From positions 1,728,001 through 1,792,000 of the forward strand of contig OZ219926.1 in NCBI GenBank assembly GCA_964291405.2: a DNA stretch of 64,000 nt. Reading direction: 5' to 3'. This document shows, one piece after another, positions 1 to 64,000 of the stretch. The stretch is from Thermodesulfobacteriota bacterium. GTDB lineage: Bacteria; Desulfobacterota; Binatia; Bin18. A program made the translations under genes and the position numbers. Positions within the stretch are counted from its first letter, which is position 1. The number at the start of each line of letters is the position of its first letter. The notes under the pieces were generated by a model that was not told the origin of the DNA, ran no database searches, and was given only the letters and a program-made list of their open reading frames with translations.

Positions 1-1
1 G

Positions 2-289
2 ACGGCGGTCCACAGCGGCAGCTTTGCGCAGCTTGGCGAGGGTGTAGTGCTCCTCGGCCTTGGCCTCCAGCACGATGAGCGGGAAGCCCTTAGCGTCGAG
101 CATCAGAAAGTCGATATAGCCTTTTTTCGTGTTCTCGAAGTTCTCGCCCAAACCGTCCAGGTCGGACGCCTTTATCGTGACGCTGGGTTCAAGCTGGATA
201 TTGGCGGGTTGGTCACCGTCGGCAAAGAAACGCCAGCCGGCGGCTTCGAGCAGCGTATTGATCTTGATACGAGCGGTGGCTTCGTTCAT
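2..289 (-). pseudogene. hsdR: Type I restriction enzyme R subunit (HsdR) N-terminal region, probably internally deleted; runs off the left edge
   Basis: Manual minus-strand translation from ATG 289: MNEATARIKINTLLEAAGWRFF...KKGYIDFLMLDAKGFPLIVLEAK (HSDR_N-like D..EAK nuclease motif), followed directly by EEHYTLAKLRKAAAVDRR. Not in the ORF track because it is open-ended. Confidence 0.65.
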
Positions 290-357
290 TCCGTAGTCAT
301 CCTCATACAGTTGTGTTATATCTTGATCTCTCCTCATAGACATCCCTGAATCCCATA

Positions 358-397
358 AATCATGGTCAATCATAGTTAATCACAGTCAATCATGGTC
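358..397. repeat. Four tandem 10-bp units (AATCATGGTC/AATCATAGTT/AATCACAGTC/AATCATGGTC)
   Basis: Read directly; the last unit contains the rpe ATG (392). Confidence 0.85.
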
Positions 398-1057
398 CAG
401 ATTTTCCCCTCGATTCTCTCCGCCGACTTTCGATGTCTCGGCCAACAAATTGCCGAGGTCGAGCAGGCTGGCGCGGACCGTATCCACATCGATGTGATGG
501 ATGGCTGTTTTGTGCCCAACATCACCATTGGTCCGCTGGTTGTCGAGGCTGCCCGCAAGAGCACCAGCCTGCCACTCGATGTCCACTTGATGATTGTTGA
601 GCCCGAGCGGTATCTGGCCGATTTCGCCAGCGCCGGTGCGGATATCATCCTGGTGCATCAGGAAGCCTGCCCGCATCTGCACCGGACCGTTGAGCAGATC
701 AAACAGCTCGATAAGCAAGCCGGGGTCGTGCTCAACCCCAGCACCCCAATTACCAGCCTCGAAGAGGTGATCGATATCCTCGATCAGGTTCTCATCATGA
801 GCGTGAATCCCGGTTTTGGCGGGCAGCGCTTTATCAGTTCGAGCACGCAGAAAGTCCGTCGCCTCCAACGGCTGTTGCAGGAACGTGGAGCCCAGGCGGC
901 GATTGAGATTGACGGCGGCATTGATCCGACCACGGCTCCGGCGGTTGTGGCTGCGGGAGCCTCTCTGCTGGTAGCCGGTTCCGCCGTCTTTGGCGCGCCG
1001 GGCGGCCCAGGCGAGGGCGTACGGCGGCTGCGTGCCAGTCTCTCACAGCAGTCGTAG
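392..1057 (+). CDS. rpe: Ribulose-phosphate 3-epimerase
   Basis: PSILSADF, HIDVMDGxFVPNIT, [20 protein letters not shown] and VAGSA motifs. Confidence 0.97.
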
Positions 1058-1079
1058 GCCGGGCATTCGCCGACGCTGT

Positions 1080-2525
1080 CTATTTTTTCCGTTTGCTCTG
1101 CTGCAACAGATCGCCCAGGCTGAGTCCAAACCCCTGCCGTTGTTGGCTTGAAGCCAGATACGCCTGGGTTTCCGCCTGCTCTTCGTGTGCGCGTACCTTG
1201 GTGCGGGACAGGCGGATGCGTCTCCCCTCTTCTTCGACTGCCAGGACGGCAACCTTCACCTCAGTGCCAGGCGGAAACTCTTTGCGGTGGTCGGTTCCAC
1301 GCGGCGTCCCCATCTCCGCATTGGGAATCAGTCCGGTCTGCCCAGGGCCGAGCCGGACAAATACCCCGAACGACTCCACCCGCTCAACGGTGCCGGTGAG
1401 AATCGTTCCGGTCGTCAGCTCCAGTTCCTCGGCGTGATCGCCCGGAGCGAGCCCCTCTGGGGCCAAGGCCAGGGCAATCCGTCGCTCCTCAGGGTCAATC
1501 GAGAGGATGAGAACGGTTATTTCCTGATTGGTCGTGGTCGCCTCTTTGATTACGCCCTGTTGGCTGCGGGGAATTTCGCTCACGTGCAGCAACCCATCAA
1601 CGCCAGGGAGCAGTTCGACAAAGACGCCGAAGTCAGTCATCCGAATCAGACGGCCGGTCACCACCTGCCGTTCGCGCAGTTGTACGCTGACAGTACTCCA
1701 GGGGTCGTCTTCCAGGGCTTTCAGACTCAGCCCGACCTTGCCGCTTTCCGCGTCCATGCTGAGCACTTTGACTGTGACTGCTTCGCCCACGCTCAGATGA
1801 TCGGCCGGCCTTCCCAGCCGAGAGTGGCTAATCTCGGAGACATGCACCAAGCCCTGTACGCCCCCAAGGTCGATAAACGCACCGAAATTGGTCAGCGAGG
1901 CGACTGTCCCCGGCAGGACTGCCCCTGGAAACAACTTCTGCCGCGTCTCTTCTGCGGCGCGCTCAGCCTGCTCTTCGAGGAGTCGGCGACGGGAAAGAAC
2001 GATATTCCTCTCGCTGTACTGCGTGACGTAAAACTCAAACGTTTGGTTGAAAAATTCCTCAGGGGAATCAGGCCGGTGGAGGCTCATCTGAGAGAATGGA
2101 CAAAAGGCCCGCATCCCGGCGACCGTCACTTCGTAGCCCCCTTTGGTCTCCCGCGTGACCGTGCCTTCCACCGGCAAGGTGTTCTCCACGGCGAGGGCTA
2201 AGCGCTGGCGTGCTTGCGCGCCCTTAAGCAGTTTGCGTGACAGTCGGAGTTCTCCTTCGGTTGAGAGCACGGTGGCTTCCACCTCATCTCCAACGACAAT
2301 GTCAAACTCACCCTGCTCGTTTTCGAGTTCGGCCCGGTCAATAATCCCCTCCCCTTTATCCCGAACATCAATGAAGACGCTATCCGCGCTGATAAGGATG
2401 ACCCGACCCTTCACCACCTGGCCACTGCTCAGCGCCGGTCCGGTCTGTTCCTGTTCGAGCAGGGCGGCAAAGCTCTCTTCAGTCATGGCCTCTTCAGGAG
2501 GCGGTTGTTCTGGCTTGTCGCTCAT
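1080..2525 (-). CDS. Multi-S1-domain protein, 30S ribosomal protein S1-like (paralog-type)
   Basis: Repeated S1 motifs (FGAFIDLGGVQGLVHVSEIS, FGVFVELLPGVDGLLHVSEI, FGVFVRLGPGQTGLI). Start taken at ATG 2525 behind GGGAGAG. Confidence 0.88.
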   Translation of the reverse strand: MSDKPEQPPPEEAMTEESFAALLEQEQTGPALSSGQVVKGRVILISADSVFIDVRDKGEGIIDRAELENEQGEFDIVVGDEVEATVLSTEGELRLSRKLLKGAQARQRLALAVENTLPVEGTVTRETKGGYEVTVAGMRAFCPFSQMSLHRPDSPEEFFNQTFEFYVTQYSERNIVLSRRRLLEEQAERAAEETRQKLFPGAVLPGTVASLTNFGAFIDLGGVQGLVHVSEISHSRLGRPADHLSVGEAVTVKVLSMDAESGKVGLSLKALEDDPWSTVSVQLRERQVVTGRLIRMTDFGVFVELLPGVDGLLHVSEIPRSQQGVIKEATTTNQEITVLILSIDPEERRIALALAPEGLAPGDHAEELELTTGTILTGTVERVESFGVFVRLGPGQTGLIPNAEMGTPRGTDHRKEFPPGTEVKVAVLAVEEEGRRIRLSRTKVRAHEEQAETQAYLASSQQRQGFGLSLGDLLQQSKRKK

Positions 2526-5500
2526 GCGGCTCTCCCTGTTCCCTTTCAAACAGACGACTATAACACGCCCGAATCGCTTCCCGCTGGCGGTGGTACTCGG
2601 CCAAGACACGCGGGCCTGCCTCGGCTCCTTCGTAGCCCATCCGCCGGGCCAGGGACGTCAACTGCTCGGCATTTCGCTCAAGCGCCTCAACCGGCTGATC
2701 GCGTTCAATCCGGAGTCGGTTTTCGAGCCGGCGCAGGAACTGGTAGCCGCGCTTGAGCAGCCGGCTCTCTTCACGAGAGAGCACCTGACATGCTCTCAGG
2801 GCGTCCAGGGTAGAGAGGGTATCCCGATGCCGCAATGCAGGAAGACGGTGACCATAGCGCAGTTGCAACATCTGCACAAGAAACTCGACATCGACCAGAC
2901 CGCCGCGGCCCGTTTTAATATTAAACCGCTCGCTCGTCTCTCCGGCCAACTCGGATTCCATCCGGCCGCGCAAGCGCTGAATCTCAGCCACATCCGTGGC
3001 CCGAATGGGCTCGCTATAGACGTAGTGCTCAAACAGGGCATTCACCCGAGCGGCCAGACCGGAGTCTCCCGCTACGGCGCGGGCTTTAATGAGCGCTTGT
3101 CGTTCCCAGAGTTGCGCCTGGGTCTGATGATAGCGGGTAAAGGCAGCCATCGAAGACACCAGGGAGCCGGCGCGGCCAGAGGGTCGCAAACGGGTATCGA
3201 TTTTATACGCCGCGCCCTCACGCGTTTGGACTTGGAGGACCGAAATCAAGCGCTGGACCAGCTTGGCAAAAATTTCTTGAGCGGCGAGGTCTGACCCGTC
3301 CTGTCCGGTCGAGGACGAGGAGTCTGGTTCGTACAGGAAGATGAGGTCCAGATCCGAGTTATAGTTTAACTCGCGTGCGCCCAGTTTTCCCATGCCCACA
3401 ATCACAATCCGGCCGGGCAGGTCCGTCTGCCCTAATTTTTCCAACAGTGCCGCGCGGGCGGTCTCATACGCCCCGTGGAGACAGGCCTCCGCCAAGTATG
3501 ACAGCTGGACGCTCACCGACGGGAAATCAAGCTGTCCGTTGGTGTCGTTAATGCCGATGCGCAGAAACTCCTCATGTCGATATTCACGCAGAATATCGAG
3601 CCGATCCTCAAGCTCCGGAGCCCCGGTAATGCGAGCCATCAACTCGTCCCGCATCAGCTCTTGAGATTTGTACAAATGGACCAAGTCGGCCCGGACCAGA
3701 CTGTCGAGCAATTCCGGTCGGCGTAAAAAGATGCGAGACAGATAGGAACTGGTGCCGAACAGACCGATGAGCGTTCGCAGGGTGTGCGGGTTCTCACGCA
3801 GGAGTGATAAAAAGCTTGAGCGCGCGCCGATCGACGCGATCAGATCTGCCATGGAGGCTAAGGCCCGGTCGGGGTCTGCCGACCGGCAGACTTCATGGAA
3901 GAGGGTTGGGGCAAGGGCATACAACAGCTCGCGCCGCCGCGGCGGCGCCGGAGCATACGACGGGCCATCGTGCAGCAGGCGCAGACGCTCATATGTGTGG
4001 GTCAGCTCACGAAACCCAAGCTGTTTCAGACGCTGCTGTGCCCGTTCAGGATCGGACAATTCGTCGAAGAGGGCTTCAATGGCTGCCTGCTCCTCAGTTC
4101 CATCGGCCTCGGAGCTGCCTTCGGGAACGTGGAAAAGCGAGCGAAAAATCGTGTGGACCGCCCGCGTATGATCCTGGAGGGTCGTCAGGAAAACGGCGAG
4201 CGCGTCCTGGGCGGCGTCGGTCTGACCCGCAACCCGTAGACGACGCGCCAATGCCCGCAGGTCGTCTTCAGAGCCGGGGAGCGTATGCGTTTGGCGGTCA
4301 TGCACCATTTGTATTTTGTGCTCGACCTGACGCAGGAAGCGGTAGGCCGCGGCCAGCGCATCTCGGTCTGCGGCGGCGAGGTAGGTCCCCTCAACCAAAC
4401 GGTCGAGGACCTCCAGGGTGTTCCGTCCCAAGACGCGTGGGTCTTTTCCGGCATGGATGAGTTGCAGGACTTGGGTCACAAATTCGATTTCTCGTATCCC
4501 GCCCCGCCCGAGCTTGACGTTCAACCGCTCCCGGTCGGTCCGATGCAGTGAGCGTTCAATCCGCATCTTCAGCTCTTTGGTATCCTCGACCATGGTGAAG
4601 TCGAGGTAACGGCGCAAGATAAACGGCGCGACCTCACGTAAAAAGCGCTCGCCCAGGGCTTGCTCTCCGGCAATAGGTCGCGCCTTGAGCAGAGCCAGAC
4701 GTTCCCAGGTCTGACCCCAGGACTCATAATACAACAGCGTATTGGCGAGAGAATTGACAATCTGACCGTTCGTCCCATCCGGCCGTAGACGGAGGTCAAC
4801 CCGGAAGACAAGCCCCCCGGTGCCGGAGATGCTGAGGGCCTGGGTGAGATGCTGGGCGAGCTCGGTAAAATAGGTCCGGGTGTCAATTTGACCCTTTTTT
4901 CCGCCAGTTGTGAGGCCGGCGTCACATTCGTACAGATAGATGAGGTCGATGTCCGAACTGAAATTCAGCTCTTCTCCCCCGAGCTTGCCCATGCCAAACA
5001 CAACGAAGGCAATCGGGTGTTTTTCTCCCGCCTCTTCAATACCGGCTTCACCGTAGTCCCGCTCCATTCTGGCCCGCGTGTATTCGTAGGCAATCTGGAC
5101 GGCAGTGTCGGCCAGGGCGCTCAAATCGCGGGTCGTCTCTTCAAGGGAGGCCCGAGCAAGCAGGTCTCGCGTTCCAATCCGTAGATATTCACGATTACGG
5201 TAGGCTCGCAGTCCGCGTAAAAAATCGCCTTCAGGCAGATCACACGAGAGGGCTGGGCGGCACACCTGGAGGTGGGTAGCGGTCGATTTTTCCGCAGCAC
5301 CGCGATCGGTCAAAAAGGCGGCCTCCCAGTCCTGTTCCTGCTGGATCAAGACATTCGAGAGATGTTGACTTGCCCCCAAAAGAAACAGCAGGTCACGGGA
5401 TAGCTCGGCGGACTGGAGCACGGTTCCCGTCCCAAAACCATGTTCCAGCAGGCGGCTCAGATTGACCGCGGCTAAAGAGGGGTCTGGAGCTTGGGCAACT

Positions 5501-5622
5501 CCAGCGATGATATGGTGCCAGCAGGACGTCAGCTGTCCGCGCAACGGTAGCAGAGGGCGAAGGATGTCGGAAGAAACCTCCCCGGATATGGGTTCTGAAC
5601 TGGCGTCAGACAGAGCAGGCAC
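2494..5622 (-). CDS. glnE: Bifunctional glutamine synthetase adenylyltransferase/adenylyl-removing enzyme
   Basis: Two nucleotidyltransferase halves (GMGKLGGEELNFSSDIDL, GMGKLGARELNYNSDLDL), RVDLRLRPDG/IDTRLRPSG and KLGRGGIREIEF. Confidence 0.95.
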   Translation of the reverse strand: MPALSDASSEPISGEVSSDILRPLLPLRGQLTSCWHHIIAGVAQAPDPSLAAVNLSRLLEHGFGTGTVLQSAELSRDLLFLLGASQHLSNVLIQQEQDWEAAFLTDRGAAEKSTATHLQVCRPALSCDLPEGDFLRGLRAYRNREYLRIGTRDLLARASLEETTRDLSALADTAVQIAYEYTRARMERDYGEAGIEEAGEKHPIAFVVFGMGKLGGEELNFSSDIDLIYLYECDAGLTTGGKKGQIDTRTYFTELAQHLTQALSISGTGGLVFRVDLRLRPDGTNGQIVNSLANTLLYYESWGQTWERLALLKARPIAGEQALGERFLREVAPFILRRYLDFTMVEDTKELKMRIERSLHRTDRERLNVKLGRGGIREIEFVTQVLQLIHAGKDPRVLGRNTLEVLDRLVEGTYLAAADRDALAAAYRFLRQVEHKIQMVHDRQTHTLPGSEDDLRALARRLRVAGQTDAAQDALAVFLTTLQDHTRAVHTIFRSLFHVPEGSSEADGTEEQAAIEALFDELSDPERAQQRLKQLGFRELTHTYERLRLLHDGPSYAPAPPRRRELLYALAPTLFHEVCRSADPDRALASMADLIASIGARSSFLSLLRENPHTLRTLIGLFGTSSYLSRIFLRRPELLDSLVRADLVHLYKSQELMRDELMARITGAPELEDRLDILREYRHEEFLRIGINDTNGQLDFPSVSVQLSYLAEACLHGAYETARAALLEKLGQTDLPGRIVIVGMGKLGARELNYNSDLDLIFLYEPDSSSSTGQDGSDLAAQEIFAKLVQRLISVLQVQTREGAAYKIDTRLRPSGRAGSLVSSMAAFTRYHQTQAQLWERQALIKARAVAGDSGLAARVNALFEHYVYSEPIRATDVAEIQRLRGRMESELAGETSERFNIKTGRGGLVDVEFLVQMLQLRYGHRLPALRHRDTLSTLDALRACQVLSREESRLLKRGYQFLRRLENRLRIERDQPVEALERNAEQLTSLARRMGYEGAEAGPRVLAEYHRQREAIRACYSRLFEREQGEPHERQARTTAS

Positions 5623-5682
5623 TATATCTATGGCGGGGCACGCTGTCCGTACCCCGCCCTCTCTACATCAGCAAGTGAGCAG

Positions 5683-6288
5683 CTAAGCAGCCTTGGGAGC
5701 GCTCAGGGTCTCACACGCATCCAGCAGCCATTTAATGCTCGACATTTCATCGTCAATAATGGTCCGCAGGAGCTCTTTGGTCTGCTGATCGTCCTGAATC
5801 TGATCAATAGAATCGGTGAGCGGCTTTAAGATGGCCTCGGGATCTTTGAGCAGATCGGCAAGGGATTGGAGCTTTTCCACATCGCCTTTCTCTTTTGACG
5901 AGTAGAAAGGCATTTCCTTGTCCCGCCGCTCGGCTGGTACCGTGCACTGCGGATCCCCACCCAGTTCGCGCAACCGTGCTTCCAAGAGATGGGCGTGAAA
6001 AGCCTCACGCTGCTGGACGGTCCGCAAGCCACCTCTCACACACGCCTCGTCACTGGCCTCAATCCAGCCGTTAAGATATTCCGCGGCAAAGTCTTCTCCG
6101 CACCGGAACTCGTCCAGTAAGGCCAGAATCATGTCTTTCTCGGTGGCGTGACTCACCCCATTGTAGGTATAGGTCGCTGCCCCGCCGTTGGACAGTTCCT
6201 CCATCTGTTCCTCGAACAGCGCGTCCGAGATAACGCCCTTACGGTACGCCTTGAGGAGCTGGCGAACTTCAAAATCTGCGTTTGGCAT
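5683..6288 (-). CDS. Ferritin-like four-helix protein of unknown function
   Basis: E..E..A, REAFH and IIDDE helices typical of ferritin-like folds; short N-terminal helical module; AAGGAG RBS. Confidence 0.6.
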   Translation of the reverse strand: MPNADFEVRQLLKAYRKGVISDALFEEQMEELSNGGAATYTYNGVSHATEKDMILALLDEFRCGEDFAAEYLNGWIEASDEACVRGGLRTVQQREAFHAHLLEARLRELGGDPQCTVPAERRDKEMPFYSSKEKGDVEKLQSLADLLKDPEAILKPLTDSIDQIQDDQQTKELLRTIIDDEMSSIKWLLDACETLSAPKAA

Positions 6289-6364
6289 TGTTTTCTCCTT
6301 TCAGCCTTTTCCCGTCAGATACACGACACATAGCAGACATGCCGGGGGCTGTGTCAACTTCGTC

Positions 6365-6412
6365 TGTTCAGAGTTTAGGCAGTCTGGTTTGCAACTGCTG
6401 CTCTTCTGGGCA
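6365..6412. promoter_or_regulatory. Pair of NtrC-type enhancer-like sites
   Basis: TGTTC-N7-AGGCA (6365-6381) and TGCTG-N7-GGGCA (6396-6412), 31 bp apart and upstream of the sigma54 promoter. An adjacent perfect inverted repeat TGCTCTTG-N3-CAAGAGCA is at 6413-6431. Confidence 0.55.
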
Positions 6413-6473
6413 TGCTCTTGTCCCAAGAGCAAAAAAACCGCCTGATTTCTCTCGGCTTTCTCCTGGTACGGGA

Positions 6474-6490
6474 TTGGCATCAGCTTTGCT
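6474..6490 (+). promoter_or_regulatory. sigma54 (-24/-12) promoter of porin-glnK-amtB
   Basis: TTGGCATCAGCTTTGCT, GG-N10-GC. Confidence 0.85.
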
Positions 6491-6555
6491 GCATAAATGT
6501 ACCGGGAGTGTTCCACCAGAATCCAAGGAACATATTTTTAGCAAGGGGGTAGTAT

Positions 6556-8189
<1,634 letters not shown>

Positions 8190-8352
8190 TCAGAACGACA
8201 ACTCGTGCCGGGGCTCTGATGTTGTGAGGGCAATATCGCAAGGAGCCCCGGTAGGACAGACAGAAGTATCGAGCCAAATACTTCGGCGGGGCAATACGGG
8301 GCATCTCGACTCACATGAGGGCAATGACATTGCACGACATAAGGAGGTTGGG

Positions 8353-9792
8353 ATGAAACGTTTATTCGCTTTGGGATCACTCGCGACGCTGGGCATCGGG
8401 CTGATGGCACCGCTCGCCTTTGCCGAGGACGCGCCACAGTACAAGGATTACGCCGAATTTGCCGCTTCACAGGGCTTTGCCCTGTTTACCGCCCATAATT
8501 TATGGATGATGATCGCCGCGGCCCTGGTGTTCGTCATGCATCTGGGCTTTGCCTCCCTCGAATCCGGTCTGACCCAGTCCAAGAACACGGTCAATATTCT
8601 CTTTAAGAACACCTTTGTCATCTGCATTGGCTTGCTGACCTATGCGTTGTGCGGCTTCAACCTGATGTATCCCGGATTTGCGGAGGATTCTGCCGGTTGG
8701 CTGGCCTTTGCCGGGTTTGGCGTTGAGGTGGCGGACGAAGTAGCCTCACAGACCAGTCTGTACAGTGAGGGCTATACCTATTGGACCGACTTTCTCTTTC
8801 AGGCCATGTTTGCGGCAACCGCAGCAACCATTGTCTCCGGCGCGGTTGCAGAGCGTATAAAATTGTCCTCTTTCATGGTTTTTGCGGCCATTTTTGTCGC
8901 CGTTTCGTATCCCATCACCGGCAGTTGGAAATGGGGTGCCGGCTGGCTGGACATGATGGAAACGCCCTTTTATGACTTTGCCGGCTCAACCATTGTCCAC
9001 TCGGTGGGTGGCTGGGGAGCCTTGGCCGGAGCCATACTGCTGGGGCCCCGGATGGGGAAATACATGGAAGACGGCCGTATTCGGCCCATCTTGCCCAGCA
9101 ATATGCCACTAGCCGCCATCGGCGTCTTCCTGCTGTGGCTGGGTTGGTTCGGATTTAATGGCGGCTCCGTCCTTTCGGGTGACCCCAATCTCGTGTCCTT
9201 AACCCTGGTCACCACCTGTATTGCCGCCGCAGCCGGCGGGATTGGAGCGATGTTCACCTCCTGGGTCATCCTCCAAAAACCAGATCTGTCCATGGCTTTA
9301 AACGGCATTCTGGCCGGATTGGTCGGCATCACTGCCGGCGCCGATCAAATGGCGGCCATGTCAGCCACGCTGATTGGGCTGATTGCCGGTGCGATTGTTG
9401 TCGGCTCGGTCCTGTTCTTTGACAAGGTAAAGATCGACGATCCGGTTGGGGCCATCTCTGTCCACCTCGTGTGTGGTATCTGGGGAACTCTGGCGGTCGG
9501 CATTTTCGGCAACTTGGCCGGTGGTGCGCAGCTCGTCAGTCAGATCGTCGGTATCGTGGCCATTGGCATCTTTACTTTTGCGTTTGCCTTTATCCTTTTC
9601 AGCATCATCAAGGCGACCATGGGGCTCCGGGTCTCGCCGGACGAAGAGTCCGAGGGCCTGGATGTTGGTGAACATGGTAACGTGGCCTACGGCTCCTCGC
9701 AGATGTTCTCCCCCGGCTCAACCCTGGGGATGAGCAGCCAGCGCTCAATGCGGGCGGAACCCGTTCCGCGTCTCAGCACCGAGGAAGCCTAA
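8353..9792 (+). CDS. amtB: Ammonium transporter
   Basis: FQAMFAATAATIVSGAVAER, DFAGSTIVHSVGG, WFGFNGGS and IDDPVGAISVH; AAGGAGG RBS at 8341. Confidence 0.96.
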   Translation: MKRLFALGSLATLGIGLMAPLAFAEDAPQYKDYAEFAASQGFALFTAHNLWMMIAAALVFVMHLGFASLESGLTQSKNTVNILFKNTFVICIGLLTYALCGFNLMYPGFAEDSAGWLAFAGFGVEVADEVASQTSLYSEGYTYWTDFLFQAMFAATAATIVSGAVAERIKLSSFMVFAAIFVAVSYPITGSWKWGAGWLDMMETPFYDFAGSTIVHSVGGWGALAGAILLGPRMGKYMEDGRIRPILPSNMPLAAIGVFLLWLGWFGFNGGSVLSGDPNLVSLTLVTTCIAAAAGGIGAMFTSWVILQKPDLSMALNGILAGLVGITAGADQMAAMSATLIGLIAGAIVVGSVLFFDKVKIDDPVGAISVHLVCGIWGTLAVGIFGNLAGGAQLVSQIVGIVAIGIFTFAFAFILFSIIKATMGLRVSPDEESEGLDVGEHGNVAYGSSQMFSPGSTLGMSSQRSMRAEPVPRLSTEEA

Positions 9793-9799
9793 TCAGAAA

Positions 9800-9826
9800 A
9801 GCCGGGCGGGAGCTTCCCGCCCGGCT
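9800..9826. terminator. GC-rich hairpin after amtB (terminator or stabilising stem)
   Basis: AGCCGGGCGGGA-GCT-TCCCGCCCGGCT perfect stem; no U-tract on the + strand. Confidence 0.55.
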
Positions 9827-9965
9827 CCACTCCAATCAATCCTGTGGGGATATGGATTGCACACTCGGTCCCATTGGGAGCGGCGCTATGACACAAGTGA
9901 TTCGGTCCGACGTTTCGATACAGTCACTCTCGCTTCTCGCTTGAGACCCTCCACTGAGCATTACG

Positions 9966-11192
9966 ATGGATACGCTCCAGGGACATCTCGAAGAACGGCT
10001 CGAAGCGCTATTCACCATTGGAGCTGAAATCTCATCAACCTTGCAATTGGAAGAGGTGCTGCAGCGTATTGTTGCCCAGGCCCGGCGCCTTATGGCCGTG
10101 CGCGTATCCTCTATCCTCCTGCTCGACCCCGAAGAGGGCACCCTCCGCCCGGCCGCCACCGAGGGCGCGAGTGAGGCATATCTTGCCCAGCCAGCGCGTG
10201 AGGTGGCCACCAGTCTGACCGGGGAAGTGATTCAGACCGGCCGGCCGCTGTACACGCCTGACGTCCGCAAGGAAACCCGCTACCGCGTGGCGGACCTGGC
10301 CCGCCGTGAAGGACTGTGTTCCCTCTTATCCGTGCCACTCCGGGCCAGAACCGCCATTATCGGTGTCCTGAATGTCTATACGACCGAACCACGCTGCTTT
10401 GAGGACAGTGATGTCCGTCTCCTGACCTTGCTGGCCAGTCAATCCGCCATTGCCATAGAAAATGCGACCCTCCATCGGGATGAAATGCAAGCCAGGGAAC
10501 AACTCCGCCAGTCTGAGAAATTGGCCGCGCTGGGCAAGTTGTCCGCGGGGCTGGCTCATGAGCTGCGCAACCCGCTGAATACCGTTCTCATGCTGATCTA
10601 CGCCATGTCACAGGACCAGGTCCAAGACTATCCGCGGGATCGGACAACGACCAACGGCTTTTCGGACGATCTCCGTATCGTCCAGGGTGAGTTGCAACGC
10701 ATCAAACTCTTACTGGATCAGTTTCTGGACTTCGCCCGTCCGCGCCCCCCCCATTTTCAACGCGAACGACTCCAGGAGATCATGGAAGAAACCCTGCTGT
10801 TGATCGGCCCGGAAGCGCGCGTGCGAGGGATCGTCATCCGTAAAGATTGGGCGAACAACCTCCCCCTGGCCTGGGTTGACGGGACCCAGATCAAGCAGGT
10901 GTTCCTGAACCTCTTACTCAATGCGATTCAGGCCATGCCGCACGGCGGGACGCTGACCGTTCACATCGGCGTCGGGGGCGGCAGCCTGCAGGTCACCATT
11001 GCCGACCAGGGAGCCGGCATCTCGCCCGAAGTGCGGACTCAACTCTTTGACCCGTTTTTTACGACCAAGGAAGACGGCACCGGCCTGGGGCTGTCCATAT
11101 CGCAACGCATTATTGAAGGTCATAACGGCCGACTACGCCTCTTCTCTCAGCCAGGGGCCGGAACAACGGTGTGTATCCGACTCCCCCTCTAG
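9966..11192 (+). CDS. GAF-domain sensor histidine kinase
   Basis: N-terminal GAF; H-box LAHELRNPL; QVFLNLLLNAIQAM, DQGAGI, FDPFFTTK and GTGLGL boxes. Confidence 0.93.
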   Translation: MDTLQGHLEERLEALFTIGAEISSTLQLEEVLQRIVAQARRLMAVRVSSILLLDPEEGTLRPAATEGASEAYLAQPAREVATSLTGEVIQTGRPLYTPDVRKETRYRVADLARREGLCSLLSVPLRARTAIIGVLNVYTTEPRCFEDSDVRLLTLLASQSAIAIENATLHRDEMQAREQLRQSEKLAALGKLSAGLAHELRNPLNTVLMLIYAMSQDQVQDYPRDRTTTNGFSDDLRIVQGELQRIKLLLDQFLDFARPRPPHFQRERLQEIMEETLLLIGPEARVRGIVIRKDWANNLPLAWVDGTQIKQVFLNLLLNAIQAMPHGGTLTVHIGVGGGSLQVTIADQGAGISPEVRTQLFDPFFTTKEDGTGLGLSISQRIIEGHNGRLRLFSQPGAGTTVCIRLPL

Positions 11193-11196
11193 CCCT

Positions 11197-12597
11197 ATGG
11201 AGAAAATTCTTATTGTCGATGATGAACGGAACGTTCACTATTCTTTTCGGCGCGTCCTGGGTCGTGAATACGAACTGCTGTCGGCATTCTCCGGCAACGA
11301 AGCACTGGGAAAAATAGACGATCCGGCCCTACGCCTCATCCTCATGGATGTCCGCATGCCCAACCGCGACGGACTCTCTACCCTCGAAGAGATCAAGCGC
11401 CGCCGGCCGGCCTTGCCCGTCATCATGATGACGGCTTTTGTTTCAGCCGAAACGGCCATCCGGTCCACCACGCTGGACGCGGACGACTATCTGGTCAAAC
11501 CGTTTGATGTCGAAACCCTCAAACAATTAATCATCCGCACCCTCCAAAAACACCCCTCCGCAGAGGAGCCCGCCTCTCCCCCGGACGAAGCGCGGCCAGA
11601 ACCTCTTTCGCCCGAGGCCGTACCCATGTTGGGAAACAGCCAAGCCATGCAGGAAGTGTATAAAATTATCGGAAAAAGCGCGGCGCGTGATATTACGATT
11701 TTGATTACCGGCGAGAGCGGGACGGGCAAAGAGCTGGTTGCCCACGCCCTGCATACCTACTCGCAACGCAGCAACGGGCCATTCCTGGCCATTAATTGTG
11801 CGGCCATCCCAGACTCCCTGCTGGAAAGCGAACTCTTTGGCCATGAGCGCGGCGCCTTTTCCGGGGCAGTCGAGTCACGCCCCGGAAAATTTGAGCTTGC
11901 TCACGGCGGCACCCTCTTCCTGGACGAAATCGGGGACATGCCCCCTCTCCTCCAGGCCAAACTCCTCCGCGTGTTGCAAGAACGCGAGATCTACCGGCTG
12001 GGAGGGCGGCGTTCACGGCAGATCAATGTGCGCATTATTGCGGCGACCAACCAAGCCCTCGAAACGCTGCTTCAAGATGGACGGTTTCGTGAAGATTTAT
12101 ACTATCGCCTCAATGTCGTGCGGATTAATCTACCGCCGCTACGGGAGCGCGGTGAAGACATCCTCCTCATAGCCAAGCACCTCCTGCAACTCCACACCCA
12201 GGATAATAAAAACGGCCCGCAAGAGTTTTCTCCAGCCGCGTGTGAGAAACTCCTCGCCTACTCCTGGCCTGGGAATGTCCGTGAGCTTGAGAACATTATT
12301 GCACAGACGGTGTTATACTCACGTGGCCCGGTCATCACCGAAGAAGACCTCACCCTGCCCGCCAGTAGCGCTCCGGCGGCCTCCGTCTCCCCACCACCCA
12401 ACGTCGAAGCCGCCCTGAACGCAACCCTGGAAGAGCTGTTTGCCCAGCACGCAGGCAATGTCCTTGCGCGTTCCGAGCAGCTTGTTGTGGGCAAAGCACT
12501 TGAACTCTCTCGCTATAATCAGGTCCAGGCCGCCCGGCTGTTGGGCGTGAGTCGCAATGTCCTGCGGGAGCGGATGAAGCGCTATAATTTACTGTAA
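11197..12597 (+). CDS. sigma54-dependent response regulator (REC-AAA+-HTH, NtrC family)
   Basis: ILIVDDE receiver, GESGTGKEL, ELFGHERGAFSGA, LFLDEIG, WPGNVREL and Fis-type HTH. Confidence 0.94.
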   Translation: MEKILIVDDERNVHYSFRRVLGREYELLSAFSGNEALGKIDDPALRLILMDVRMPNRDGLSTLEEIKRRRPALPVIMMTAFVSAETAIRSTTLDADDYLVKPFDVETLKQLIIRTLQKHPSAEEPASPPDEARPEPLSPEAVPMLGNSQAMQEVYKIIGKSAARDITILITGESGTGKELVAHALHTYSQRSNGPFLAINCAAIPDSLLESELFGHERGAFSGAVESRPGKFELAHGGTLFLDEIGDMPPLLQAKLLRVLQEREIYRLGGRRSRQINVRIIAATNQALETLLQDGRFREDLYYRLNVVRINLPPLRERGEDILLIAKHLLQLHTQDNKNGPQEFSPAACEKLLAYSWPGNVRELENIIAQTVLYSRGPVITEEDLTLPASSAPAASVSPPPNVEAALNATLEELFAQHAGNVLARSEQLVVGKALELSRYNQVQAARLLGVSRNVLRERMKRYNLL

Positions 12598-12639
12598 AAT
12601 GGTGCAGTAGCGCCCAGGCGTTGTCGAGTCCGTCACAGA

Positions 12640-14385
12640 CTAGGCCTGCCGCTGCGGCACAACCTGAGCGTCCTCCGACTGTAACACGTCGTACAGGCGC
12701 AGCCACAGCTCTGCTGCATCCTCGGCCCGCACCAGGCTCTGCCGCACCTCTTCCGCGCTCATAGTCCGGGCTATGGCCGCGAGAATCTGCAACTGCGCCC
12801 CCTCGTCCTGAACGGGCGTGAGCAGCAGAAAGACTAACTGCACGGGCAACCCATCCGGGGCGTCCCAATCGACCCCGGCCGGTGAACGTCCGCAGGTAAG
12901 TACGGGTTTTGAGAGCGCTGCCAGACGGGCATGCGGGATGGCAATCCCACTGCCGACGCCCGTCCCCATCAGCTCTTCCCGAGCAAGCACTTCGGCAAAC
13001 ACACTCTCATGGTCCAAGGTGGGGTTGTGTTCCGCTATTTCCTGGCAGAGTTCCTGGATGACCGCCCGGCGCGTCAGACCCGTCAGGTTCGGAATCAGGG
13101 CTCGGCGCACGAACAACTCGGTGATATGCATGGCCGGCCGGCGTCGAATGGACCACATGAGCCAGGGGCCGACAATCAGAGAGGAGATAATCGCCGAGAG
13201 GACAATAGACACGAAAACCGGAATGGTGATGATCTGGTACTCCACCGCCACGGCGGCAACCACAATGCCGGTCACGCCACTAGGAGTAAAAGCAATACCG
13301 ATGGAAACCCGGTCCACAGCAGACAGCCCGGCCTGTTGCGCTCCCAGCCACGCACCAAAATACTTCCCGGCGATTGAGACGACGGTCACAAAAAGGACGA
13401 GAAAAACATCAAACTGCGCAAAGAAGTCTATTTGGATGGCGATCGTCGCAAAGTAGAGCGGCACGAAAATCGCGTGGACCATCTGGGTGAGGATCTGCCG
13501 CACCCGTTCGGAAAGCGCCCCGGCGTCTCCAGCCATGATGCCCGCCAGAAAAAATCCGAGCAGGCCGGTCAGCCCGACCCACTGGGTGACAACCCCGCAC
13601 AGCAGCCCCAGGCAGCACACAAAGGTCAGGACCACGCCAGGCTGGTGCGGCAGGCGGGTGACCAAGCCGGTCAGCGCTCGGTCAACCAGGCGCAGCCCTA
13701 GCGAGAGACAAAAGGCGGTAAAGCCGACCGCGGTCGCCAGCAGCAGCAGGACCGAACCAACACTCAGCGTAGCCGCCGCGGCGGTCGCAAAGACGAGGCT
13801 GAGAATCACCCAGGCCAAAATATCGTTCACCGCATAGCCGCACAGGGTTAAGAGCCCCAGATCACTCTTGACCAAATCCAGGTCGTGCAACACGCGGGCG
13901 ATAATGACCATGGCACTGATAGCCATGGTGGTGCCTAAAAACAGGGCGAAGGTCAGCCGTTGGTCGGGGGTGGCGAGATAGGCGTCGGGCAGCAACAGCG
14001 ATAAGAGAGACCCAACGGCCAGGGGAACGATAACGCCAATAATACCAATACGGAGGGCCGGGCCGCGCTGCTGCCAGGCCGCAGACACATCGATTTCAAG
14101 GCCCGTCTCAAGCAGGAGCAGGAGTACACCAAACCAGGAAACGGTTTCCAGCATGGTGTATTGAATCGGGTCTGGCGGGAACAAGGTCTGGTACAGTTCG
14201 GGAGAGAGGCGGCCGAGCAGTGTTGGGCCAAGGAGCAGACCGACCAGGATTTCTCCGACAACGGGCGGATGGCCCCAATGACGCAAGACCTCGCCAAACC
14301 CGCGGGCCATCACCAGCAGCAGCAGGATCTGAAGCAGAAAAACCAGAAAATGGTGTTCACTCAGATAATGTCCATGCGGCAGCAT
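12640..14385 (-). CDS. Cation:proton antiporter (CPA2) fused to a C-terminal PTS EIIA domain
   Basis: Multi-TM region (PPVVGEILVGLLLGP, GLEID, AVNDILAW) plus AREELMGTGVGSGIAIPHAR EIIA motif. Start is uncertain (14385 vs 14445). Confidence 0.88.
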   Translation of the reverse strand: MLPHGHYLSEHHFLVFLLQILLLLVMARGFGEVLRHWGHPPVVGEILVGLLLGPTLLGRLSPELYQTLFPPDPIQYTMLETVSWFGVLLLLLETGLEIDVSAAWQQRGPALRIGIIGVIVPLAVGSLLSLLLPDAYLATPDQRLTFALFLGTTMAISAMVIIARVLHDLDLVKSDLGLLTLCGYAVNDILAWVILSLVFATAAAATLSVGSVLLLLATAVGFTAFCLSLGLRLVDRALTGLVTRLPHQPGVVLTFVCCLGLLCGVVTQWVGLTGLLGFFLAGIMAGDAGALSERVRQILTQMVHAIFVPLYFATIAIQIDFFAQFDVFLVLFVTVVSIAGKYFGAWLGAQQAGLSAVDRVSIGIAFTPSGVTGIVVAAVAVEYQIITIPVFVSIVLSAIISSLIVGPWLMWSIRRRPAMHITELFVRRALIPNLTGLTRRAVIQELCQEIAEHNPTLDHESVFAEVLAREELMGTGVGSGIAIPHARLAALSKPVLTCGRSPAGVDWDAPDGLPVQLVFLLLTPVQDEGAQLQILAAIARTMSAEEVRQSLVRAEDAAELWLRLYDVLQSEDAQVVPQRQA

Positions 14386-14535
14386 ATGCGTATGACCAGT
14401 AGAGGATTCGCGTCTGCGTATGCCTTCTTTATCCGGTGAGACCACACAAAGTCAAAAGCGTATCCAGATACCCGTCAAACCTTGGGAAAAACGCAACCGT
14501 CGAACGCGACTGTAGCAGGAGGAGCACTGACCTGT

Positions 14536-14581
14536 TGTCTCAGCAGCAGGCAGCACCCCACGCGTGCTGCAAAGATGGGCA
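14536..14581. promoter_or_regulatory. Pair of NtrC-type enhancer-like sites
   Basis: TGTCT-N7-AGGCA (14536-14552) and TGCTG-N7-GGGCA (14565-14581); AGCAC-N7-GTGCT overlaps them at 14552-14568. Confidence 0.5.
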
Positions 14582-14629
14582 CGGTATACCGATCGTACTG
14601 AAAAATAAGGCCTTTCTTTGTCTTTCGGT

Positions 14630-14646
14630 TTGGCATACTTCCTGCA
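14630..14646 (+). promoter_or_regulatory. sigma54 promoter (upstream of candidate sRNA)
   Basis: TTGGCATACTTCCTGCA, GG-N10-GC. Confidence 0.75.
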
Positions 14647-14656
14647 TCTATTCTCT

Positions 14657-14777
14657 AGCTGTGAGTCAGAGCTCTTCATAGAGCTTGCTGAAGAGAGCTG
14701 CCCTTCCTTCCGCTCTCTTCTAGTCTGCCCTGGGGGCGGTCGTCCCTCCGGCCGCCCCTGCCCCCCCTCTCTTTTTC
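14657..14777 (+). ncRNA. Candidate sigma54-dependent sRNA with CU-rich loops
   Basis: Starts about 12 nt after the -12 element. Stems 14690-14698/14712-14720 (loop UGCCCUUCCUUCC) and 14733-14742/14749-14758 (loop UCCCUC), then a C/U tract ending in UUUUU. Confidence 0.5.
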
Positions 14778-14842
14778 AACCTGACCATTCCCTTTGCTAC
14801 TTACTTTTTTTCCCGCTTCTCTGTATCCTAGCTTCCTTGTGT

Positions 14843-14859
14843 TTGGCTCTAGCATTGCT
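14843..14859 (+). promoter_or_regulatory. sigma54 promoter of the alginate-export-type porin operon
   Basis: TTGGCTCTAGCATTGCT, GG-N10-GC, about 50 bp before the start codon. Confidence 0.75.
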
Positions 14860-14910
14860 TAGCCTGTTCTATAGAAACGCTAGGCAAAGCGTATGGACGA
14901 GGAGGAGAGA

Positions 14911-16437
14911 ATGATCCAAGGCCGCAGCATTTCCACAGGATGCGCCAGGACGACCTATCAGCAGCTCGCTGCTTTCATCCAACAAGGAAGTCTCCTGCTG
15001 CTCGCCCTGTGCCTCCTGACTGTATGTCCGACCCCGCTTCGGGCGGAAGTCCCGGTCAGCCAGATTTCTCCGAAGCTGTCGGTTTTTGCGAGCCTACGCA
15101 CGCGGGGCGAATTCTGGGACTGGTTTGAGGGCACCTCGGGCGATTCGTCGTATGCCTATGCAGCCACCGTAGCCAAGCTGGGTCTAAAATGGCAGCAGGA
15201 CCTGTTCGACCTGCATCTTGAAGCGCAGAACACGGCCCTGATGGGCCTGCCCGATGACGCCAGCGCGCCTGCCCCGCAGGGGTCTTTTGGCCTTGGTCCC
15301 GTCTATCTGTCCCATAATCGCCGTCAGAACGACGCCAGCGTATTTCTCAAACAGGCTCACCTGACCCTGAAACAGCTCGGTATCCCCGGCCTTCGTTTGA
15401 GGGGCGGACGGCACTCGATCGCCGGCGGCGCGGAGGTGATGAGCAAGGATCCGACTATCGACTGGATCAAACGGATGCGGGTCTCCCAGCGTCTGCTCGG
15501 CCCTTTCGGCTGGTCCCATGTCGGACGTTCGTATGACGGCTTTACCCTGAGCTGGACCAGGGGCGCCTATAATTTTACGCTGCACGGCTCTCATCCGACC
15601 CAGGCCGGTTTTGACCTGGCCGGCAACAAGACCATTGACGATATCGACATCCTGTACGCCGGTTTCAACCTGACCCGACCCGAGTTCGCCAAGCTGACCG
15701 ACGCGCGGCTGTTTTATATCTACTACGCCGACGGGCGGAACCTGCGGCCTACCGATAACCGCCCGGCCGCAGAACGCAGCCGCCGACACCTGGCCATCAA
15801 CATGGGTGGCGGCAACCTGATTCAGGTCGTGCCGACCGGGGCCGGTCCGATTGACCTGATGGGCTGGGGTGTGGTGCAAGGCGGTGACTGGGGCCGGCAA
15901 GATCATCACGGCTGGGCATTTGCCGTCGAGGCCGGCTGGCAACCCAAGGGATTACCGTGGAACCCCTGGTTCCGGATTGGTTATAACCGGAGTTCGGGCG
16001 ACGACGACCCCAACGACGGCGACCACGACACCTTTTTTCAGATGCTGCCGACCGCCCGGGTCTATTCGTTTTCCACCTTCTACAACCTGATGAATAACGA
16101 AGACATCTTCTTCCAACTCATCCTGCGTCCGCTCGAAGGGTTGGTCTGGCGCACGGACTTTCACTATATCCGCGTCAGCGAGAAGAATGACCTGTGGTAC
16201 CAGGGCGCAGGTGCCACCCTTGAAGACCGTCAGGCCGGTTTCGGCTTTGTCGGCCGCCCGACCTTTGGCAAGCGCGACCTGTTTCAGATTATCGAAACGA
16301 GTCTCAGCTACAACCTGAACAAACACATCAACGTCAACGTCTTTTTTGCCCACGTCTTTGGCGACAGCATCGTGGATCAAATCTATCCCGACGATAGCGC
16401 CAATTTCGGCTATATCGAAACGACACTCAAGTTTTAG
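14911..16437 (+). CDS. Alginate-export-family outer-membrane protein
   Basis: Hydrophobic signal region, R.R.E start of the barrel, WSHVGRSYDG, SGDDDPNDGDHDTFFQMLPT and C-terminal Phe; GAGGAGGAG RBS. Confidence 0.75.
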   Translation: MIQGRSISTGCARTTYQQLAAFIQQGSLLLLALCLLTVCPTPLRAEVPVSQISPKLSVFASLRTRGEFWDWFEGTSGDSSYAYAATVAKLGLKWQQDLFDLHLEAQNTALMGLPDDASAPAPQGSFGLGPVYLSHNRRQNDASVFLKQAHLTLKQLGIPGLRLRGGRHSIAGGAEVMSKDPTIDWIKRMRVSQRLLGPFGWSHVGRSYDGFTLSWTRGAYNFTLHGSHPTQAGFDLAGNKTIDDIDILYAGFNLTRPEFAKLTDARLFYIYYADGRNLRPTDNRPAAERSRRHLAINMGGGNLIQVVPTGAGPIDLMGWGVVQGGDWGRQDHHGWAFAVEAGWQPKGLPWNPWFRIGYNRSSGDDDPNDGDHDTFFQMLPTARVYSFSTFYNLMNNEDIFFQLILRPLEGLVWRTDFHYIRVSEKNDLWYQGAGATLEDRQAGFGFVGRPTFGKRDLFQIIETSLSYNLNKHINVNVFFAHVFGDSIVDQIYPDDSANFGYIETTLKF

Positions 16438-16531
16438 TCTTTTCACGTATCCCCATCAGCATCGAGTTCCCGGCAGATCAGGTCGCCTGTTGCTCTGCCT
16501 GCGGAGGGACCCACGACACGATGAGGTCAGT

Positions 16532-17635
16532 ATGCGTATCCGACGAATTGGCGTGTTAACCGGAGGAGGCGATGCCCCAGGCTTGAACCCCGCCCTCAAG
16601 GCGATTGTGTATCGTGCGACAGCCCATGACGTGGAGGTGATGGGCCTGCCCGATGGCTGGCACGGTTTACTCGACGCCGGAATCGACGAGGCCGTCCGGC
16701 TGGAGGATTACCAGGTCCGGCGCTGGGACCGTGATGGGGGCACTAATCTGGGTTCGTCTCGCACCAACCCGTTTCGCGTGTCCATGCCGGGCGAGGCGAG
16801 TTCGCACGATCGGTCGGACGAAGTCATGACCAATATCGTCCGGCTTGGTCTTGATGCCGTGATCGCTCTGGGCGGAGAAGACACCTTGGGCGTGGCGCAC
16901 CGACTGAGTGAAAAGGGCTGCCCGGTGGTGGGCATTCCGAAAACGATTGACAAAGACCTCAGCCACACCGACTACACCCTGGGGTTTGATACCGCGCTAC
17001 GCAACTGCACCACTGTCATCGAGCAGGCGCGCACTCCGGCCGGCTCGCACCACTGGGTGCAGGTGGTCGAGGTTATGGGCCGACATGCCGGTCATCTGGC
17101 CCTGTGGAGCGCGGTCGCCGGAGGCGCGACCCTGGTCCTTATCCCCGAGCATCCCTTTGCCTACGAGCGGGTCTATGCATTGCTGGCCCAACGGCTCGCA
17201 CGGGGTAAGCAGGACCGGCGCTACCCCCGCTATGCGGTAATTGTGGCGGCCGAAGGCGCACACGCCAGCGAGGAAGAAGTGGTGACCCTGGACGCCAGCC
17301 GGGATGCGTTCGGGCATGAGCGCCTGGGCGGTATCGGGAGTCAACTCGCCCAGCGCATTCGCCACGACACACCTTTTGATTCACGCGAGCTGGTGATCGG
17401 CCATAGCCAGCGCGGCGGCAGTCCGTCTGCGCTGGACCGGATTATGGGACGAGTGTTTGGCTCCGCCGCGGTCGAAGCCGTGCTGCGCGGCGACTGGGGA
17501 CAGATGGTCAGTGCCCAGGGCCTTGGCCCGACCTGCCAACTCCGCATGGTCCCCCTCAGTCAAGCCGTCAGTGGGCTCAATACCGTAGACCTGGAGCGTT
17601 TGTACGATACCGACCGCTATACCGCAAAAGTATAG
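16532..17635 (+). CDS. 6-phosphofructokinase (PfkA family), PPi-type signature
   Basis: GVLTGGGDAPGLN, GGEDT, PKTIDKD, EVMGRHAG and GHSQRGG. Confidence 0.9.
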   Translation: MRIRRIGVLTGGGDAPGLNPALKAIVYRATAHDVEVMGLPDGWHGLLDAGIDEAVRLEDYQVRRWDRDGGTNLGSSRTNPFRVSMPGEASSHDRSDEVMTNIVRLGLDAVIALGGEDTLGVAHRLSEKGCPVVGIPKTIDKDLSHTDYTLGFDTALRNCTTVIEQARTPAGSHHWVQVVEVMGRHAGHLALWSAVAGGATLVLIPEHPFAYERVYALLAQRLARGKQDRRYPRYAVIVAAEGAHASEEEVVTLDASRDAFGHERLGGIGSQLAQRIRHDTPFDSRELVIGHSQRGGSPSALDRIMGRVFGSAAVEAVLRGDWGQMVSAQGLGPTCQLRMVPLSQAVSGLNTVDLERLYDTDRYTAKV

Positions 17636-17755
17636 TGACCTTCCAGGTTGCCAGGCCGCAAAGAGTGAACGTGTCCTCCCATAGACAAGAGATGCTGGAC
17701 ACGTTTACTCTTTGTCCACATACGATAATGGGCAATCGGATGAGGAGGACGGGCT

Positions 17756-20299
17756 ATGCCTGAGTCTACCTATGCGGAGGCCAGTGTTCAGGACGATACA
17801 CTTGCACACTATCGCTTGTCGTCAGCGCGCTTCGATGAAATGTGTTCAGCCCCAGGCACGGCACGTCCCCACTGGCAATACGCCCTGCGCGCTTTCGACG
17901 CGCTTGGCCCAGCGGAGCTGAGTCGCCGTCGGGACGAAGTCCAACAGGTCTTGCGCGAAAATGGCGTGACCTACAACGTCTATACGGACCCCCAGGGACA
18001 CACGCGACCCTGGGCGCTCGACGTCGTTCCCGCACTCCTCACCAGCCAGGAGTGGCGGACTATTGAACAGGGTCTTATCCAGCGGGCAGAGTTGCTCAAT
18101 CTCATAGGGGCAGACCTGTACGGTCCTCAACAACTCATTCACGACGGTCTGCTCCCGCCCGAGTTGATCTATGCCCATCCCGGCTTTCTACGCCCCTGTC
18201 ACGGTGCGCTGCCCACGCCGGTCCCGTATCTGTGTCTGTATGCCGCTGACCTCGCCAGGGCTCCCGATGGTACCATCAGAGTATTGGATGACCGGACGCA
18301 GGCACCGTCCGGGGCCGGCTACGCCCTGGAAAACCGCTTGGTGTTGTCGCGGATTCTACCCAGCCTGTATCGAGACGCCCAGGTCCATCGCTTATCCCTT
18401 TTTTTCCGAACCCTGCGTTCGACCTTGGCCGCCCTGACACCGTCCCACCAGACGCGGACAGTACTCTTAACTCCAGGGCCGCAGAACGAAACATATTTTG
18501 AACACGCCTATCTGGCCAGCTATCTGGACTATACGCTCGCCCAGGGGGATGACTTAACGGTACGCGACGGCCACCTCTGGTTGAAGACGGTAGGCGGGCT
18601 CCAACAGGTCGGCGTGGTCGTCCGGCGCGTAGACGACACTTTTTGCGATCCCTTAGAGCTACATCGAGAATCGTTGTTAGCCCCCCCCGGGCTACTCCAG
18701 ACGGTGCGGAATAACACTGTCGTGGTGGCTAACCCACTGGGCAGCGGCGTACTCGAAAACCCCGGGCTGATGGCCTACCTGCCTCAGATCGCCAAAGTGT
18801 TGCTCGGCCAGGATCTACGCTTGGCCTCAGTCCCGACCTGGTGGTGTGGTGACGAACAGGCCCGGGCCTATGTCGTGGATCATGTCAAAGATCTGGTCAT
18901 CAAGCCTGTCTTTCCTCACCCCGGTACGGCCACCGTCTATGGAGCTCAGTTGAGCACCCAGGAGCGCGATACCCTTATTCAGAATATCAAGGCCCGCCCC
19001 CATCTCTTTGTCGGCCAGGAACAGGTGGCGTTGTCAACGACGCCGGTGTTTACCGGAGACCACCTGGAGCCACGGCCCATGGTGTTACGCAGTTTCCTGG
19101 TCTCCCGGGACGATGGCTATGTGGCCATGCCGGGCGGGTTAACGCGGGTGACACCGGATGCGGACGGGTGGCTCGTCTCCGGTCAGGCTGGTGGTCTGAG
19201 TAAGGATACCTGGATTCTCGCCTCAGAGCCCGAGAGTCAGTTCAGCCTCATCCCGGCACCCGAGCACTCCGTATCGATTACGCGCAGCGGGGGAGAAGTG
19301 CCCAGCCGGATGGCGGATAATCTGTTCTGGCTCGGACGCTACGTCGAACGCACCGCTGGGGGAGCGCGCGTCTTTCGCGAAGTTCTCCAGCGGGTACTCG
19401 ACACCGAGACCGCTCGGTATGATACCTCCCTGTCGGCCTTTCTTTCGGCCCACACCCATAGCACCGCGACCTATCTGCGTTTTATCGGGTACGGGGAGCG
19501 ACGGCGGCTGACCGTTGCCGAGAAGGAACTGTTCAACACGATTCTAGACGCCAATCGACCGGGCAGCCTGCGTTTTCATCTGAACGCCCTAGTCCACGCC
19601 GGACAGGCTGCGCGCGGCCGGCTGTCTGACGATGCCTGGCGGGCAATCAACCGGCTCGATCATGAGTTGGCCCAGGTCAGGTCCTTGAGCGAGATGCTCG
19701 AAAGCCTGGAACGCCTGATTATTGGGCTCGCCGCGGTGAATGGTCTGAATACCGAAAGTATGGCCCGCGGACACGGATTCCGATTTATGGAAATTGGCCG
19801 CCGGCTTGAACGGGCGCTGTATACGCTCAGCCTCCTGCGGACGGGCTGCGAGCTGCCGTCCGAGACGGAAAAAGTCGTCTGGGAGATGGTACTGGCCATG
19901 ACCGACAGCCTGATGACGTATCGGCGGCGCTACGCCTCAGCCGTACAAGCCGGGGCTGTGTTGGACCTGCTGCTGCTCGACGAGAGCAACCCGCGTTCAG
20001 TCGGCTATCAGCTTGTTCAAATACGGGACCAAGTGGTGGGCCTGCCACGCAAGAAGCCCCTGCCCCACCGGAGCGCCGAAGAACGTATCGTTTTGGAGGC
20101 GCTCACAACCTTACAGGTGACAGACCTGGAGCGCTACTCGACATCCACCTGGGACGAAGACCTGTATGAGACGCTGAGCCAACTGTTTGCCGGTATGAGC
20201 ACGCGCCTGCTCTCGCTGTCGGAGACCTTGAGTCGCGACTATTTCAGCCATATTGAAGTGCAGCAACAGCTCACCGCAACGCGTTCGACTTCGAGATGA
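17756..20299 (+). CDS. Circularly permuted type-2 ATP-grasp protein fused to an alpha-E (DUF403) domain
   Basis: DRTQAPSGAGYALENR, TYFEHAYLA, RRVDD.FCDPLEL, MPGGLTRV and GGLSKDTW, followed by alpha-E motifs ADNLFWLGRYVER and GRRLERA. Confidence 0.92.
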   Translation: MPESTYAEASVQDDTLAHYRLSSARFDEMCSAPGTARPHWQYALRAFDALGPAELSRRRDEVQQVLRENGVTYNVYTDPQGHTRPWALDVVPALLTSQEWRTIEQGLIQRAELLNLIGADLYGPQQLIHDGLLPPELIYAHPGFLRPCHGALPTPVPYLCLYAADLARAPDGTIRVLDDRTQAPSGAGYALENRLVLSRILPSLYRDAQVHRLSLFFRTLRSTLAALTPSHQTRTVLLTPGPQNETYFEHAYLASYLDYTLAQGDDLTVRDGHLWLKTVGGLQQVGVVVRRVDDTFCDPLELHRESLLAPPGLLQTVRNNTVVVANPLGSGVLENPGLMAYLPQIAKVLLGQDLRLASVPTWWCGDEQARAYVVDHVKDLVIKPVFPHPGTATVYGAQLSTQERDTLIQNIKARPHLFVGQEQVALSTTPVFTGDHLEPRPMVLRSFLVSRDDGYVAMPGGLTRVTPDADGWLVSGQAGGLSKDTWILASEPESQFSLIPAPEHSVSITRSGGEVPSRMADNLFWLGRYVERTAGGARVFREVLQRVLDTETARYDTSLSAFLSAHTHSTATYLRFIGYGERRRLTVAEKELFNTILDANRPGSLRFHLNALVHAGQAARGRLSDDAWRAINRLDHELAQVRSLSEMLESLERLIIGLAAVNGLNTESMARGHGFRFMEIGRRLERALYTLSLLRTGCELPSETEKVVWEMVLAMTDSLMTYRRRYASAVQAGAVLDLLLLDESNPRSVGYQLVQIRDQVVGLPRKKPLPHRSAEERIVLEALTTLQVTDLERYSTSTWDEDLYETLSQLFAGMSTRLLSLSETLSRDYFSHIEVQQQLTATRSTSR

Positions 20300-21384
20300 T
20301 ACGCTATCGCGTCACCCACGTTACCGAATACCGCTATACTGCTTCGGTGCCGCAGTGCCAGAACGAGGCTCACCTCCTCCCGCGCGCCACACCGCGACAA
20401 GAGTGTGAGCACACGCAGCTCCGCATTGAGCCTTCGCCGGCAGTGTGCCAAGACCGGGAAGATTTTTTCGGCAATCGAGTCACCTATTTTGCCATTCAGG
20501 AGCCCCATGCCAGCTTATCGGTGACCGCTCGGAGTGAGGTTCTGATCGTCCCAATCGCCCTACCACAGCTCCGGGCTTCTCCTGCCTGGGAAGAGGTTTG
20601 CCACTCCGTTTCCAAGGACACGAGTCGCGCCGGTATCGAGGCACGGCAATTCCTGCTCGACTCTCCCCTGGTCCACGGCAATACTGAGTTGGCCGCGTAT
20701 GCAGCCACGTCTGAGTTGGCCGCGTATGCAGCCACGTCTTTTACGCCCGACCGACCGCTGTTGGAAGCCGTTGCCGACCTCGTGCAGCGCATCTATCAGG
20801 AGTTCACCTACGAACCCGATGCCACAACAGTCTCAACGCCGCTCAATGAAGTGCTCGATCACCGCCAAGGCGTGTGTCAGGATTTTGCGCATGTGGCTAT
20901 CGGCTGTCTGCGCACACAGGGCATTGCGGCGCGCTACGTCAGCGGCTACCTCGAAACCACTGTTTCAGACGGCCAGCCTCAACTTACGGGTGCCGCAGCT
21001 TCTCATGCCTGGGTGTCGGTGTATTGTCCTGGGCAGGGCTGGATAGATTTCGACCCCACCAATAACAGCATCCCCACCGATCAGCATATTACCGTCGCTT
21101 GGGGCCGGGACTACAGCGATGTGACCCCGTTGAAAGGCATCGTTGTCGGCGGCGGCAGCCCGATCCTTGACGTAGCCGTAACCGCGGAGCGGGGAGGCTG
21201 GCTTCCAGCAGGCATCGGAATAACAGGGGCCTATGCTCGGTCCGGCCCGTTGGGCGCGGGCAACAGCCGGCTGGTGTTGTTGTCCGGTAGCGCCAGCTTG
21301 TCAAAGGCGTGCTCGACCCAGTCGGCGGACAGATTATTGATCGAGCGCCGCAGCCCTTCCTGCCAGACGTTGGACAAATCCTGA
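20296..21384 (+). CDS. Transglutaminase-like protein with bacterial N-terminal domain (C-terminal ~60 aa probably read-through)
   Basis: YRVTHVTEYRY, GVCQDFAH, ARYVSGY, SHAW, FDPTN and GRDYSDVTPLKG. Confidence 0.92.
   Translation: MIRYRVTHVTEYRYTASVPQCQNEAHLLPRATPRQECEHTQLRIEPSPAVCQDREDFFGNRVTYFAIQEPHASLSVTARSEVLIVPIALPQLRASPAWEEVCHSVSKDTSRAGIEARQFLLDSPLVHGNTELAAYAATSELAAYAATSFTPDRPLLEAVADLVQRIYQEFTYEPDATTVSTPLNEVLDHRQGVCQDFAHVAIGCLRTQGIAARYVSGYLETTVSDGQPQLTGAAASHAWVSVYCPGQGWIDFDPTNNSIPTDQHITVAWGRDYSDVTPLKGIVVGGGSPILDVAVTAERGGWLPAGIGITGAYARSGPLGAGNSRLVLLSGSASLSKACSTQSADRLLIERRSPSCQTLDKS
20684..20737. repeat. Exact in-frame 27-bp tandem duplication
   Basis: CTGAGTTGGCCGCGTATGCAGCCACGT x2 (ELAAYAATS x2). 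Confidence 0.95.
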
Positions 21385-22045
21385 AGGTCTTCCTTCTGAT
21401 AGCAGTGCTGGACGATCCGATGGCTGTCCCGGGCGTACAGGACAACGTCCAGGGGAAAATCAACGTTCACCGCGCTGATCCGGGTCGAATCAAAGGCCAG
21501 ACAGCCGACCTTGAGGGCAAACCGCATCGGGTCCTGATAGTGCAGTGTACGATCAAGAATCGGCTTCCCATAACCCGCGGCGCCAATAATGTGATACGGC
21601 GTGCCCTGGCCGATTTCGACCCAGTTGCCTTGGGGGTAGACGAGGTAGAGACGGTGCTCGGGGTCATTCTCAAGCTGCCCGCCAATGCGTTGCCGGCAAT
21701 CACCCGCGTATCGGCAATCCCAACCAGCAGGTTAAACTCAAAGCCGCTCTCCTCCAACGCGGCTTTATCTTCCTTTGCAACCCGACGCACCTGAGCGGCA
21801 AAGGCATTGACGGCCTTGAATAAGCGGTCGAGCGGCTGCTCGCTGTGGGCCAGATTTTCTTCAAAATAAATCAGGGCCTTGTCCCGTGCCGAGCGCAGCC
21901 GAGCACTCATGAGGAACATGGCATGCCGGTCTTTCTGGAACACCGACACTTTTCGGGCGGTAATACGTTCGTTGCCGGCAATCACCCGCGTATCGGCAAT
22001 CCCAACCAGCCCGCCTTGTAGATTCATCCCTAAACAAAACGTCAT
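21231..22045 (-). pseudogene. Anbu / proteasome-type Ntn peptidase, frameshifted
   Basis: N-terminus MTFCLG...GIADTR (Thr-1 type). The continuation IGGQLENDPEHRLYLVYPQGNWVE...YGKPILDR...AFDSTR is in another frame after a 41-bp insertion. Confidence 0.85.
21688..22010. repeat. Exact 41-bp direct repeat (21688-21728 and 21970-22010)
   Basis: CGTTGCCGGCAATCACCCGCGTATCGGCAATCCCAACCAGC occurs twice, 282 bp apart. Confidence 0.95.
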
Positions 22046-22072
22046 GCTCTGCCTCCTGTCCCCGAGCGAGGT

Positions 22073-23032
22073 TTACCGCTCCGTCCCCCCAATCGGCCGC
22101 AGGGCAAAGAAGGTCTCAAAAATCCCGTCCCCGATCAGATTCAATTTGGTTTGCAGCGCGTCGAGAAATTCATGCAGCCCCTGGTGAAGAATCTGTTGCA
22201 CGCCGATATAGGCGAGTTCGGCCCGCAACTGGCCCAGATGCTGTTCGGCCGGATTCCGAAACGTCCCGGCAGGCGTTCCGGAAAGCGCGTGTAAGGATTC
22301 CTGGGCCTGAACCAGGCAGTAATGAATCGCACGCGGAAACTCGCGATCAAGCACGAGAAAATCAATGATATTGTCCGGCGAGATGTGGTGATATTGTTTG
22401 CGGAACATTTCGAGCGCGCTGGTCGAACGCAAGACCGCCGCCCACTGGATATTGTCAAAGGGCGTCCCAATATCGGAAACGGCCGGCAGGAGAATAAAGT
22501 ATTTGACATCGAGAATGCGCGAGGTCTTGTCCGCCCGTTCCAAGAGGCGCCCGACCCGACAGAAATGCCAGCCCTCACCGTGCGATAAGGTCGCATTGGT
22601 TGATCCCTCGAACAGGTGACCGGCCAGTTTCACCTGATGAAAAAAATCGTGCGCAGACTCAATCCCCCGGTCCGCGGCGGCGTTGACCATCAGGTAAAAG
22701 GTATTGATCTGTTCCCACATATCGGACGAGATGATCTCACGCACGGAACGCGCGTTTTCCCGCGCCGCGCGTAAGCAGGAAACAATCGAGTTCGGATTCT
22801 CCCGATCAAAGGCCAGGAACTGAATGACCTGCTCCCGGTCGGCCGTGCCGTAGCGCGTCTTGAACTGGGCATCATCTCCGGTGGCGCTGACCAGCGGCGC
22901 CCACTGTTCGGACGACCCAGCCGGGAGATCAAGGATCATCAACAGGTTGACATCAACAAAACGGGCAATATTCTCGGCTCGTTCGATATAGCGACTCATC
23001 CAGTAGATCGAGTCGGCAACGCGGCTCAACAT
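22073..23032 (-). CDS. Alpha-E domain protein (DUF403)
   Basis: MLSRVADSIYWMSRYIERAENIAR, ARENAR and GRLLERADKTSRILDVKY. Confidence 0.94.
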   Translation of the reverse strand: MLSRVADSIYWMSRYIERAENIARFVDVNLLMILDLPAGSSEQWAPLVSATGDDAQFKTRYGTADREQVIQFLAFDRENPNSIVSCLRAARENARSVREIISSDMWEQINTFYLMVNAAADRGIESAHDFFHQVKLAGHLFEGSTNATLSHGEGWHFCRVGRLLERADKTSRILDVKYFILLPAVSDIGTPFDNIQWAAVLRSTSALEMFRKQYHHISPDNIIDFLVLDREFPRAIHYCLVQAQESLHALSGTPAGTFRNPAEQHLGQLRAELAYIGVQQILHQGLHEFLDALQTKLNLIGDGIFETFFALRPIGGTER

Positions 23033-23103
23033 GGTCCTGCGGTTCGCTTTCTCTCCATGACTGCGTCCATCCCTTTTGTGTCAGTTGGTCGGCCTCTCGG
23101 AGT

Positions 23104-24558
23104 CTATGGAGTGGGCGGTGCAACAGCAGGGACCACCCAGGTGTCTTTGCTACCCCCGCCTTGAGAAGAATTGACGACGAGTGAGCCTGCCCGCAAGGCC
23201 ACCCGCGTCAGCCCGCCGGGCAACACATAGATATCCTTGCCGTATAAAATAAACGGACGCAGGTCGAGATGCCGACCGACAAACCGCCCCTCGGCTAAAA
23301 TCGGGGCACGGGACAGGGCCAGCGTGGGCTGGGCAATATAATTGCGCGGGTCTTCCTGGATGAGCCGCGCGAATTGCGTCCGGGCTTCTTCCGAGGCGTG
23401 CGGGCCGACCAGCATGCCGTACCCACCGGACTCATTGGCCGCCTTGACGACCAGACTGTCCAGATGCGCCAAGACATATTGGAGGTCTTTCTCATCCCAG
23501 CACAAATAGGTCGGGACGTTGGGAATGATATTGTCCTCGCCCAAATAGTATTTGATCATTTTGGGAACATAAGCATAGACGACTTTGTCATCGGCCACCC
23601 CGGTTCCAGGCGCATTGACCACGGCGATACGTCCGGCTTTGTACACCTCGAAGAGGCCGGGTACGCCGAGCAGGGAATCGGGGTAAAACACCTGGGGATC
23701 AAGAAAGTCGTCATCAATGCGCCGATACAGAACATCGACCCGCTCCAGCCCCTTGGTCGTCCGCATCTGGACCGTCCCGTCAACAACCACCAGGTCCCGT
23801 CCCTCGACCAGTTCCACACCCATCTGCTGGGCCAGAAAGGAGTGTTCATAGTAGGCCGAGTTATAGATACCGGGGGTCAGCACCGCCACGTTGGGCGACT
23901 GAATATAATCGGGGCAGAGCTGCAAGAGGAGGTCGAGCAGACGGTTCGGATAGTCATCGACCGGAAGAACGTGTGACGCCTCAAAGACCGAGGGAAACGT
24001 CCGCTTCATAATCTCGCGGTTCGCCAGCACGTAGGAGACGCCGGACGGACAGCGCAAATTATCTTCGAGCACGTAGACCTGTCCGTCTCCGTCACGGACC
24101 AGATCAGTCCCGGTGATATGACACCAGACCCCGTTCGGCGGGTTGAGTCCGACGCAGGCCGGGCGAAAGCTGTTGGCCGACTGAATAATCTCGCGCGGAA
24201 TGACCCCGTCCTTGACGATCTTTTGGTCATGATACACATCGTCGAGGAACAGGTTGAGCGCCTGGATGCGTTGCTTGAGGCCACGTTCGATCCATTCCCA
24301 CTCGGACGCCTGCATCATGCGCGGCAGCACGTCAAACGGCCAGACTTTTTCCGCCGCCGCCTTATCGCCATAGACATTAAAGGTGATGCCCATATGGAGC
24401 AGGGCGCGTTCAGCAGCCTGTTGGCGGCGGTTCATCTCTCCGTCCGGCAGCGAGCTGATCAACCGCGCCAGGAGTGCCGCTTCCGGCCGAGGAATCCCGT
24501 CAGGCAGAAACATTTCATCGTAAAATCCACCGGTGTCGTAATTATCGAAACCTGCCAT
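23104..24558 (-). CDS. Circularly permuted type-2 ATP-grasp protein (DUF404-like)
   Basis: [41 protein letters not shown] and [13 protein letters not shown]; start ATG 24558. Confidence 0.94.
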
Positions 24559-24623
24559 GCTCTCGCACCCCGAAAAGTATACGCTCCTCTCCCTCAGTCT
24601 GGAGGAGCCCCACCCAGATAGAG

Positions 24624-24640
24624 AGCACACGCTATGCCAA
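24624..24640 (-). promoter_or_regulatory. sigma54 promoter of the ATP-grasp/alpha-E/Anbu operon
   Basis: Minus strand TTGGCATAGCGTGTGCT, GG-N10-GC. Confidence 0.8.
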
Positions 24641-24742
24641 GCCGCTCGCCGCTGACGAAAAACGATGTGACGCGCCGACAGATACACTGAGCGACGGAAG
24701 CCTTTGAGGAAATTTCCTTTTATAACAAAGGAGTTAGAGACG

Positions 24743-24817
24743 AGGGGGCAGGGATTGGGGGTTGGGGAGGGTAGACCTCCCCAGGCACCAATTCCCAAAT
24801 CCCGACCCTTAACCCTC
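24743..24817. repeat. Degenerate heptamer repeats (G-rich then C-rich) around a hairpin
   Basis: CAGGGAT TGGGGGT TGGGGAG G-GTAGA-CCTCCCCA GGCACCA ATTCCCA AATCCCG ACCCTTA. Confidence 0.5.
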
Positions 24818-24834
24818 TGCTCATTTTTCAGGCA
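24818..24834. promoter_or_regulatory. NtrC-type enhancer-like site between divergent sigma54 promoters
   Basis: TGCTC-ATTTTTC-AGGCA. Confidence 0.55.
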
Positions 24835-25084
24835 GTAGCCAAAAGGGTAGACCTTCCCTTACACCAAACTTCAGCCCATCCTTTCTCCGGCTTCGTAGGG
24901 GTAATCGTCCGGTGTCCGTGCCCGAAAGCGTGTTGTTCAGCCAACATTCTGCTGCTGTAGAAACACTCCTGTACCGTTTTATTTCCTCACGTCTCGTCCC
25001 TCTTCATCCTCCTGTAGCCCGCCAACGCCTGTCCCGGCCTGCCTTTTTTCCTTTTTTCTTGGGTCTTGTTTGATTCCTGTGGGT

Positions 25085-25101
25085 TTGGCCTCGGTCTTGC
25101 T
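25085..25101 (+). promoter_or_regulatory. sigma54 promoter of the nirB-nas operon
   Basis: TTGGCCTCGGTCTTGCT, GG-N10-GC. Confidence 0.8.
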
Positions 25102-25155
25102 CATCTTCATCCCATCAGGCCGTCACTCGTCAGCGGCCGCGAGGAGGACGCATAC

Positions 25156-27684
25156 ATGGCCGGTACGCAAAAAGAGCGGCTTGTGGTGATTGGCAACGGC
25201 ATGGCGGGCGCGCGCGTTGTTGAGGAAATCCTGGCTCGCGACCCTGACCGCTTTGCCATTACCATGTTCGGTGCCGAGCCCTACGGCAACTACAACCGCA
25301 TCCTGCTGTCCAACGTGCTGAACGGCTCGCAGCGTATGGAGGAGACCTTTCTCAATCCCTTAGCCTGGTATGCAGAGCATAACATCCAGCTCCATGCTGG
25401 CGTTAAAGCGACCCTGATCGACCGTGAGCGGCGTGTCGTCACCGGCCGGCCTATGCGAACAGACGCCCCGGCCTATGGGCTCGACGGCTGTGCGCAAGCC
25501 GTGCCGTATATTGAAGAGCCCTACGACAAGGTCATTATCGCCACGGGCTCCCGCCCGTTTGTGCCGCCCATGGAGGGAATGGGGAAGCGGGGTACGTTTC
25601 TCTTTCGGACTATTGATGACTGCGAGCAGATTGCCGCGTATGCCAAGCAGTGTCAGCACGCTGCGGTCATCGGCGGGGGCTTGCTTGGGCTTGAGGCAGC
25701 GCGTGGCCTGCTGACTCACGGGGTCGAGGTCACCGTACTCGAAGCCGCACCGCAGCCCATGAGTGCGCAGCTCGACCCGGAATCCGGCGATCTGCTGAGC
25801 ACGACGTTGCGCCAGATGGACATCAGCGTCCTGCTCGGAAAAATCACCACGCATATTCTCGGTGAAGAACACGTCACCGGGCTGCGGTTCACAGATGGGT
25901 CTGCGCTTGAGACTGACATGGTCGTGGTCAGCGCCGGCATTCGGCCTATTGTCGAAATTGCGACCGACTCCGGCTTGGCAGTTGAGCGCGGAATCGTGTG
26001 TGACGACCAACTGCGGACGAGCGACCCTGGCGTGTTTGCCGTGGGCGAGTGCGTCCAACACCGCGGCGTCATCTATGGGCTAGTTGATCCGATCTGGGAT
26101 CAGGCCCGGACCTTGGCCGATGTCATCACCGAGACGAATCCGGCGTCTCGGTATGAAGGCTCCAAGCTGGCGACCAAACTCAAAGTCATGGGCGTCGAAC
26201 TCGCCTCCATGGGCGAGACCAAAGAAGCCGAGCCCGACGATGAAGTCGTGATCTACCGGGAGCCCTCGCGCGGAGTGTATAAAAAACTGATTATTCGCGA
26301 CAACCGACTGCACGGTGCGATTCTCCTCGGCGAAGCCGACACCGCCAGCACGCTGATGCAGATGTTCAGCCTGGACACCGCACTGCCGGAACGCCGGGCC
26401 GATCTCCTCTTTGGTCCGGCGAATGGCGCCTCGCTGCTGGCTGCGGCCGATTTGCCGGACGAGGCCCAGATTTGCAACTGTAATGGCGTATCCAAAGGCT
26501 GTATCCGCGCCGCGATTGAAACCGAGGGCTGTACGTCCGTCATGCAGGTCGGGGCCAAGACCAAAGCCGGGGCGGGCTGCGGAAGCTGTCAATCCTTGGT
26601 CGCCCAGCTTCTGGAGGCGTATGCGGGCGAGATCCTCGAGGATCCGAGCGAACATTATTATGTCCCCGGTGTCCCGCTACCGAAACCGGAACTCATCGCC
26701 GCCATCAGAAAAAAACAACTGAAAAGCGTCAGCGCGGTCTTTCGAGAACTGGCGGATGGCAAAGAAGACCCAGGCAGCAAGATCGGTCTGGCTTCTCTGC
26801 TCAAGTCCCTCTGGCCGAACGAATACGAGGACGAACGCGACGCACGGTTTATCAATGACCGCGTCCACGCCAATATTCAGCACGACGGCACCTTCAGCGT
26901 GGTTCCCCGTATTTATGGGGGCGTCACCTCCCCGGCCGAACTGAAGCGCATTGCCGAGGTCGCGGAACAGTACAACGCCCGCATGGTCAAAATTACGGGC
27001 GGTCAACGCATCGACTTGTTAGGCATCACAAAAGAAAACCTGCCCAAGGTGTGGCAGGCGCTCGGCATTCCCAGCGGCCATGCCTATACCAAAGCGTTTC
27101 GGACCTGTAAGAGCTGCGTGGGCACAGACTTCTGCCGCTATGGCTTGGGCGACTCGATTGCCCTAGCGCAAAAGATTGAGCGACGCTACCAGGGCGTTGA
27201 ATCCCCCCATAAAATGAAGCTGGCAACCGCCGGTTGTCCGCGCAACTGCTCCGAGGCCTACGTCAAAGATCTGGGCGCGGTGGCCATCGGGGACGGCAAG
27301 TGGGAAATCTATATCGGCGGGGCGGCCGGCGGGACGGTCCGCAAGGGCGATCTGCTGTGTACAGTCGAAGGACATAAGCAGGTCCTCATCTATATGGGCC
27401 GCTTCATCCAGTATTACCGAGAAAATGCCAAATACCTGGAACGTACCTATGGGTTCGCCGAACGCGTTGGTATTGAGCATCTGCGCGCGGTCTTAATCGA
27501 CGATACGGAAGGGATCTGCGAGCGCTTGGACGCAGAGATCGACAAGGCAGTTGCAGCCTATCGGGACCCCTGGTCGACGGAGGCCGTCCAGCCCAGGAAC
27601 GTCAGCCAGTTTGCCGGTCCTCTACCGGTTGAGACCTCGTCTGGGACCTGGAGAGAGACGCCGCGAGAGGAAACCGTCCAATGA
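25156..27684 (+). CDS. nirB: NAD(P)H-dependent nitrite reductase large subunit
   Basis: VVIGNGMAG, YNRILLS, GGGLLGLEAA, CNCNGVSK..CGSC, NDRVHANIQ.DGTFSVVPR, CVGTDFC and GCPRNC; GAGGAGG RBS. Confidence 0.96.
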   Translation: MAGTQKERLVVIGNGMAGARVVEEILARDPDRFAITMFGAEPYGNYNRILLSNVLNGSQRMEETFLNPLAWYAEHNIQLHAGVKATLIDRERRVVTGRPMRTDAPAYGLDGCAQAVPYIEEPYDKVIIATGSRPFVPPMEGMGKRGTFLFRTIDDCEQIAAYAKQCQHAAVIGGGLLGLEAARGLLTHGVEVTVLEAAPQPMSAQLDPESGDLLSTTLRQMDISVLLGKITTHILGEEHVTGLRFTDGSALETDMVVVSAGIRPIVEIATDSGLAVERGIVCDDQLRTSDPGVFAVGECVQHRGVIYGLVDPIWDQARTLADVITETNPASRYEGSKLATKLKVMGVELASMGETKEAEPDDEVVIYREPSRGVYKKLIIRDNRLHGAILLGEADTASTLMQMFSLDTALPERRADLLFGPANGASLLAAADLPDEAQICNCNGVSKGCIRAAIETEGCTSVMQVGAKTKAGAGCGSCQSLVAQLLEAYAGEILEDPSEHYYVPGVPLPKPELIAAIRKKQLKSVSAVFRELADGKEDPGSKIGLASLLKSLWPNEYEDERDARFINDRVHANIQHDGTFSVVPRIYGGVTSPAELKRIAEVAEQYNARMVKITGGQRIDLLGITKENLPKVWQALGIPSGHAYTKAFRTCKSCVGTDFCRYGLGDSIALAQKIERRYQGVESPHKMKLATAGCPRNCSEAYVKDLGAVAIGDGKWEIYIGGAAGGTVRKGDLLCTVEGHKQVLIYMGRFIQYYRENAKYLERTYGFAERVGIEHLRAVLIDDTEGICERLDAEIDKAVAAYRDPWSTEAVQPRNVSQFAGPLPVETSSGTWRETPREETVQ

Positions 27685-28109
27685 GCTACAGTCCCGTCAC
27701 GGAAACACCACCGAAACCCAGTCATCCTCGAAACAACTGGTCCCCAACCGACCCAATAGACTCAACTGACCCCATGGACTCCATAGACCCAACCGACTCG
27801 ATGGACCAAATCGACCTCGGCCCGGTTGACTTTATTCCGCTCGGTGAGGGGCGCGCCTATACCTTTGGCGGGAAAACAATAGCTGTGTTCCGTCAGCGGG
27901 ACGGACGTCTTTTCGCCACTGATAATGCATGTCCGCACAAGGCCGGCCCACTGGCCGACGGGCTGGTCGGTTCCGGGAAAGTGATCTGTCCGCTGCATAT
28001 GTGGAAGATCGACCTGGAGACGGGTCGGTGCCTGGGCGAGGATGGTGCTGTCCGGACCTATCCGGTACGCACGGCAAACGGACGGATTCGCATTACGCTG
28101 ACCCCATAG
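27681..28109 (+). CDS. nirD: Nitrite reductase small subunit / Rieske ferredoxin
   Basis: NACPHKAGPLADG..VICPLH; overlaps the nirB stop. N-terminus is repetitive and the true start may be 27801. Confidence 0.88.
   Translation: MSYSPVTETPPKPSHPRNNWSPTDPIDSTDPMDSIDPTDSMDQIDLGPVDFIPLGEGRAYTFGGKTIAVFRQRDGRLFATDNACPHKAGPLADGLVGSGKVICPLHMWKIDLETGRCLGEDGAVRTYPVRTANGRIRITLTP
27747..27818. repeat. Eight degenerate 9-bp tandem units (AYNGACYMN-like)
   Basis: ACCGACCCA ATAGACTCA ACTGACCCC ATGGACTCC ATAGACCCA ACCGACTCG ATGGACCAA ATCGACCTC. Confidence 0.85.
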
Positions 28110-28120
28110 AACGGACCCCG

Positions 28121-29353
28121 ATGCAACACACAGCCCCCTACCCCCTATCCCCGAGCCCTCATTCCCCCCTCCAAAGGCACGCTTCCGGCCCGAGGGCGCG
28201 GACGGCACTGACCGTGGGAGTTCGGGAGCGACTCACTCGGCGACTTTTTTCTCGGCCAACTCGGAAACGCCCGACGATAGACCCCACAGCAAGTATTATT
28301 GCCACCCTGACCGGGGCCGGGGTTGCCGGTCTGATTATCCTTGGCTCAGACACCCTACGCCATTTCGATTGGGTGCTGCTGCCCTATACCATGGCGTCGA
28401 TTTTTTGTGCCGCCGCAGTGGCCTATCGCTACACCGTCTGGCTGCAACGCCCACCAACCAAACGCTATTGGTATCAAGGCTGGCGGCTCTTTTGGCAGGG
28501 CGGGGTGCTGCGCAACTCGGTCATGTTGGGCCAGCAGCTCTTTGACAATTTTGCGACCCAGCGCTTCATCGCCAACCGGAGTCGGGTGCGCTGGCTCATG
28601 CACGTCTGTCTCTCCTGGGGCGGGACGCTGGCCTTTGCGATTACGTTTCCGCTCGTCTTCGGCTGGCTGCATTTTGAGACACCGGCGGACGATCTCCACA
28701 CCTATCAGGTCATTTTTTTGGGAGTGAAAGTCCAGGAGTTTTCGGTGGACTCCATAGCCGCTTTTCTGTCTTTTAACGCACTGAATATCTCTGCCGTGCT
28801 GGTGTTGATCGGGGTAGGTCTGGCCATCCAACGTCGGCTGACTGAACCGGGGACCATCTCACTCCAGCAGTTCGGCAATGACGTGCTACCTATTCTGCTG
28901 CTGTTCCTGGTTGCGGTCACCGGGCTGGGTCTGACGGTCAGCGCACGCTGGCTTAATGGACACGGTTTCACGTTTATTGCGATTACCCACGCCGCATCGG
29001 TCATTGCCATGCTGCTGTACCTGCCCTTTGGGAAATTTTTCCACATCTTCCAGCGTCCGGCCCAGCTCGGGGTGGCGTTCTATAAACGCGCCGCCCAGGT
29101 CGACCGACAGGCCCTCTGTCATGTGTGCCAAGAGCCGTACGCCTCTCAGATGCAGATTGATGACCTGAAAGACGTGCTGAGCGAGCTGGATTTCCAGTAT
29201 CAATTTGACCCCTCGCTCCACTATCAAGACGTCTGTCCCCCCTGTCGGCGCCGTCTGCTGGCCCGGAATCAGGGCCTGACGAGGCCGTACTCGGATGACC
29301 CGTTTGCCGACACGGAAGAACCGACACCCCCAGGTGCATCGAGCGTTGCCTAG
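28121..29353 (+). CDS. Polytopic membrane protein, NarI/DsrM-like (putative cytochrome b) with C-terminal CxxC..CxxC
   Basis: Several TM helices; [10 protein letters not shown] and [19 protein letters not shown] (PF.K..H motif of NarI-type anchors); CHVC..CPPC. Start uncertain. Confidence 0.65.
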
Positions 29354-29363
29354 AAAGGGTTTT

Positions 29364-31541
29364 ATGGCGATCCCCCCGTTATCCGAGCAGGAACTGATTC
29401 AGCAATATGGGCCGCATCTCAATTATGAACCGCCCGGTGGTTGGCTGGCGGAGCATGAGCCCGACCGGCTCGTCAAAACGCACTGCTGTTTCTGCGGCGT
29501 CCAGTGTGGCATTCAGCTCAAAGTCCATAACGAAAAAGTGGTCGGCTTTGAGCCCTGGGAAGACTTTCCGGTCAATCAAGGCAGGCTGTGTCCCAAAGGG
29601 GTCAAGCGGTATCTCCAGAACAACCACCCGGATCGGCTGCTGCATCCCCTCATTCGGACGGACAACGGGTTTCGGGAGGCAGATTGGGACGACGCCTTGT
29701 CGCTGGTGGTCGAACACATCCAGCGTATTCAAGCCACATACGGCAAGGATGCGTTTGCGGTTTTGTCCGGGGCGTCGGTGACCAATGAAAAAGCCTATCT
29801 CATGGGTAAATTCGCCCGCGTCGCGCTCCAAACGGCCAACATCGATTACAACGGCCGTTTATGTATGGTCTCGGCCGGGGCGGCCAATAAGATGGCCTTC
29901 GGTATCGACCGGGTCGCCAATCCCTGGTCGGATATCCCGCTGACTCAGCTCGTCCTGGTCACCGGCAGTAATATCGGTGAGTGTTTTCCCATCCTGACCG
30001 ATTATCTGTGGCGCGCGCGGGATAATGGCGCCAAGTTTATTGCCATAGACCCGCGTATGACGCCGATGGCCCGCACTGCGGATTTGTTTCTGCCCGTGCG
30101 GCCTGGCCGTGACAGTGCGCTCATGAACGGCATCCTGCATGTGCTCATTGAGCAGGACTGGATTGATCACGATTTTATTGACGCCCATACCAAGGGTTTT
30201 GAATCCGTACAGAAAGCAGTGGCCGAGTACACCCCACAGATGACCGCCGGGATCAGCGGCGTTCCCGCAGCCAGTATAGTGCGTGCGGCGGAAATGTGGG
30301 CCGAAGCCGAGAAATCGATGCTGCTACACGCTCGCGGAATCGAGCATCACACCAAGGGGGTGGAGAACGTCCTGAGCTGTATTAACCTGGTCTTGGCAAC
30401 CGGCCGGATCGGGCAGCCGGGCTGCGGCTACGGGACGATTACCGGCCAGGGCAACGGCCAGGGCGGGCGTGAGCACGGACAGCGCTGCAATCAGTTGCCG
30501 GGCGGACGCGATATTGAGAACCCGCAGCACCGGGAAGAAATAGCCCGGACCTGGAAGGTCAACGAGTCTGACCTGCCCCATGTCGGCCTGACCGCGGTCG
30601 AGCTGATGGACGCCGTCAATGCCGGTCAGATCAAGGGCTTGCTGTCCTTATCCTTTAACCCGTTGGTCTCACTCCCGGATACGAAGTTGACGCGTGCTGC
30701 GCTTGAAAAGCTCGAGTTCTACGCCGCGATTGATCCGTTCATGTCAGAAACGGCCCGCTATGCGGATGTCGTGCTGGCCGGCTCCCTTCAGGAAGAAGAC
30801 GAAGGTACAGTCACAAACGGTGAAGGCCGTGTGGTGCGCATTCGTCAGGCGGTCCCACCGCCTGGGAATGCACGAGTCGATTGGGAGATTATTGTCGATA
30901 TCGCCCATCGACTCGGCAAAGAGCTGCTCTTTCCGTATGCCGAACCCGAAGACCTGTTCCGTGAATTGTGCCGGGCCTCAGCCGGCGGGCCGGTTGATTA
31001 CGCCGGCCTGAACTATGCCAAAATCGAACAGCATAACGGCGTCTTCTGGCCGTGTCCGAGCCGGGAACATCCGGGCACACCGCGCCTGTTTGAAGGCGGC
31101 GCGTTCGCCCACCCTGACGGCAAGGCCCAATTTCATCCGGTGACCTACCGCCCACCGGACGAGGATGTTGACGCGACCTATCCCATTATTATGACCAGCG
31201 GCCGGGTGGTCTCGCAGTATTTGAGCGGTACCCAGACCCGTCGGATCGGTCCCTTGGTCGATCAATATCCGGGCCCACAGATCGAGCTGCATCCCAGGCT
31301 GGCCGAACAGTATGGCATTCAGAACGGAGAGATGGTGTGTGTCGAAAGTCGGCGTTCGTCCGTGACACTGCCAGCCCTGGTCGTGCGTACGATTCGACCT
31401 GACACGATCTTTATTCCCTATCACTGGCCGGGCGAGCAGGCCGCCAATCGGGTGACCAACCGTGCGCTTGATCCTATCTCCAAGATTCCCGAGTTCAAGG
31501 TCTGTGCCGTTCGGCTGCGCAAGGTGGAGACGAGTGTCTGA
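29364..31541 (+). CDS. Molybdopterin oxidoreductase, assimilatory nitrate reductase catalytic subunit (NasA/NasC-like)
   Basis: [12 protein letters not shown] 4Fe-4S motif; [10 protein letters not shown] (Cys-Met, not FDH C/U-His); [11 protein letters not shown]; no Tat signal; co-transcribed with nirBD. Confidence 0.85.
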
Positions 31542-31543
31542 GT

Positions 31544-32104
31544 ATGGAATTCTTTATTGACCCCTCCCGCTGTATCGGCTGTCAAGCCTGTGTTCATGCC
31601 TGCGCCGAGTGTGAGTCGCACCGGGGCGTGTCCATGATCCACCTGGATTATGTTGACCGTTCGAGCTCGCCGCAAACTACGCCCACGGTGTGTATGCACT
31701 GCGAAGACCCGACCTGCGCGCGCGTGTGTCCGGCGGATGCGATTAAGCAAACTGCAGAGGGCGTGGTCCAGTCGGCCTTACAGCCCCGCTGTATCGGCTG
31801 CTCGAACTGCGTCCTGGCCTGCCCATTTGGCGTCCCGCGCTATCTGGGTGAGATGGACCAAATGATGAAGTGCGACATGTGTTACGACCGCACCTCAGCA
31901 GACCTCAAGCCCATGTGCGCCACGGTATGTCCCAGCGGTGCGTTGTTCTTTGGCACTAAAGAAGAAATCGAGCAGAAACGCCAGGAAAAGCCCATCAACC
32001 GCTTTACCTTTGGTCGGCAAGTTGTGACCACAAAAGTTCATCTCATGGTGGGTGACACGGCGCCGGATGAAATGGAGTTTGATGTGGCGAGTTTCTGCGA
32101 ATGA
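31544..32104 (+). CDS. 4Fe-4S dicluster electron-transfer subunit (DmsB/NrfC-like)
   Basis: [39 protein letters not shown] and KCDMC..CATVCP. Confidence 0.92.
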
Positions 32105-32139
32105 GAGAAACCAGCCCAACGAGATGAGAGCGTAGAGCT

Positions 32140-32634
32140 ATGCCTGATAGCATTCCCCGGTGGCGTGAAGATTTTCCCATTAATTGGGAAGATGATCACT
32201 ATGTGACCCGGCGTTCCTTCACCACTTTTTTGACCTTTATTTCGAGCGCGCTCTTTCTCGGCACCGGACTGGTTGCGCTACGAGAATGGTGGCAGCGCTG
32301 GCGCCCCGCACAGTTTACGGCGCTGCGCATTGCCGCGGTATCGGATATCGCTATTGGACAGGCTAAACTCTTCTTTTATCCCACCAAAACCGACCCCTGT
32401 TTATTGATCCGGGTCGCCGCGAACCGCTTTGTCGCGTACAGCCAGAAGTGTACACATTTACTCTGTCCGGTCCTCTATCAAAAGGAGAAAAAACAGCTCC
32501 ACTGCCCCTGTCATGAGGGCTATTTCGCGCTGGAAGACGGTCGGCCGCTGGCAGGTCCGCCCAAACGTCCGCTGCCGCGCATCGTGCTTCAGGTCAAGGA
32601 CGACAGCGTGTGGGCGACGGGTATGCAAGTATAG
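32140..32634 (+). CDS. Membrane-anchored Rieske 2Fe-2S protein with twin-arginine motif
   Basis: TRRSF plus TM helix; CTHLLC and CPCHEG boxes; GPPKRPL. Confidence 0.88.
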   Translation: MPDSIPRWREDFPINWEDDHYVTRRSFTTFLTFISSALFLGTGLVALREWWQRWRPAQFTALRIAAVSDIAIGQAKLFFYPTKTDPCLLIRVAANRFVAYSQKCTHLLCPVLYQKEKKQLHCPCHEGYFALEDGRPLAGPPKRPLPRIVLQVKDDSVWATGMQV

Positions 32635-32642
32635 GGCGCGGT

Positions 32643-32861
32643 ATGAATCTGCCTTCCGCCACACTGCGCCAGCAGCGCAGCTCAGTGCTCGGGCTGGTCA
32701 CGGCTTTTGTCGTTGTCCTGTTACTCGTGCAGTTATGGCTGCTGGTCGAAGCAATTGAAGGCCATCTCGGCGGGGCGGGCAGCATTGTCGGTCCCGCGGC
32801 AATCGCCTCGGGAGCATGCTTTGCCGCGGCCGTCTGGTTGTGGCGCATGATGCAACGCTGA
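32643..32861 (+). CDS. Small two-TM membrane protein (DUF6755-like)
   Basis: LLLVQLWLL..A.E..LGG...PAAIAS pattern; 8 bp after the Rieske gene. Confidence 0.65.
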   Translation: MNLPSATLRQQRSSVLGLVTAFVVVLLLVQLWLLVEAIEGHLGGAGSIVGPAAIASGACFAAAVWLWRMMQR

Positions 32862-32880
32862 ACGAGAGAGGGATGGTCAA

Positions 32881-33123
32881 ATGAAAGAGCAGGCGTTCTA
32901 CCCCGATCACATTGTCGAGCAAATCAAATCGTTCTTTCACAATGTCCACGATATGACCGATTTCTACTATAAGCTCTATCTGCTGAACGGCTTGTGTCAG
33001 CAGTGCGATGGACGGGGCTATCTCCAGTCCCCGGACGAGGCCTGCCCGGCCTGTCAGGCTAGTGGCGATGCCGACATCTGGCATCGCGCACGTATTACCA
33101 AACCTGCCGAAAAAGCCCCCTGA
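32881..33123 (+). CDS. Small hypothetical protein with CxxCxGxG..CxxC zinc-finger motif
   Basis: CQQCDGRG..CPACQASG; GAGGG RBS; follows the operon closely. Confidence 0.6.
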   Translation: MKEQAFYPDHIVEQIKSFFHNVHDMTDFYYKLYLLNGLCQQCDGRGYLQSPDEACPACQASGDADIWHRARITKPAEKAP

Positions 33124-33138
33124 TACGCTCCCAGAACG

Positions 33139-33624
33139 CTATTTTTCTCTTCGCTTCTTTGCACGTGTGGAGCGTGGCGGGTCCAACAACCACACTTCCC
33201 CTGCTTTGGATATACGCGCAATAAAAGGCGGGGGATTTTCTGTAACGAACCGCTGTATTTTCGGGAGGGCATTGGCAATAGCTGAAGCCATGTCTTCACC
33301 GGACATATTGCCCGAGGGTAGGATAAAAACGCGAGCCCCGCTCTGCATGAGCGCTTCACGCTCAGCCGGACGTTTGCGTATACGATCGTCCTTGGTCAGG
33401 ATCAGCCAGCCGCGCCGCCCCACCGCAGGCAACCATTCTTCATCCAGGACATCGATCTCAAAGTGCTCTTTGAGCAGTTCGACTCTACATCCTTGCTGAC
33501 GGAGTGCTTGCGCAATGACCTTGTCTCCCAAGCTTTGGTCGAGGAAGAAGGTGGAACCTTCAGGCCGCGTCCCGGTAGTGCTCGCAGCGGATCGCTTCTT
33601 CGATTTCTGCTTGCGTGCGGCCAT
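33139..33624 (-). CDS. PIN-like toxin (VapC45/PIN_10-like)
   Basis: FFLDQSLG..DEEWL..GWLILTKDDRIR. Confidence 0.85.
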   Translation of the reverse strand: MAARKQKSKKRSAASTTGTRPEGSTFFLDQSLGDKVIAQALRQQGCRVELLKEHFEIDVLDEEWLPAVGRRGWLILTKDDRIRKRPAEREALMQSGARVFILPSGNMSGEDMASAIANALPKIQRFVTENPPPFIARISKAGEVWLLDPPRSTRAKKRREK

Positions 33625-34279
33625 AGTCATCCGCAAGTCGGGCAACCGACTCCCCGGCTTCGAATCGTTGGTAGACGACTTCGGTTGAGATGCGGGTGCC
33701 GACTACCACCGGCCGTCCAAACGCAATGCGCGGGTCAACAACGATGACACGGGGCGCGGTCTCAGAGGTGTCTCGTCGGGTGAATAGATACAGCTTGATC
33801 GCCAGCCCGGATACGTCCCGTTCGATCCGACGCAGGTGGGCTTTCAGCATATTACGCATACTGAGTTGCCCTTCATCTGAGATGGTAATCAGGTTTCCAA
33901 ACTGTTCGACGAAGAGGTCTAATCCATCCGTCTCAAAGCGTTGATCAGCCAGTGGATGCGGAGAGGGAAAGTGCCGATTGATATAGCGTAGCGCGCTTCT
34001 GACTTTAGGGAACGAGACGCGATGATGACGACGAATAGCGGCGAGGACATGCGCCTCAATGAGATTCACGAAGGACAACAGGAAGCGCTCCGTATCGGCA
34101 AGAGCCATAATCGGTTTGAAGCGTCGAGGCCCTTGCTGGGTTGGATAGTGCCGCCCACAAACCCACGTCCGGAGGGTAGCGACTGGAATCCGCAGATAGT
34201 GAGCCGCCTCCGGGATACCATACGCTGGCAACTCGCGTGGGTCTCGCCCTCTGTATATATTTTTTTCTGTCCGGCCCAT
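33560..34279 (-). CDS. DUF433 HTH antitoxin (VapB45-like)
   Basis: PAYGIPEAAHYL, LSFVNLIE and DPRIAFGRPVVVGTRI..GES...LADDY. Confidence 0.88.
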   Translation of the reverse strand: MGRTEKNIYRGRDPRELPAYGIPEAAHYLRIPVATLRTWVCGRHYPTQQGPRRFKPIMALADTERFLLSFVNLIEAHVLAAIRRHHRVSFPKVRSALRYINRHFPSPHPLADQRFETDGLDLFVEQFGNLITISDEGQLSMRNMLKAHLRRIERDVSGLAIKLYLFTRRDTSETAPRVIVVDPRIAFGRPVVVGTRISTEVVYQRFEAGESVARLADDYGRTQAEIEEAIRCEHYRDAA

Positions 34280-34451
34280 GAACGCGGCTCTCCTTGCCAT
34301 GCCGCTCAGCATGTAACGACAAGCATCAACTCTTTACATTCCTCAAATCAGATCAAATCACAAGCCCGACGGCTTTAGGATGCACCTTACCGCCGTGGCA
34401 GCCTGGCTGTGGCGCACGGTCCGCCGTTAGACCGATGTTCGACAGAATCAT

Positions 34452-35486
34452 TCATCCTTCCAGCGTCGGCCACCCGTTTCTGGCGATATACTTATTTAGG
34501 CTCTCCGGCCGGTAATTAGAATCTTGCTCCCAGCGTTCTTTCACCGACTTGTGAATCAACACTTTTCCCTTCCTATGGTTTATTGGACGCCATATGTCCT
34601 TCCAGGAACGAAACTTGAGGCTCGAAGAATCGTGCAGCGTGGCGGCGGGGTCCGGTTTCAGTCTCCGACCAAGATGCTTCTCGAACGACAGGTCGGCTTG
34701 CTCAGCCTCACCCACCATCCAGCCCAGCGCGATGTCCGACAGTAGCGCACCGCCCTTATCCGGTTTGTAGCCCCCGCCTACATCAGAATGGACTCCAACG
34801 AACCATACCTGCTTCAAATCCAGGTTTCTTCGGGGTTGTAGAACGGTTGCTTCAAAGTCGTAGCGTCGCTCGTCAATAGCGAGAGCGTGGCGGGCAATGC
34901 GCACATTTGGGCCCATTTCTGAATCATAAAACTCATCCTCGGCGTTTAACCAACCGAGCCAAGAAAACGGAATCCCAAGCGCCCCCACCGTATCGAACAC
35001 GCCCAGGAACCGGACCTCTTTGGACGGGTGGGCATGCCTCTTACGAAACGCGATAGACTTTGTGCCCTCTGGCGCATACTCGTCTTCTTGACGCTTGTAG
35101 TGGTCGAAGGCCGTTTGTATCAGACGCGCGTCCGGGCGTTTCAGGATACCGCAGTTGTTAATAAGCCCACATAGGCTCCGCACCGTGTATGCTCCACGAC
35201 TGAAACCGAACAGAAACAAATCGTCACCCGGCGAGTAGTTCTGAACGATGTAACGGTAGCCGTCCATAATGTTCTTATGTATGCCGCTGCCCGCTGTCCC
35301 GGCGCCCCATTCATCATGGTAGGAACCTAATCCCCAGTCGTAAAATACTTGTTGTGGTGTATTGTCATCGGCAACCGGGCTGACAGCGCGAGCAAGTCGA
35401 ATCACATTGGCTGGAACGTCTTCTTTCAAATTTTTCTCGGGACGGTTCCAGGTGCCGTCCGCGCAGACTACAATACGCTTTTTCAT
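34452..35486 (-). CDS. DUF2235 alpha/beta hydrolase (Tle1-like phospholipase domain)
   Basis: CADGTWN, GFSRGAYTVR, FDTVGALG, HALAIDERR and WFVGVHSDVGGGY. Confidence 0.92.
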   Translation of the reverse strand: MKKRIVVCADGTWNRPEKNLKEDVPANVIRLARAVSPVADDNTPQQVFYDWGLGSYHDEWGAGTAGSGIHKNIMDGYRYIVQNYSPGDDLFLFGFSRGAYTVRSLCGLINNCGILKRPDARLIQTAFDHYKRQEDEYAPEGTKSIAFRKRHAHPSKEVRFLGVFDTVGALGIPFSWLGWLNAEDEFYDSEMGPNVRIARHALAIDERRYDFEATVLQPRRNLDLKQVWFVGVHSDVGGGYKPDKGGALLSDIALGWMVGEAEQADLSFEKHLGRRLKPDPAATLHDSSSLKFRSWKDIWRPINHRKGKVLIHKSVKERWEQDSNYRPESLNKYIARNGWPTLEG

Positions 35487-35750
35487 ATCTCCCCTCTCAT
35501 AGCGAAACGGGGATTTCCGCTGCTTCACGTCTTGAACAGCAGGATATCTGATTTGGGTCTGTGTGTCTCGCTAGTGTTGGTCTGGAGTTCGTCCAGAACC
35601 AAGGCGTGTTGCTGAGTCAGCATATTGCATGCTGAACAACAGGCCTGTTTTGGCCGACTGACGGTACGCCTCAGCCTCTGCAACCCGGACTCGGGTGTAT
35701 CGACGTAAAAATACGGCCTTTTCTACTTTTTCCCCAGGCACCCCTACATT

Positions 35751-35767
35751 CTGGCCTGTGAATTGCT
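35751..35767 (+). promoter_or_regulatory. sigma54 promoter of narK-nirA
   Basis: CTGGCCTGTGAATTGCT, GG-N10-GC. Confidence 0.8.
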
Positions 35768-35817
35768 GTGTCCTCAAGTGTCACGAATATCGCGAGCAGA
35801 AGGAGGCTGGCGTCGAT

Positions 35818-37179
35818 ATGGAAGTCAAAAACAAGGCGACGAAAATTGACCTGTTCAGTCTGGCAACCCCGCAGATGCGGACCTTTCACATGACGTGGTT
35901 CGCTTTTTTTCTGTGTTTCTTTGGCTGGTTTGGTATTGCGCCGCTAATGGTGCTGGTCCGTGAGGATCTGATGCTGACCAAGGCGCAGATCGGGAATACC
36001 ATTATCGCCTCGGTCGCTATTACCGTTATCGTCCGTATTATTATTGGTCCGCTGTGCGACCGCTTCGGCTCTCGCCTGGTCTATACTTGGTTGCTGTTGC
36101 TCGGATCACTACCGGTGATGGGGATTGGCCTAGCCCAGAGCTATGAGAGCTTTCTACTTTTTCGACTGGCGCTTGGCGCAATCGGCGCGTCGTTTGTCAT
36201 TACGCAGTACCATACCTCGATGATGTTCGGCCCCAATTGTGTCGGGACGGCCAACGCTACCACTGCCGGCTGGGGGAACCTGGGTGGAGGGATCACCCAA
36301 ATGGTCATGCCCCTCATCCTGGGAGCCATCCTCTTTTTTGGTGTCAGTGAGTCGCTCGGCTGGCGGCTGGCGATGATCGTACCGGGTGCGGTCCTGTTTC
36401 TGACCGGTATCGGCTATTATTTCTGTACCCAGGATGCGCCGGACGGCAATTATCAGGAACTGCGTGCGCGCGGTGAGTTGCCTCCCGCGGAAGGCAGTTC
36501 CAAAGCATCGTTCTTGTTAGCGGCCAAAGACTATCGTGTATGGGCTTTGTTTGTCATATATGCGGCCTGTTTTGGCGTTGAGCTGACCATCAATAATATT
36601 GCCGCTCTGTATTTCTATGACTTCTTCAAGCTCGATTTGGCAACAGCAGGCATTATCGCCGGTCTGTTCGGTCTAATGAATATTTTTGCCCGGACCCTGG
36701 GCGGCATATTCTCGGATATCTGCGCGGTTAAGATAGGGCTCAGAGGCCGGGTCTGGTTTATGGGAGCCGTCCTCTTGGCCGAAGGTATTGCCTTGGTCGT
36801 CTTCTCGCAGATGAGCGTTTTACCGCTGGCGATCATGAGCATGATTGTCTTCAGCCTATTTGTCCAAATGTCCGAAGGCGCGACCTATGCGGTCGTTCCT
36901 TTTATCAACAAAAAAGCACTCGGTGGCGTGGCCGGCATTGTGGGTGCAGGCGGGAACGCCGGAGCGGTTGCCGCCGGATTTCTGTTTCGCTCGGAGAGTC
37001 TCAGTACCCAGCAAGGCCTGTTGATTCTGGGCATTGTGGTTGCCCTGGCGTCTGCCTGTATGTTTTTGGTGACCTTTCCGCAAGCAGTCCACGAGGAAGA
37101 ACAGCGCAATCTGGAAAAGGCTCTGGCCGAGAAAGCAGCACCAGCCGGGGAAGAACTCACTCCGGCAATCGCCAGCTAA
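35818..37179 (+). CDS. narK: Nitrate/nitrite MFS transporter (NNP/NRT2 family)
   Basis: FHMTWFAFF, nitrate signature GTANATTAGWGNLGGG, FGLMNIFARTLGG and GIVGAGGNAG. Confidence 0.93.
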   Translation: MEVKNKATKIDLFSLATPQMRTFHMTWFAFFLCFFGWFGIAPLMVLVREDLMLTKAQIGNTIIASVAITVIVRIIIGPLCDRFGSRLVYTWLLLLGSLPVMGIGLAQSYESFLLFRLALGAIGASFVITQYHTSMMFGPNCVGTANATTAGWGNLGGGITQMVMPLILGAILFFGVSESLGWRLAMIVPGAVLFLTGIGYYFCTQDAPDGNYQELRARGELPPAEGSSKASFLLAAKDYRVWALFVIYAACFGVELTINNIAALYFYDFFKLDLATAGIIAGLFGLMNIFARTLGGIFSDICAVKIGLRGRVWFMGAVLLAEGIALVVFSQMSVLPLAIMSMIVFSLFVQMSEGATYAVVPFINKKALGGVAGIVGAGGNAGAVAAGFLFRSESLSTQQGLLILGIVVALASACMFLVTFPQAVHEEEQRNLEKALAEKAAPAGEELTPAIAS

Positions 37180-37216
37180 TTCGGGTGAGGCCGGTTCGTA
37201 GACAACGGTGAAGCGC

Positions 37217-38674
37217 ATGACAACAGCAGCGGAGGAGGCTGGCAGCAGCCTCTCTCACGCCATTCAGAACGGCTGGAAATCCCTGTCCGAGCATGAAATC
37301 GAAGGGCTCAAAGGCGCCGGCGTCTTCTTTCAGCGTCAGACGCCGGGCAATTTTATGATGCGGCTGCGGATGAGCAACGGGCTCAGTAATGCAGCCCAGT
37401 TTCGCACTCTGGCGGCGCTAAGTGAAGAATTCGGGAAGGGCTTTGTTGATATTACGACCCGGCAGCAAATCCAACTGCGATGGTTTCATATCGAGCATGT
37501 CCCGGAGATGTGGCAGCGGCTCGAACAGGTCGGCTTGGTCTCGCTGCAGACCGGCCTGAACAACATCCGTGGAGTAACGGGCTGCCCGGCAGCCGGTCTG
37601 ACTCCCAACGAGCTATTTGACGCCTCGCCCGTCACTCGACACTATACCGAGGCATTCTTACGCAACCCGGAATACACAAACCTGCCGCGCAAGTTTAAGG
37701 TCACCATCTCCGCATGTCTGGACAATTGTACCTCTCCGGACTCACAAGACGTGGGCTTGGTTCCGGCAATCAAAGAGAGCGCTGGGGTTGAGGTCTGCGG
37801 CTTCAACGTCTTTGTTGGTGGAAAGCAGGGCTCGGGCGGCTATACGCCAGCACAAGCGCTTGATGTCTTCATCCCGCCACACGACGCCGTTTCCCTGTGT
37901 GGCACAATTGCCCTCCTCTTTCGTGACCACGGCCAACGCCAGGATCGCAAAAAATCACGCCTCTTTTTCCTCATCCAAGACTGGGGTATCGAGAAATTTC
38001 GGCGCGAACTGGAGCGCTGTCTTGGTCATTCCCTCCAGTCGGCGGGTCAGGATGTGCGGAGTACTGTCCGCACCGATCATGTCGGCCTCTTTCGCCAACG
38101 GCAAACCGGCTTCAACTACGTCGGGCTCGTCGTCCCAACCGGCCGGCTGTCAGCAACGCAACTGCTCGGTGTTGCCACGCTGGCGGAACACTACGGCAGC
38201 GGAGAGATTCGTCTAACCCCAAGTCAGAATCTGATTATCCCGCATATTCCAGACCACATGGTCGGCGACCTGACCCAGGAACCGGTGCTTCAAGAACTCC
38301 GCTATGATCCTTCGGCATTCATACGTGGCCTCGTCAGTTGTACCGGCCGCGATTACTGTCACTATTCGCTGATTGAAACAAAACAGTATGCGCTCGACAC
38401 GGCTCGTCACCTCGAAAAGACCGTAGGTAAGACCACCCCCCTCACCATGCGCTGGTCGGGCTGTCAGAACGGCTGCGGGAACCATACCACCGCGGATATC
38501 GGCTTTTTGGGAAAGAAAGTGCAGCGGGATGGGAAAACCATTGAGGCGGTAGATGTGTTTGTCGGTGGGCGCTCAGGTCCGGATACGCGGTCCGGTACGA
38601 AGCTCTTAGCCGATGTCCCATGCAAAGAGCTGCCTCAGGTGCTGGAGAAGCTCATTCCCTATATGAACCGCTGA
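37217..38674 (+). CDS. nirA: Ferredoxin-dependent nitrite reductase (NirA/Sir family)
   Basis: FMMRLR, ITTRQQIQLR, NLPRKFK, and siroheme/4Fe-4S cysteines CTGRDYC..SGCQNGC; follows narK. Confidence 0.85.
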   Translation: MTTAAEEAGSSLSHAIQNGWKSLSEHEIEGLKGAGVFFQRQTPGNFMMRLRMSNGLSNAAQFRTLAALSEEFGKGFVDITTRQQIQLRWFHIEHVPEMWQRLEQVGLVSLQTGLNNIRGVTGCPAAGLTPNELFDASPVTRHYTEAFLRNPEYTNLPRKFKVTISACLDNCTSPDSQDVGLVPAIKESAGVEVCGFNVFVGGKQGSGGYTPAQALDVFIPPHDAVSLCGTIALLFRDHGQRQDRKKSRLFFLIQDWGIEKFRRELERCLGHSLQSAGQDVRSTVRTDHVGLFRQRQTGFNYVGLVVPTGRLSATQLLGVATLAEHYGSGEIRLTPSQNLIIPHIPDHMVGDLTQEPVLQELRYDPSAFIRGLVSCTGRDYCHYSLIETKQYALDTARHLEKTVGKTTPLTMRWSGCQNGCGNHTTADIGFLGKKVQRDGKTIEAVDVFVGGRSGPDTRSGTKLLADVPCKELPQVLEKLIPYMNR

Positions 38675-38695
38675 TGTTGTGCAGTCTGTTGCTTT

Positions 38696-39391
38696 TTAGC
38701 GTCTCGCCGCGGTAATCAGCTGCGCCACACCACCGGATAAACTTGTCTTTACGACCTGCTCAAATTCCGCCGCTCGGACCATCCGCAGCAATTCCGCTTC
38801 CTCCGGCAGATACACCACCGAGCGCGGCAAGTAGAGATATGACTTTCGGTCTGAGATGAGACCGCCCAGCAAAGGCACGATACGCTGAAAATAGAAGCCA
38901 TGCCCCCATTTCAGGAGCGTATGGCGCGGCGTATCCACCTCAAGCAGAGCTAGTCGGCCGCCGGGCTTGAGGACGCGCGCCGCTTCTTGGAGGGCGCGTG
39001 GTATTGAGACGAAATTTCGCAGGGCAAAGCCGGACAGGACAACCGAAACGGCTGCCGTCGGCAGGGGTAAGGCGTTCGCATCGGCCTGAATGAAGGTCGC
39101 ACTGATCCGACGCCGGGTTGTGCCGACGAGCATGTTGCGGGCAAAGTCAATCCCGATCACTCGGGCACCGGTTGCCGCGGCGAGTTCGCTCAAATCCCCC
39201 GTTCCGCACGCTAGGTCGAGCACCCGATCATCGGCACAGACGCCAACGCTGCGGATGGTCTTTCGCCGCCAGTATTGATCGAGACGCAAGGACAGCCAAC
39301 GGTTCAGCGTGTCATAGTGCGGGGCGATCAGATCAAACATCGCCCGGACTGAGGCCGCTTTTTCCGCATCGGGCGGCAGGACATCCGACAT
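38696..39391 (-). CDS. ubiE: Ubiquinone/menaquinone methyltransferase (UbiE/MenG)
   Basis: VRAMFDLIAPHYD..N, VLDLACGTGD, FALRN, RVLKPGG and YLYLPRS. Confidence 0.9.
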   Translation of the reverse strand: MSDVLPPDAEKAASVRAMFDLIAPHYDTLNRWLSLRLDQYWRRKTIRSVGVCADDRVLDLACGTGDLSELAAATGARVIGIDFARNMLVGTTRRRISATFIQADANALPLPTAAVSVVLSGFALRNFVSIPRALQEAARVLKPGGRLALLEVDTPRHTLLKWGHGFYFQRIVPLLGGLISDRKSYLYLPRSVVYLPEEAELLRMVRAAEFEQVVKTSLSGGVAQLITAARR

Positions 39392-39496
39392 GGCGTCAAG
39401 GAATCAGCCAAATCCACTCTGAGCAAGGGTGGGGCTTGGTGACAAATCATGCCTTGTGTATTGTCCGCCTAGAAAGTATATTCAAGTCATTACAGT

Positions 39497-39778
39497 ATGC
39501 GAATTACTTTTGCGCATGACAAAAAGGCGAAAAAAGCACACTATCGAGTTCGCCATAGTACCATTAAGGAAAGCGCTTTCGCTGAAGTCTTTTCAGGCTC
39601 TGTCGTAGTTATTGGGCAAAGGGGCCGAGTATTAAAGGCTGTGGGCAGGACATTTCAGGGCCGTTTCCTGACAGTTGTCTTCTTACGCACTACCGAGGAG
39701 CACATCCACGTCATTACCGCTTGGCCTTCAACCAGAAAGCAAATCTTGAGCTGGCATAGGGAGATGAAAGAGCAATGA
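39497..39778 (+). CDS. BrnT-like toxin
   Basis: AVGRT..GRFLTVVF...IHVITAW pattern; overlaps the downstream antitoxin (ATGA). Confidence 0.65.
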   Translation: MRITFAHDKKAKKAHYRVRHSTIKESAFAEVFSGSVVVIGQRGRVLKAVGRTFQGRFLTVVFLRTTEEHIHVITAWPSTRKQILSWHREMKEQ

Positions 39779-40089
39779 AGAGACAAAATACGTGTAAGCG
39801 CTGCGGCACAGAGCAATATCAAGACGACCAAGACAAGTGGTTCTGTCCAGATTGTATTCTGGAAGAAATGGACGCTACTTTCCTTGACCCGTATACGGAT
39901 GATCCAGGCGAACTGGAGAAACCCTATGTGCTGAGACCGCCTACCAAGCAGATTAGTATCCGCCTCGCGGTCGGTGATGTCGAACTCGCCCGCAAGCTAG
40001 CTCGGCAGAAAGGTGTGCCCAAATATCAGACGTATATGAAGACCTTACTCCACGACGCGCTCGTCAGGGAAGCACAAGAGCACCAGTGA
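39775..40089 (+). CDS. CopG/BrnA-like antitoxin with N-terminal CxxC..CxxC
   Basis: TKQISIRL...ARQKGVPKYQTYMKTLL ribbon-helix-helix. Confidence 0.7.
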   Translation: MKRQNTCKRCGTEQYQDDQDKWFCPDCILEEMDATFLDPYTDDPGELEKPYVLRPPTKQISIRLAVGDVELARKLARQKGVPKYQTYMKTLLHDALVREAQEHQ

Positions 40090-40095
40090 CACCCC

Positions 40096-41847
40096 TTATG
40101 GAATAACCGGCAACACGATATGCGACTGAAACTTTTTGTTATGCAAAACAGTTTGCTGCGCGGTCTGGAACTGCGTGCCGGTCGCTTGATCACCGCCGGT
40201 GTTCAGGTTGCGGTCGAAGCGCGGGAAGTTACTCGATGCCACCTCCACGCGCAGACGATGCCCAGGCAGAAACACATGGCTGGTGGCCCATAAATCGATG
40301 CGAAACTCATACGGCTCGTCCGGTGTCAGCAGGGTCGGCTGACTCAAGGAGTCACGATAGCGCGCACGTAGAATACCGTCGGCAATGTTCTGGGCATAGC
40401 CGTCAGGCCGGACATCGACCAGCTTAGCGGTAAAGTCGGTGTCGGTGGCAGAAGACGAAGCGTAGAGCACGATCGTGAGTGGGCCGGTGACTTCAAGCGG
40501 TGCGTCCAGCGGCTCTCCGGTATAGACCAACACGTCTTGCCGGCTTTCCACCTCACGCTGGTCTGCGACACCAACCGGAATAATCAGCGTGTTCCCACCA
40601 CAGGTCGGAACCGGATTGGCGGGGTCGTATTCGTACCGATCCGGGGGTTCGTCCTGAGGGGGGTCAACGCTCAGCCCGCCGTCACCGTCGAGGCTATTCG
40701 CCCGGCCCTGGCTGTGGAAGTAGTAGGGCGTATACCGGGTCCGTGCCAGCGGCCACTCATACTCGTCCCGCCAGCGATTAGTGCCCATCACAAACAGCCG
40801 GATAGGCGGTTCCTCGGCAACTCCCGAGTCTATCCCCTTGAGCCAATAGTCAAACCAGCGCAGCTGGGTCTCGTGCAGTTCGATGACGGCGTTCGGACCA
40901 AAGTCGACATCCCCGGTCCCGCCGGAAATGGGCGTGGTATACGGAAACAGGTGGGCCCACGGCCCGAGCAGCAATTTCTGCCCGCCGCGTGCCTCCGGTG
41001 TCATGGCCCGCGCCTGCAAGCCGCAGAAGTGCACCAGGGCATCGCGCAGGAAAATGTCATACCACGAACTCACATGGTACATGGGGATGTTGATGTTGCG
41101 GTGCTGACGCTCGATATTGATCGGCCACCAATAGGGACCGTCGTCAGGGTGGGTCAGGTAATCGCGCAGATACGGAGCCACCTCCTCAAGCAGGTCGGCC
41201 CAATACATGAGCGGGAGGCGCGTATAGGCTTCCGGCGAGAGCGGATTCCCGAAATTAATGGAACGCAGCAGGTCGGGCCGCACCTTCGGCCAGAGTTGCT
41301 CCTTGATGCCTTTACGGTCAATAGTGTTGCGAGCGAGGAAGATCGCATAGGGCACCTGCCAGCCCAGAGAGAAGGCCCCGCCGGTGTGGTAGACCCAACC
41401 TTGATGGTAATCGGCGCCGGCAGATACGGGGAACGCACACTGGAGATGCGGCGGCCGTGTCGGTGCGAGCTGATACTGGGTTGCGCCGAGATACGACTGG
41501 CCCTGAGTCCCGACCCGGCCGTTCGAGTACGGCAGCGCCGCGGCCCACTCGACCGTATCGTACCCATCCTGGGCTTCATCAATGAGCGGATAGTATTCCC
41601 CCTCTGACGCAAACCGTCCTCGACCGTCCTGGACGATGACCACATAGCCCCGCGACGGAAAATACTCGTGGTCGCCAAAAACATCGGCCAATTCCTTGCC
41701 GTACGGGAGCCGTAATAAAATAACGGGAAAGCGTCCCTCAGCATCCGGCCGATAGACATCGGCGTAGAGCGTCGTCCCGTCCCGCATGACCGCCGGGACA
41801 TCTTTTTCTGTGATGATTCGATATTCTTGGCGACTCTCATGCGGCAT
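40096..41847 (-). CDS. CocE/NonD family hydrolase
   Basis: MRDGTTLYADVYRP, DGRGRFASEG, GQSYLG, GPWAH and SSNFPRFDRN. Confidence 0.94.
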   Translation of the reverse strand: MPHESRQEYRIITEKDVPAVMRDGTTLYADVYRPDAEGRFPVILLRLPYGKELADVFGDHEYFPSRGYVVIVQDGRGRFASEGEYYPLIDEAQDGYDTVEWAAALPYSNGRVGTQGQSYLGATQYQLAPTRPPHLQCAFPVSAGADYHQGWVYHTGGAFSLGWQVPYAIFLARNTIDRKGIKEQLWPKVRPDLLRSINFGNPLSPEAYTRLPLMYWADLLEEVAPYLRDYLTHPDDGPYWWPINIERQHRNINIPMYHVSSWYDIFLRDALVHFCGLQARAMTPEARGGQKLLLGPWAHLFPYTTPISGGTGDVDFGPNAVIELHETQLRWFDYWLKGIDSGVAEEPPIRLFVMGTNRWRDEYEWPLARTRYTPYYFHSQGRANSLDGDGGLSVDPPQDEPPDRYEYDPANPVPTCGGNTLIIPVGVADQREVESRQDVLVYTGEPLDAPLEVTGPLTIVLYASSSATDTDFTAKLVDVRPDGYAQNIADGILRARYRDSLSQPTLLTPDEPYEFRIDLWATSHVFLPGHRLRVEVASSNFPRFDRNLNTGGDQATGTQFQTAQQTVLHNKKFQSHIVLPVIP

Positions 41848-41976
41848 GATTCCCCCTCCTTTGGACCTTCTTATAAGGAGACAGACTGAGAAAGGCAATC
41901 AAAGAGCCGATTTGGAAAAAACATATGGAGAGTATATGGTTCAAAATCACAGAAAACCGATAAGGGATACAGCGCG

Positions 41977-42387
41977 ATGAAGTATTGGCTGGTGAAATCC
42001 GAACCGTACAAATATGCCTGGAGCGACCTGCAAAAAGACGGCTGGACGTATTGGGACGGTGTGCGTAACTATCAAGCCCGTAACAACCTGCGGGCTATGC
42101 AGATGGGCGACCAGGTCCTGTATTATCACAGCAACGAGGGGATGGAGATTGTCGGGATTGCCCGTGTCATCAAAGAAGCCTACCAGGACCCTACGACGGA
42201 TGATGAGCGCTGGAGCGTGGTTGATATCGAGCCGGTTGAAACCCTGGCCAGCCCGATAACGCTCAACCAGATCAAGCAAGATAAACGGCTGCAAGAGATG
42301 GCCCTGATCAAGCAGAGCCGTCTGTCAGTCATGCCGGTGACCAAAAAAGAATTCGACGTGATCGTCAAACAGGGACGAACGAAATAA
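41977..42387 (+). CDS. EVE domain protein
   Basis: YWLVKSEP, WDGVRNYQARN, YYHS and SRLSV.PV. Confidence 0.95.
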   Translation: MKYWLVKSEPYKYAWSDLQKDGWTYWDGVRNYQARNNLRAMQMGDQVLYYHSNEGMEIVGIARVIKEAYQDPTTDDERWSVVDIEPVETLASPITLNQIKQDKRLQEMALIKQSRLSVMPVTKKEFDVIVKQGRTK

Positions 42388-42556
42388 TTCGGGTTCCTTC
42401 CTCCTTGTTCTCTTGGAGGTGCACTCCCGCGGTCCGGCAAGTAAGCGCTGGACCGCGATACAACTCTAGCCTCGGTCCGCGACGCTCTCACCCATCACAA
42501 GAAACTGATCGTTTGCGCTTGACTCGTCAAAAAAGAGTGCTAGGAGGAGATTAGAC

Positions 42557-42692
42557 GCCTGTGGGAGTCGGTGGTCAGAGGTTCACTCACCAAACGTGAG
42601 ACTGGAGGGGCCACTGTGCAATACCTGGAGCAACAGCCACGCTCCTTCCCCACTAGCGGACCTTCTGGATTTGCCACCGCCGTCCGCCAGGC
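42557..42692 (+). ncRNA. Candidate rod-shaped structured RNA (6S-like topology)
   Basis: Nested complementarity GCCTG/CAGGC, CGGTGGT/GCCACCG, CAGAGGTTC/GGACCTTCTG and GGAGGGG/CTCCTTCC around a central bubble; TTGACT at 42519. Confidence 0.4.
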
Positions 42693-42860
42693 CCCACCCG
42701 AACCTGCTGCCCTCCTTCTCAGCCGCTTATATTTTTCGTCTGCCCTTTTCCCGCACGATTGTCCCATGCTTGCACGCCTGCGCGAGCGTGGTCCCCCGGT
42801 CGTATAGCCGCCACATGCCCCAATTTGGTCTTCGTTACGCTACAGACAGGAGGAAGGGAT

Positions 42861-43316
42861 ATGAAACCCATTCTCGGTTTTATTGGAGGCGGACTGCTAG
42901 GTCTCGTCTTGCTCTGGGCAGCCATAGCAGACGCCCGTTTCGGCTACCCGAATGAAACGCCGTATGTCCGCCTGTCCGGTACCCTGCTTCCGCTTGAGGG
43001 CGAGGCGGAACCACCAGAGCCAGCTCTGACTATCCTGGTGAAAGGCGCCTCTTGGCGTTTCCAACTTGCTAACATCGAGGAAGTCAAGAGGTATGATCAG
43101 GAGGACGCGGGAGTGGACGAGTTGCAACGCCATACCGTTCGTTTATATGGCCCGACACCGCTTCTCGCCCCGCTCCAACAACCCACAATTATAGGGCAAC
43201 CCATTACGATTGAGGGCTATCTCTACCCGAAGGAACGGCGACTTTTAGTCGTGACCATCACGGGCGTTCCCGTACTGGCAGATCAGGCCGCCCGTGTAGA
43301 GAGCAGCGGGCAGTGA
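42861..43316 (+). CDS. Hypothetical exported or membrane-anchored protein
   Basis: AGGAGG RBS; N-terminal hydrophobic segment. Confidence 0.6.
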   Translation: MKPILGFIGGGLLGLVLLWAAIADARFGYPNETPYVRLSGTLLPLEGEAEPPEPALTILVKGASWRFQLANIEEVKRYDQEDAGVDELQRHTVRLYGPTPLLAPLQQPTIIGQPITIEGYLYPKERRLLVVTITGVPVLADQAARVESSGQ

Positions 43317-43442
43317 CGCTGAATTGCTCATGCCCGTGTTTCCAGGAAAGAACTCTGGCGCATGCTTGTTGGTCATGACCTCACACAGGGTAGCGGTTAA
43401 ACCCGCTACCACACTCACCTCCAAGGAAAAACAGGAGGGGAT

Positions 43443-43967
43443 ATGGCAACAATACAATCAAGAGTCGTAGATTCGGGGTTATCAACATTTTCATCCGCAG
43501 AACTCTCACAGCTTCTCCGAGAAGGCCTCATCGCCGGCATCCTTGGGGCCACAACTATCGCCGTATGGTTTTTCATTGTTGACAGTGTCCGTGGGCAGCC
43601 ACTCTATACGCCCTCAATTCTCGGGGCCGCCTTGTTCAAGGATGGATTCACAGCACCCGAAAGCCTTGGGATCGATCTCAAGGTCGTATTCATGTTTACC
43701 TGGGTCCATGGATTGGTCTTTACAGTGGTCGGTTGGCTGGCGTCGTGGTTGCTTGGCATTGCGGAACGCAATCCTCAGATTGGTTTCGGAATCCTCTTAT
43801 TCTTTGTAGTGTTTGAGTTTGGCTTTATATCGGTGTGTCACGTATTGGCAGAGCCAGTCCTGCACGCGCTATCCTGGCCGGCGGTCGTCATCGGCAACCT
43901 CTTAGCCGCTGTCGCTATGGGGACATATTTTTGGCGGCATCATCTCGATATGCACGTTGAACCATAA
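43443..43967 (+). CDS. Hypothetical four-TM membrane protein
   Basis: AGGAGG RBS; EGLIAGILGA..W...D...G.PLYTP..LG; hydrophobic helices. Confidence 0.75.
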   Translation: MATIQSRVVDSGLSTFSSAELSQLLREGLIAGILGATTIAVWFFIVDSVRGQPLYTPSILGAALFKDGFTAPESLGIDLKVVFMFTWVHGLVFTVVGWLASWLLGIAERNPQIGFGILLFFVVFEFGFISVCHVLAEPVLHALSWPAVVIGNLLAAVAMGTYFWRHHLDMHVEP

Positions 43968-44175
43968 AGGAGTCCGGGCGTGTCGCTGCTCAAAGTCTTT
44001 CGAGAGGCCGAGGAAAGACCTTCAGGATTGAGGCCAGGTGAAATGAGACCTCCCAAGGGTACAGGACGATCCCCGCCGCCGAGGCACACTAAGGAGGGAA
44101 GGAAGAAAAACATTCGCACCGGGAGTTCCTCCTAGAGTGCGACTTTCCAGTAAAGAGTTGAGAAAGGAGACCGTT

Positions 44176-44481
44176 ATGCCTACCTATATCTTGCTCAGCA
44201 CCCTCACCCCAGAAGGGAGCAAAACCCTACACCAGCACCCGAATCGTCTGGAAGAAGTCAACAAAGAGATCGCAGAGTTTGGTTGTAAAGTAACGGGCCA
44301 GTTTGCGACGCTCGGCTTGTATGATTTTGTCAGTATTATTGAGGCGCCCGACAACGAAACCGTCGCCCATCTATCGGTTGATTTGAGTTCACGCGGGACC
44401 GTCCATATTACGACCTTACCAGCGATTCCGACCTCTCAGCTCCACGAAAAACTTACAGGACCGAAACAGATGGGCCGGTAG
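44176..44481 (+). CDS. GYD domain protein
   Basis: MPTYILL..LT.EG..LGLYDFV.I.EAPD...GTV...TL.A; AAGGAG RBS. Confidence 0.88.
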   Translation: MPTYILLSTLTPEGSKTLHQHPNRLEEVNKEIAEFGCKVTGQFATLGLYDFVSIIEAPDNETVAHLSVDLSSRGTVHITTLPAIPTSQLHEKLTGPKQMGR

Positions 44482-44537
44482 CACAGAGTGTGTCTCAAAA
44501 AAACTTGACACGAAACAATCAAGGGGAGTAAAGAGGA

Positions 44538-44925
44538 AGTATCGGGTCTCTGGTGGACCCATCGGAAGACGGCGCGCCCGTCAAAAAATCCTCCACGGGA
44601 GAGACAGGAGGTGCGAATGGAAAGTCCGCCGGAAAATAACCGCCCGCCAATGGTGGGCAACGCCCCCGCGAGGCAGCGGCTATTGGGTTCATCCTTTTGA
44701 TGCTCAGACCCCGCCTGACTGTCGTGCTCGAAAGTACGGAGTCGACAACGGTCGGCTCACAAGAGGAGGCCATCGGGAAAACGGATTGAGGACAATCCGG
44801 AGCAGCCAGGGTGAAGAACAAGCCCGCTGTACCATCGCCAAATCGGGCATATAGACATTGATAGTTCATTCTCAGCGTATAACGCGCACCAAAGAGGGTG
44901 ACCTTTCCGGAAAGGTCACCCTCTT
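44538..44925 (+). ncRNA. Candidate multi-hairpin, GGA-rich ncRNA
   Basis: TTGACA at 44505; at least five hairpins, several with G-U pairs valid only on the + strand; ends in a 34-bp palindrome; no credible ORF. Confidence 0.4.
44892..44925. terminator. Perfect 34-bp palindrome, probable bidirectional terminator
   Basis: AAGAGGGTGACCTTTCC/GGAAAGGTCACCCTCTT between convergent units. Confidence 0.75.
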
Positions 44926-44967
44926 CTGGTTGTAGCGTTCAATGATCTCGGCCGCTTGTCATCCTCA

Positions 44968-45318
44968 CTAAAACTTCTCCTGTCCCCGCACTCGTCCAGG
45001 GTCGGGAAAGTCTCTATAGAGTGCAAATACAAGGTCTTTCACTTTGGCATTCACCGCTTGGTGAAAACTCTCAACTGGGTCGCTACGAGTTGAGACATAG
45101 TGAAACGCGGTGTCCAGATGCGCCAAGTTTTCAAAGTCGAGCATGATATGGAACTCAGGCAGATGGTCAGGCCCAAGGCCGAGTTTCCGACGCGTTATCC
45201 GATAACTGGCGAGGAGGCCCTCGGCTTGGAGGTGTTCAAAATACTGCCGAGCACTATCCGTAAACTCGACGTCCCTGACGCCATCCTTGAGGTTGCACCA
45301 GATGTGGTAGATGTCCAT
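44968..45318 (-). CDS. Conserved hypothetical protein (DUF6614-like)
   Basis: YHIWCNLK..RITRRKLG...EFHIM...ALYRDFPD. Confidence 0.75.
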   Translation of the reverse strand: MDIYHIWCNLKDGVRDVEFTDSARQYFEHLQAEGLLASYRITRRKLGLGPDHLPEFHIMLDFENLAHLDTAFHYVSTRSDPVESFHQAVNAKVKDLVFALYRDFPDPGRVRGQEKF

Positions 45319-45331
45319 TCTTACCGCTCAC

Positions 45332-45883
45332 TCACTGTACGATTGGCCGAAGCGACACTTCATAGAGCACCACCTCATAGCCCTGGAAGGATGCCGTCTT
45401 GACATACCGCATCCCCACTCGCTCCATAACGCGTAGAGAGGCACGATTGTCTGGTAGAGCGAACGCAATGATCCGAGGCAGGCCAAGTTCTGTCCGGCCA
45501 TAGTCAAGCGCGGCGTGGGCGGCTTCGGTTGCCAAACCTTTTCCCCACGCTGAAGGATCTAAGGCATAGAGCAGCTCGACTGCATCAAACTCGGGCAAGT
45601 AGCGCAGTCCACAGTGTCCGATCAACACTCTCGTCTGCTTGTCGATAACCGCCCAAGGCCCAAAGCCCCGCTCCTGCCAATGTCGTGCAAAGGTCTGCAT
45701 CGTTTGTCGTGCCCTTTCGGGCGCACTCTTTACAGCCTCTATTCCACCGGGCAGATACCGAGCCACTTCAGGATTTGCTCGAATCCTTTCATAAGTAACA
45801 AAATCGTCATCCACAAACGGGCGGAGGAGTAAACGCTCGGTTTCGACTGTCTGTGGTGAAGAAGATGAGAACTGTTCAGCCAT
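45332..45883 (-). CDS. GNAT acetyltransferase (RimJ/RimL family)
   Basis: ETERLLLRP, WGKGLATEA and N.AS.RVMER.GM. Confidence 0.92.
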   Translation of the reverse strand: MAEQFSSSSPQTVETERLLLRPFVDDDFVTYERIRANPEVARYLPGGIEAVKSAPERARQTMQTFARHWQERGFGPWAVIDKQTRVLIGHCGLRYLPEFDAVELLYALDPSAWGKGLATEAAHAALDYGRTELGLPRIIAFALPDNRASLRVMERVGMRYVKTASFQGYEVVLYEVSLRPIVQ

Positions 45884-46102
45884 ATTCTCCAATCCACTTT
45901 TCTCCTATCCCCGCATCGACCAGAATCGGAGAAGCGGCTCTCCAATGCTCTAGAGATTACACCGGCTGAGATAAATGTCCATTCGTGCCACTTACTCATT
46001 GTACGCTTTGTCTCAGCGGTGAACACCAATCCGTGTTACGCTCTTCAGGCGGGGGACTATTGAGGCTATACAGGTCACGAGTAGAAGCCTGGGAGGCTCA
46101 CC

Positions 46103-46309
46103 ATGCGTGTACAGCAGATTGACTTGAGCTATGAAGACGAATCAGGAGACACACTCGGAGAGGCGACGCTCCACGTGCAATCGACGACACTGTCCGGCCA
46201 GGAGATTTACACCCAGGTGCCACTGGAAGCAAAAGAAGTCAGAGCGCTCGAACAGGTGATACAACAGGCACTGAAGCGTTTGACACGCGAGGCCCTCAAA
46301 TTGATTTAG
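46103..46309 (+). CDS. Small hypothetical protein
   Basis: GGAGG RBS before the ATG; 68 aa. Confidence 0.55.
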   Translation: MRVQQIDLSYEDESGDTLGEATLHVQSTTLSGQEIYTQVPLEAKEVRALEQVIQQALKRLTREALKLI

Positions 46310-46881
46310 TCCATTTCGGACGGGGCCAGAAGGAGCGTGCCACTATCCAAATCGTGTCGAATCGCCTTCAGACAGGTCTCAAAATCTCCCTCCACTAACC
46401 GTCCGCCACTATCGAGCATACCGCACTGCATCATGAGGTTGATTGAGGTCCCAAAGTCGTCAACCAGAAGAAAGCCATCCTGATCGACCTTTCGTCCGTC
46501 CGGCAGAGTGGTAAAAACACATCGCTCCTGGAGGAGTTCCTGCTCCGGGAGCAACCGTTCAATATAACCGTACGTTGGCTTACCGAGGGCGTTGCCATAC
46601 CCCAGCTCGTACGCCGTACCGTCGTCGATTAACGCTCCCCGAAAGGCATTACAGTTTGCAATAACAATGTCGCAGGCTTTGATCTGACCGATATCGCCCC
46701 GATAGATTCTCGTGGCTGTCCGCATCGAGCTGTCACTCAGGTCTACATTGTTATCCATGGGATGGAGGCCAATGAAACCATATCGGACGCACAGGCTGCG
46801 TTGCGTCCGCGCGCACTCAATAGCGTCGGGTCGAAAGACTTCAGGTCCGGCAAGATAGAGCTTGGGCTGGGTGTTTGGCAT
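46306..46881 (-). CDS. Nucleoside 2-deoxyribosyltransferase family protein
   Basis: LYLAGPEVF and D.GTAYELGY..ALGKP. Confidence 0.9.
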   Translation of the reverse strand: MPNTQPKLYLAGPEVFRPDAIECARTQRSLCVRYGFIGLHPMDNNVDLSDSSMRTATRIYRGDIGQIKACDIVIANCNAFRGALIDDGTAYELGYGNALGKPTYGYIERLLPEQELLQERCVFTTLPDGRKVDQDGFLLVDDFGTSINLMMQCGMLDSGGRLVEGDFETCLKAIRHDLDSGTLLLAPSEMD

Positions 46882-46922
46882 GGGGAGCAGACCTCCAATC
46901 TCTCTCCTGGGGCACGGAGGGG

Positions 46923-47690
46923 TTACCGCCCAATATACTTGGGCTCTCGTTTTTCCAGAAATGACTTGACCCCTTCTTCGTAATCGTGGGTGGAGCGCAG
47001 CCAGGCGTAGGACTTGCGCTCCAGCTCCAGGGCCGTTTCCAGCGGGGCCTCCGCACCTTTATTAAGTACCGTTTTTAAGGTCCGTAGGGCCAGCGGAGCA
47101 CGCTCGGCCAACTCTGTCGAAAGTTCGGCTACGGCGCTCTCAAATGCGTCGCCGGGGACGCAGTGCGTAATCAAGCCCCACTGCTCGGCTTGAGAGGCGG
47201 AAATGCGCCGTCCGGTCATCATAAACAACTTCGCCCGCGTCATACCGATGAGGCGCAGGGCGCGTTGTGTGCCCCCGCTGCCGGGGATCATCCCCAGACG
47301 AATTTCAGGAAACGAGAACTGTGAGCGGTCGGTCGCAATGCGAAAGTCACACGCCAGGGCGAGTTCAAGACCAGCCCCCATGGTATAGCCGTCAATGGCT
47401 GCGATCACGGGCTTGCGACAGCGCTCCGGCCAGCTCAGCGTATCCCCCCACTCTTCCAAGTCGGCCGGCGCCTGGGCCAGAAATTCAGACAGGTCCCCGC
47501 CGGCGCTAAACGCCTTACCGCCTGCACCGCGAATAATGACCACCCGTACCGTGTCGTCCGTGTCGAGACCGTGCAGCAGACCGGGCAGCTCTTTGCGCAT
47601 GGCCACGGTGATCGTGTTCATCAGCGTCTGACGGTCGATCCAGATGGTTGCTTCGGTCCCAGTCTTTTCTACGTGGAGGACATCACTCAT
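46923..47690 (-). CDS. hmfE: Enoyl-CoA hydratase-family protein, HmfE-like (2-oxoglutaroyl-CoA hydrolase)
   Basis: AFSAGGDL, PERCRKPVIAA, ELALACDFRIA and PE..LG.IPGSGG; cluster context. Confidence 0.7.
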   Translation of the reverse strand: MSDVLHVEKTGTEATIWIDRQTLMNTITVAMRKELPGLLHGLDTDDTVRVVIIRGAGGKAFSAGGDLSEFLAQAPADLEEWGDTLSWPERCRKPVIAAIDGYTMGAGLELALACDFRIATDRSQFSFPEIRLGMIPGSGGTQRALRLIGMTRAKLFMMTGRRISASQAEQWGLITHCVPGDAFESAVAELSTELAERAPLALRTLKTVLNKGAEAPLETALELERKSYAWLRSTHDYEEGVKSFLEKREPKYIGR

Positions 47691-47718
47691 TGTTCTTCCT
47701 CTTCTTCTCCATGTGTCA

Positions 47719-49284
47719 TCACACCCTCTCATACCCGCCCTCAAGCAGCCGGCGACGGAGTAATTTACCTGTCGGGCTCTTGGGTAATCCGGACACGAAC
47801 TCATAGCGCCGGGGACGTTTGAAGTCGGCAAAGTCCTCGGCCTGACGACAGAAAGTGTCCAAGTCTGCCGCACTCACCGCCACAAAGCCCCTGTCAGACT
47901 GCCGTTTGGGGACAACAAAGGCGGTGACCACCTGGCCCCAGCGCTGGTCCGGCAGACCGACGACGCAGGCTTCATCAACCTGGGGATGGCGAGAGACAAC
48001 CTCCTCAACCTCGATCGGATAGATATTCTCCCCACCACTGATAATCATATCATCCACCCGGCCAACGGTGAAAATATCGTCGTCTTCGTCCTGGTACACG
48101 AGGTCGCCGCTAAAATACCAACCACCCCGCAACGCTTTTGCATCCGCCTCGGGCCGCCGCCAATAGCCCTGAAACGCTTCGGGCGACGAGAGACTGACAA
48201 TCAGCTCACCGGTTTCACCCCGGGGGAGGATATCGTCCGGACTCCCCTGACCGCCGGCATCGGCCCGCACGATGCGCACCTGACTGAAGACGCCGGCGCG
48301 TCCGGCACAGGTCGGTTTCTCCAGGATACGATCACAGATCGTAAATGTATAAATTTCGGTACTCCCCAGATGATTGACAAAAACCCGCGGCTGGAACATA
48401 TCCGCAACCTGTTGGGTGAGTGTCCCGGACATGGGCGCTCCGGCATAACCCAGCTTGGTGACGCTCGCCGCGGCCTTGGGGGTGAAAGCCGGCGAATTGA
48501 CCAGATCGTGATAGAGCGTCGGCACGAGATAGAGCGCGGTGACCCGCTCACTTTCAATCAGATACACGGCTGCCTCCGGGCTCCAGTCCGGCAGGCAGAT
48601 CAGGCAACCGTTCAGCAAGGCCATGACAATCGTCGAGCGGACACCCATGGTGTGATAGAGCGGCATGACTCCGAGGGTACGATCGCGGAGGCTGTTCTGG
48701 CTCTGAAGGCTATGCGCGAGGGCCGCACTGTACTCAGCCCGATGCGTGCGCGGCACCCCTTTTGGCCGCCCGGTTGTACCGGACGTGTACAGCATGATGC
48801 TGATATCGGATTCGGAGACCTCAGCCGGCGGAGCCCCAGAGGCTCCGTCATCCTCCAGCAACGCAGAAAAAACAAGGCAGTCGGCCGGGGCAGGGTCTCC
48901 AACATAAATCCAGGTATGCACGCTTGACAGTGCGGGGCGCGCCATCTGAACCGCGGCTAGGCTGGCCTGTTCACATATGACCGCGACCGCTTCCGCGTCC
49001 TGGACACAAAAGGCGATATCCCCGGCCGGCCAGCGCCAGTTCAGCGGCATCGCAATGGCGCCGATCCGTTGGCACGCCCAGTACGCAATCGCATGTTCAA
49101 GTCGGTTTTTCAGCAAGAACACGATATGGTCGCCGGGACGAATACCACGCGCCTGTAGGGCGCGCGCCACCCGACGGATACGGGTCTGCCAGGCGTGATA
49201 GGTCAGCCGTCGGTCGCCATCGATAATGGCCTCCGCCTCGGGATAGCGCGCGGCTGCCAGATCGATGAGGTTGGCTAAGTGCAT
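47719..49284 (-). CDS. hmfD: Acyl-CoA synthetase, HmfD-like (2-furoate-CoA ligase)
   Basis: YTSGTTGRPKGVPRTHRAE, RTLGVMPLYHTMGVRS and FVNHLGSTEIYTFTI resemble HmfD. Confidence 0.75.
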   Translation of the reverse strand: MHLANLIDLAAARYPEAEAIIDGDRRLTYHAWQTRIRRVARALQARGIRPGDHIVFLLKNRLEHAIAYWACQRIGAIAMPLNWRWPAGDIAFCVQDAEAVAVICEQASLAAVQMARPALSSVHTWIYVGDPAPADCLVFSALLEDDGASGAPPAEVSESDISIMLYTSGTTGRPKGVPRTHRAEYSAALAHSLQSQNSLRDRTLGVMPLYHTMGVRSTIVMALLNGCLICLPDWSPEAAVYLIESERVTALYLVPTLYHDLVNSPAFTPKAAASVTKLGYAGAPMSGTLTQQVADMFQPRVFVNHLGSTEIYTFTICDRILEKPTCAGRAGVFSQVRIVRADAGGQGSPDDILPRGETGELIVSLSSPEAFQGYWRRPEADAKALRGGWYFSGDLVYQDEDDDIFTVGRVDDMIISGGENIYPIEVEEVVSRHPQVDEACVVGLPDQRWGQVVTAFVVPKRQSDRGFVAVSAADLDTFCRQAEDFADFKRPRRYEFVSGLPKSPTGKLLRRRLLEGGYERV

Positions 49285-51710
49285 GCCGGCTCTCCTTCAA
49301 GACGGGCCCCCAACTGCTGCCACAGCTTGTCGGGGGTCAGGGGTAATTCGGTGATCTCAAGACCCAGATGGCGGACGGCATCGGCTACTGCATTGGCAAT
49401 GGCAATCGGTGCGGTCTGGGCGGTGCTCTCCCCGACCCCTTTTGCTCCGGTTAGCGCCTGGGGAGTGGGCAGCACAATATGGTCCATCACAATATTGCTC
49501 GGCATTTCGCTCACCGTCGGACACAGATAATCCATCAGCGTTCCGGTCAGGAAATCACCCGTCTCGGTGTAGCGCAGTTCCTCGTACAGCGCGCCGGCTA
49601 GGCCATGCAAAATACCACCGGCAAGTTGCCCTCGGGCGATCTGTGGGTGCAGGATATTTCCGGCGTCATGCACGGTGATATAGTCGGTCACCCGGATATC
49701 GAGCGTCTCTTTATCGATCTCGACCACAGCCACGTCCGCAGTAAACGCATAGACCGCGGAAGAGTTCACCTGATCGTGCTCGTTCGGATAGTCGAGCTCG
49801 CTGGCAACAAACGTGCCCTCAACCTGAGTGGCTGTCTCCAGATGCGGTGGTAGTGTTCCGGTTGACCAGTGCAGGCGCGCCGCAACGTCTTTCAGGGACA
49901 GACCCAACTGCGCGTTATCGAGCGACACAATCCGGCCCGCCTGGATGCGGAGGCGACTCACGTCGCTGTCCAGGAAGTAGGCCGCCGCTTGGAGAAGATT
50001 CTCTTGCAACTGTCTGGCAGCAGCGACAATGGAACTGGCCCCGACCGCACCGAAACGACTGGAATAACTGCCCGAAGATACCGACCACGGCCTGGAACCG
50101 GTGTCCATCCCAGCGATGACCGTCACGTCCGCCGGCACAATATCCAGGGCCTGGGCAACAATAAACGCCGCAGTCGTTTCCTGTCCCTGCCCATGGGCCG
50201 CGGTCTCCAACTCAACCGTGATACCACCGGTTGCGTCCAAATAGATTCGGGTCGTCTGCGCCGAGCCAACCCGGACAAGGTTGGGACGGCGCTGCGTGGC
50301 TTTCTTACTCACATCGATATAACCCATATTCGAGCCCGAGGGATCTATCGCCACAGCCATGCCAACCCCGCGCCACACTGCAGCATCACTCGGAGTCGCA
50401 GTTCCCGTGGACTGACGCAGTTGCCAGTAATTGCTCAGTTCCAGCGCCCGCTGCGTGGCGCGGGGATAATCCCCGGAGTCGTACAGTCCGCCCGTCACCG
50501 TCCGGTAGGGGATATCCTGGGGCTGGATAAGATTTTGCAATCGGACCGTGGCCGGGTCTTTACCAAGCTTCAGGGCGAGCTCATCAATCGCACGCTCAAT
50601 CGGGAAATAGTGCTGTTGGCAGGCGTAGCCACGGTTCGGTCCGCTAGGACAGACATTCGTCATGACCGCCAGGGCGTTGACCTCAAGATGCTCGATCTTG
50701 TAGGCGTTCATAAAATTGCCGATCGGACGGAACAGGCAGCCGGGCTCCGGCGCACGAATATACGCCCCCACGTTGTCCATGAGGCGCATTTTGAGGCCGA
50801 GCAGTTGGCCATCATTACGGGCCGCGACTTCAATTTGCGTCACGCGGTCCGTTCCGGTCGAGCTGGCGCTGAGTGATTCCAGGCGGTCTTCGATCCACTT
50901 GACCGGCCGGCCGGCTTTCCGAGACGCCAGCGCCATCAAGGCCATATAGGGATACAGGGCGATCTTATTCCCAAACGAACCGCCGACATCCGGTGGCGTC
51001 ACCACCCGCAGCTTGCTGAGGGGAATCCGTAGCGCCCCGGCCAAAACCGCCAACATGCTATACGGCCCGTGGAAGTTGGCCCAAAAACTGACCTGAGACG
51101 CGGACGGATTCCAGCCTACGATAATCCCGTACGTTTCGAGTGGAAAGGATTGATAGCGAGGAAAAACATAGCGCTGCGAGAACACAATATCCGCCGCGCT
51201 GAAGACCGATACCACATCACCATAGGCGAGCTGACGATCAATGGCGACATTGGTTTCCAGTTCCTCGTGCAGGATGGGGGCCGAGGGCTGCATGGCCGCC
51301 TCAACATCAACGATGGCAGGCAGAGGCTCGTACTCTACCTCGATTGTATCTCGGGCGTCTTCGGCAACATAGCGGTCGGTGGCCACCACAACGGCGACCG
51401 GCTCGCCGACGTAGCGCACCTTGTCGATGGCGCAGGAGTAATACCGCCCCGGCCGTTCGGCAGCCACCGCAAACGGACGGCTCCACTCTTGGACTTCCCG
51501 ACCGGTCAGCACGGTTATGACCCCAGGCAGCGCAAGCGCGGCGCTTGGATTAATGTTGTGAATACGCGCGTGCGCATACGGGCTTCTGACCACCGCGGCA
51601 TGGGCAAGATTGGGGAGTGGATTGAGATCGGCAATATACTGGGCCTGCAGATCAAAGAGACGCCGTCCTTCTGTTGAGGGCGGGGCGGTGGTGAGTGAAT
51701 GCTGAGACAT
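49275..51710 (-). CDS. hmfA: Xanthine-dehydrogenase-family Mo subunit, HmfA-like (2-furoyl-CoA dehydrogenase)
   Basis: RSPYAHA, DVGGSFG.K, GPNRGY, HGQG.ET, SGSYSSRF and GAKGVGE. Confidence 0.75.
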   Translation of the reverse strand: MSQHSLTTAPPSTEGRRLFDLQAQYIADLNPLPNLAHAAVVRSPYAHARIHNINPSAALALPGVITVLTGREVQEWSRPFAVAAERPGRYYSCAIDKVRYVGEPVAVVVATDRYVAEDARDTIEVEYEPLPAIVDVEAAMQPSAPILHEELETNVAIDRQLAYGDVVSVFSAADIVFSQRYVFPRYQSFPLETYGIIVGWNPSASQVSFWANFHGPYSMLAVLAGALRIPLSKLRVVTPPDVGGSFGNKIALYPYMALMALASRKAGRPVKWIEDRLESLSASSTGTDRVTQIEVAARNDGQLLGLKMRLMDNVGAYIRAPEPGCLFRPIGNFMNAYKIEHLEVNALAVMTNVCPSGPNRGYACQQHYFPIERAIDELALKLGKDPATVRLQNLIQPQDIPYRTVTGGLYDSGDYPRATQRALELSNYWQLRQSTGTATPSDAAVWRGVGMAVAIDPSGSNMGYIDVSKKATQRRPNLVRVGSAQTTRIYLDATGGITVELETAAHGQGQETTAAFIVAQALDIVPADVTVIAGMDTGSRPWSVSSGSYSSRFGAVGASSIVAAARQLQENLLQAAAYFLDSDVSRLRIQAGRIVSLDNAQLGLSLKDVAARLHWSTGTLPPHLETATQVEGTFVASELDYPNEHDQVNSSAVYAFTADVAVVEIDKETLDIRVTDYITVHDAGNILHPQIARGQLAGGILHGLAGALYEELRYTETGDFLTGTLMDYLCPTVSEMPSNIVMDHIVLPTPQALTGAKGVGESTAQTAPIAIANAVADAVRHLGLEITELPLTPDKLWQQLGARLEGEPACT

Positions 51711-51755
51711 GACGCGAAGAAAAGCTATGGTATCAGCGTGAGGAGTTGAGTGGGT

Positions 51756-52238
51756 TCATTCGCTTTGGTCCCGTAACCGCTTGGCCGCTTCCACGATGCT
51801 CACATAGCCGGTGCAGCGGCAGATATGCCCGCCCAGCGTCTCGTGGATATCCCGGTCCAAGATCGGCTCCGGCGCGCTTTCCAGGAGATGATACAGGCTG
51901 AGGGTGAAGCCGGCCGTGCAAAAGCCGCACTGCATGGCAAACTGCTCAACAAAAGCCTGCCCGATCGTTTTTCCACGCTCGGTTTGCATGATCCCTTCAA
52001 GCGTGGTGATTTCATGGTCCGCCACCTGTGCTGCCAAACGCAGACAGGAACGAACGGGCAGGCCATCGAGTAGCACCGTACAGGCGCCACACACCCCATG
52101 CTCACACCCTAGATGCACACTCGTGCAGCCCGCCTCTTCGCGTAGAAAGTCAGCCAGCGTAGTGCGGACGTCGACCAGCGCTTCCACTGGCGTGCCGTTG
52201 ACCGCGGTCGTCACGATGGTTCGACGTTGAGGCTGCAC
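51756..52238 (-). CDS. hmfC: 2Fe-2S subunit (CoxS/HmfC-like)
   Basis: GCEHGVCGACT, QCGFCT and ICRCTGY. Confidence 0.8.
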   Translation of the reverse strand: MQPQRRTIVTTAVNGTPVEALVDVRTTLADFLREEAGCTSVHLGCEHGVCGACTVLLDGLPVRSCLRLAAQVADHEITTLEGIMQTERGKTIGQAFVEQFAMQCGFCTAGFTLSLYHLLESAPEPILDRDIHETLGGHICRCTGYVSIVEAAKRLRDQSE

Positions 52239-53129
52239 TTATGCGCTCCCAGCCGCGTTCTCTCTTTTCCCGTTCCACATGGCAACCGCATCCAGGCAGG
52301 CGCGCTTGACCATCACCCGAGCGAGTTGCTTCCGATACCCGGCAGAGGCATGCAGGTCGGCGTGACAGTCGAGCCCGGCGACCGCCGCTGCCGCGACCGC
52401 ATCGGCTTGGCCGTCAGACAGAGCCTGCTGTGTCAGCACGGCTTCAGCCTGCGCGACCCGGAGCGGTCGGTCTTCCACCCCAAACAGGACGACTCGGCTG
52501 TTTGCCAAACGGTCCGCCTCCAGCTCAGCCAGTACTATCGCGCCGGCCAGAGCAAAATCTCCCGCCCGCCGGGTATACTCCCGGACCCCCCACACCACGT
52601 TCTTGCGGATGGGGATACGGACTTCGGTCAGCAGTTCGCCGGACCGGACATCCGCGCTCAGAGGGCCCTGAAAAAAATCAACCGCTGGAATAGAACGCGC
52701 ACCGGACGGTCCGACGACACACAGTTCCGCCCCCAGCGCGCACATGGCCGCCGGCAGTTCTGCGGCCGGGTCGGCGTGAGCCAGACTCCCCCCAATTGTT
52801 CCCGCGTAACGAATGGGCGGATGACCGATCAGGCGCGTGGCCGCAGCCAAAACGGGAACGGTCTGCCGAATACGCATGTCCCGTTCGAGCCGGGACTGCC
52901 GGGTGAGTGCGCCAATATGCAGGTACTCACCCTCCTGGCGGATATAGCTCAACTCGTCCAGGCCGTTAATGTCCACAATAATGCCGGGGGTTGCCAGCCG
53001 CATATTGAGGAGCGGCATCAGACTCTGTCCGCCGGCGAGAATCTTGGCCTCATCGCCGTACTGAACCAGGGCCGCCATTGCCTGTTCGACTGACTCCGGG
53101 GCAATATACTCAAAAGGGGCAGGCTTCAT
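52239..53129 (-). CDS. hmfB: FAD-binding subunit (CoxM/HmfB-like)
   Basis: MKPAPFEY, LAGGQSLMP and GTIGGSLAHADPAAE. Confidence 0.8.
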   Translation of the reverse strand: MKPAPFEYIAPESVEQAMAALVQYGDEAKILAGGQSLMPLLNMRLATPGIIVDINGLDELSYIRQEGEYLHIGALTRQSRLERDMRIRQTVPVLAAATRLIGHPPIRYAGTIGGSLAHADPAAELPAAMCALGAELCVVGPSGARSIPAVDFFQGPLSADVRSGELLTEVRIPIRKNVVWGVREYTRRAGDFALAGAIVLAELEADRLANSRVVLFGVEDRPLRVAQAEAVLTQQALSDGQADAVAAAAVAGLDCHADLHASAGYRKQLARVMVKRACLDAVAMWNGKRENAAGSA

Positions 53130-53371
53130 GCGTCGTCCTTAACAGCCGGAGAAAGATATCGTCTGCGAACCCGCCTCTCCAACCTCGCGCGGGACTATAC
53201 TACGGATGGAATAGCCAGTCCAGGAAGTCGGGTGGTTGCGTCACCACACACGCTTGGCCTTCCAGCAGAGCGTTCCGCTCAGGCCCCCAGCGTTTCTCCC
53301 GTTGACCTACCCCCGGACAATCCATATGGATGGGAGAGCTAACGTCATTCTTTGCTGAAAGGAGTATGCGT

Positions 53372-54046
53372 ATGAGTGGTCAAGAAGCCGGGCTCAACAA
53401 CGAGCTCAAGCAGCAAATCGCAGCTTTCCAAAAGGAAATGCTGCCAAAAATTCCGCCGGCGATTCGTGAGGTGCTGGTCCGCACCACAGAGGATCAGGTG
53501 AAATCCGGCATCGCAGACAAAGCCCTGAAGGTCGGAGACAAAGCCCCCGACTTTACCCTGCCCAACGCCCGTGGCGAGGCGGTGACGCTGTCACAGCTCC
53601 TGGCCAAAGGACCGGCGGTCATTGCCTTTTATCGAGGCGCGTGGTGACCCTACTGCAACCTGCAGTTGCAGGCATATCAAAATCGTCTGGCCGAGATGCA
53701 GGCGCAGGGCGCCTCCCTGATCGCCATCTCGCCCCAAACCCCGGATAAATCGCTGACAGTTGCCGAAAAGAATGCGCTTCAGTTTGAGGTGCTCAGCGAC
53801 GCTGGCAATAGCGTCGCACGGCAGTTCGGGCTGGCCTTCCAATTTGTCGATGAGCTTCGGGAGACCTTCGAGAAAATGGGCATCCAACTGCCCGAATACA
53901 ACGGCGATGACGCCTGGGAACTGCCGATACCCGGCACCTATGTCATTGACCGGGACGGAACCATTCGGCTGGCCTATATCGATGCAAACTACACCACCCG
54001 GCTTGAACCGGGTGATATTGTTGAGAGTCTGCAAGGACTGAACTAG
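53372..54046 (+). CDS. Peroxiredoxin-like AhpC/TSA selenoprotein (UxxC); TGA 53645-53647 read as Sec
   Basis: ORFs 53330-53647 and 53666-54046 share a frame: FYRGAW-U-PYCNLQLQAYQ. SECIS-like hairpin at 53659-53672. Confidence 0.88.
53659..53672 (+). promoter_or_regulatory. Bacterial SECIS-like hairpin
   Basis: CCUGC-AGUU-GCAGG; loop begins 16 nt after UGA with G at loop position 2. Confidence 0.6.
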
Positions 54047-54074
54047 ACCTGTGCAGGCTGAATGAGAGCTTCAC

Positions 54075-55241
54075 ATGTATGTGACCCATCTCTCTTGTTC
54101 AGCCTGCGCATCCTGCCACACGCCCAATCAGCTCCATAACCTGTGTACCCAATGCGGTAAGCCGTTATTGGTTCACTACGATCTTGAGCGGGTCGCGGCC
54201 ACGTTCCGAAAAGACCGCCTACCCGCTCGCCCTGCAAGTCTGTGGCGTTATCAAGAGGTGCTGCCCGTTGTCCAGGCCACCAATATCGTCAGTCTGGGCG
54301 AAGGCTGGACACCGCTGCTGCACGCCCAGCGGCTGGGTGAACAACTCGGCATGGCGCGGCTCTATATCAAAGACGAGTCGTGCAATCCTACAGGATCGTT
54401 TAAAGCGCGCGGAATGTCCCTGGCCGTCTCGATGGCCAAAGAACTCGGAGTGAAAAAGCTGGCCGTTCCCTCGGCCGGGAATGCGGCGGGTGCGCTGGCA
54501 GCCTATGCTGCACGGGCCGGACTCGAAGCCTATATCTTCATGCCCAGGGATGTACCGCTGGCCAATCGGCTTGAATGCGAACGGACAGGGGCCCACGTCA
54601 GCCTTGTTGACGGCCTGATTACGGATTGTGGAAAGCTTATCACCGAACGTAAAGAGCAAGAGGGTTGGTTCGATGTCTCGACCCTGAAGGAGCCCTACCG
54701 TCTCGAAGGCAAGAAAACGATGGGCTATGAACTGGCAGAACAGTGCGGCTGGTCCCTGCCGGACGTCATTCTGTATCCCACGGGCGGAGGGACGGGGCTG
54801 ATCGGCATGTGGAAGGCCTTTGACGAAATGGAACAGCTCGGTTGGATCGACGCACGCCGGCCCCGCATGGTGAGCGTACAGGCGGCGGGCTGCGCCCCCA
54901 TTGTGCACGCCTTTGCTACTGGCGCGTCACACGGCGCGGAGATTCCCAGACCACATACCCTCGCCTCGGGCTTGCGCGTGCCCGCGGCGATTGGCGATTT
55001 CCTGATGCTTGATATTCTGCGCAAAAGCGGCGGTACGGCGGTGAGTGTCAGCGACGAGGAACTCCTGTCCGCAGTCGGAGAAATCGGCGCGGCCGAGGGC
55101 GTCTTTCCCGCACCGGAGGGGGCGGCCTGTCTGCCGGCCCTCAAGCGCCTGCTTCAGCAGGGCGCAGTCAAACAGGACGACCAAGTCGTCCTGTTCAATA
55201 CTGGTTCGGGGCTGAAGTATCTGGACGTGTTGTCTGCTTAG
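54075..55241 (+). CDS. thrC: Threonine synthase (PLP fold II)
   Basis: [44 protein letters not shown] and FNTGSGLKY. Confidence 0.88.
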
Positions 55242-55242
55242 C

Positions 55243-56928
55243 TCACGCCACCACGTTCGAGCGCAGCACGCGGCCGGACAGCGGGCCGGTCTGCTGCCCG
55301 TCTGAGAACAGTACCTGTCCGTTCAGGATCGTATGCGCGATTCCGGTCGACTTTTCGATATAGCGCAGTCCTCCACCGGGGAAATCGTGCACCGGCTCCT
55401 GTTTGCCGCAGTTGACGCTCTCTGGGTCGAAGACCACTAAGTCGGCGATCATGCCCGCAGCGACCGTCCCGCGCAGTGGAACGCCAAAGACCTGAGCGGG
55501 CACGGACGTCAACTTACGGATAGCCTCTTCAAGCGACAACATCTGTTTGTCGCGTACCAGCGTTCCGATCAGATAGGTCGAGTAGCCCGCCTCACAGCGC
55601 ATATCGGCGTGTGCCCCACCATCGGACAAACCGACCAGTGTATGCGGATGGGTGAGCATGTCTCTATTGACCTCTCCGAACTCGTACAAGAACTGCATGT
55701 CCAGATCGTCGTTGAGGGCCAGCTCGAAAAACAGCTCAAGCGGGTCTTTCCCTCGCTCGCGGCTCAGGCTGGCCAGGCTCTTGTCCAGCAGGGGTTGCAG
55801 CTCCGGCTTGTTGACCGTGAACACGCTCAGCTGCTCCCACTGTCCGGTAAAAATACGCGGCTGTTTCAGCTCTGCACGAAACGCGGCCCGAAAGGCAGGG
55901 TCGGCACATATACGCTGCTGCTCGTCCAAGGGTCGGTCGAAGATCGGCTTCCAGCAATCGAAATTGCCAAAGATAAACGGGCGCTTCAGACTGAAGCGGG
56001 CACTCTTGTAATGGCACGGCACCTGCCCCAGCGGCAGATAGCCCCGATCAAACAACGGCACCACCCGATTGACAGCGGCCTGCCAGGCGTCGGGGGGCGC
56101 TTCCGGCTTTTGCAGCAGCCCCAGCCACGTCACCGGCCGTTCACTGTGTAGCAGCAAAAAGGTCAGCAGGTCATACTCCTCATCAGACAAGAACCCGGGG
56201 CTCCGCGTGAGCGCAATCTCGATACTCCCCCGACCGAGTTTTTTGAGCACGCCGGATAAGGCCCCCAATTCGTCGCGACTGGCCATCCGGCTCGGCAGCG
56301 GTCGGCCTTGAAACCCAAGGTGCTGGGGGAGGACGGTTGTGGAAAAACCAAATGCGCCAGCGTCCATAGCCGCCTGGAAGAGCCCGCTGAGTTGTCGAAT
56401 CTCGGACTCCGTTGCCGCCCGCTCCTTGCTCTCCTCTCCGAGCACATACTGGCGCAACGGCGAGAGCGGCAGCATCATACCGACATTCATGCCTAGCCCG
56501 CGCTGGCCGATTGTGTTGAGGTATTCGTCAAAGCCCTGCCAGGACCAGTCAACCCCGCGTTGCAGAACTTCCAGGGACATGCCCTCGACGTTGACCAGAT
56601 CGCCCACAAGGGCTTCCCGGTCGGCAGGCTTGCACGGAGCAAGACCGACCCCACAGTTGCCCATGATAATAGAAGTCACACCGTGCCAGGACGAACACGT
56701 TGCCAGCGGGTCCCAGAGAATCTGGGCGTCGTAATGGGTGTGATGGTCGATAAATCCTGGGCATACGATCAGCCCACCAATGTCGAGGCTGGAGACTGCC
56801 TCGTGTGACGGAATATTGGCCTCAACCGCCGCAATCCGGTCTCCGCTCAGCGCCACGTCCGCGGCAAACCGCTCCCGTCCGGTTCCGTCGATAACGGTTC
56901 CCCCTTTGAGCACGACATCGTAGGACAT
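55243..56928 (-). CDS. Amidohydrolase, N-acyl-D-amino-acid deacylase family
   Basis: VIDGTG, PGFIDHHTHYDAQ, GNCGVG and SDGGAH. Confidence 0.9.
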   Translation of the reverse strand: MSYDVVLKGGTVIDGTGRERFAADVALSGDRIAAVEANIPSHEAVSSLDIGGLIVCPGFIDHHTHYDAQILWDPLATCSSWHGVTSIIMGNCGVGLAPCKPADREALVGDLVNVEGMSLEVLQRGVDWSWQGFDEYLNTIGQRGLGMNVGMMLPLSPLRQYVLGEESKERAATESEIRQLSGLFQAAMDAGAFGFSTTVLPQHLGFQGRPLPSRMASRDELGALSGVLKKLGRGSIEIALTRSPGFLSDEEYDLLTFLLLHSERPVTWLGLLQKPEAPPDAWQAAVNRVVPLFDRGYLPLGQVPCHYKSARFSLKRPFIFGNFDCWKPIFDRPLDEQQRICADPAFRAAFRAELKQPRIFTGQWEQLSVFTVNKPELQPLLDKSLASLSRERGKDPLELFFELALNDDLDMQFLYEFGEVNRDMLTHPHTLVGLSDGGAHADMRCEAGYSTYLIGTLVRDKQMLSLEEAIRKLTSVPAQVFGVPLRGTVAAGMIADLVVFDPESVNCGKQEPVHDFPGGGLRYIEKSTGIAHTILNGQVLFSDGQQTGPLSGRVLRSNVVA

Positions 56929-56943
56929 GGCTCTCTCCTTTTT

Positions 56944-57411
56944 TCACGGACGAGACGCTTGCTCGGTCTGCGGGCGCTTCTTGATCAAATAGGCGTGCGT
57001 GCCCTCAAGCACGACTTCATCGCGTTGATTGGTGATGCGGGTTTTGAGGCGCAGGACGCCGACCTTAGTCTTGGGAATGAGCTCGCTGACCTCAAGTTCC
57101 GGTCGGATGGTATCGCCAATCAAAACCGGTTTGAGAAACCGGGAAGACTGCTCAAGAAAGACCACCATCGACTCTTCAACCAGCGGCGACAGTTCGGACG
57201 CACCCAGCGCACCCATGGACGTGACCAGCAGGCCGTGCGTGACCCGTTTGCCGAAACGCGTAGCCTTGGCGTACTCGTCGTCATAGTGAATCGAATGGTT
57301 ATCGCCCGTCATGCCGGAGAAGAATAGAAAATGGGCATCGGTCAGGGTCTTGGCCGGCGAGCGAAAAACCTCGCCAACCTCGAAATCTTCAAAGTATTTG
57401 GTGGTTTTCAT
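56944..57411 (-). CDS. MaoC-family dehydratase
   Basis: YFEDFEVGE, TGDNHSIHYD, FGKRVTHG and FLKPVLIGDT. Confidence 0.92.
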   Translation of the reverse strand: MKTTKYFEDFEVGEVFRSPAKTLTDAHFLFFSGMTGDNHSIHYDDEYAKATRFGKRVTHGLLVTSMGALGASELSPLVEESMVVFLEQSSRFLKPVLIGDTIRPELEVSELIPKTKVGVLRLKTRITNQRDEVVLEGTHAYLIKKRPQTEQASRP

Positions 57412-57804
57412 CTATTTCTCATCCAGCACGGCAATCGCATCGATTTCTATGAGCGCTTCCGGGCGCAGCAGCTCTTTGACCACGATCCCGGTTGCTGCGG
57501 GAAACCCGTTCGTAAAGAACTCGCGGCGCACCGCGGCGGTCCCGCGATAGCCTTCCTTGGTGGTGATATAGTCTACGGTCTTTACAATATCGTCGAAGCT
57601 CGCCCCGGCGGCGTCCAGGATCTTGCCGATCTTCTGAAAGATCTCGCGCGTCTGGGTCACGATATCTCCCGCACCAACAATTTCTCCCTTGGCATTAAAC
57701 GCGGTCAGGCCGGAAATAAACAGCAGATTCCCCTTGCGCACGGCGGGCGAGAAGGTATAGCGCTGGTCAAATCCCCAGGGATCAACGATTTCAAGTTTCG
57801 GCAT
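57412..57804 (-). CDS. RidA/YjgF family protein
   Basis: FSPAVRKGNLLFISG and P.AT...V..L....LIEIDAIA. Confidence 0.92.
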   Translation of the reverse strand: MPKLEIVDPWGFDQRYTFSPAVRKGNLLFISGLTAFNAKGEIVGAGDIVTQTREIFQKIGKILDAAGASFDDIVKTVDYITTKEGYRGTAAVRREFFTNGFPAATGIVVKELLRPEALIEIDAIAVLDEK

Positions 57805-57834
57805 AGACTAGTCTCTCCTCTCGTCCGCTCTCGA

Positions 57835-58386
57835 TTACGCCGTAGCGGCAGCGTGCAGATGCGGTCCGTCCAATTCAAGCTGCGCGGCAATCTCGGCTAG
57901 CGCCTCTTCGGCGCGCCCCCGAAAGTCCTCAGGTGTTTCTCCAGCCTTGATGTGCGGAATGACCACAATGGGAATCTCCGGCATGGCCATGGCTTTGGCC
58001 TGGTCTTGAGCCGCCACCAGGAAGGTATCAAACGCCACGACAATGGAACGCACCCCCCGTTTCCACAGTTTCGCTGCGTCGAGCATACAGCCCGACGTAC
58101 ACGACCCTCAGGCACACAGGCCGACAACGGCCTGCTGGGACGCGGCGGCCACCTCGTCCATCAACGCCTCGGGCGAAGGGCGGGTAAACACCGGCTTGCG
58201 CCAGATCGATGCGGCGCTTACAGACGGTTTCGCCTCCAGAAGCTCCTTGAGGCGTTCAAAGAACTTTCCGGCGATCTCGTTGCCAAAGCCATTATTAACC
58301 AATCCGACCACGCGGCCCGCAGCTGTATGATCGATTTTCTTCTCCGCGAACGGTCGTCGGACTCCGACGGGGCTGAGTACCCGCAT
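57835..58386 (-). CDS. UGSC-family selenoprotein; TGA 58110-58108 read as Sec
   Basis: ORFs 58108-58443 and 57835-58086 share a frame: AVVGLCA-U-GSCTSGCMLDAAKL..RGV. SECIS-like hairpin at 58077-58097. Confidence 0.9.
58077..58097 (-). promoter_or_regulatory. Bacterial SECIS-like hairpin
   Basis: Minus strand CGUCGGGC-UGUAU-GCUCGACG; 8-bp stem, loop 18 nt after UGA, GU in the loop. Confidence 0.75.
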
Positions 58387-58394
58387 ATGACACC

Positions 58395-59441
58395 TCACTG
58401 TTGAATTTCCTTGGTCACGGCAAACCCACCGAGTCCACCCCAACCCGGACAGATCGCCGCGAAATACGTTTCGCCTCCGGCAACGACAATATGGATATTC
58501 CGGGGCCGCTCGGTAATGGGTACCCGGTAGTCGTCATTGTCCTTCTCCACCCAACTCGGCCAGAACTGGTCTGATATTCCCAGAGCATCAACTTCTCGGA
58601 TATCCTCCAGTCTGGCCCGAGCGTGCTCCCAGAGATACACCCGAATCTCGGGCTTGGACCAGCCTTCGCGGTGAAACTGCCGCGCCTGCCAGGGATTCAG
58701 CACAACCAAGGTCTCTCCCATGGCCTGGACATTATTACTGCCCAAGCCGCTGAGTGAGCTGACCAGGGAGGCCAGCATCTGTTTGACCGTGCCGTAGCAT
58801 AAGACAGAGTGGGGTGCCTCACAGCTAAACACGGTCACGGCGTTTTTACCGGCTTCGATGCCGCACTCCACGTGTAGCGGCTCCCAGGGGTTTGCCTCTT
58901 CCTTTTCCGCAATGCAGAAACTCCACTTGCCGGGGTGGGCCTGAGTTGACTTATCCACCTCGCCCGGAACGTTCCCACCCAGATTCCAGAGGATCAAACG
59001 GATGGCGCGCCCAATGGTCCCGTTTGCCCGAAAGCCATTACCAAACACTCCATCGCCCGCGTTGAGCTTGAGTTGTGTCGCAATCGGACCATGGACAATG
59101 GTTAAGGGGACACAGCAGTGAGTGGTTGTTTGGACACCGTTCAGGTTGTGCTCGGGCTCCAGCATGGCCTCGACCGCCGCAATGATAACCGGGAAATACT
59201 CGGGCCGGCAGCCGGCCATGACGCTGTTAATCGCCAGCTTCTCAATCGTGGCAATACCTTGGGCCGGCGGAATCTCACCCAGTTCTTCGGTCGACGCGCG
59301 TCCCGAGGCCGCGATCATGGCCGCAACCAATTCTTCGGTCGGCGGAACAATAGCTAAGCCGTCGGTCCAGCCGCGCTCAAAGAACAGTTCGACTGCGGCG
59401 TGGTAGTCGTCAACGTCAATCTGCTCGGATGTGAACTGCAT
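58395..59441 (-). CDS. Conserved hypothetical protein, UGSC-associated partner
   Basis: RGWTDGL.IVPPTE, ATIEKLAINSVMAGCRPEYFPV and RANGTIGRAIRL; a domain that commonly accompanies UGSC proteins. Confidence 0.85.
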   Translation of the reverse strand: MQFTSEQIDVDDYHAAVELFFERGWTDGLAIVPPTEELVAAMIAASGRASTEELGEIPPAQGIATIEKLAINSVMAGCRPEYFPVIIAAVEAMLEPEHNLNGVQTTTHCCVPLTIVHGPIATQLKLNAGDGVFGNGFRANGTIGRAIRLILWNLGGNVPGEVDKSTQAHPGKWSFCIAEKEEANPWEPLHVECGIEAGKNAVTVFSCEAPHSVLCYGTVKQMLASLVSSLSGLGSNNVQAMGETLVVLNPWQARQFHREGWSKPEIRVYLWEHARARLEDIREVDALGISDQFWPSWVEKDNDDYRVPITERPRNIHIVVAGGETYFAAICPGWGGLGGFAVTKEIQQ

Positions 59442-59564
59442 CACCCCTCCAGGCCGTCCTCTGATGTCTACACAGCCTGGAGGGACAGCGTCAAGGGTTT
59501 ACACCTGCCTCGCAACTCAAGCCCTTGAAGAATGCTGTTCAGCCTCTAGCGGAAGCGCCTCTGT

Positions 59565-60095
59565 TTACTCGGATTGTGCTCCAACCAAAACGAAAGCCAC
59601 CAGAGCTGGCTCTGCTGAACGATTACTCCAGGCATGATTGGTCGCTCGCTGGATGAGGACATCCCCGGCCTGCATGCAAGTTTCATCTTCTTCCATGACT
59701 GCCCATATCTCACCCGACAGGACGATGGCATAGTCTACTGAGGCAGTTTTATGCATCATCGGGGTCGAGCTAGTGGAATCGGCGGCATGACCCGCCTCCA
59801 TGGAGGAAAAGACTTCGCTCGCATCAGTCCGGTCTTGCCATGCCGCATCAGGTGGAAACTCGACGGCGCGGCAGATTGTCCCGGTCGGCCGAGGTTCCAG
59901 ATGCATAGGACGATCAACAGGGTCGGCATCACCGGACAGGTCAGCAGGCGCAGTTGTCGTCTCCCATAGATCAGTGGCTCGTAGTCCTGGCACTGCTTCG
60001 AGATCCAGAATACTCGTGGCAATGGCATCTTCAGCAATGACCGATTTTCCCTTAGCGTTGTGGCCGGTCACAATTCGGCGGATTTGCTTTGGCAT
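59565..60095 (-). CDS. Cupin domain protein
   Basis: RRIVTGHN..GKSV, MHKTASVDYAIVLSGEI and GDVLIQRATNHAWSNR. Confidence 0.92.
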   Translation of the reverse strand: MPKQIRRIVTGHNAKGKSVIAEDAIATSILDLEAVPGLRATDLWETTTAPADLSGDADPVDRPMHLEPRPTGTICRAVEFPPDAAWQDRTDASEVFSSMEAGHAADSTSSTPMMHKTASVDYAIVLSGEIWAVMEEDETCMQAGDVLIQRATNHAWSNRSAEPALVAFVLVGAQSE

Positions 60096-60348
60096 CTCTC
60101 TCCCTCTCATTCATGCTCGGTGTTACTCTTCCTCTCTACGTTCCAAGCTTTCCCGCATCTCCTGCACAGGACCTACATCAAGGAATGTTTATTTGAGTTC
60201 CTGATCTTGTAGCTGATAGGCCACCTCTTCAATAGGTCCAAATGGCATTGCCGTATCTACCCACCCGTACCCATCTCTATTATCCCTTTTACTCACACAG
60301 CTTCCCAATCGCCCGCTAGGTTTTCCATACCAGCGGAGATGCTGTCAA

Positions 60349-60537
60349 TTACCGGGCGAATCCCTGAAGTCCCTTCACAGCCTGCTTCGGTGGAATCTCT
60401 TCTGCATTCTCGGCTTGCCCAGTCGGCTGAACCGATACTCCTTCAGGCATATGAATCGTGGAGGTTGGGAAGGCGGCTTGGGCGCCGTGCGATTCGATAA
60501 TCCCCATCAATTGATCCATATGTGAATTGCTCCCCAA
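60349..60537 (-). pseudogene. C-terminal remnant of an MscS-family channel
   Basis: IIESHGAQAAFPTSTIH resembles the MscS C-terminus; no TM region upstream. Confidence 0.55.
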
Positions 60538-60655
60538 GCCGGTCTTCTGATGCCTACACAGCCCATAGGGACAGCGTCAAGGGTGAGCGTTGTCGGAAGA
60601 GGTATGATACCTGTCCAGTTCGCGGTATGTTTATGAGCATCGAAGAAGCAGGCAG

Positions 60656-60991
60656 ATGGCAAAGATCGCTTCGAAAGTCCTCCGTGAGATCGTTCGGCGT
60701 ATTGTCGCCGTTGCCCAGCCGGATCGGATCATCCTATTTGGCTCTGCAGCTCGCGGTGAAATGGGTCCACATAGCGATGTCGATCTTCTTGTGGTCAAGC
60801 AGGGAGAATTCGATCAAGGACAACTCGTCGGCGATCTTTATATGAACCTGCATGGGGTGGGACAGGCGGTAGACCTGGTTGTAGTGACCCCAGAACAAGT
60901 TGAGCGTTATCGAAACACGCATTGTCTTGTCATTGCACCAGCACTACGCCAGGGAAAAGAAATCTACCGTGCCGACACGTTATCCGCCTGA
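60656..60991 (+). CDS. Minimal nucleotidyltransferase (MNT) antitoxin
   Basis: IILFGSAARG....SDVDLLVV. Confidence 0.92.
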   Translation: MAKIASKVLREIVRRIVAVAQPDRIILFGSAARGEMGPHSDVDLLVVKQGEFDQGQLVGDLYMNLHGVGQAVDLVVVTPEQVERYRNTHCLVIAPALRQGKEIYRADTLSA

Positions 60992-61370
60992 AGATCCCCG
61001 CGAATGGCTCAACAGAGCCCGCAGCAACCTCCTCCTGGCAAAAGCCCCCAGGCGCAATATCTATCTGGAGGATTTGTGTTTCAACGCACAGCAAGCCGCG
61101 GAGAAGGCCATTAAAGCTATCCTGATTGCCCATGAAGTCGAGTTTCCGTATGTCCACGATATTACGGAACTCCTCACCACGTTGGAAAAAACGGGACAAA
61201 AAATCCCTCCATCCATCAAACAAGCAGAGCGCCTGACCCGTTTTGCGATTTCCACTCGATACCCTGGGATTGCAAGCACTATTCGGCGTGAAGAATATCA
61301 GGAAACGCTTGCAGTCGCAGAGAAAGTTATCCGCTGGGCAAGGACACTTGTTCGGGAAAAAGTTGGTTGA
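60969..61370 (+). CDS. HEPN domain protein
   Basis: LCFNAQQAAEKAIKA, FPYVHDI and TRYPG; GTG start overlaps the MNT gene. Confidence 0.9.
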   Translation: MPTRYPPEDPREWLNRARSNLLLAKAPRRNIYLEDLCFNAQQAAEKAIKAILIAHEVEFPYVHDITELLTTLEKTGQKIPPSIKQAERLTRFAISTRYPGIASTIRREEYQETLAVAEKVIRWARTLVREKVG

Positions 61371-61386
61371 TCGGAGATCCAAGACC

Positions 61387-62440
61387 TAGAGCATTCTGTT
61401 TTTAGGTTGACGCATAGCCAGCGTGGGAGAAGTAATGGCTGCATTCTTCAGGTCCGAAGCGATCGAGGAGGGTGCCGACTCGGCGCCACGTCGCCTCGAC
61501 GGTGCGTTCAGCCGCTTGGCGGAGTCAGGCTTTGAGCTTGGCGAAGCCCTTTTCAATCGGGTTAAGATCGGGCGAATAGGGGGGCAGGAAGCGCAGCGTG
61601 GCGCCCGCCCGCTCGATGGCTGTCCGCCCGGCGGCCCTCTTGTGGCTGCTGAGATTGTCCAGGATGACGATATCGCCGGCAGTCAGAGTGGGGAGGAGGC
61701 ATTGTTCCACATAGGCGAGGAAGCGGGGGCCATTGATCGGGCCATCGCAGACACAGGGGGCGGTCAGGCGGTCGCGCCGGAGGGCAGCCCCGAAGGGCAG
61801 GGGTTGCCAATGACCATAGGGCCGCGTGGCGGCCAACCGCGTGCCGCGGGGGCAGCGGCCGTGGCTGCGCGGCATAGTGGTCTTGGCCCACGTCTCATCA
61901 AGAACACGAGCCGGTGGGGATCAAGCTGGCCTTGGGAGCGCTGCCAACGTGCCCGCCGCCGCGCGCTGTCAGGGCGCTCCTGCTCGGAGGCCGAGAGACT
62001 TTTTTTTGAAGCTGATCCCGGCCCCTTTGAAGAACCGGGACAGCCTCCCGGTATCGGCCTGCACCCCTCGCTCTACCAACAACCGGGCCGCTAACGCTGC
62101 CAACGTGATGGCCGGTTGCGCCGCGATCACCGCCAATAACCACGCGCGCTCCGGTTGCACCTTCGAGGGCCGATGCCCCCCAGTGCCCGCACTCCCCCGC
62201 TCCCCGGCAAGCGCTGGAGCCACTTGATCGCTGAGGCACTACTGACCCCAAACCGCCGCGCCGCTGCACGCCGGCTCATCCCCTCGCGCTGTACGGCATC
62301 AATCACTCGGTCCCGCAAATCTTGATAATACGCTCGGGCCATCGGCTGCTCGCCTCCTTACCTCCTCCGCCCCGTAGCCTGCCACACCTCCACGCTGGCT
62401 GAAACAGCCCCCCGATTCAATCTATTCACAGAATGCTCTA
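61387..62440 (-). mobile_element. IS630-family insertion sequence, degenerate transposase
   Basis: Terminal IRs TAGAGCATTCTGT...ACAGAATGCTCTA including the TA target. Transposase fragments [20 protein letters not shown] and [12 protein letters not shown]; A8 run at 62000-62007 plus an extra frameshift and a premature stop at 61525. Confidence 0.93.
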
Positions 62441-62642
62441 AAGTCTCGGATCTATATCAAGAGATGCAAACCTGACCCTATAATCACATCAAAAAGCCAC
62501 CCTCCCACTTGTTGAGGGAAAGAAATCTATTCTTCGCTGCCGGTCCGCCGGATTGATGGCCCCTCAGGTACATAGGGCGTCGGGGTTGGGAGTGTAGCCA
62601 CCTCAGATTTACTAATTGAAGCGTATCTATATGTCTGTGGAA

Positions 62643-63974
62643 TCATGACAGAAAACGTGCAGTAAGAATGCTTTCCCGCTTCTTTGTTCGGAAAACTTGG
62701 TACTTTATAAGGGGATGCTCCACTGTGCATACCATCACATTCGAATGCTCACCATAGTATTCGGTCCGTTCGATTCTACTAAGATAGGTAAAGCCGCTTG
62801 TACTTGTCCGCTTCTTGTTGACTACATAGCTATCAAAGGCGCTCTTAGAGAGCTGATTGATAGGGCTCGACATGAGCTCATGGAGTAGAACCGAAGGGCT
62901 CCCATCATTCGCGGTGAGTTCCATCGTCGCATGATAACTATTGTGCATATCGCCAGTAAGGAAGGTCAGCCTAGTGATCTTTATTCTTCACAATAAATTC
63001 CAATACTGCTTCCCGCTGCTCACGAAAGATATCGCTACACCATTTATCTTTACCAGGATCACGTACCTCACCCACAAAAGGGGCACTGGTAATCACGAAT
63101 TTGACAGCGTTTCTATGTTGCTCTAACCACTTGAAGAGCAACTGCATCTGAGTTGGGCTTATAATTTGGTTATCACTGTTGCGATTCTGATAGCGTTCAG
63201 TCCGGGTATCCAATACAAAAAACTGCGTAGCCCCATAGTTGAAGCAATAGTAAAGCGCCTGCATGCCAAAGCTTTGCGGGTTGTGGATATGTTGAAATTC
63301 GCGATACGCCTTGAGACTGTATTGCCGAATCGCCTCAACAGTGCTGCCAAACCAGCCGGTTGACATATCATTGGAAAAATTATCTTCCATTTCGTGATCG
63401 TCAAGAATCATGTATTGAGGCAGTCGAGTAAAGAAGCGCCGTGTCGCTCGGCTGTCACTCCAAGCATCTAAGTATTTCTCACGATACTCTTTGAGATCCG
63501 CGGGTTTTAGTGGATTCGGAATATCGTAATAGATTTGATCGCCGCAATGAATCATAAATTGAGCCTTCTCCCGCACAGCTATCTCACCAATTGTTCCGAA
63601 CGCGACGTCAGAGGAAATATCGTCTAACGAGTGTAAATTACAACTGCCAAGGAGAAAACTAAATGGTTGAGGCTTCTCTGGCGGTGGAAATGTCGTAAAA
63701 CATCCCGTCGAGTGGCCAAACTCCGCACGGTGAGACTCTGGAGTATCACAGGTACGACCAAAACTGACTGGACAGTATAGGCAGACTGTGGACAGAGCCC
63801 CTTCACTTCAACAACGCCGGTATAGCCATGACGTGATTCTAACTCAATAGGCTTTGGTTGCTCAGGGTGAGCTGGCCCCTTTATGGTGAGGAATACCACC
63901 GGATGACGACGATCCCCGCGGACCCAGATACGGGCCGAATCGTGACTCGTATGCCCAATGATCAGTCTGGCCAA
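62643..63974 (-). pseudogene. PhoD-like alkaline phosphatase with two frameshifts
   Basis: FLLGSCN, HCGDQIYYD, ILDDHE, VLDTR and LTGDMH in three frames (shifts near 63770 and 62980); visibly more AT-rich than the rest of the window. Confidence 0.8.
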
Positions 63975-64000
63975 TTCTTACCTCCTACCGTAACTGAACT

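Follow-up and report, generated by a model that had tools for sequence, protein, structure and literature searches.

In haloarchaeal Nar, the catalytic subunit NarG bears a Tat signal and is accompanied by a Rieske protein (NarB) and a bc1-type cytochrome b (NarC), the two partners through which electrons have been proposed to travel. The Thermus NarCGHI enzyme includes a periplasmic cytochrome c. In arsenite oxidase, the Tat signal of the Rieske subunit AioB carries a Mo subunit that lacks its own signal out of the cell. Among the assimilatory enzymes, Paracoccus NasC is described in passages of one report as having a Rieske-type partner, NasG, together with NasB (PMC3475470). Passages of the same report link the 729-aa NasC of Bacillus bataviensis to iron-sulfur and Rieske genes, note the same linkage in other Bacillus, and regard it as an alternative system for assimilation (Heylen and Keltjens 2012, PMC3475470). 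This brief 2012 remark is the only earlier mention in print that was found of a linkage like the one considered here (PMC3475470). The structure of the FHL complex shows that the C-terminal part of HycF binds one metal ion and contacts both HycB and FdhF (PMC9474812).

The window analysed here, a stretch of 64,000 nucleotides from a Binatia genome, holds five tightly packed forward-strand genes (28121-32861) immediately downstream of nirBD. Their products are a NarI-like membrane protein, a NasC/FdhF-like Mo subunit, a 4x[4Fe-4S] protein, a Tat-anchored Rieske protein and DUF6755. A preliminary description of this DNA had named the genes and their motifs; all are present in the sequence, and Pfam and NCBIfam confirm the families. 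It had extended the set to 33123, an end that also covers an 80-aa ORF it did not mention. The series opens with nirB (25156-27684, forward strand), encoding the large subunit of NAD(P)H nitrite reductase (TIGR02374, 816.8 bits, cut-off 578, with Pfam domains), whose stop is overlapped by 4 nt by the start of nirD (27681-28109, forward strand; TIGR02378, 81.7 bits, cut-off 74.65), a small Rieske-type subunit with an N-terminal extension of acidic repeats. From nirB through nirD and the five genes (hereafter the module), neighbouring genes overlap or lie at most 35 nt apart. A sigma-54-type -24/-12 motif, TGGC-N7-TTGC (25086-25100, forward strand), lies 56 nt 5' of the nirB ATG and occurs in the same place, with a variable spacer, in all seven Binatia relatives. 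A second such motif (35752-35766), ahead of narK, is likewise kept in 7/7 relatives; the five motifs of this type in the window, against 3.45 expected, are not above chance. The narK-type nitrate/nitrite MFS transporter gene (35695-37179, forward strand; TIGR00886, 312.7 bits, cut-off 311.7) probably starts at the ATG at 35818, because the motif occupies 35752-35766. It is followed by a nirA-like gene for a ferredoxin-type sirohaem nitrite reductase (37208-38674, forward strand; NF007125, 481.4 bits, below the cut-off of 594; two each of PF01077 and PF03460). In three close relatives nirBD, the module, narK and nirA form one unbroken series, and in loci L002, L005 and L006 narK directly follows the 80-aa ORF. 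This lineage-specific CxxCxGxG...CxxC protein (32881-33123, forward strand) has a weak, below-cut-off likeness to DnaJ zinc fingers (E 0.0018) and, by tblastn over 80 related loci, is confined to seven Binatia loci; it is possibly an assembly factor.

The five-gene set is found in hundreds of bacterial species. Its four large genes are all present in 70 of the 80 related loci, a sample that includes no Bacillales locus, and come from at least seven phyla, with carriers in Acidobacteriota, Armatimonadota, Chloroflexota, Verrucomicrobiota, Planctomycetota, Myxococcota and Binatia. The other ten comprise nine loci broken by contig ends and one without two of the genes. A DUF6755-like ORF begins at or beside the Rieske stop in 68 of the 70. 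Since the unit recurs across phyla, the grouping exceeds chance, and the conserved unit on which the preliminary description had staked its proposal is borne out. Of 11 loci scanned, 10 have a transporter of the MFS, SLAC1 or HPP type adjacent or fused. An MFS domain is fused N-terminally to the membrane protein in 12/80 loci, and among its longer database relatives all 120 listed, of 1588 with E <= 0.001, are MFS fusions. NarJ was not found in the module, nor was a conserved export chaperone gene in the unit across the neighbourhoods of the examined loci.

The catalytic subunit (725 aa; 29364-31541, forward strand; PF00384, PF01568, PF04879) is of the Mo-bisPGD type, with an N-terminal [4Fe-4S] motif, a Cys ligand to Mo in RLCM and the TGQ.N..GGRE motif. 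No twin-arginine signal was found on it from either possible start, and no convincing one among 80 homologues. It scores 819 bits against the NasC model (cut-off 1100), 624.6 against Fdh-alpha (cut-off 666) and 146 against AioA (cut-off 359). NasC is the best family for all 34 Mo subunits tested, this one included, at 752-854 bits, all below the cut-off of 1100. The nearest solved structures are HDCR FdhF (3e-150), then E. coli FdhF, equalled by D. desulfuricans NapA (1.1e-102). Compared with E. coli FdhF and NapA, the subunit has Cys-Met and Thr, as in NapA, and not the Sec-His and Arg of FdhF; every one of the five module subunits that were aligned has Met in place of the His and Thr in place of the catalytic Arg. 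The preliminary description would have been undone by a subunit that groups with formate dehydrogenases, and the alignment instead gives nitrate-reductase residues.

The electron-transfer subunit (186 aa; 31544-32104, forward strand; PF13247, 71.5 bits) is a DmsB/FdnH/HycB-like four-cluster [4Fe-4S] protein whose 16 Cys, in four motifs, are invariant in sets of 45 and of 70 sequences. Its PDB relatives are FdnH (9.7e-29), HDCR HycB3, PsrB and HycB. No membrane helix is predicted in it, and no signal peptide was found on it or among 71 homologues. The Rieske [2Fe-2S] protein (32140-32634, forward strand; PF00355, 41.7 bits) has a twin-arginine anchor, with TRRSF, one hydrophobic helix (residues 29-47), CTHLLC and CPCHEG. 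The RR motif is present in all 70 homologues listed; residues W8, R24, R25, C104, H106, C109, C122, C124 and H125 are invariant in 46 sequences, the cytoplasmic N-peptide is conserved, and both disulfide cysteines are present. Its best PDB relatives are AioB (5.7e-13) and then bc-complex Rieske proteins, and it scores 47.8 bits against the AioB model (cut-off 95.65). The fifth conserved member, DUF6755 (72 aa; 32643-32861, forward strand; PF20540, 57 bits, cut-off 27), is a two-helix membrane protein, single-copy in the source genome and present in none of 14 control genomes. Co-folding of the membrane, FeS and Rieske proteins, with the Rieske protein as scored partner, gave 0.56 against 0.01 for the best control, which weakly supports an association: the mark was reached by 116/157 solved complexes and by 2/215 mismatches, and the marks at scores of 0.60 or less comprise 18 of the 157 solved complexes and both passing mismatches. 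At least 79% of contacts are shared between the runs, with a partner pLDDT of 74 or more; no contacts were returned from the co-fold of these three proteins.

The membrane subunit (410 aa; 28121-29353, forward strand) carries PFGKFFH and is NarI-like by fold, with PF02665 at 17.4 bits (cut-off 22.9) and matches to the C-terminal parts of NCBIfam TcuB and QmoC (E 3.4e-7 and 1.7e-6). VIA aligned its AF2 model (pLDDT 83.6) with EtfD 9ojn at Z 11.7 and with NarI 1q16_C at Z 10.4 over 187/224 residues, values that can be generic for helical bundles, as can any below about 13; Foldseek returned no match at E <= 0.001. In hhalign, H290 falls on NarI H187 and H308 on NarI H205 (probability 23%), and these two and H161 are the invariant histidines. 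Ten residues beyond H161 in the same helix, where the equivalent of NarI His66 would be expected, there is Ala or Gly, and at nearby H184 a His is kept in just 59 of 81 sequences, so that the outer haem site is non-canonical or absent. For the haem-ligating histidines by which the preliminary description would have judged the membrane protein, the outcome is mixed, with three invariant and the expected fourth not conserved. The charge pattern predicts six helices with cytoplasmic N- and C-termini, which places about 150 conserved residues on the cytoplasmic side versus about 45 outside. A C-terminal Cys4 domain (C333, C336, C372, C375) resembles the HycF C-terminus in three weak, concordant tests (E 0.3-0.8 against PDB sequences).

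What was observed is the gene content, the conserved unit, the motifs and the likeness in fold. On these grounds we favour, with moderate confidence, a reading in which the products of the five genes form a single nitrate reductase that is bound to the membrane, fed by quinol and active on the cytoplasmic side, serving assimilation in this genome; from the same observations we infer haem binding, the quinol donor, the sidedness and the role of the Rieske protein. The NarI-like protein, with haem b, would oxidise membrane quinol at the outer face and send electrons across the membrane; its extensive and strongly conserved cytoplasmic surface, including the Cys4 metal site, would dock the four-cluster protein, which would pass electrons to the NasC-like subunit. 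Nitrate, imported by the linked NarK-type transporter, would be reduced in the cytoplasm, and in the Binatia genome the nitrite would go to NirBD and NirA. The Tat pathway would insert the Rieske protein so that its cluster domain lies outside, its helix next to the cytochrome and its N-peptide on the inner side. It and DUF6755 probably make up or assist the outer quinol site, or else a side branch leading to periplasmic carriers. The enzyme would thereby serve nitrogen-regulated assimilation while running as a Nar-like redox loop. The membrane-bound complex of the preliminary description accords with the conserved unit and the fold likeness, its quinol link being conjectural. Some observations run counter to this reading: no more than three membrane histidines are invariant, the outward Rieske cluster has no obvious operon-encoded acceptor or donor, its nearest solved relatives are AioB proteins, and both the sequence link to NarI and the HycF likeness are weak.

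An alternative reading has a different sidedness: the Mo and FeS subunits, once folded in the cytoplasm, would associate with the Rieske protein and be exported by means of its Tat signal, in the manner of arsenite oxidase. Quinol would be oxidised at a Rieske/cytochrome b site, and electrons would pass from the Rieske to the FeS protein and on to the Mo subunit outside the cell, much as in the proposal for haloarchaeal Nar; the linked transporters would serve for uptake of the nitrite formed. Such an arrangement would make the Rieske protein a simple link in the main path of electrons; it fits the universal twin-arginine motif in the 70 homologues listed, the disulfide cysteines invariant in 46 sequences, the AioB kinship, and the lack of signals on the Mo and FeS subunits, as expected of hitchhikers, and the adjoining HPP, SLAC1 and MFS transporters could be nitrite importers. 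We nevertheless regard it as unlikely, though worth serious attention, since the most conserved soluble parts of the membrane protein, the HycF-like Cys4 site among them, face the cytoplasm, the nearest families of the Mo subunit (NasC and FdhF) are cytoplasmic, and the unit has no conserved export chaperone gene. In addition, a carrier with periplasmic NrfA and without sirohaem nitrite reductase retains an operonic anion channel that a periplasmic nitrate reductase would not need. Far less credible still is that the Mo subunit is a formate dehydrogenase or other oxidoreductase, passing its electrons out by way of the cytochrome to the Rieske protein. Its nearest solved structures are indeed formate dehydrogenases and its Fdh-alpha score falls just short of the cut-off, but the NapA-like Met and Thr in 5/5 subunits, the top rank of NasC in 34/34, the consistent linkage or fusion to NarK-type transporters and the nitrate-assimilation setting here all argue against it.

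The complex of the favoured reading might instead mainly serve energy or redox balance in this genome, through nitrate respiration with NirBD as electron sink or detoxifier. A NarI-type redox loop would conserve energy, and in other phyla the module neighbours nitrosative-stress genes (NnrS, Rrf2, DUF1858, hemerythrin); by tblastn, 72 of the 80 loci have no adjoining nirA or nirB. One carrier genome has NrfA, lacks sirohaem nitrite reductase and carries the anion channel in the operon. Since most loci are without nirA or nirB and this carrier has NrfA in place of a sirohaem enzyme, the family is not assimilatory as such. For the source genome we nonetheless judge a mainly respiratory role improbable: nirBD, narK and nirA flank the module in the same orientation and form the unbroken series in three close relatives, and sigma-54-type motifs are kept before nirB and narK. 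The module also holds the sole NasC-like gene and, with the rest of the assimilation set complete, supplies its only candidate nitrate reductase, and NarG, NrfA and NirK were not found above cut-offs in this genome (97.5% completeness). Nitrogen-regulated assimilation, as the preliminary description had it, thus suits this genome but does not characterise the family as a whole.

No bench study of the five-gene set was found, and it may represent an uncharacterised type of nitrate reductase, one with which many genomes may reduce nitrate. It resembles arsenite oxidase AioAB in that AioB is the nearest solved Rieske relative and the Rieske protein bears the sole Tat-type signal beside a signal-less Mo subunit; Aio, however, has no four-cluster subunit, cytochrome b or transporter, and oxidises its substrate. 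With FHL FdhF-HycB-HycF (7Z0S/7Z0T) and HDCR (7QV7) it shares a Mo subunit, a four-cluster ferredoxin and a Cys-quartet metal site, but its active-site residues are of the nitrate reductase type, the partner fused to its Cys4 domain is a NarI-like cytochrome and not a NuoI-like ferredoxin, and there is no hydrogenase or complex-I-like arm. Like the soluble NasC, NarB and NasA enzymes, it has NasC as the best family for its Mo subunit and, here, nirBD, narK and nirA as neighbours, yet a membrane cytochrome and a four-cluster protein replace the diaphorase or ferredoxin partner. Its Rieske protein, AioB/bc-type with a Tat anchor and disulfide cysteines, is unlike the soluble, NirD-like ferredoxin NasG of Paracoccus. 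It also differs from the B. bataviensis linkage, for which the passages at hand mention no membrane cytochrome, small membrane protein, Tat signal or biochemistry (PMC3475470). Like the haloarchaeal or Thermus Nar systems, the module joins a nitrate reductase to a pair of Rieske protein and cytochrome b, or to a NarI-type anchor bearing redox subunits on both faces; those systems, unlike the module, use NarG/NarH-type subunits. E. coli NarGHI with NarK (PDB 1Q16) also combines a NarI-fold cytochrome b, a four-cluster FeS protein, a Mo-bisPGD subunit and a linked NarK-type transporter, and the membrane subunit matches it in alignment at the PF..(K/R)..H motif and at both C-terminal haem histidines. 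In contrast to NarGHI, the module has a 725-aa Mo subunit with a Cys ligand that is not NarG (TIGR01580, 50 bits vs 1084), a 186-aa FeS protein that is not NarH (37 vs a cut-off of 524), and a six-helix membrane subunit that bears a Cys4 domain and conserves just three histidines; it has no NarJ, and adds a Rieske protein and DUF6755.

The cluster is centred on five plus-strand genes (the module, 28121–32861) embedded in a longer series in which neighbouring genes, from nirB to an 80-aa Cys-rich ORF, overlap or lie at most 35 nt apart. The window's proteins were assigned to families with Pfam and NCBIfam. The products of nirB (25156–27684) and nirD (27681–28109), both over their family cut-offs, are followed by a 410-aa membrane protein (28121–29353; a sub-threshold NarI match and matches to the NarI-like C-terminal parts of TcuB and QmoC), a 725-aa Mo subunit (29364–31541; Molybdopterin, Molydop_binding and Fe4S4 domains), a 186-aa FeS protein (31544–32104; Fer4_11, PF13247), a 164-aa Rieske protein (32140–32634; PF00355), a 72-aa two-helix protein (32643–32861; DUF6755, PF20540) and the Cys-rich ORF (32881–33123). 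On the same strand, downstream of three minus-strand genes, lie narK (35695–37179) and a nirA-like gene (37208–38674). The narK frame opens at GTG 35695, and the probable true start is ATG 35818, which would leave 35695–35817 outside the gene. NirD carries an unusual acidic Asp/Pro/Ser-rich N-terminal repeat, TDPIDSTDPMDSIDPTDSMDQID (residues 1–45, 27681–27815), before its Rieske-like domain; of all the genes in the series, nirD varies most among Binatia relatives (71–90% identity). Upstream of the nirB promoter region, ORFs of 564, 319 and 192 aa (21467–24798, minus strand) run divergently from the nitrate cluster.

Relatives were sought in one genome per species, which gave at least 600 stretches, from which the best 80 loci were kept; relatives of the membrane subunit occur in at least 511 of these species genomes and among metagenome proteins in the thousands. 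The closest relatives of the membrane protein among the matches listed (89–95% identity) come from MAGs labelled Candidatus Binatia, and the 80 loci carry the labels Acidobacteriota, Armatimonadota, Chloroflexota, Verrucomicrobiota, Planctomycetota, Myxococcota and Binatia, with one cultured carrier, Edaphobacter aggregans DSM 19364 (locus L067). When the window proteins were compared with these best 80 of at least 511 by tblastn, the four large genes were found together in 70; in nine of the 80, a contig ends inside or just past the Mo or FeS gene. The order is membrane–Mo–FeS–Rieske in 62 loci and FeS–Rieske–membrane–Mo in eight. In 68 of the 70, a small ORF begins where the Rieske gene stops or next to that point (73–118 aa, a QxWLL motif and one to three hydrophobic segments, mostly two), and DUF6755 (cut-off 27) is matched by the window copy at 57 bits and by the Edaphobacter homologue at 67.3. 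The grouping of the five genes as one complex in the preliminary description is thus borne out at the level of a conserved unit, and every motif quoted there was recovered from the window's proteins. By the same tblastn comparison, the 80-aa ORF, nirB and nirD occur only in the seven Binatia loci of the 80, and nirA only in these seven and in one further locus (L025), there on the opposite strand.

Two loci depart from the common arrangement. In a Phycisphaeraceae MAG (L077, 8001–11522), the only full-length locus of the 80 with the membrane and Mo genes alone, no FeS or Rieske gene was detectable in the 8 kb upstream or the 5.6 kb downstream. In a Tepidisphaeraceae MAG (L048), small extra genes at 9189–9608 and 11928–12332 interrupt the unit: a cupin gene separates membrane from Mo, and a gene for a "23S rRNA intervening sequence protein" separates Mo from FeS, with NnrS-DUF1858, Rrf2 and MoaA close by.

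The family of the Mo subunit was examined by aligning the window protein, together with four homologues from other copies of the module, to FdhF and NapA of E. coli. NGRLCM of the module subunits corresponds to ARHCM in NapA and to ARV-Sec-H in FdhF, and their ITGQ to LTGQ and VRGQ, respectively, so that Thr replaces the FdhF Arg, as it does in NapA. They are therefore of the Nap/Nas kind, with a Cys Mo ligand followed by Met and neither the FDH-type His nor the Arg. Given the roles that we assume for Cys-Met and Thr, as against the formate dehydrogenase His and Arg, at the aligned positions, the replacement of both FDH residues as in NapA upholds the earlier placement of this protein on the nitrate-reductase side. 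NasC is the best family for the window subunit (819 bits; NF047855 cut-off 1100) and the top family for all 33 other module Mo subunits tested, out of 70 available (752–854 bits, none reaching 1100). Because these proteins align end to end with NasC yet score under its cut-off, they are, as judged from sequence, a sister subfamily of NasC and not NasC proper. Formate dehydrogenase alpha (TIGR01591) is the second family, at 624.6 bits against a cut-off of 666.25, and was rejected, its active-site residues being different; also rejected were the NarG-type catalytic subunit (TIGR01580; 50 bits, cut-off 1084) and NapA (TIGR01706 and NF010055; 268 and 283 bits, cut-offs 930 and 904). AioA was rejected as well (146 bits, cut-off 359). 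Among solved structures, cytoplasmic formate dehydrogenases come nearest, with D. desulfuricans NapA and E. coli FdhF scoring equally as relatives. No convincing twin-arginine signal was found on Mo in 80 homologues or on FeS in 71; RR-like matches in five Mo and two FeS sequences lay upstream of the start codon or lacked a hydrophobic stretch.

The FeS protein (PF13247, 71.5 bits; cut-off 26.2) is of the DmsB/FdnH/HycB kind, with 16 cluster cysteines in four Cys motifs that are invariant in 45 sequences; the NarH-type FeS subunit (TIGR01660) was rejected at 37.2 bits against a cut-off of 524. In the Rieske protein, which is of the respiratory type with CxH...CxxH ligands (PF00355, 41.7 bits; cut-off 20.3), the residues invariant in 46 sequences (W8, R24, R25, C104, H106, C109, C122, C124 and H125) cover both cluster-ligand pairs and both disulfide cysteines. 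A conserved N-terminal peptide, WRxDFP, precedes a twin-arginine motif, (T/S/N)RRxFxKFLxLxS, that leads into a single helix in all 70 homologues shown. Among solved structures the nearest relative is AioB (5.7e-13), followed by the Thermus bc-complex Rieske and actinobacterial QcrA; the nearest NCBIfam models, actinobacterial QcrA and AioB, are both under cut-off, and identity with arsenite oxidase AioB (TIGR02694) was rejected at 47.8 bits against 95.65. The twin-arginine motif, the single helix and the solved relatives together predict export, with the cluster domain very probably outside the membrane. In bc1 Rieske clusters the potential is raised by the Ser and Tyr of CPCHGSxY; the module Rieske reads CPCHEGYF, with Gly and Phe at these places (G127 and F129, both invariant), which suggests a potential in the middle of the range, not at its top.

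Residues 50–392 of the membrane protein were co-folded with the FeS and Rieske proteins, the Rieske being the scored partner. The score of 0.56, against 0.01 for the best control, is weak support. Of 157 solved complexes 116 passed the mark, as did 2 of 215 mismatches; both of these mismatches, but only 18 of the 157, passed at 0.60 or under. The runs agreed in at least 79% of contacts, with a partner pLDDT of at least 74; no contacts were given in the output, so the result does not bear on which membrane face Rieske or FeS binds. Longer Rieske proteins, with fused partners, were also sought: of 409 candidates none scored E ≤ 0.001, which is weak evidence.

The likeness of the membrane subunit to NarI was gauged by several measures. 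PF02665 scores 17.4 bits, under its cut-off of 22.9. The AF2 model (51 sequences; mean pLDDT 83.6, pTM 0.74) had no Foldseek match in the PDB at E ≤ 0.001, the NarI chains coming at E 0.014–0.11 with probability 0.97–1.0. VIA alignment against 48,161 chains placed M. smegmatis EtfD at the top (Z 11.7, rmsd 4.2, 233 residues aligned), followed by E. coli NarI (Z 10.4, rmsd 5.7, 187 of 224 residues) and the dihaem superoxide oxidase CybB (Z 8.5), all in a range, Z below about 13, that according to the tool can be generic for helical bundles. A search of PDB sequences with the membrane-protein profile did not retrieve NarI, returning the HycF C-terminus alone (E 0.78). Direct comparison of the family profile with E. 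coli NarI by hhalign aligned 100 columns (E 8.9e-4, probability 23%) and paired H290 with NarI H187 and H308 with H205, within PFGKFFHIF and PFSRLIHIW, respectively; we take the NarI haem ligands to be H56, H66, H187 and H205. Over 81 sequences the only invariant histidines are H161, at the cytoplasmic end of helix 3, H290 and H308, whereas the residue ten places beyond H161, at position 171, is Ala in 79 sequences and Gly in two, and H184 is His in just 59. None of the alignments paired helix 3 residue by residue with NarI helix II. On these residues the inner (proximal) haem site looks intact and the outer one non-canonical, so the picture is mixed for the haem-ligating His geometry anticipated for this protein.

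Hydropathy and Lys+Arg counts predict six helices with both termini inside (11, 10, 2 and 11 Lys+Arg in the inner segments; 1, 1 and 1 in the outer loops). This topology is supported by natural fusions: in 12 of the 80 loci an MFS transporter is fused in frame at the N-terminus of the membrane protein, and a further 26 have one just upstream. Database proteins of 719–2050 aa match the membrane subunit at E ≤ 0.001 in 1588 cases; among the matches listed, all 120 longer relatives are of 737–780 aa with PF07690, and none of these 120 is a fusion to the Mo subunit. Because the longer relatives are MFS fusions, unfused copies have come to be labelled "MFS transporter" in databases; others are labelled "hypothetical".

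Beyond its helices the membrane subunit has a four-cysteine (Cys4) domain, modelled with pLDDT above 90, whose cysteines C333, C336, C372 and C375 are fully or almost fully conserved. This domain weakly but consistently resembles the C-terminus of HycF by NCBIfam (E 0.0018 and 0.0036, residues 321–381), by profile against PDB sequences (E 0.78, domain E 0.31) and by VIA (Z 6.4, rmsd 1.9 over 52 residues, 25% identity). In the available text of the FHL structure report, the Cys quartet of the HycF extension binds one metal ion, tentatively iron, and the extension touches HycB and sits at the FdhF interface (PMC9474812). In the module, the FeS protein is related to HycB/FdnH and the Mo subunit to FdhF. 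From these contacts and this kinship we infer, as a lead and not a proof, that the Cys4 domain may dock the FeS and Mo subunits on the cytoplasmic side.

In the window's genome (97.5% complete, three contigs), the module holds the sole NasC-like gene; the next NasC match, at 529 bits, is an open frame of 952 aa. The same genome search gave 40 bits as the best for NarG, no NrfA and no NirK over cut-off. A sigma-54-type motif, TGGC-N7-TTGC, lies 56 nt before the nirB ATG and again at 35752–35766, before the likely narK start, and both are kept in seven of seven Binatia relatives with varying spacers. These sites were weighed by position and conservation only, the count in the window (5, with 3.45 expected) being not above chance. 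In three relatives (L002, L005 and L006), narK and nirA directly follow the 80-aa ORF. The single NasC-like gene, the lack of NarG, NrfA and NirK, the conserved motifs and the narK–nirA adjacency in relatives make nitrogen-regulated assimilation the likely role here. The three minus-strand genes that separate the series from narK–nirA in the window (33139–35528) encode a PIN_10 protein with an overlapping DUF433/HTH_66 protein, a toxin-antitoxin-like pair, and a T6SS Tle1-like/DUF2235 protein; G+C falls to 0.54–0.56, and the stretch looks like an insertion, since those three relatives have narK directly next. At least half of the words sampled from 25000–33200 are contained in sponge metagenome runs (X5, X10, X11 and X12) and about a third in coral runs; the public runs listed for this stretch include no RNA run.

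The surroundings differ in other phyla, where the simple sigma-54-type motif lies upstream of the unit in only two of 72 loci. Pfam analysis of 11 such loci found neither nirA nor nirB. Interchangeable anion transporters adjoin the unit or are fused with it, namely MFS (L008, L010, L065 and L067, with in-frame fusions in L019 and L062 and, from a contig match only, an apparent fusion in L011), SLAC1 (L072 and L079) and HPP (L059), with no transporter in L048. Counts made by tblastn with the window NarK are underestimates, the MFS gene of L008 having been missed in this way and then found by Pfam. Some of these loci also carry NnrS, Rrf2, DUF1858, hemerythrin, MoaA or a sigma-54 activator. Among five other carrier genomes, of unstated completeness, NirB is over cut-off in one and NirK in none; NirA-like matches occur in four, all under cut-off, and NrfA in one, the Phycisphaerales genome of L079, which has neither sirohaem enzyme. 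Taken together, the transporter contexts and this mixed census of nitrite reductases make the module look like a general nitrate reductase, assimilatory here and probably dissimilatory elsewhere.

As to mechanism, we lean towards a Nar-like redox loop assembled from different parts, a reading with somewhat better than even chances. Quinol would be oxidised on the outside of the membrane, and its electrons, carried across by haem b, would reach the Mo centre on the inside by way of the Cys4 site and four clusters; the linked transporter would supply the nitrate. This loop leaves the outward-facing Rieske protein without an obvious partner, a difficulty avoided by its main rival, in which Mo and FeS are co-exported on the Tat signal of the Rieske protein, as in arsenite oxidase. 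Under co-export the Rieske would fit simply into the electron path, and the protein does resemble AioB. Three points speak against it: the cytoplasmic face of the membrane subunit is heavily conserved, the subunit has a HycF-like domain, and an anion channel persists in a genome where the sole nitrite reductase detected is periplasmic. We consider co-export unlikely, though to be taken seriously.

On a further, improbable reading, the module would be a third kind of Rieske/cytochrome b complex, in which a NarI scaffold replaces the cytochrome b of bc1 and b6f. Menaquinol would then be oxidised at a Qo-like outer site, with one electron passing via the exported Rieske cluster to high-potential carriers in the periplasm, and the other, strongly reducing, crossing via haem b, Cys4 and the FeS chain to end at a low-potential NasC-type Mo centre. 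Were this true, nitrate assimilation would be driven by quinol-based electron bifurcation and so tied to respiration.

Our literature search, which covered only a minority of subscription journals, found no characterisation of the module, DUF6755 included. The one remark found in print on a related linkage concerns nasC, FeS and Rieske genes in Bacillus bataviensis (BABA_16872–16882), and its available text does not mention a membrane subunit; on this evidence the species is a probable further cultured carrier (PMC3475470; Heylen and Keltjens 2012). Together with Edaphobacter aggregans DSM 19364, cultured carriers render the module testable, and many relatives of its membrane subunit come from soil lineages. 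If the enzyme is quinol-linked and energy-conserving, estimates of which organisms reduce nitrate, and of the energy cost and control of doing so, would change; the Rieske subunit would also offer a new example of the construction of quinol oxidation sites. In genomes and metagenomes, nitrate reductases are tallied under Nar, Nap or Nas, labels that are taken to mean respiratory or assimilatory. We rate the module as a membrane-bound nitrate reductase of new composition, which joins the catalytic subunit of one of these classes to the membrane logic of another and adds a Rieske protein.

Follow-up and report, generated by a model that had tools for sequence, protein, structure and literature searches.

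In the clostridial reductases, selenoprotein B (GrdB/PrdB, PF07355) works together with a pyruvoyl proprotein, GrdE or PrdA, and its selenocysteine (Sec) acts directly on the substrate. UGSC is a selenoprotein family that is already known, with a Pfam (PF24696) and an NCBIfam (NF041046) model, and its role is still unexplained: the literature naming it consists of selenoproteome catalogues, and we found no biochemical data either on UGSC or on the family of the partner protein described below. Table 2 of one such catalogue lists 255 Sec forms of UGSC versus 21 Cys forms in the GOS data, whereas for thioredoxin-like families it gives far more Cys than Sec forms (Zhang and Gladyshev, PMC2398784). 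Fusion of UGSC to a conserved domain named 'Unknown_1' was already noted there in 2008.

We analyzed a window of 64,000 nucleotides, on whose minus strand translation with table 11 splits a UGSC gene into two open reading frames (58108-58443 and 57835-58086). When the in-frame TGA at codon 93 (58108..58110, minus strand) is read as Sec, a single UGSC-family protein of 183 aa results (57835..58386, minus strand), with U93 and C96 in the U-G-S-C motif of a CA-U-GSC segment. The protein matches PF24696 with 105.7 bits (cut-off 25) and NF041046 with 91 bits, which is under the equivalog cut-off of 125, and its GAGG Shine-Dalgarno sequence (58393-58396) overlaps the stop codon of the preceding gene. 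It is divergent, with 98 bits against 150-176 for six of its seven paralogues and 95 for the remaining one, which is a fused protein. The Sec machinery is encoded in the genome with every component above its cut-off (selA 598, selB 393, selD 308 and tRNA-Sec 69 bits), and each of the eight UGSC paralogues has exactly one in-frame TGA. In all 13 orthologues examined the TGA at codon 93 is kept, the third-position substitution bias is equal upstream and downstream of it, and Cys-type homologues carry Cys at the U93 column. If the TGA were a true stop, the locus would hold two small genes or a pseudogene, which would agree with the splitting of the gene by gene callers and with the separate database entries for its 92-aa and 83-aa halves. 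We consider this hardly credible given the complete Sec machinery, the single TGA in every paralogue, the Cys at the Sec column, the purifying selection on the TGA and the downstream frame in 13/13 orthologues, and a covarying SECIS element. The two short frames are one genuine selenocysteine protein of the UGSC family; the hidden selenoprotein of the initial annotation is thereby borne out, and two of the checks proposed there, for Sec machinery and against Cys homologues, came out in its favor.

The SECIS-type hairpin (58077..58097, minus strand) has 8 bp and an apical loop UGUAU and starts 13 nt after the UGA. It had been described as strong, which its folding energy alone does not bear out (z = -2.06 on 66 nt, with 6/200 shuffles folding as well). 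Over 76 Sec-type UGSC genes, however, 85.3% of the pair cells are paired compared with 76.3 ± 0.8% after shuffling, and the covariation score is 0.258 compared with 0.113; in both cases none of 500 shuffles reached the observed value. Slid controls gave at most 50.5% pairing and covariation of no more than 0.119. One pair is CG in 46 and GC in 27 of the 76 genes, and the pairing is maintained by compensatory changes across them.

The gene next to UGSC encodes a 349-aa protein (58395..59444, minus strand), and these two genes, not the five-gene operon in which they lie, are the conserved unit. The genome contains eight partner paralogues, all of which adjoin a UGSC gene, one pair being fused into a single frame of 567 codons, in which UGSC precedes the partner. 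At 80 partner loci from many phyla, 71 have a UGSC match of at least 80 bits, and 77 of 79 such matches have a partner gene on their own strand no more than 1.5 kb away. The partner comes first in 40 of these 77 neighboring pairs and a separate UGSC in 27, while ten (with L123 reclassified) are in-frame fusions, nine with Sec and one with Cys. Further Cys-type fusions are found in the representative library (P0156, P0204, P0206, P0230, P0236 and P0263; P0245 is apparently truncated). Sec forms outnumber Cys forms among the loci by 68 to 6. The second Cys of the motif is absent from L072, L093 and L095, which have U-G-S-S in place of U-G-S-C, as well as from L062 (U-G-T-S) and L083 (C-G-T-S); therefore an intramolecular selenenylsulfide cannot be universal in the family. 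At L101, a locus without UGSC, the partner carries an in-frame N-terminal AhpC/Redoxin domain with a CxxC motif (38.8 bits, cut-off 26), which provides a link to redox chemistry.

Downstream of the pair, on the same strand, lie genes for a Rid/YjgF-family protein of 130 aa (57412..57804; PF01042 87.3 bits, TIGR00004 68 bits with a cut-off of 106), a MaoC-like hot-dog hydratase/dehydratase of 155 aa (56944..57411; PF01575 67.4 bits) and an amidohydrolase of the Amidohydro_3 type with 561 aa (55243..56928; PF07969 87.7 bits, NF006560 90.6 bits with a cut-off of 340). The last of these closes the unit and is convergent with a plus-strand gene for a PLP enzyme of the PALP family. As first annotated, the five minus-strand genes follow one another at 0-30 bp, with gaps of 8, 30, 0 and 15 nt. 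A gene for a cupin-like protein of 181 aa (59565..60110, minus strand; Cupin_2 24.6 bits, below the cut-off of 27.2) lies 120 nt upstream of the partner gene and may be a sixth member of the unit; one single RNA-library contig spans 56238 to 60104. No electron donor gene was found in the five-gene operon. In at least nine genomes of the genus the full 4.2 kb is preserved (91-96% identity), and the part running from MaoC through the partner still lies in one piece, at 71-79% identity, out to another family of the order. A homologue of RidA is present at 3/80 pair loci, one of MaoC at 2/80 and one of the amidohydrolase at 3/80, and a third gene common to the 80 loci was not found. Neighbor genes differ among all eight genomic pairs, the other seven lying beside MFS transporters, a PLP decarboxylase, cyclases, Amidohydro_2 enzymes, luciferase-like monooxygenases, an amidase, an SSF transporter and an SGL lactonase. 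The three downstream enzymes thus stay associated with the pair in this genus and order alone, and a pathway with them is not supported as a property of the pair.

The resemblance of the U-G-S-C segment to GrdB/PrdB, pointed out in the initial annotation, is real at the family level. An hhalign comparison of 60 UGSC sequences with 29 GrdB/PrdB-like read-through sequences gave a probability of 93.3% (E = 2.8e-7) over 87 columns, with U aligned on U and C on C, compared with 0.1-0.8% for negative controls. The matching region extends from just before Sec to the C terminus. In a search with an HMM of the GrdB/PrdB Sec module, UGSC proteins rank above every decoy open reading frame, with the UGSC of this locus itself reaching only 7.8 bits (E = 0.19). 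These profile comparisons show that the second half of UGSC and the Sec-bearing module of selenoprotein B are homologous. We found no solved structure of the GrdB/PrdB family. The AlphaFold2 (AF2) model of UGSC (pLDDT 91.3) predicts a flavodoxin-like order of five strand-helix units with the UxxC motif at the start of a helix.

The partner belongs to a large family without any Pfam or NCBIfam model: of 8000 candidates scored, 6526 protein clusters match at E ≤ 1e-3, whereas searches of Pfam at E ≤ 1 and of NCBIfam at E ≤ 0.01 yield no family. Its invariant residues include D28, G29, P35, C79, T108, R139, N141, R146 and E180; of the cysteines in the family alignment, only one is invariant and one nearly so, and Cys79 is absent from the fused proteins P0204 and P0236. 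The AF2 model of the partner (pLDDT 89.4, pTM 0.90) finds its best Foldseek matches in class I fumarate hydratases (7xky_A, E = 1.6e-4, probability 0.97, TM-score 0.29), and VIA-align gave a Z of 4.0 for 6mso_A (193 residues, rmsd 5.6) and of 3.9 for 7xky_A (182 residues, rmsd 4.9). By profile comparison, the probability of a relation is 0.14% for the Fumerase domain and 0.2% for the pyruvoyl proproteins GrdE/PrdA. A complex was modeled from a homologue, the natural Cys-type fusion P0156 cut into its two domains, rather than from the proteins of the locus, and scored 0.81 versus 0.00 for the best of three controls; that mark is reached by 58/80 solved complexes and 2/110 mismatched pairs, counts that apply here only approximately, as custom alignments were used. 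Runs agreed in at least 87% of contacts, with a partner chain pLDDT of 84 or more. In the confident interface, the N-terminal tail of UGSC, with its invariant Pro, lies against the conserved GW..PPT region of the partner, and UGSC appears to be tethered via this tail rather than via its motif. Modeling the complex had been suggested as a check; the interface it predicts is confident, although its confident contacts do not include the CGSC motif. Altogether, the eight genomic pairs, the 71/80 loci, the in-frame fusions and the complex model corroborate the treatment of partner and UGSC as one unit.

By analogy with selenoprotein B, the pair is probably a reductase made of two parts. Our specific reading, to which we assign a probability of about 0.5, is a thiol-recycled, Sec-dependent two-subunit reductase with UGSC as the small and the 349-aa protein as the large subunit, encoded here 8 nt upstream of UGSC and elsewhere in one fused chain with it. 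The small subunit would adopt the predicted flavodoxin-like alpha/beta fold, and its Sec module begins with the strand that precedes Sec, takes in U-G-S-C, the next helix and the G-V-P strand, and ends at the P-H-P turn. The selenolate may attack the substrate, or an oxidized group, held by the large subunit; C96 would then resolve the adduct to a selenenylsulfide, which a thiol system such as thioredoxin could re-reduce. The partner would fill the place that the pyruvoyl proprotein has in the clostridial reductases, though it is unrelated to GrdE/PrdA. RidA, MaoC and the amidohydrolase would be the lineage-specific setting of this single paralogue, so that an amide or N-acyl compound is a plausible source of its substrate. 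The preference of UGSC for Sec was counted in favor of the reductase reading, as were the pairing and fusion of the two genes, the complex model, the homology of the Sec module and the redox domain at L101. Counted against it were the variants without a second Cys, the loss of Cys79 from two fused partners, the place of the CGSC motif outside the confident contacts of a homologue's model, the divergence of the UGSC of this locus, the lack of an electron donor in the operon and the changing neighbor genes.

The initial annotation went further and saw in the pair a GrdB/PrdB-type enzyme for reductive C-N cleavage, within a nitrogen-releasing pathway that also comprises a deacylase, MaoC as a dehydratase and RidA for the removal of imines. 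The homology of the Sec module, the close spacing of the five genes and their conservation in the genus and order are consistent with this proposal, and Rid proteins act on imine or enamine intermediates, so that one would suit such a pathway. However, we found no GrdE/PrdA (PF09338) gene in the genome, the profile comparison separates the partner from these proteins, a pyruvoyl-forming site in the partner would be purely hypothetical, and the rarity of the three accompanying enzymes at other loci and the quite different neighbors of the other seven pairs speak against a shared pathway. We therefore find C-N cleavage by the pair unsupported and this reading improbable. The fumarate hydratase matches suggest another role, in which U93 and C96 together with Cys79 and Cys177 of the partner would be the ligands of a metal or iron-sulfur cluster located at the interface of a hydro-lyase. 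Both the Foldseek and the VIA-align results point in this direction, as does the split into about 350 and 180 residues with fused forms, which resembles two-subunit fumarate hydratases. The low TM-score, the Fumerase profile result, the lack of any Pfam match, the scarcity of conserved partner cysteines and the loss of Cys79 or of the second Cys of UGSC in some members make it very improbable.

Two further readings concern the role of Sec itself. UGSC could serve solely as the partner's redox carrier, donating electrons like a thioredoxin but on another fold and reducing or activating the partner, with all chemistry residing at partner residues C79, T108, H109, R139, N141, R146 and E180. The UxxC motif at a helix start, the apparent tethering by the tail rather than the motif in the P0156 model and the thioredoxin-fold CxxC domain fused to the partner at L101 fit such a carrier. 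We nevertheless regard it as doubtful, since so strong a preference for Sec over Cys is uncommon among simple disulfide carriers, some variants have Sec without a second Cys, and the homologous module of selenoprotein B acts on the substrate itself. Alternatively, Sec or Cys might be a nucleophile or acid/base in an isomerase, racemase or hydrolase, akin to the two-Cys racemases and isomerases built of Rossmann-like domains. In Asp/Glu racemase-type enzymes the catalytic Cys sits at a strand-to-helix junction of such a domain, a geometry that UGSC may share; the U-G-S-S and U/C-G-T-S variants would need no resolving Cys, and the pair's neighbors are mostly hydrolases and lactonases. But Sec is seldom selected for non-redox roles, and both the homology to a reductase module and the L101 fusion point toward redox chemistry, which makes a non-redox residue rather unlikely. 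We retain the two-subunit reductase as the preferred reading.

The UGSC of this locus shares with its family (PF24696, NF041046, PMC2398784) the Pfam model, the U-G-S-C at a conserved column, the size and the SECIS element, but falls short of the NF041046 cut-off and shows P-H-I in place of the P-H-P of the family. A thioredoxin-like fold was guessed for UGSC in a passage of that survey, whereas our AF2 model has the flavodoxin-like order. With thioredoxin-like and peroxiredoxin (Prx)-like Sec/Cys oxidoreductases UGSC shares the UxxC redox motif at a helix start, and it differs from them in its predicted fold, its far higher Sec:Cys ratio in the environmental data of the survey (PMC2398784, Table 2) and its obligate large partner. 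An example of a Prx-like selenoprotein is encoded in the same 64-kb window. Class I (Fe-S) fumarate hydratases/tartrate dehydratases are the best though weak structural match of the partner and likewise have large and small subunits as well as fused forms; the partner differs from them in showing no sequence or profile signal, a low TM-score and no three conserved Cys ligands. The GRDB family is found in 46/151 genomes sampled from the phylum. Two orphan PrdB-like selenoproteins encoded elsewhere in the genome, U198 and U212, have the same type of Sec module and likewise occur without PrdA; unlike UGSC, they include the C-terminal portion of the GRDB domain and have no partner-family gene beside them. 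GrdB/PrdB itself has the same Sec module (strand, U-x-x-C, helix, E..G-I-P-T and P-H-P turn), prefers Sec as UGSC does and also works with a second, larger protein. In contrast, UGSC has no GRDB Pfam domain, that model ending just before Sec, its partner is unrelated to GrdE/PrdA, and it combines the shared module with an N-terminal half and a docking tail of its own, in many non-clostridial phyla and in archaeal records.

The initial annotation had proposed a selenoprotein hidden in two short minus-strand reading frames, which meet at a TGA (58108-58110) under translation table 11. With this TGA read as selenocysteine (Sec), the two frames become one protein of 183 aa (57835-58386), which carries the motif CA-U-GSC with U as residue 93. 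The read-through protein passes the Pfam family PF24696 with 105.7 bits (cut-off 25), residues 4-170 being covered, but stays under the equivalog cut-off of NCBIfam NF041046 (91 versus 125 bits), which marks it as a divergent member of the UGSC family. All 13 orthologues examined (at 71-98% protein identity) have TGA as codon 93, and among them the concentration of substitutions at third codon positions is equal before and after the TGA. Across 60 UGSC sequences the columns of U93, G94 and C96 hardly vary, and alignment with the homologues that use Cys instead places this Cys at the U93 column. The genome (4.95 Mb, 97.5% complete) contains the Sec machinery above cut-offs, i.e., selA (598 bits), selB (393 bits), selD (308 bits) and tRNA-Sec (69 bits, beside selA). 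The features of a bacterial selenoprotein gene are thus all present: the UGA is in frame, a SECIS hairpin follows it closely, and the genome has selA, selB, selC and selD. The selD match (C3:39564-40481 of the same genome) lies within a 759-aa open frame, which suggests a fused SelD; Ndh-SelD fusions are mentioned in PMC2398784.

The putative SECIS hairpin starts 13 nt past the UGA and has 8 bp and the loop UGUAU. Its folding energy is not unusual when taken alone (z -2.06, with 6 of 200 shuffles folding equally well), single-sequence z values over the eight paralogues of the genome range from -1.74 to +0.15 without setting the hairpin apart, and the mean hairpin energy is nearly equal in Sec forms (-11.8, n = 68) and Cys forms (-11.1, n = 6). 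As the energies do not single out the hairpin, the SECIS case rests on covariation. A hairpin with GU in its loop occurs at the same place in the eight paralogues and in 68 Sec-type UGSC genes of other genomes. Pairing is present in 85.3% of the pair cells of the 76-row alignment, compared with 76.3 ± 0.8% in shuffles, and the covariation score is 0.258 compared with 0.113, neither value being reached in any of 500 shuffles. Kinship of the sequences can by itself outdo shuffles without any structure, a concern that is answered by the slid controls, which peak at 50.5% paired and a covariation of 0.119, and by the loop-closing pair, for which 46 genes have CG and 27 have GC. Given the covarying hairpin, the retained TGA, the third-position bias and the Cys at the corresponding column of homologues, the call of a true selenoprotein gene is sound, and the proposal of a hidden UGSC protein is borne out. 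The GU of the loop is provided by the codon seven residues past Sec (window 58087-58089; columns 22-24 of alignment A5), which reads AGT (Ser) in the majority of Sec forms. The window has TGT (Cys) here, and five of the six Cys forms have TGC (Cys). The SECIS RNA therefore seems to dictate which codon stands at this place and, for the majority of genes, also which amino acid.

The genome holds eight UGSC-domain genes with one in-frame TGA apiece, as well as eight paralogues of the partner family (32-48% identity), all of which adjoin a UGSC gene. At one of these loci (L044:6971-8671, plus strand) a single Sec-type frame of 567 codons joins the two, UGSC forming the N-terminal and the partner the C-terminal part; this natural fusion is flanked by an amidase gene and a sodium:solute symporter gene. 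Among 8000 candidates scored, 6526 clusters match the partner family at E<=1e-3, all of them unnamed and none with a Pfam domain. Partner relatives were present in 597 of 600 candidate stretches, one genome per species, from which we kept 80 loci labelled Dehalococcoidia, Methylomirabilota, Binatia, Burkholderiales, Alphaproteobacteria, Acidobacteriota and Bacillota, with two archaeal records. An HMM built from the eight paralogues was then run against six-frame translations of these loci in which TGA was read through. UGSC matches were obtained in 72 of the 80 loci, reaching at least 80 bits in 71, and 77 of the 79 matches of at least 80 bits lie within 1.5 kb of a same-strand partner gene. 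The partner comes first in 40 of these 77 pairs, UGSC comes first as a separate gene in 27, and the two are fused in frame in 10 (nine Sec, one Cys); locus L123 was left out of the fusion count, since its single TGA is where a Cys-type gene stops. The eight remaining partner loci, four of which have short flanks, gave no UGSC match even at E<=10. Overall, Sec forms outnumber Cys forms by 68 to 6 among the loci. An exhaustive search of representative proteins additionally found full-length Cys-type fusions of 485-560 aa, so that the apparent absence of longer or fused UGSC relatives from a word-index search reflects a limit of that method. The ESM Atlas returned either clusters of the partner's own family or clusters where the UGSC domain is present in a minority of the members (16-41%); the names 'thioredoxin family' and 'thiol-disulfide oxidoreductase' found there are automatic and were not taken as evidence.

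Several loci show further variation. Three Sec-type UGSC::partner fusion genes stand in tandem in L109, a Chloroflexi record (3305-8612), and a gene for a putative SelB-like GTPase, judged by its N-terminal sequence, directly follows the pair in L117 (1948-3870), an arrangement seen in two loci. The second Cys of the motif is absent from U-G-S-S, U-G-T-S and C-G-T-S variants among L072, L093, L095, L062 and L083. At L101:5017-7053 (plus strand) the partner carries a same-frame N-terminal AhpC/Redoxin domain of thioredoxin fold with a CxxC motif (38.8 bits), and no UGSC gene was found within 6 kb of it.

Within the window, the pair belongs to a run of five minus-strand genes in the order 349-aa partner, UGSC, Rid, MaoC and 561-aa Amidohydro_3 protein, with gaps of 8, 30, 0 and 15 nt. 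The 349-aa partner has no Pfam or NCBIfam match, while the MaoC hot-dog protein (PF01575) and the Amidohydro_3 protein are assigned by profile matches. The Rid gene (57412-57804) scores 87.3 bits with PF01042 against a cut-off of 27.3 and falls short of the TIGR00004 subfamily cut-off (68 versus 106 bits); its product is a Rid-family member and not necessarily RidA proper. The five-gene arrangement is retained at 91-96% identity in at least nine genomes of the genus, and the stretch from MaoC to the partner remains contiguous at 71-79% identity out to another family of the same order. Homologues of the Rid, MaoC and amidohydrolase genes and of the nearby cupin and PLP genes occur in 3, 2, 3, 1 and 0 of the 80 pair loci, respectively. 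Given this scarcity and a conservation limited to genus and order, the five-gene operon is thus a lineage-specific setting for one paralogue. The initial annotation had placed the pair in a common pathway with Rid, MaoC and the deacylase, which the counts for these three genes do not bear out. The seven other pairs of the genome adjoin different catabolic genes, clustering of 858 ORFs from the 80 loci found no third gene common to them, and the commonest neighbour, a luciferase-like monooxygenase, is present in 10 loci. RNA-library contigs on the operon come from four libraries of four studies; one of 3962 nt spans 56238-60104 and another bridges the TGA at 57869-58203. As these contigs belong to relatives at 90-99% identity and DNA carry-over is possible, the matches do not prove transcription. 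Eleven runs, of which six are labelled as sponge metagenomes, supplied DNA contigs with at least half of the sampled words.

The window also contains a second hidden selenoprotein gene (53330-54046, plus strand; TGA 53645-53647), which, with the TGA read through, encodes a 238-aa Prx-like protein of the AhpC/TSA family (117.6 bits) with the motif W-U-P-Y-C. Its hairpin has 7 bp and starts 5 nt past the UGA codon, i.e., 8 nt past its first base (z -0.92). At 60656-61370 (plus strand) an NTP_transf_2 minimal nucleotidyltransferase gene (44.9 bits) is followed by an overlapping HEPN gene (96.8 bits), and the two make up an MNT-HEPN pair of the usual kind, of toxin-antitoxin type. FAD-binding and 2Fe-2S subunits of a molybdopterin enzyme of the xanthine/CO dehydrogenase type are encoded at 51756-53129 (minus strand).

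The initial annotation had also likened the Sec segment of UGSC to that of GrdB/PrdB, the selenoprotein B of glycine and proline reductases. PF07355 does not match the UGSC read-through protein at E<=0.01; the Pfam GRDB model, however, stops just before Sec, and Pfam is therefore unable to reveal such a relation. We assembled 29 GrdB/PrdB-like read-through genes from a phylum sample and the genome itself. hhalign aligned UGSC with this set at 93.3% probability (E 2.8e-7, 87 columns), compared with 0.1-0.8% for controls, and UGSC residues 80-183 correspond to the stretch of GrdB that surrounds and follows Sec: U falls on U and C on C, and G-V-P-T and P-H-P are aligned. An HMM of the GrdB/PrdB segment ranks UGSC proteins top, with 56 of the 60 aligned UGSC sequences at E<1 and no true decoy at this level, since the 5 of 858 neighbour ORFs that score E<1 overlap UGSC genes. 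The window's own UGSC is weak with this HMM (E 0.19), so the homology is a claim about the family, and at that level the suggested likeness holds. By these profile comparisons, UGSC shares with GrdB/PrdB a homologous Sec module, which comprises U-x-x-C and the downstream helix-strand unit. The pyruvoyl proproteins GrdE/PrdA (PF09338) gave no match in the 97.5%-complete genome, and hhalign of the partner was negative with the GrdE alignment (0.2% probability) as well as with that of GrdB. By profile, the partner is unrelated to GrdE/PrdA and to the N-terminal part of GrdB. Two PrdB-like selenoproteins, U198 (L125:1084-2133, minus strand) and U212 (L126:1261-2634, plus strand), with the motifs V-U-P-V-C and V-U-P-L-C, are encoded in this genome without PrdA/GrdE.

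The predicted structure of UGSC (pLDDT 91.3) alternates strand and helix through five units, and U93 sits where the third strand passes into its helix. Fold searches returned generic flavodoxin-, CheY- or binding-protein-like matches (best Z 12.0, with 2721 chains at Z>=5), and no thioredoxin Pfam family matches the protein. A thioredoxin-like fold was guessed for UGSC in 2008 (PMC2398784), and the predicted model does not appear to fit this guess. The partner model (pLDDT 89.4, pTM 0.90) has no clear solved relative by fold search. Its best Foldseek matches are class I fumarate hydratases, with an E value of 1.6e-4 but a TM score of 0.29 and an rmsd of 15.7; VIA-align gives Z 3.9-4.0 for these enzymes over 182-193 residues (rmsd 4.9-5.6) and a best Z of 5.9 over 76 residues of the C-terminal subdomain. 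No Pfam family, including the class I Fe-S fumarate hydratase alpha family (PF05681), matches the partner at E<=1, and hhalign with Fumerase gives 0.14% probability. Profile searches of PDB sequences with alignments A1, A2 and A3 yielded nothing meaningful, and no solved GrdB/PrdB chain was found there. For a model of the complex we cut P0156, a natural Cys-type fusion from the representative library, into its two domains and used alignments made from the search results and the window's partner. The complex scored 0.81 and the best of three controls 0.00; 58 of 80 solved complexes reach this mark, as do 2 of 110 mismatched pairs, counts that are approximate as our own alignments were used. The runs share at least 87% of contacts, with a partner chain pLDDT of at least 84. 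In the predicted interface, the UGSC N-terminal tail with its invariant Pro lies against the partner's conserved N-terminal motif, the next helix and the L150/N154 region, and the CGSC motif is absent from the confident contacts. The model supports binding of this homologous pair and says nothing on catalysis or on the window pair's own interface.

We put at roughly one half the probability that UGSC and its partner form a thiol-recycled, Sec-dependent two-subunit reductase. This reading draws on the Sec-module homology to selenoprotein B, on the strong preference for Sec, and on the thioredoxin-fold fusion in L101; in the GOS data, Sec and Cys forms of UGSC likewise number 255 and 21 (PMC2398784). 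Against it stand the U-G-S-S and U-G-T-S variants, which have Sec without the second Cys, and the partner's Cys79, which is missing in some fused forms; in addition, no electron-donor gene was found in the operon. Less probably, Sec might instead be a non-redox catalytic residue, a reading to be weighed with these variants on one side and the U-on-U, C-on-C alignment to selenoprotein B on the other. UGSC might also be only a redox carrier for the partner, a less likely reading with which the interface modelled for the homologous pair, where CGSC lies outside the confident contacts, would agree. A metal site at the subunit interface is an unlikely further alternative. The C-N-cleaving pathway of the earlier proposal, likewise of low probability, keeps the selenoprotein B likeness in its favour and has the rarity of its companion genes at other pair loci against it. 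The relevant papers that mention UGSC, among them PMC2398784, PMC13188914 and PMC9312934, are catalogues, and no biochemical data on UGSC were found in them.

UGSC ranks among the selenoprotein families that are most abundant in ocean and freshwater metagenomes, and in the non-marine samples of GOS no other family was used more often (PMC2398784); a 2026 review still counts it among the uncharacterised ones (PMC13188914). Records named Natrialba asiatica, Candidimonas nitroreducens and Parapusillimonas granuli contain Cys-type pairs. With a partner that is constant and often fused, a Sec segment homologous to that of selenoprotein B and Cys-type pairs in records named for cultured organisms, the question becomes experimentally tractable. 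For annotation, it matters that gene callers split all such genes at the TGA, so that a genome with eight UGSC genes seems to have none.

It is tempting to speculate further, with distinctly less confidence than for the two-subunit reductase itself, that UGSC and its partner represent a new class of Sec-dependent reductases. Such enzymes would share the Sec module alone with Stickland selenoprotein B, use an unrelated, non-pyruvoyl substrate-binding subunit, and have radiated into eight substrate-specific enzymes in this sponge-associated bacterium. Their role there might be the reductive cleavage of C-N, C-O or C-S bonds in small carboxylates or compounds derived from amides, in settings other than strict fermentation.
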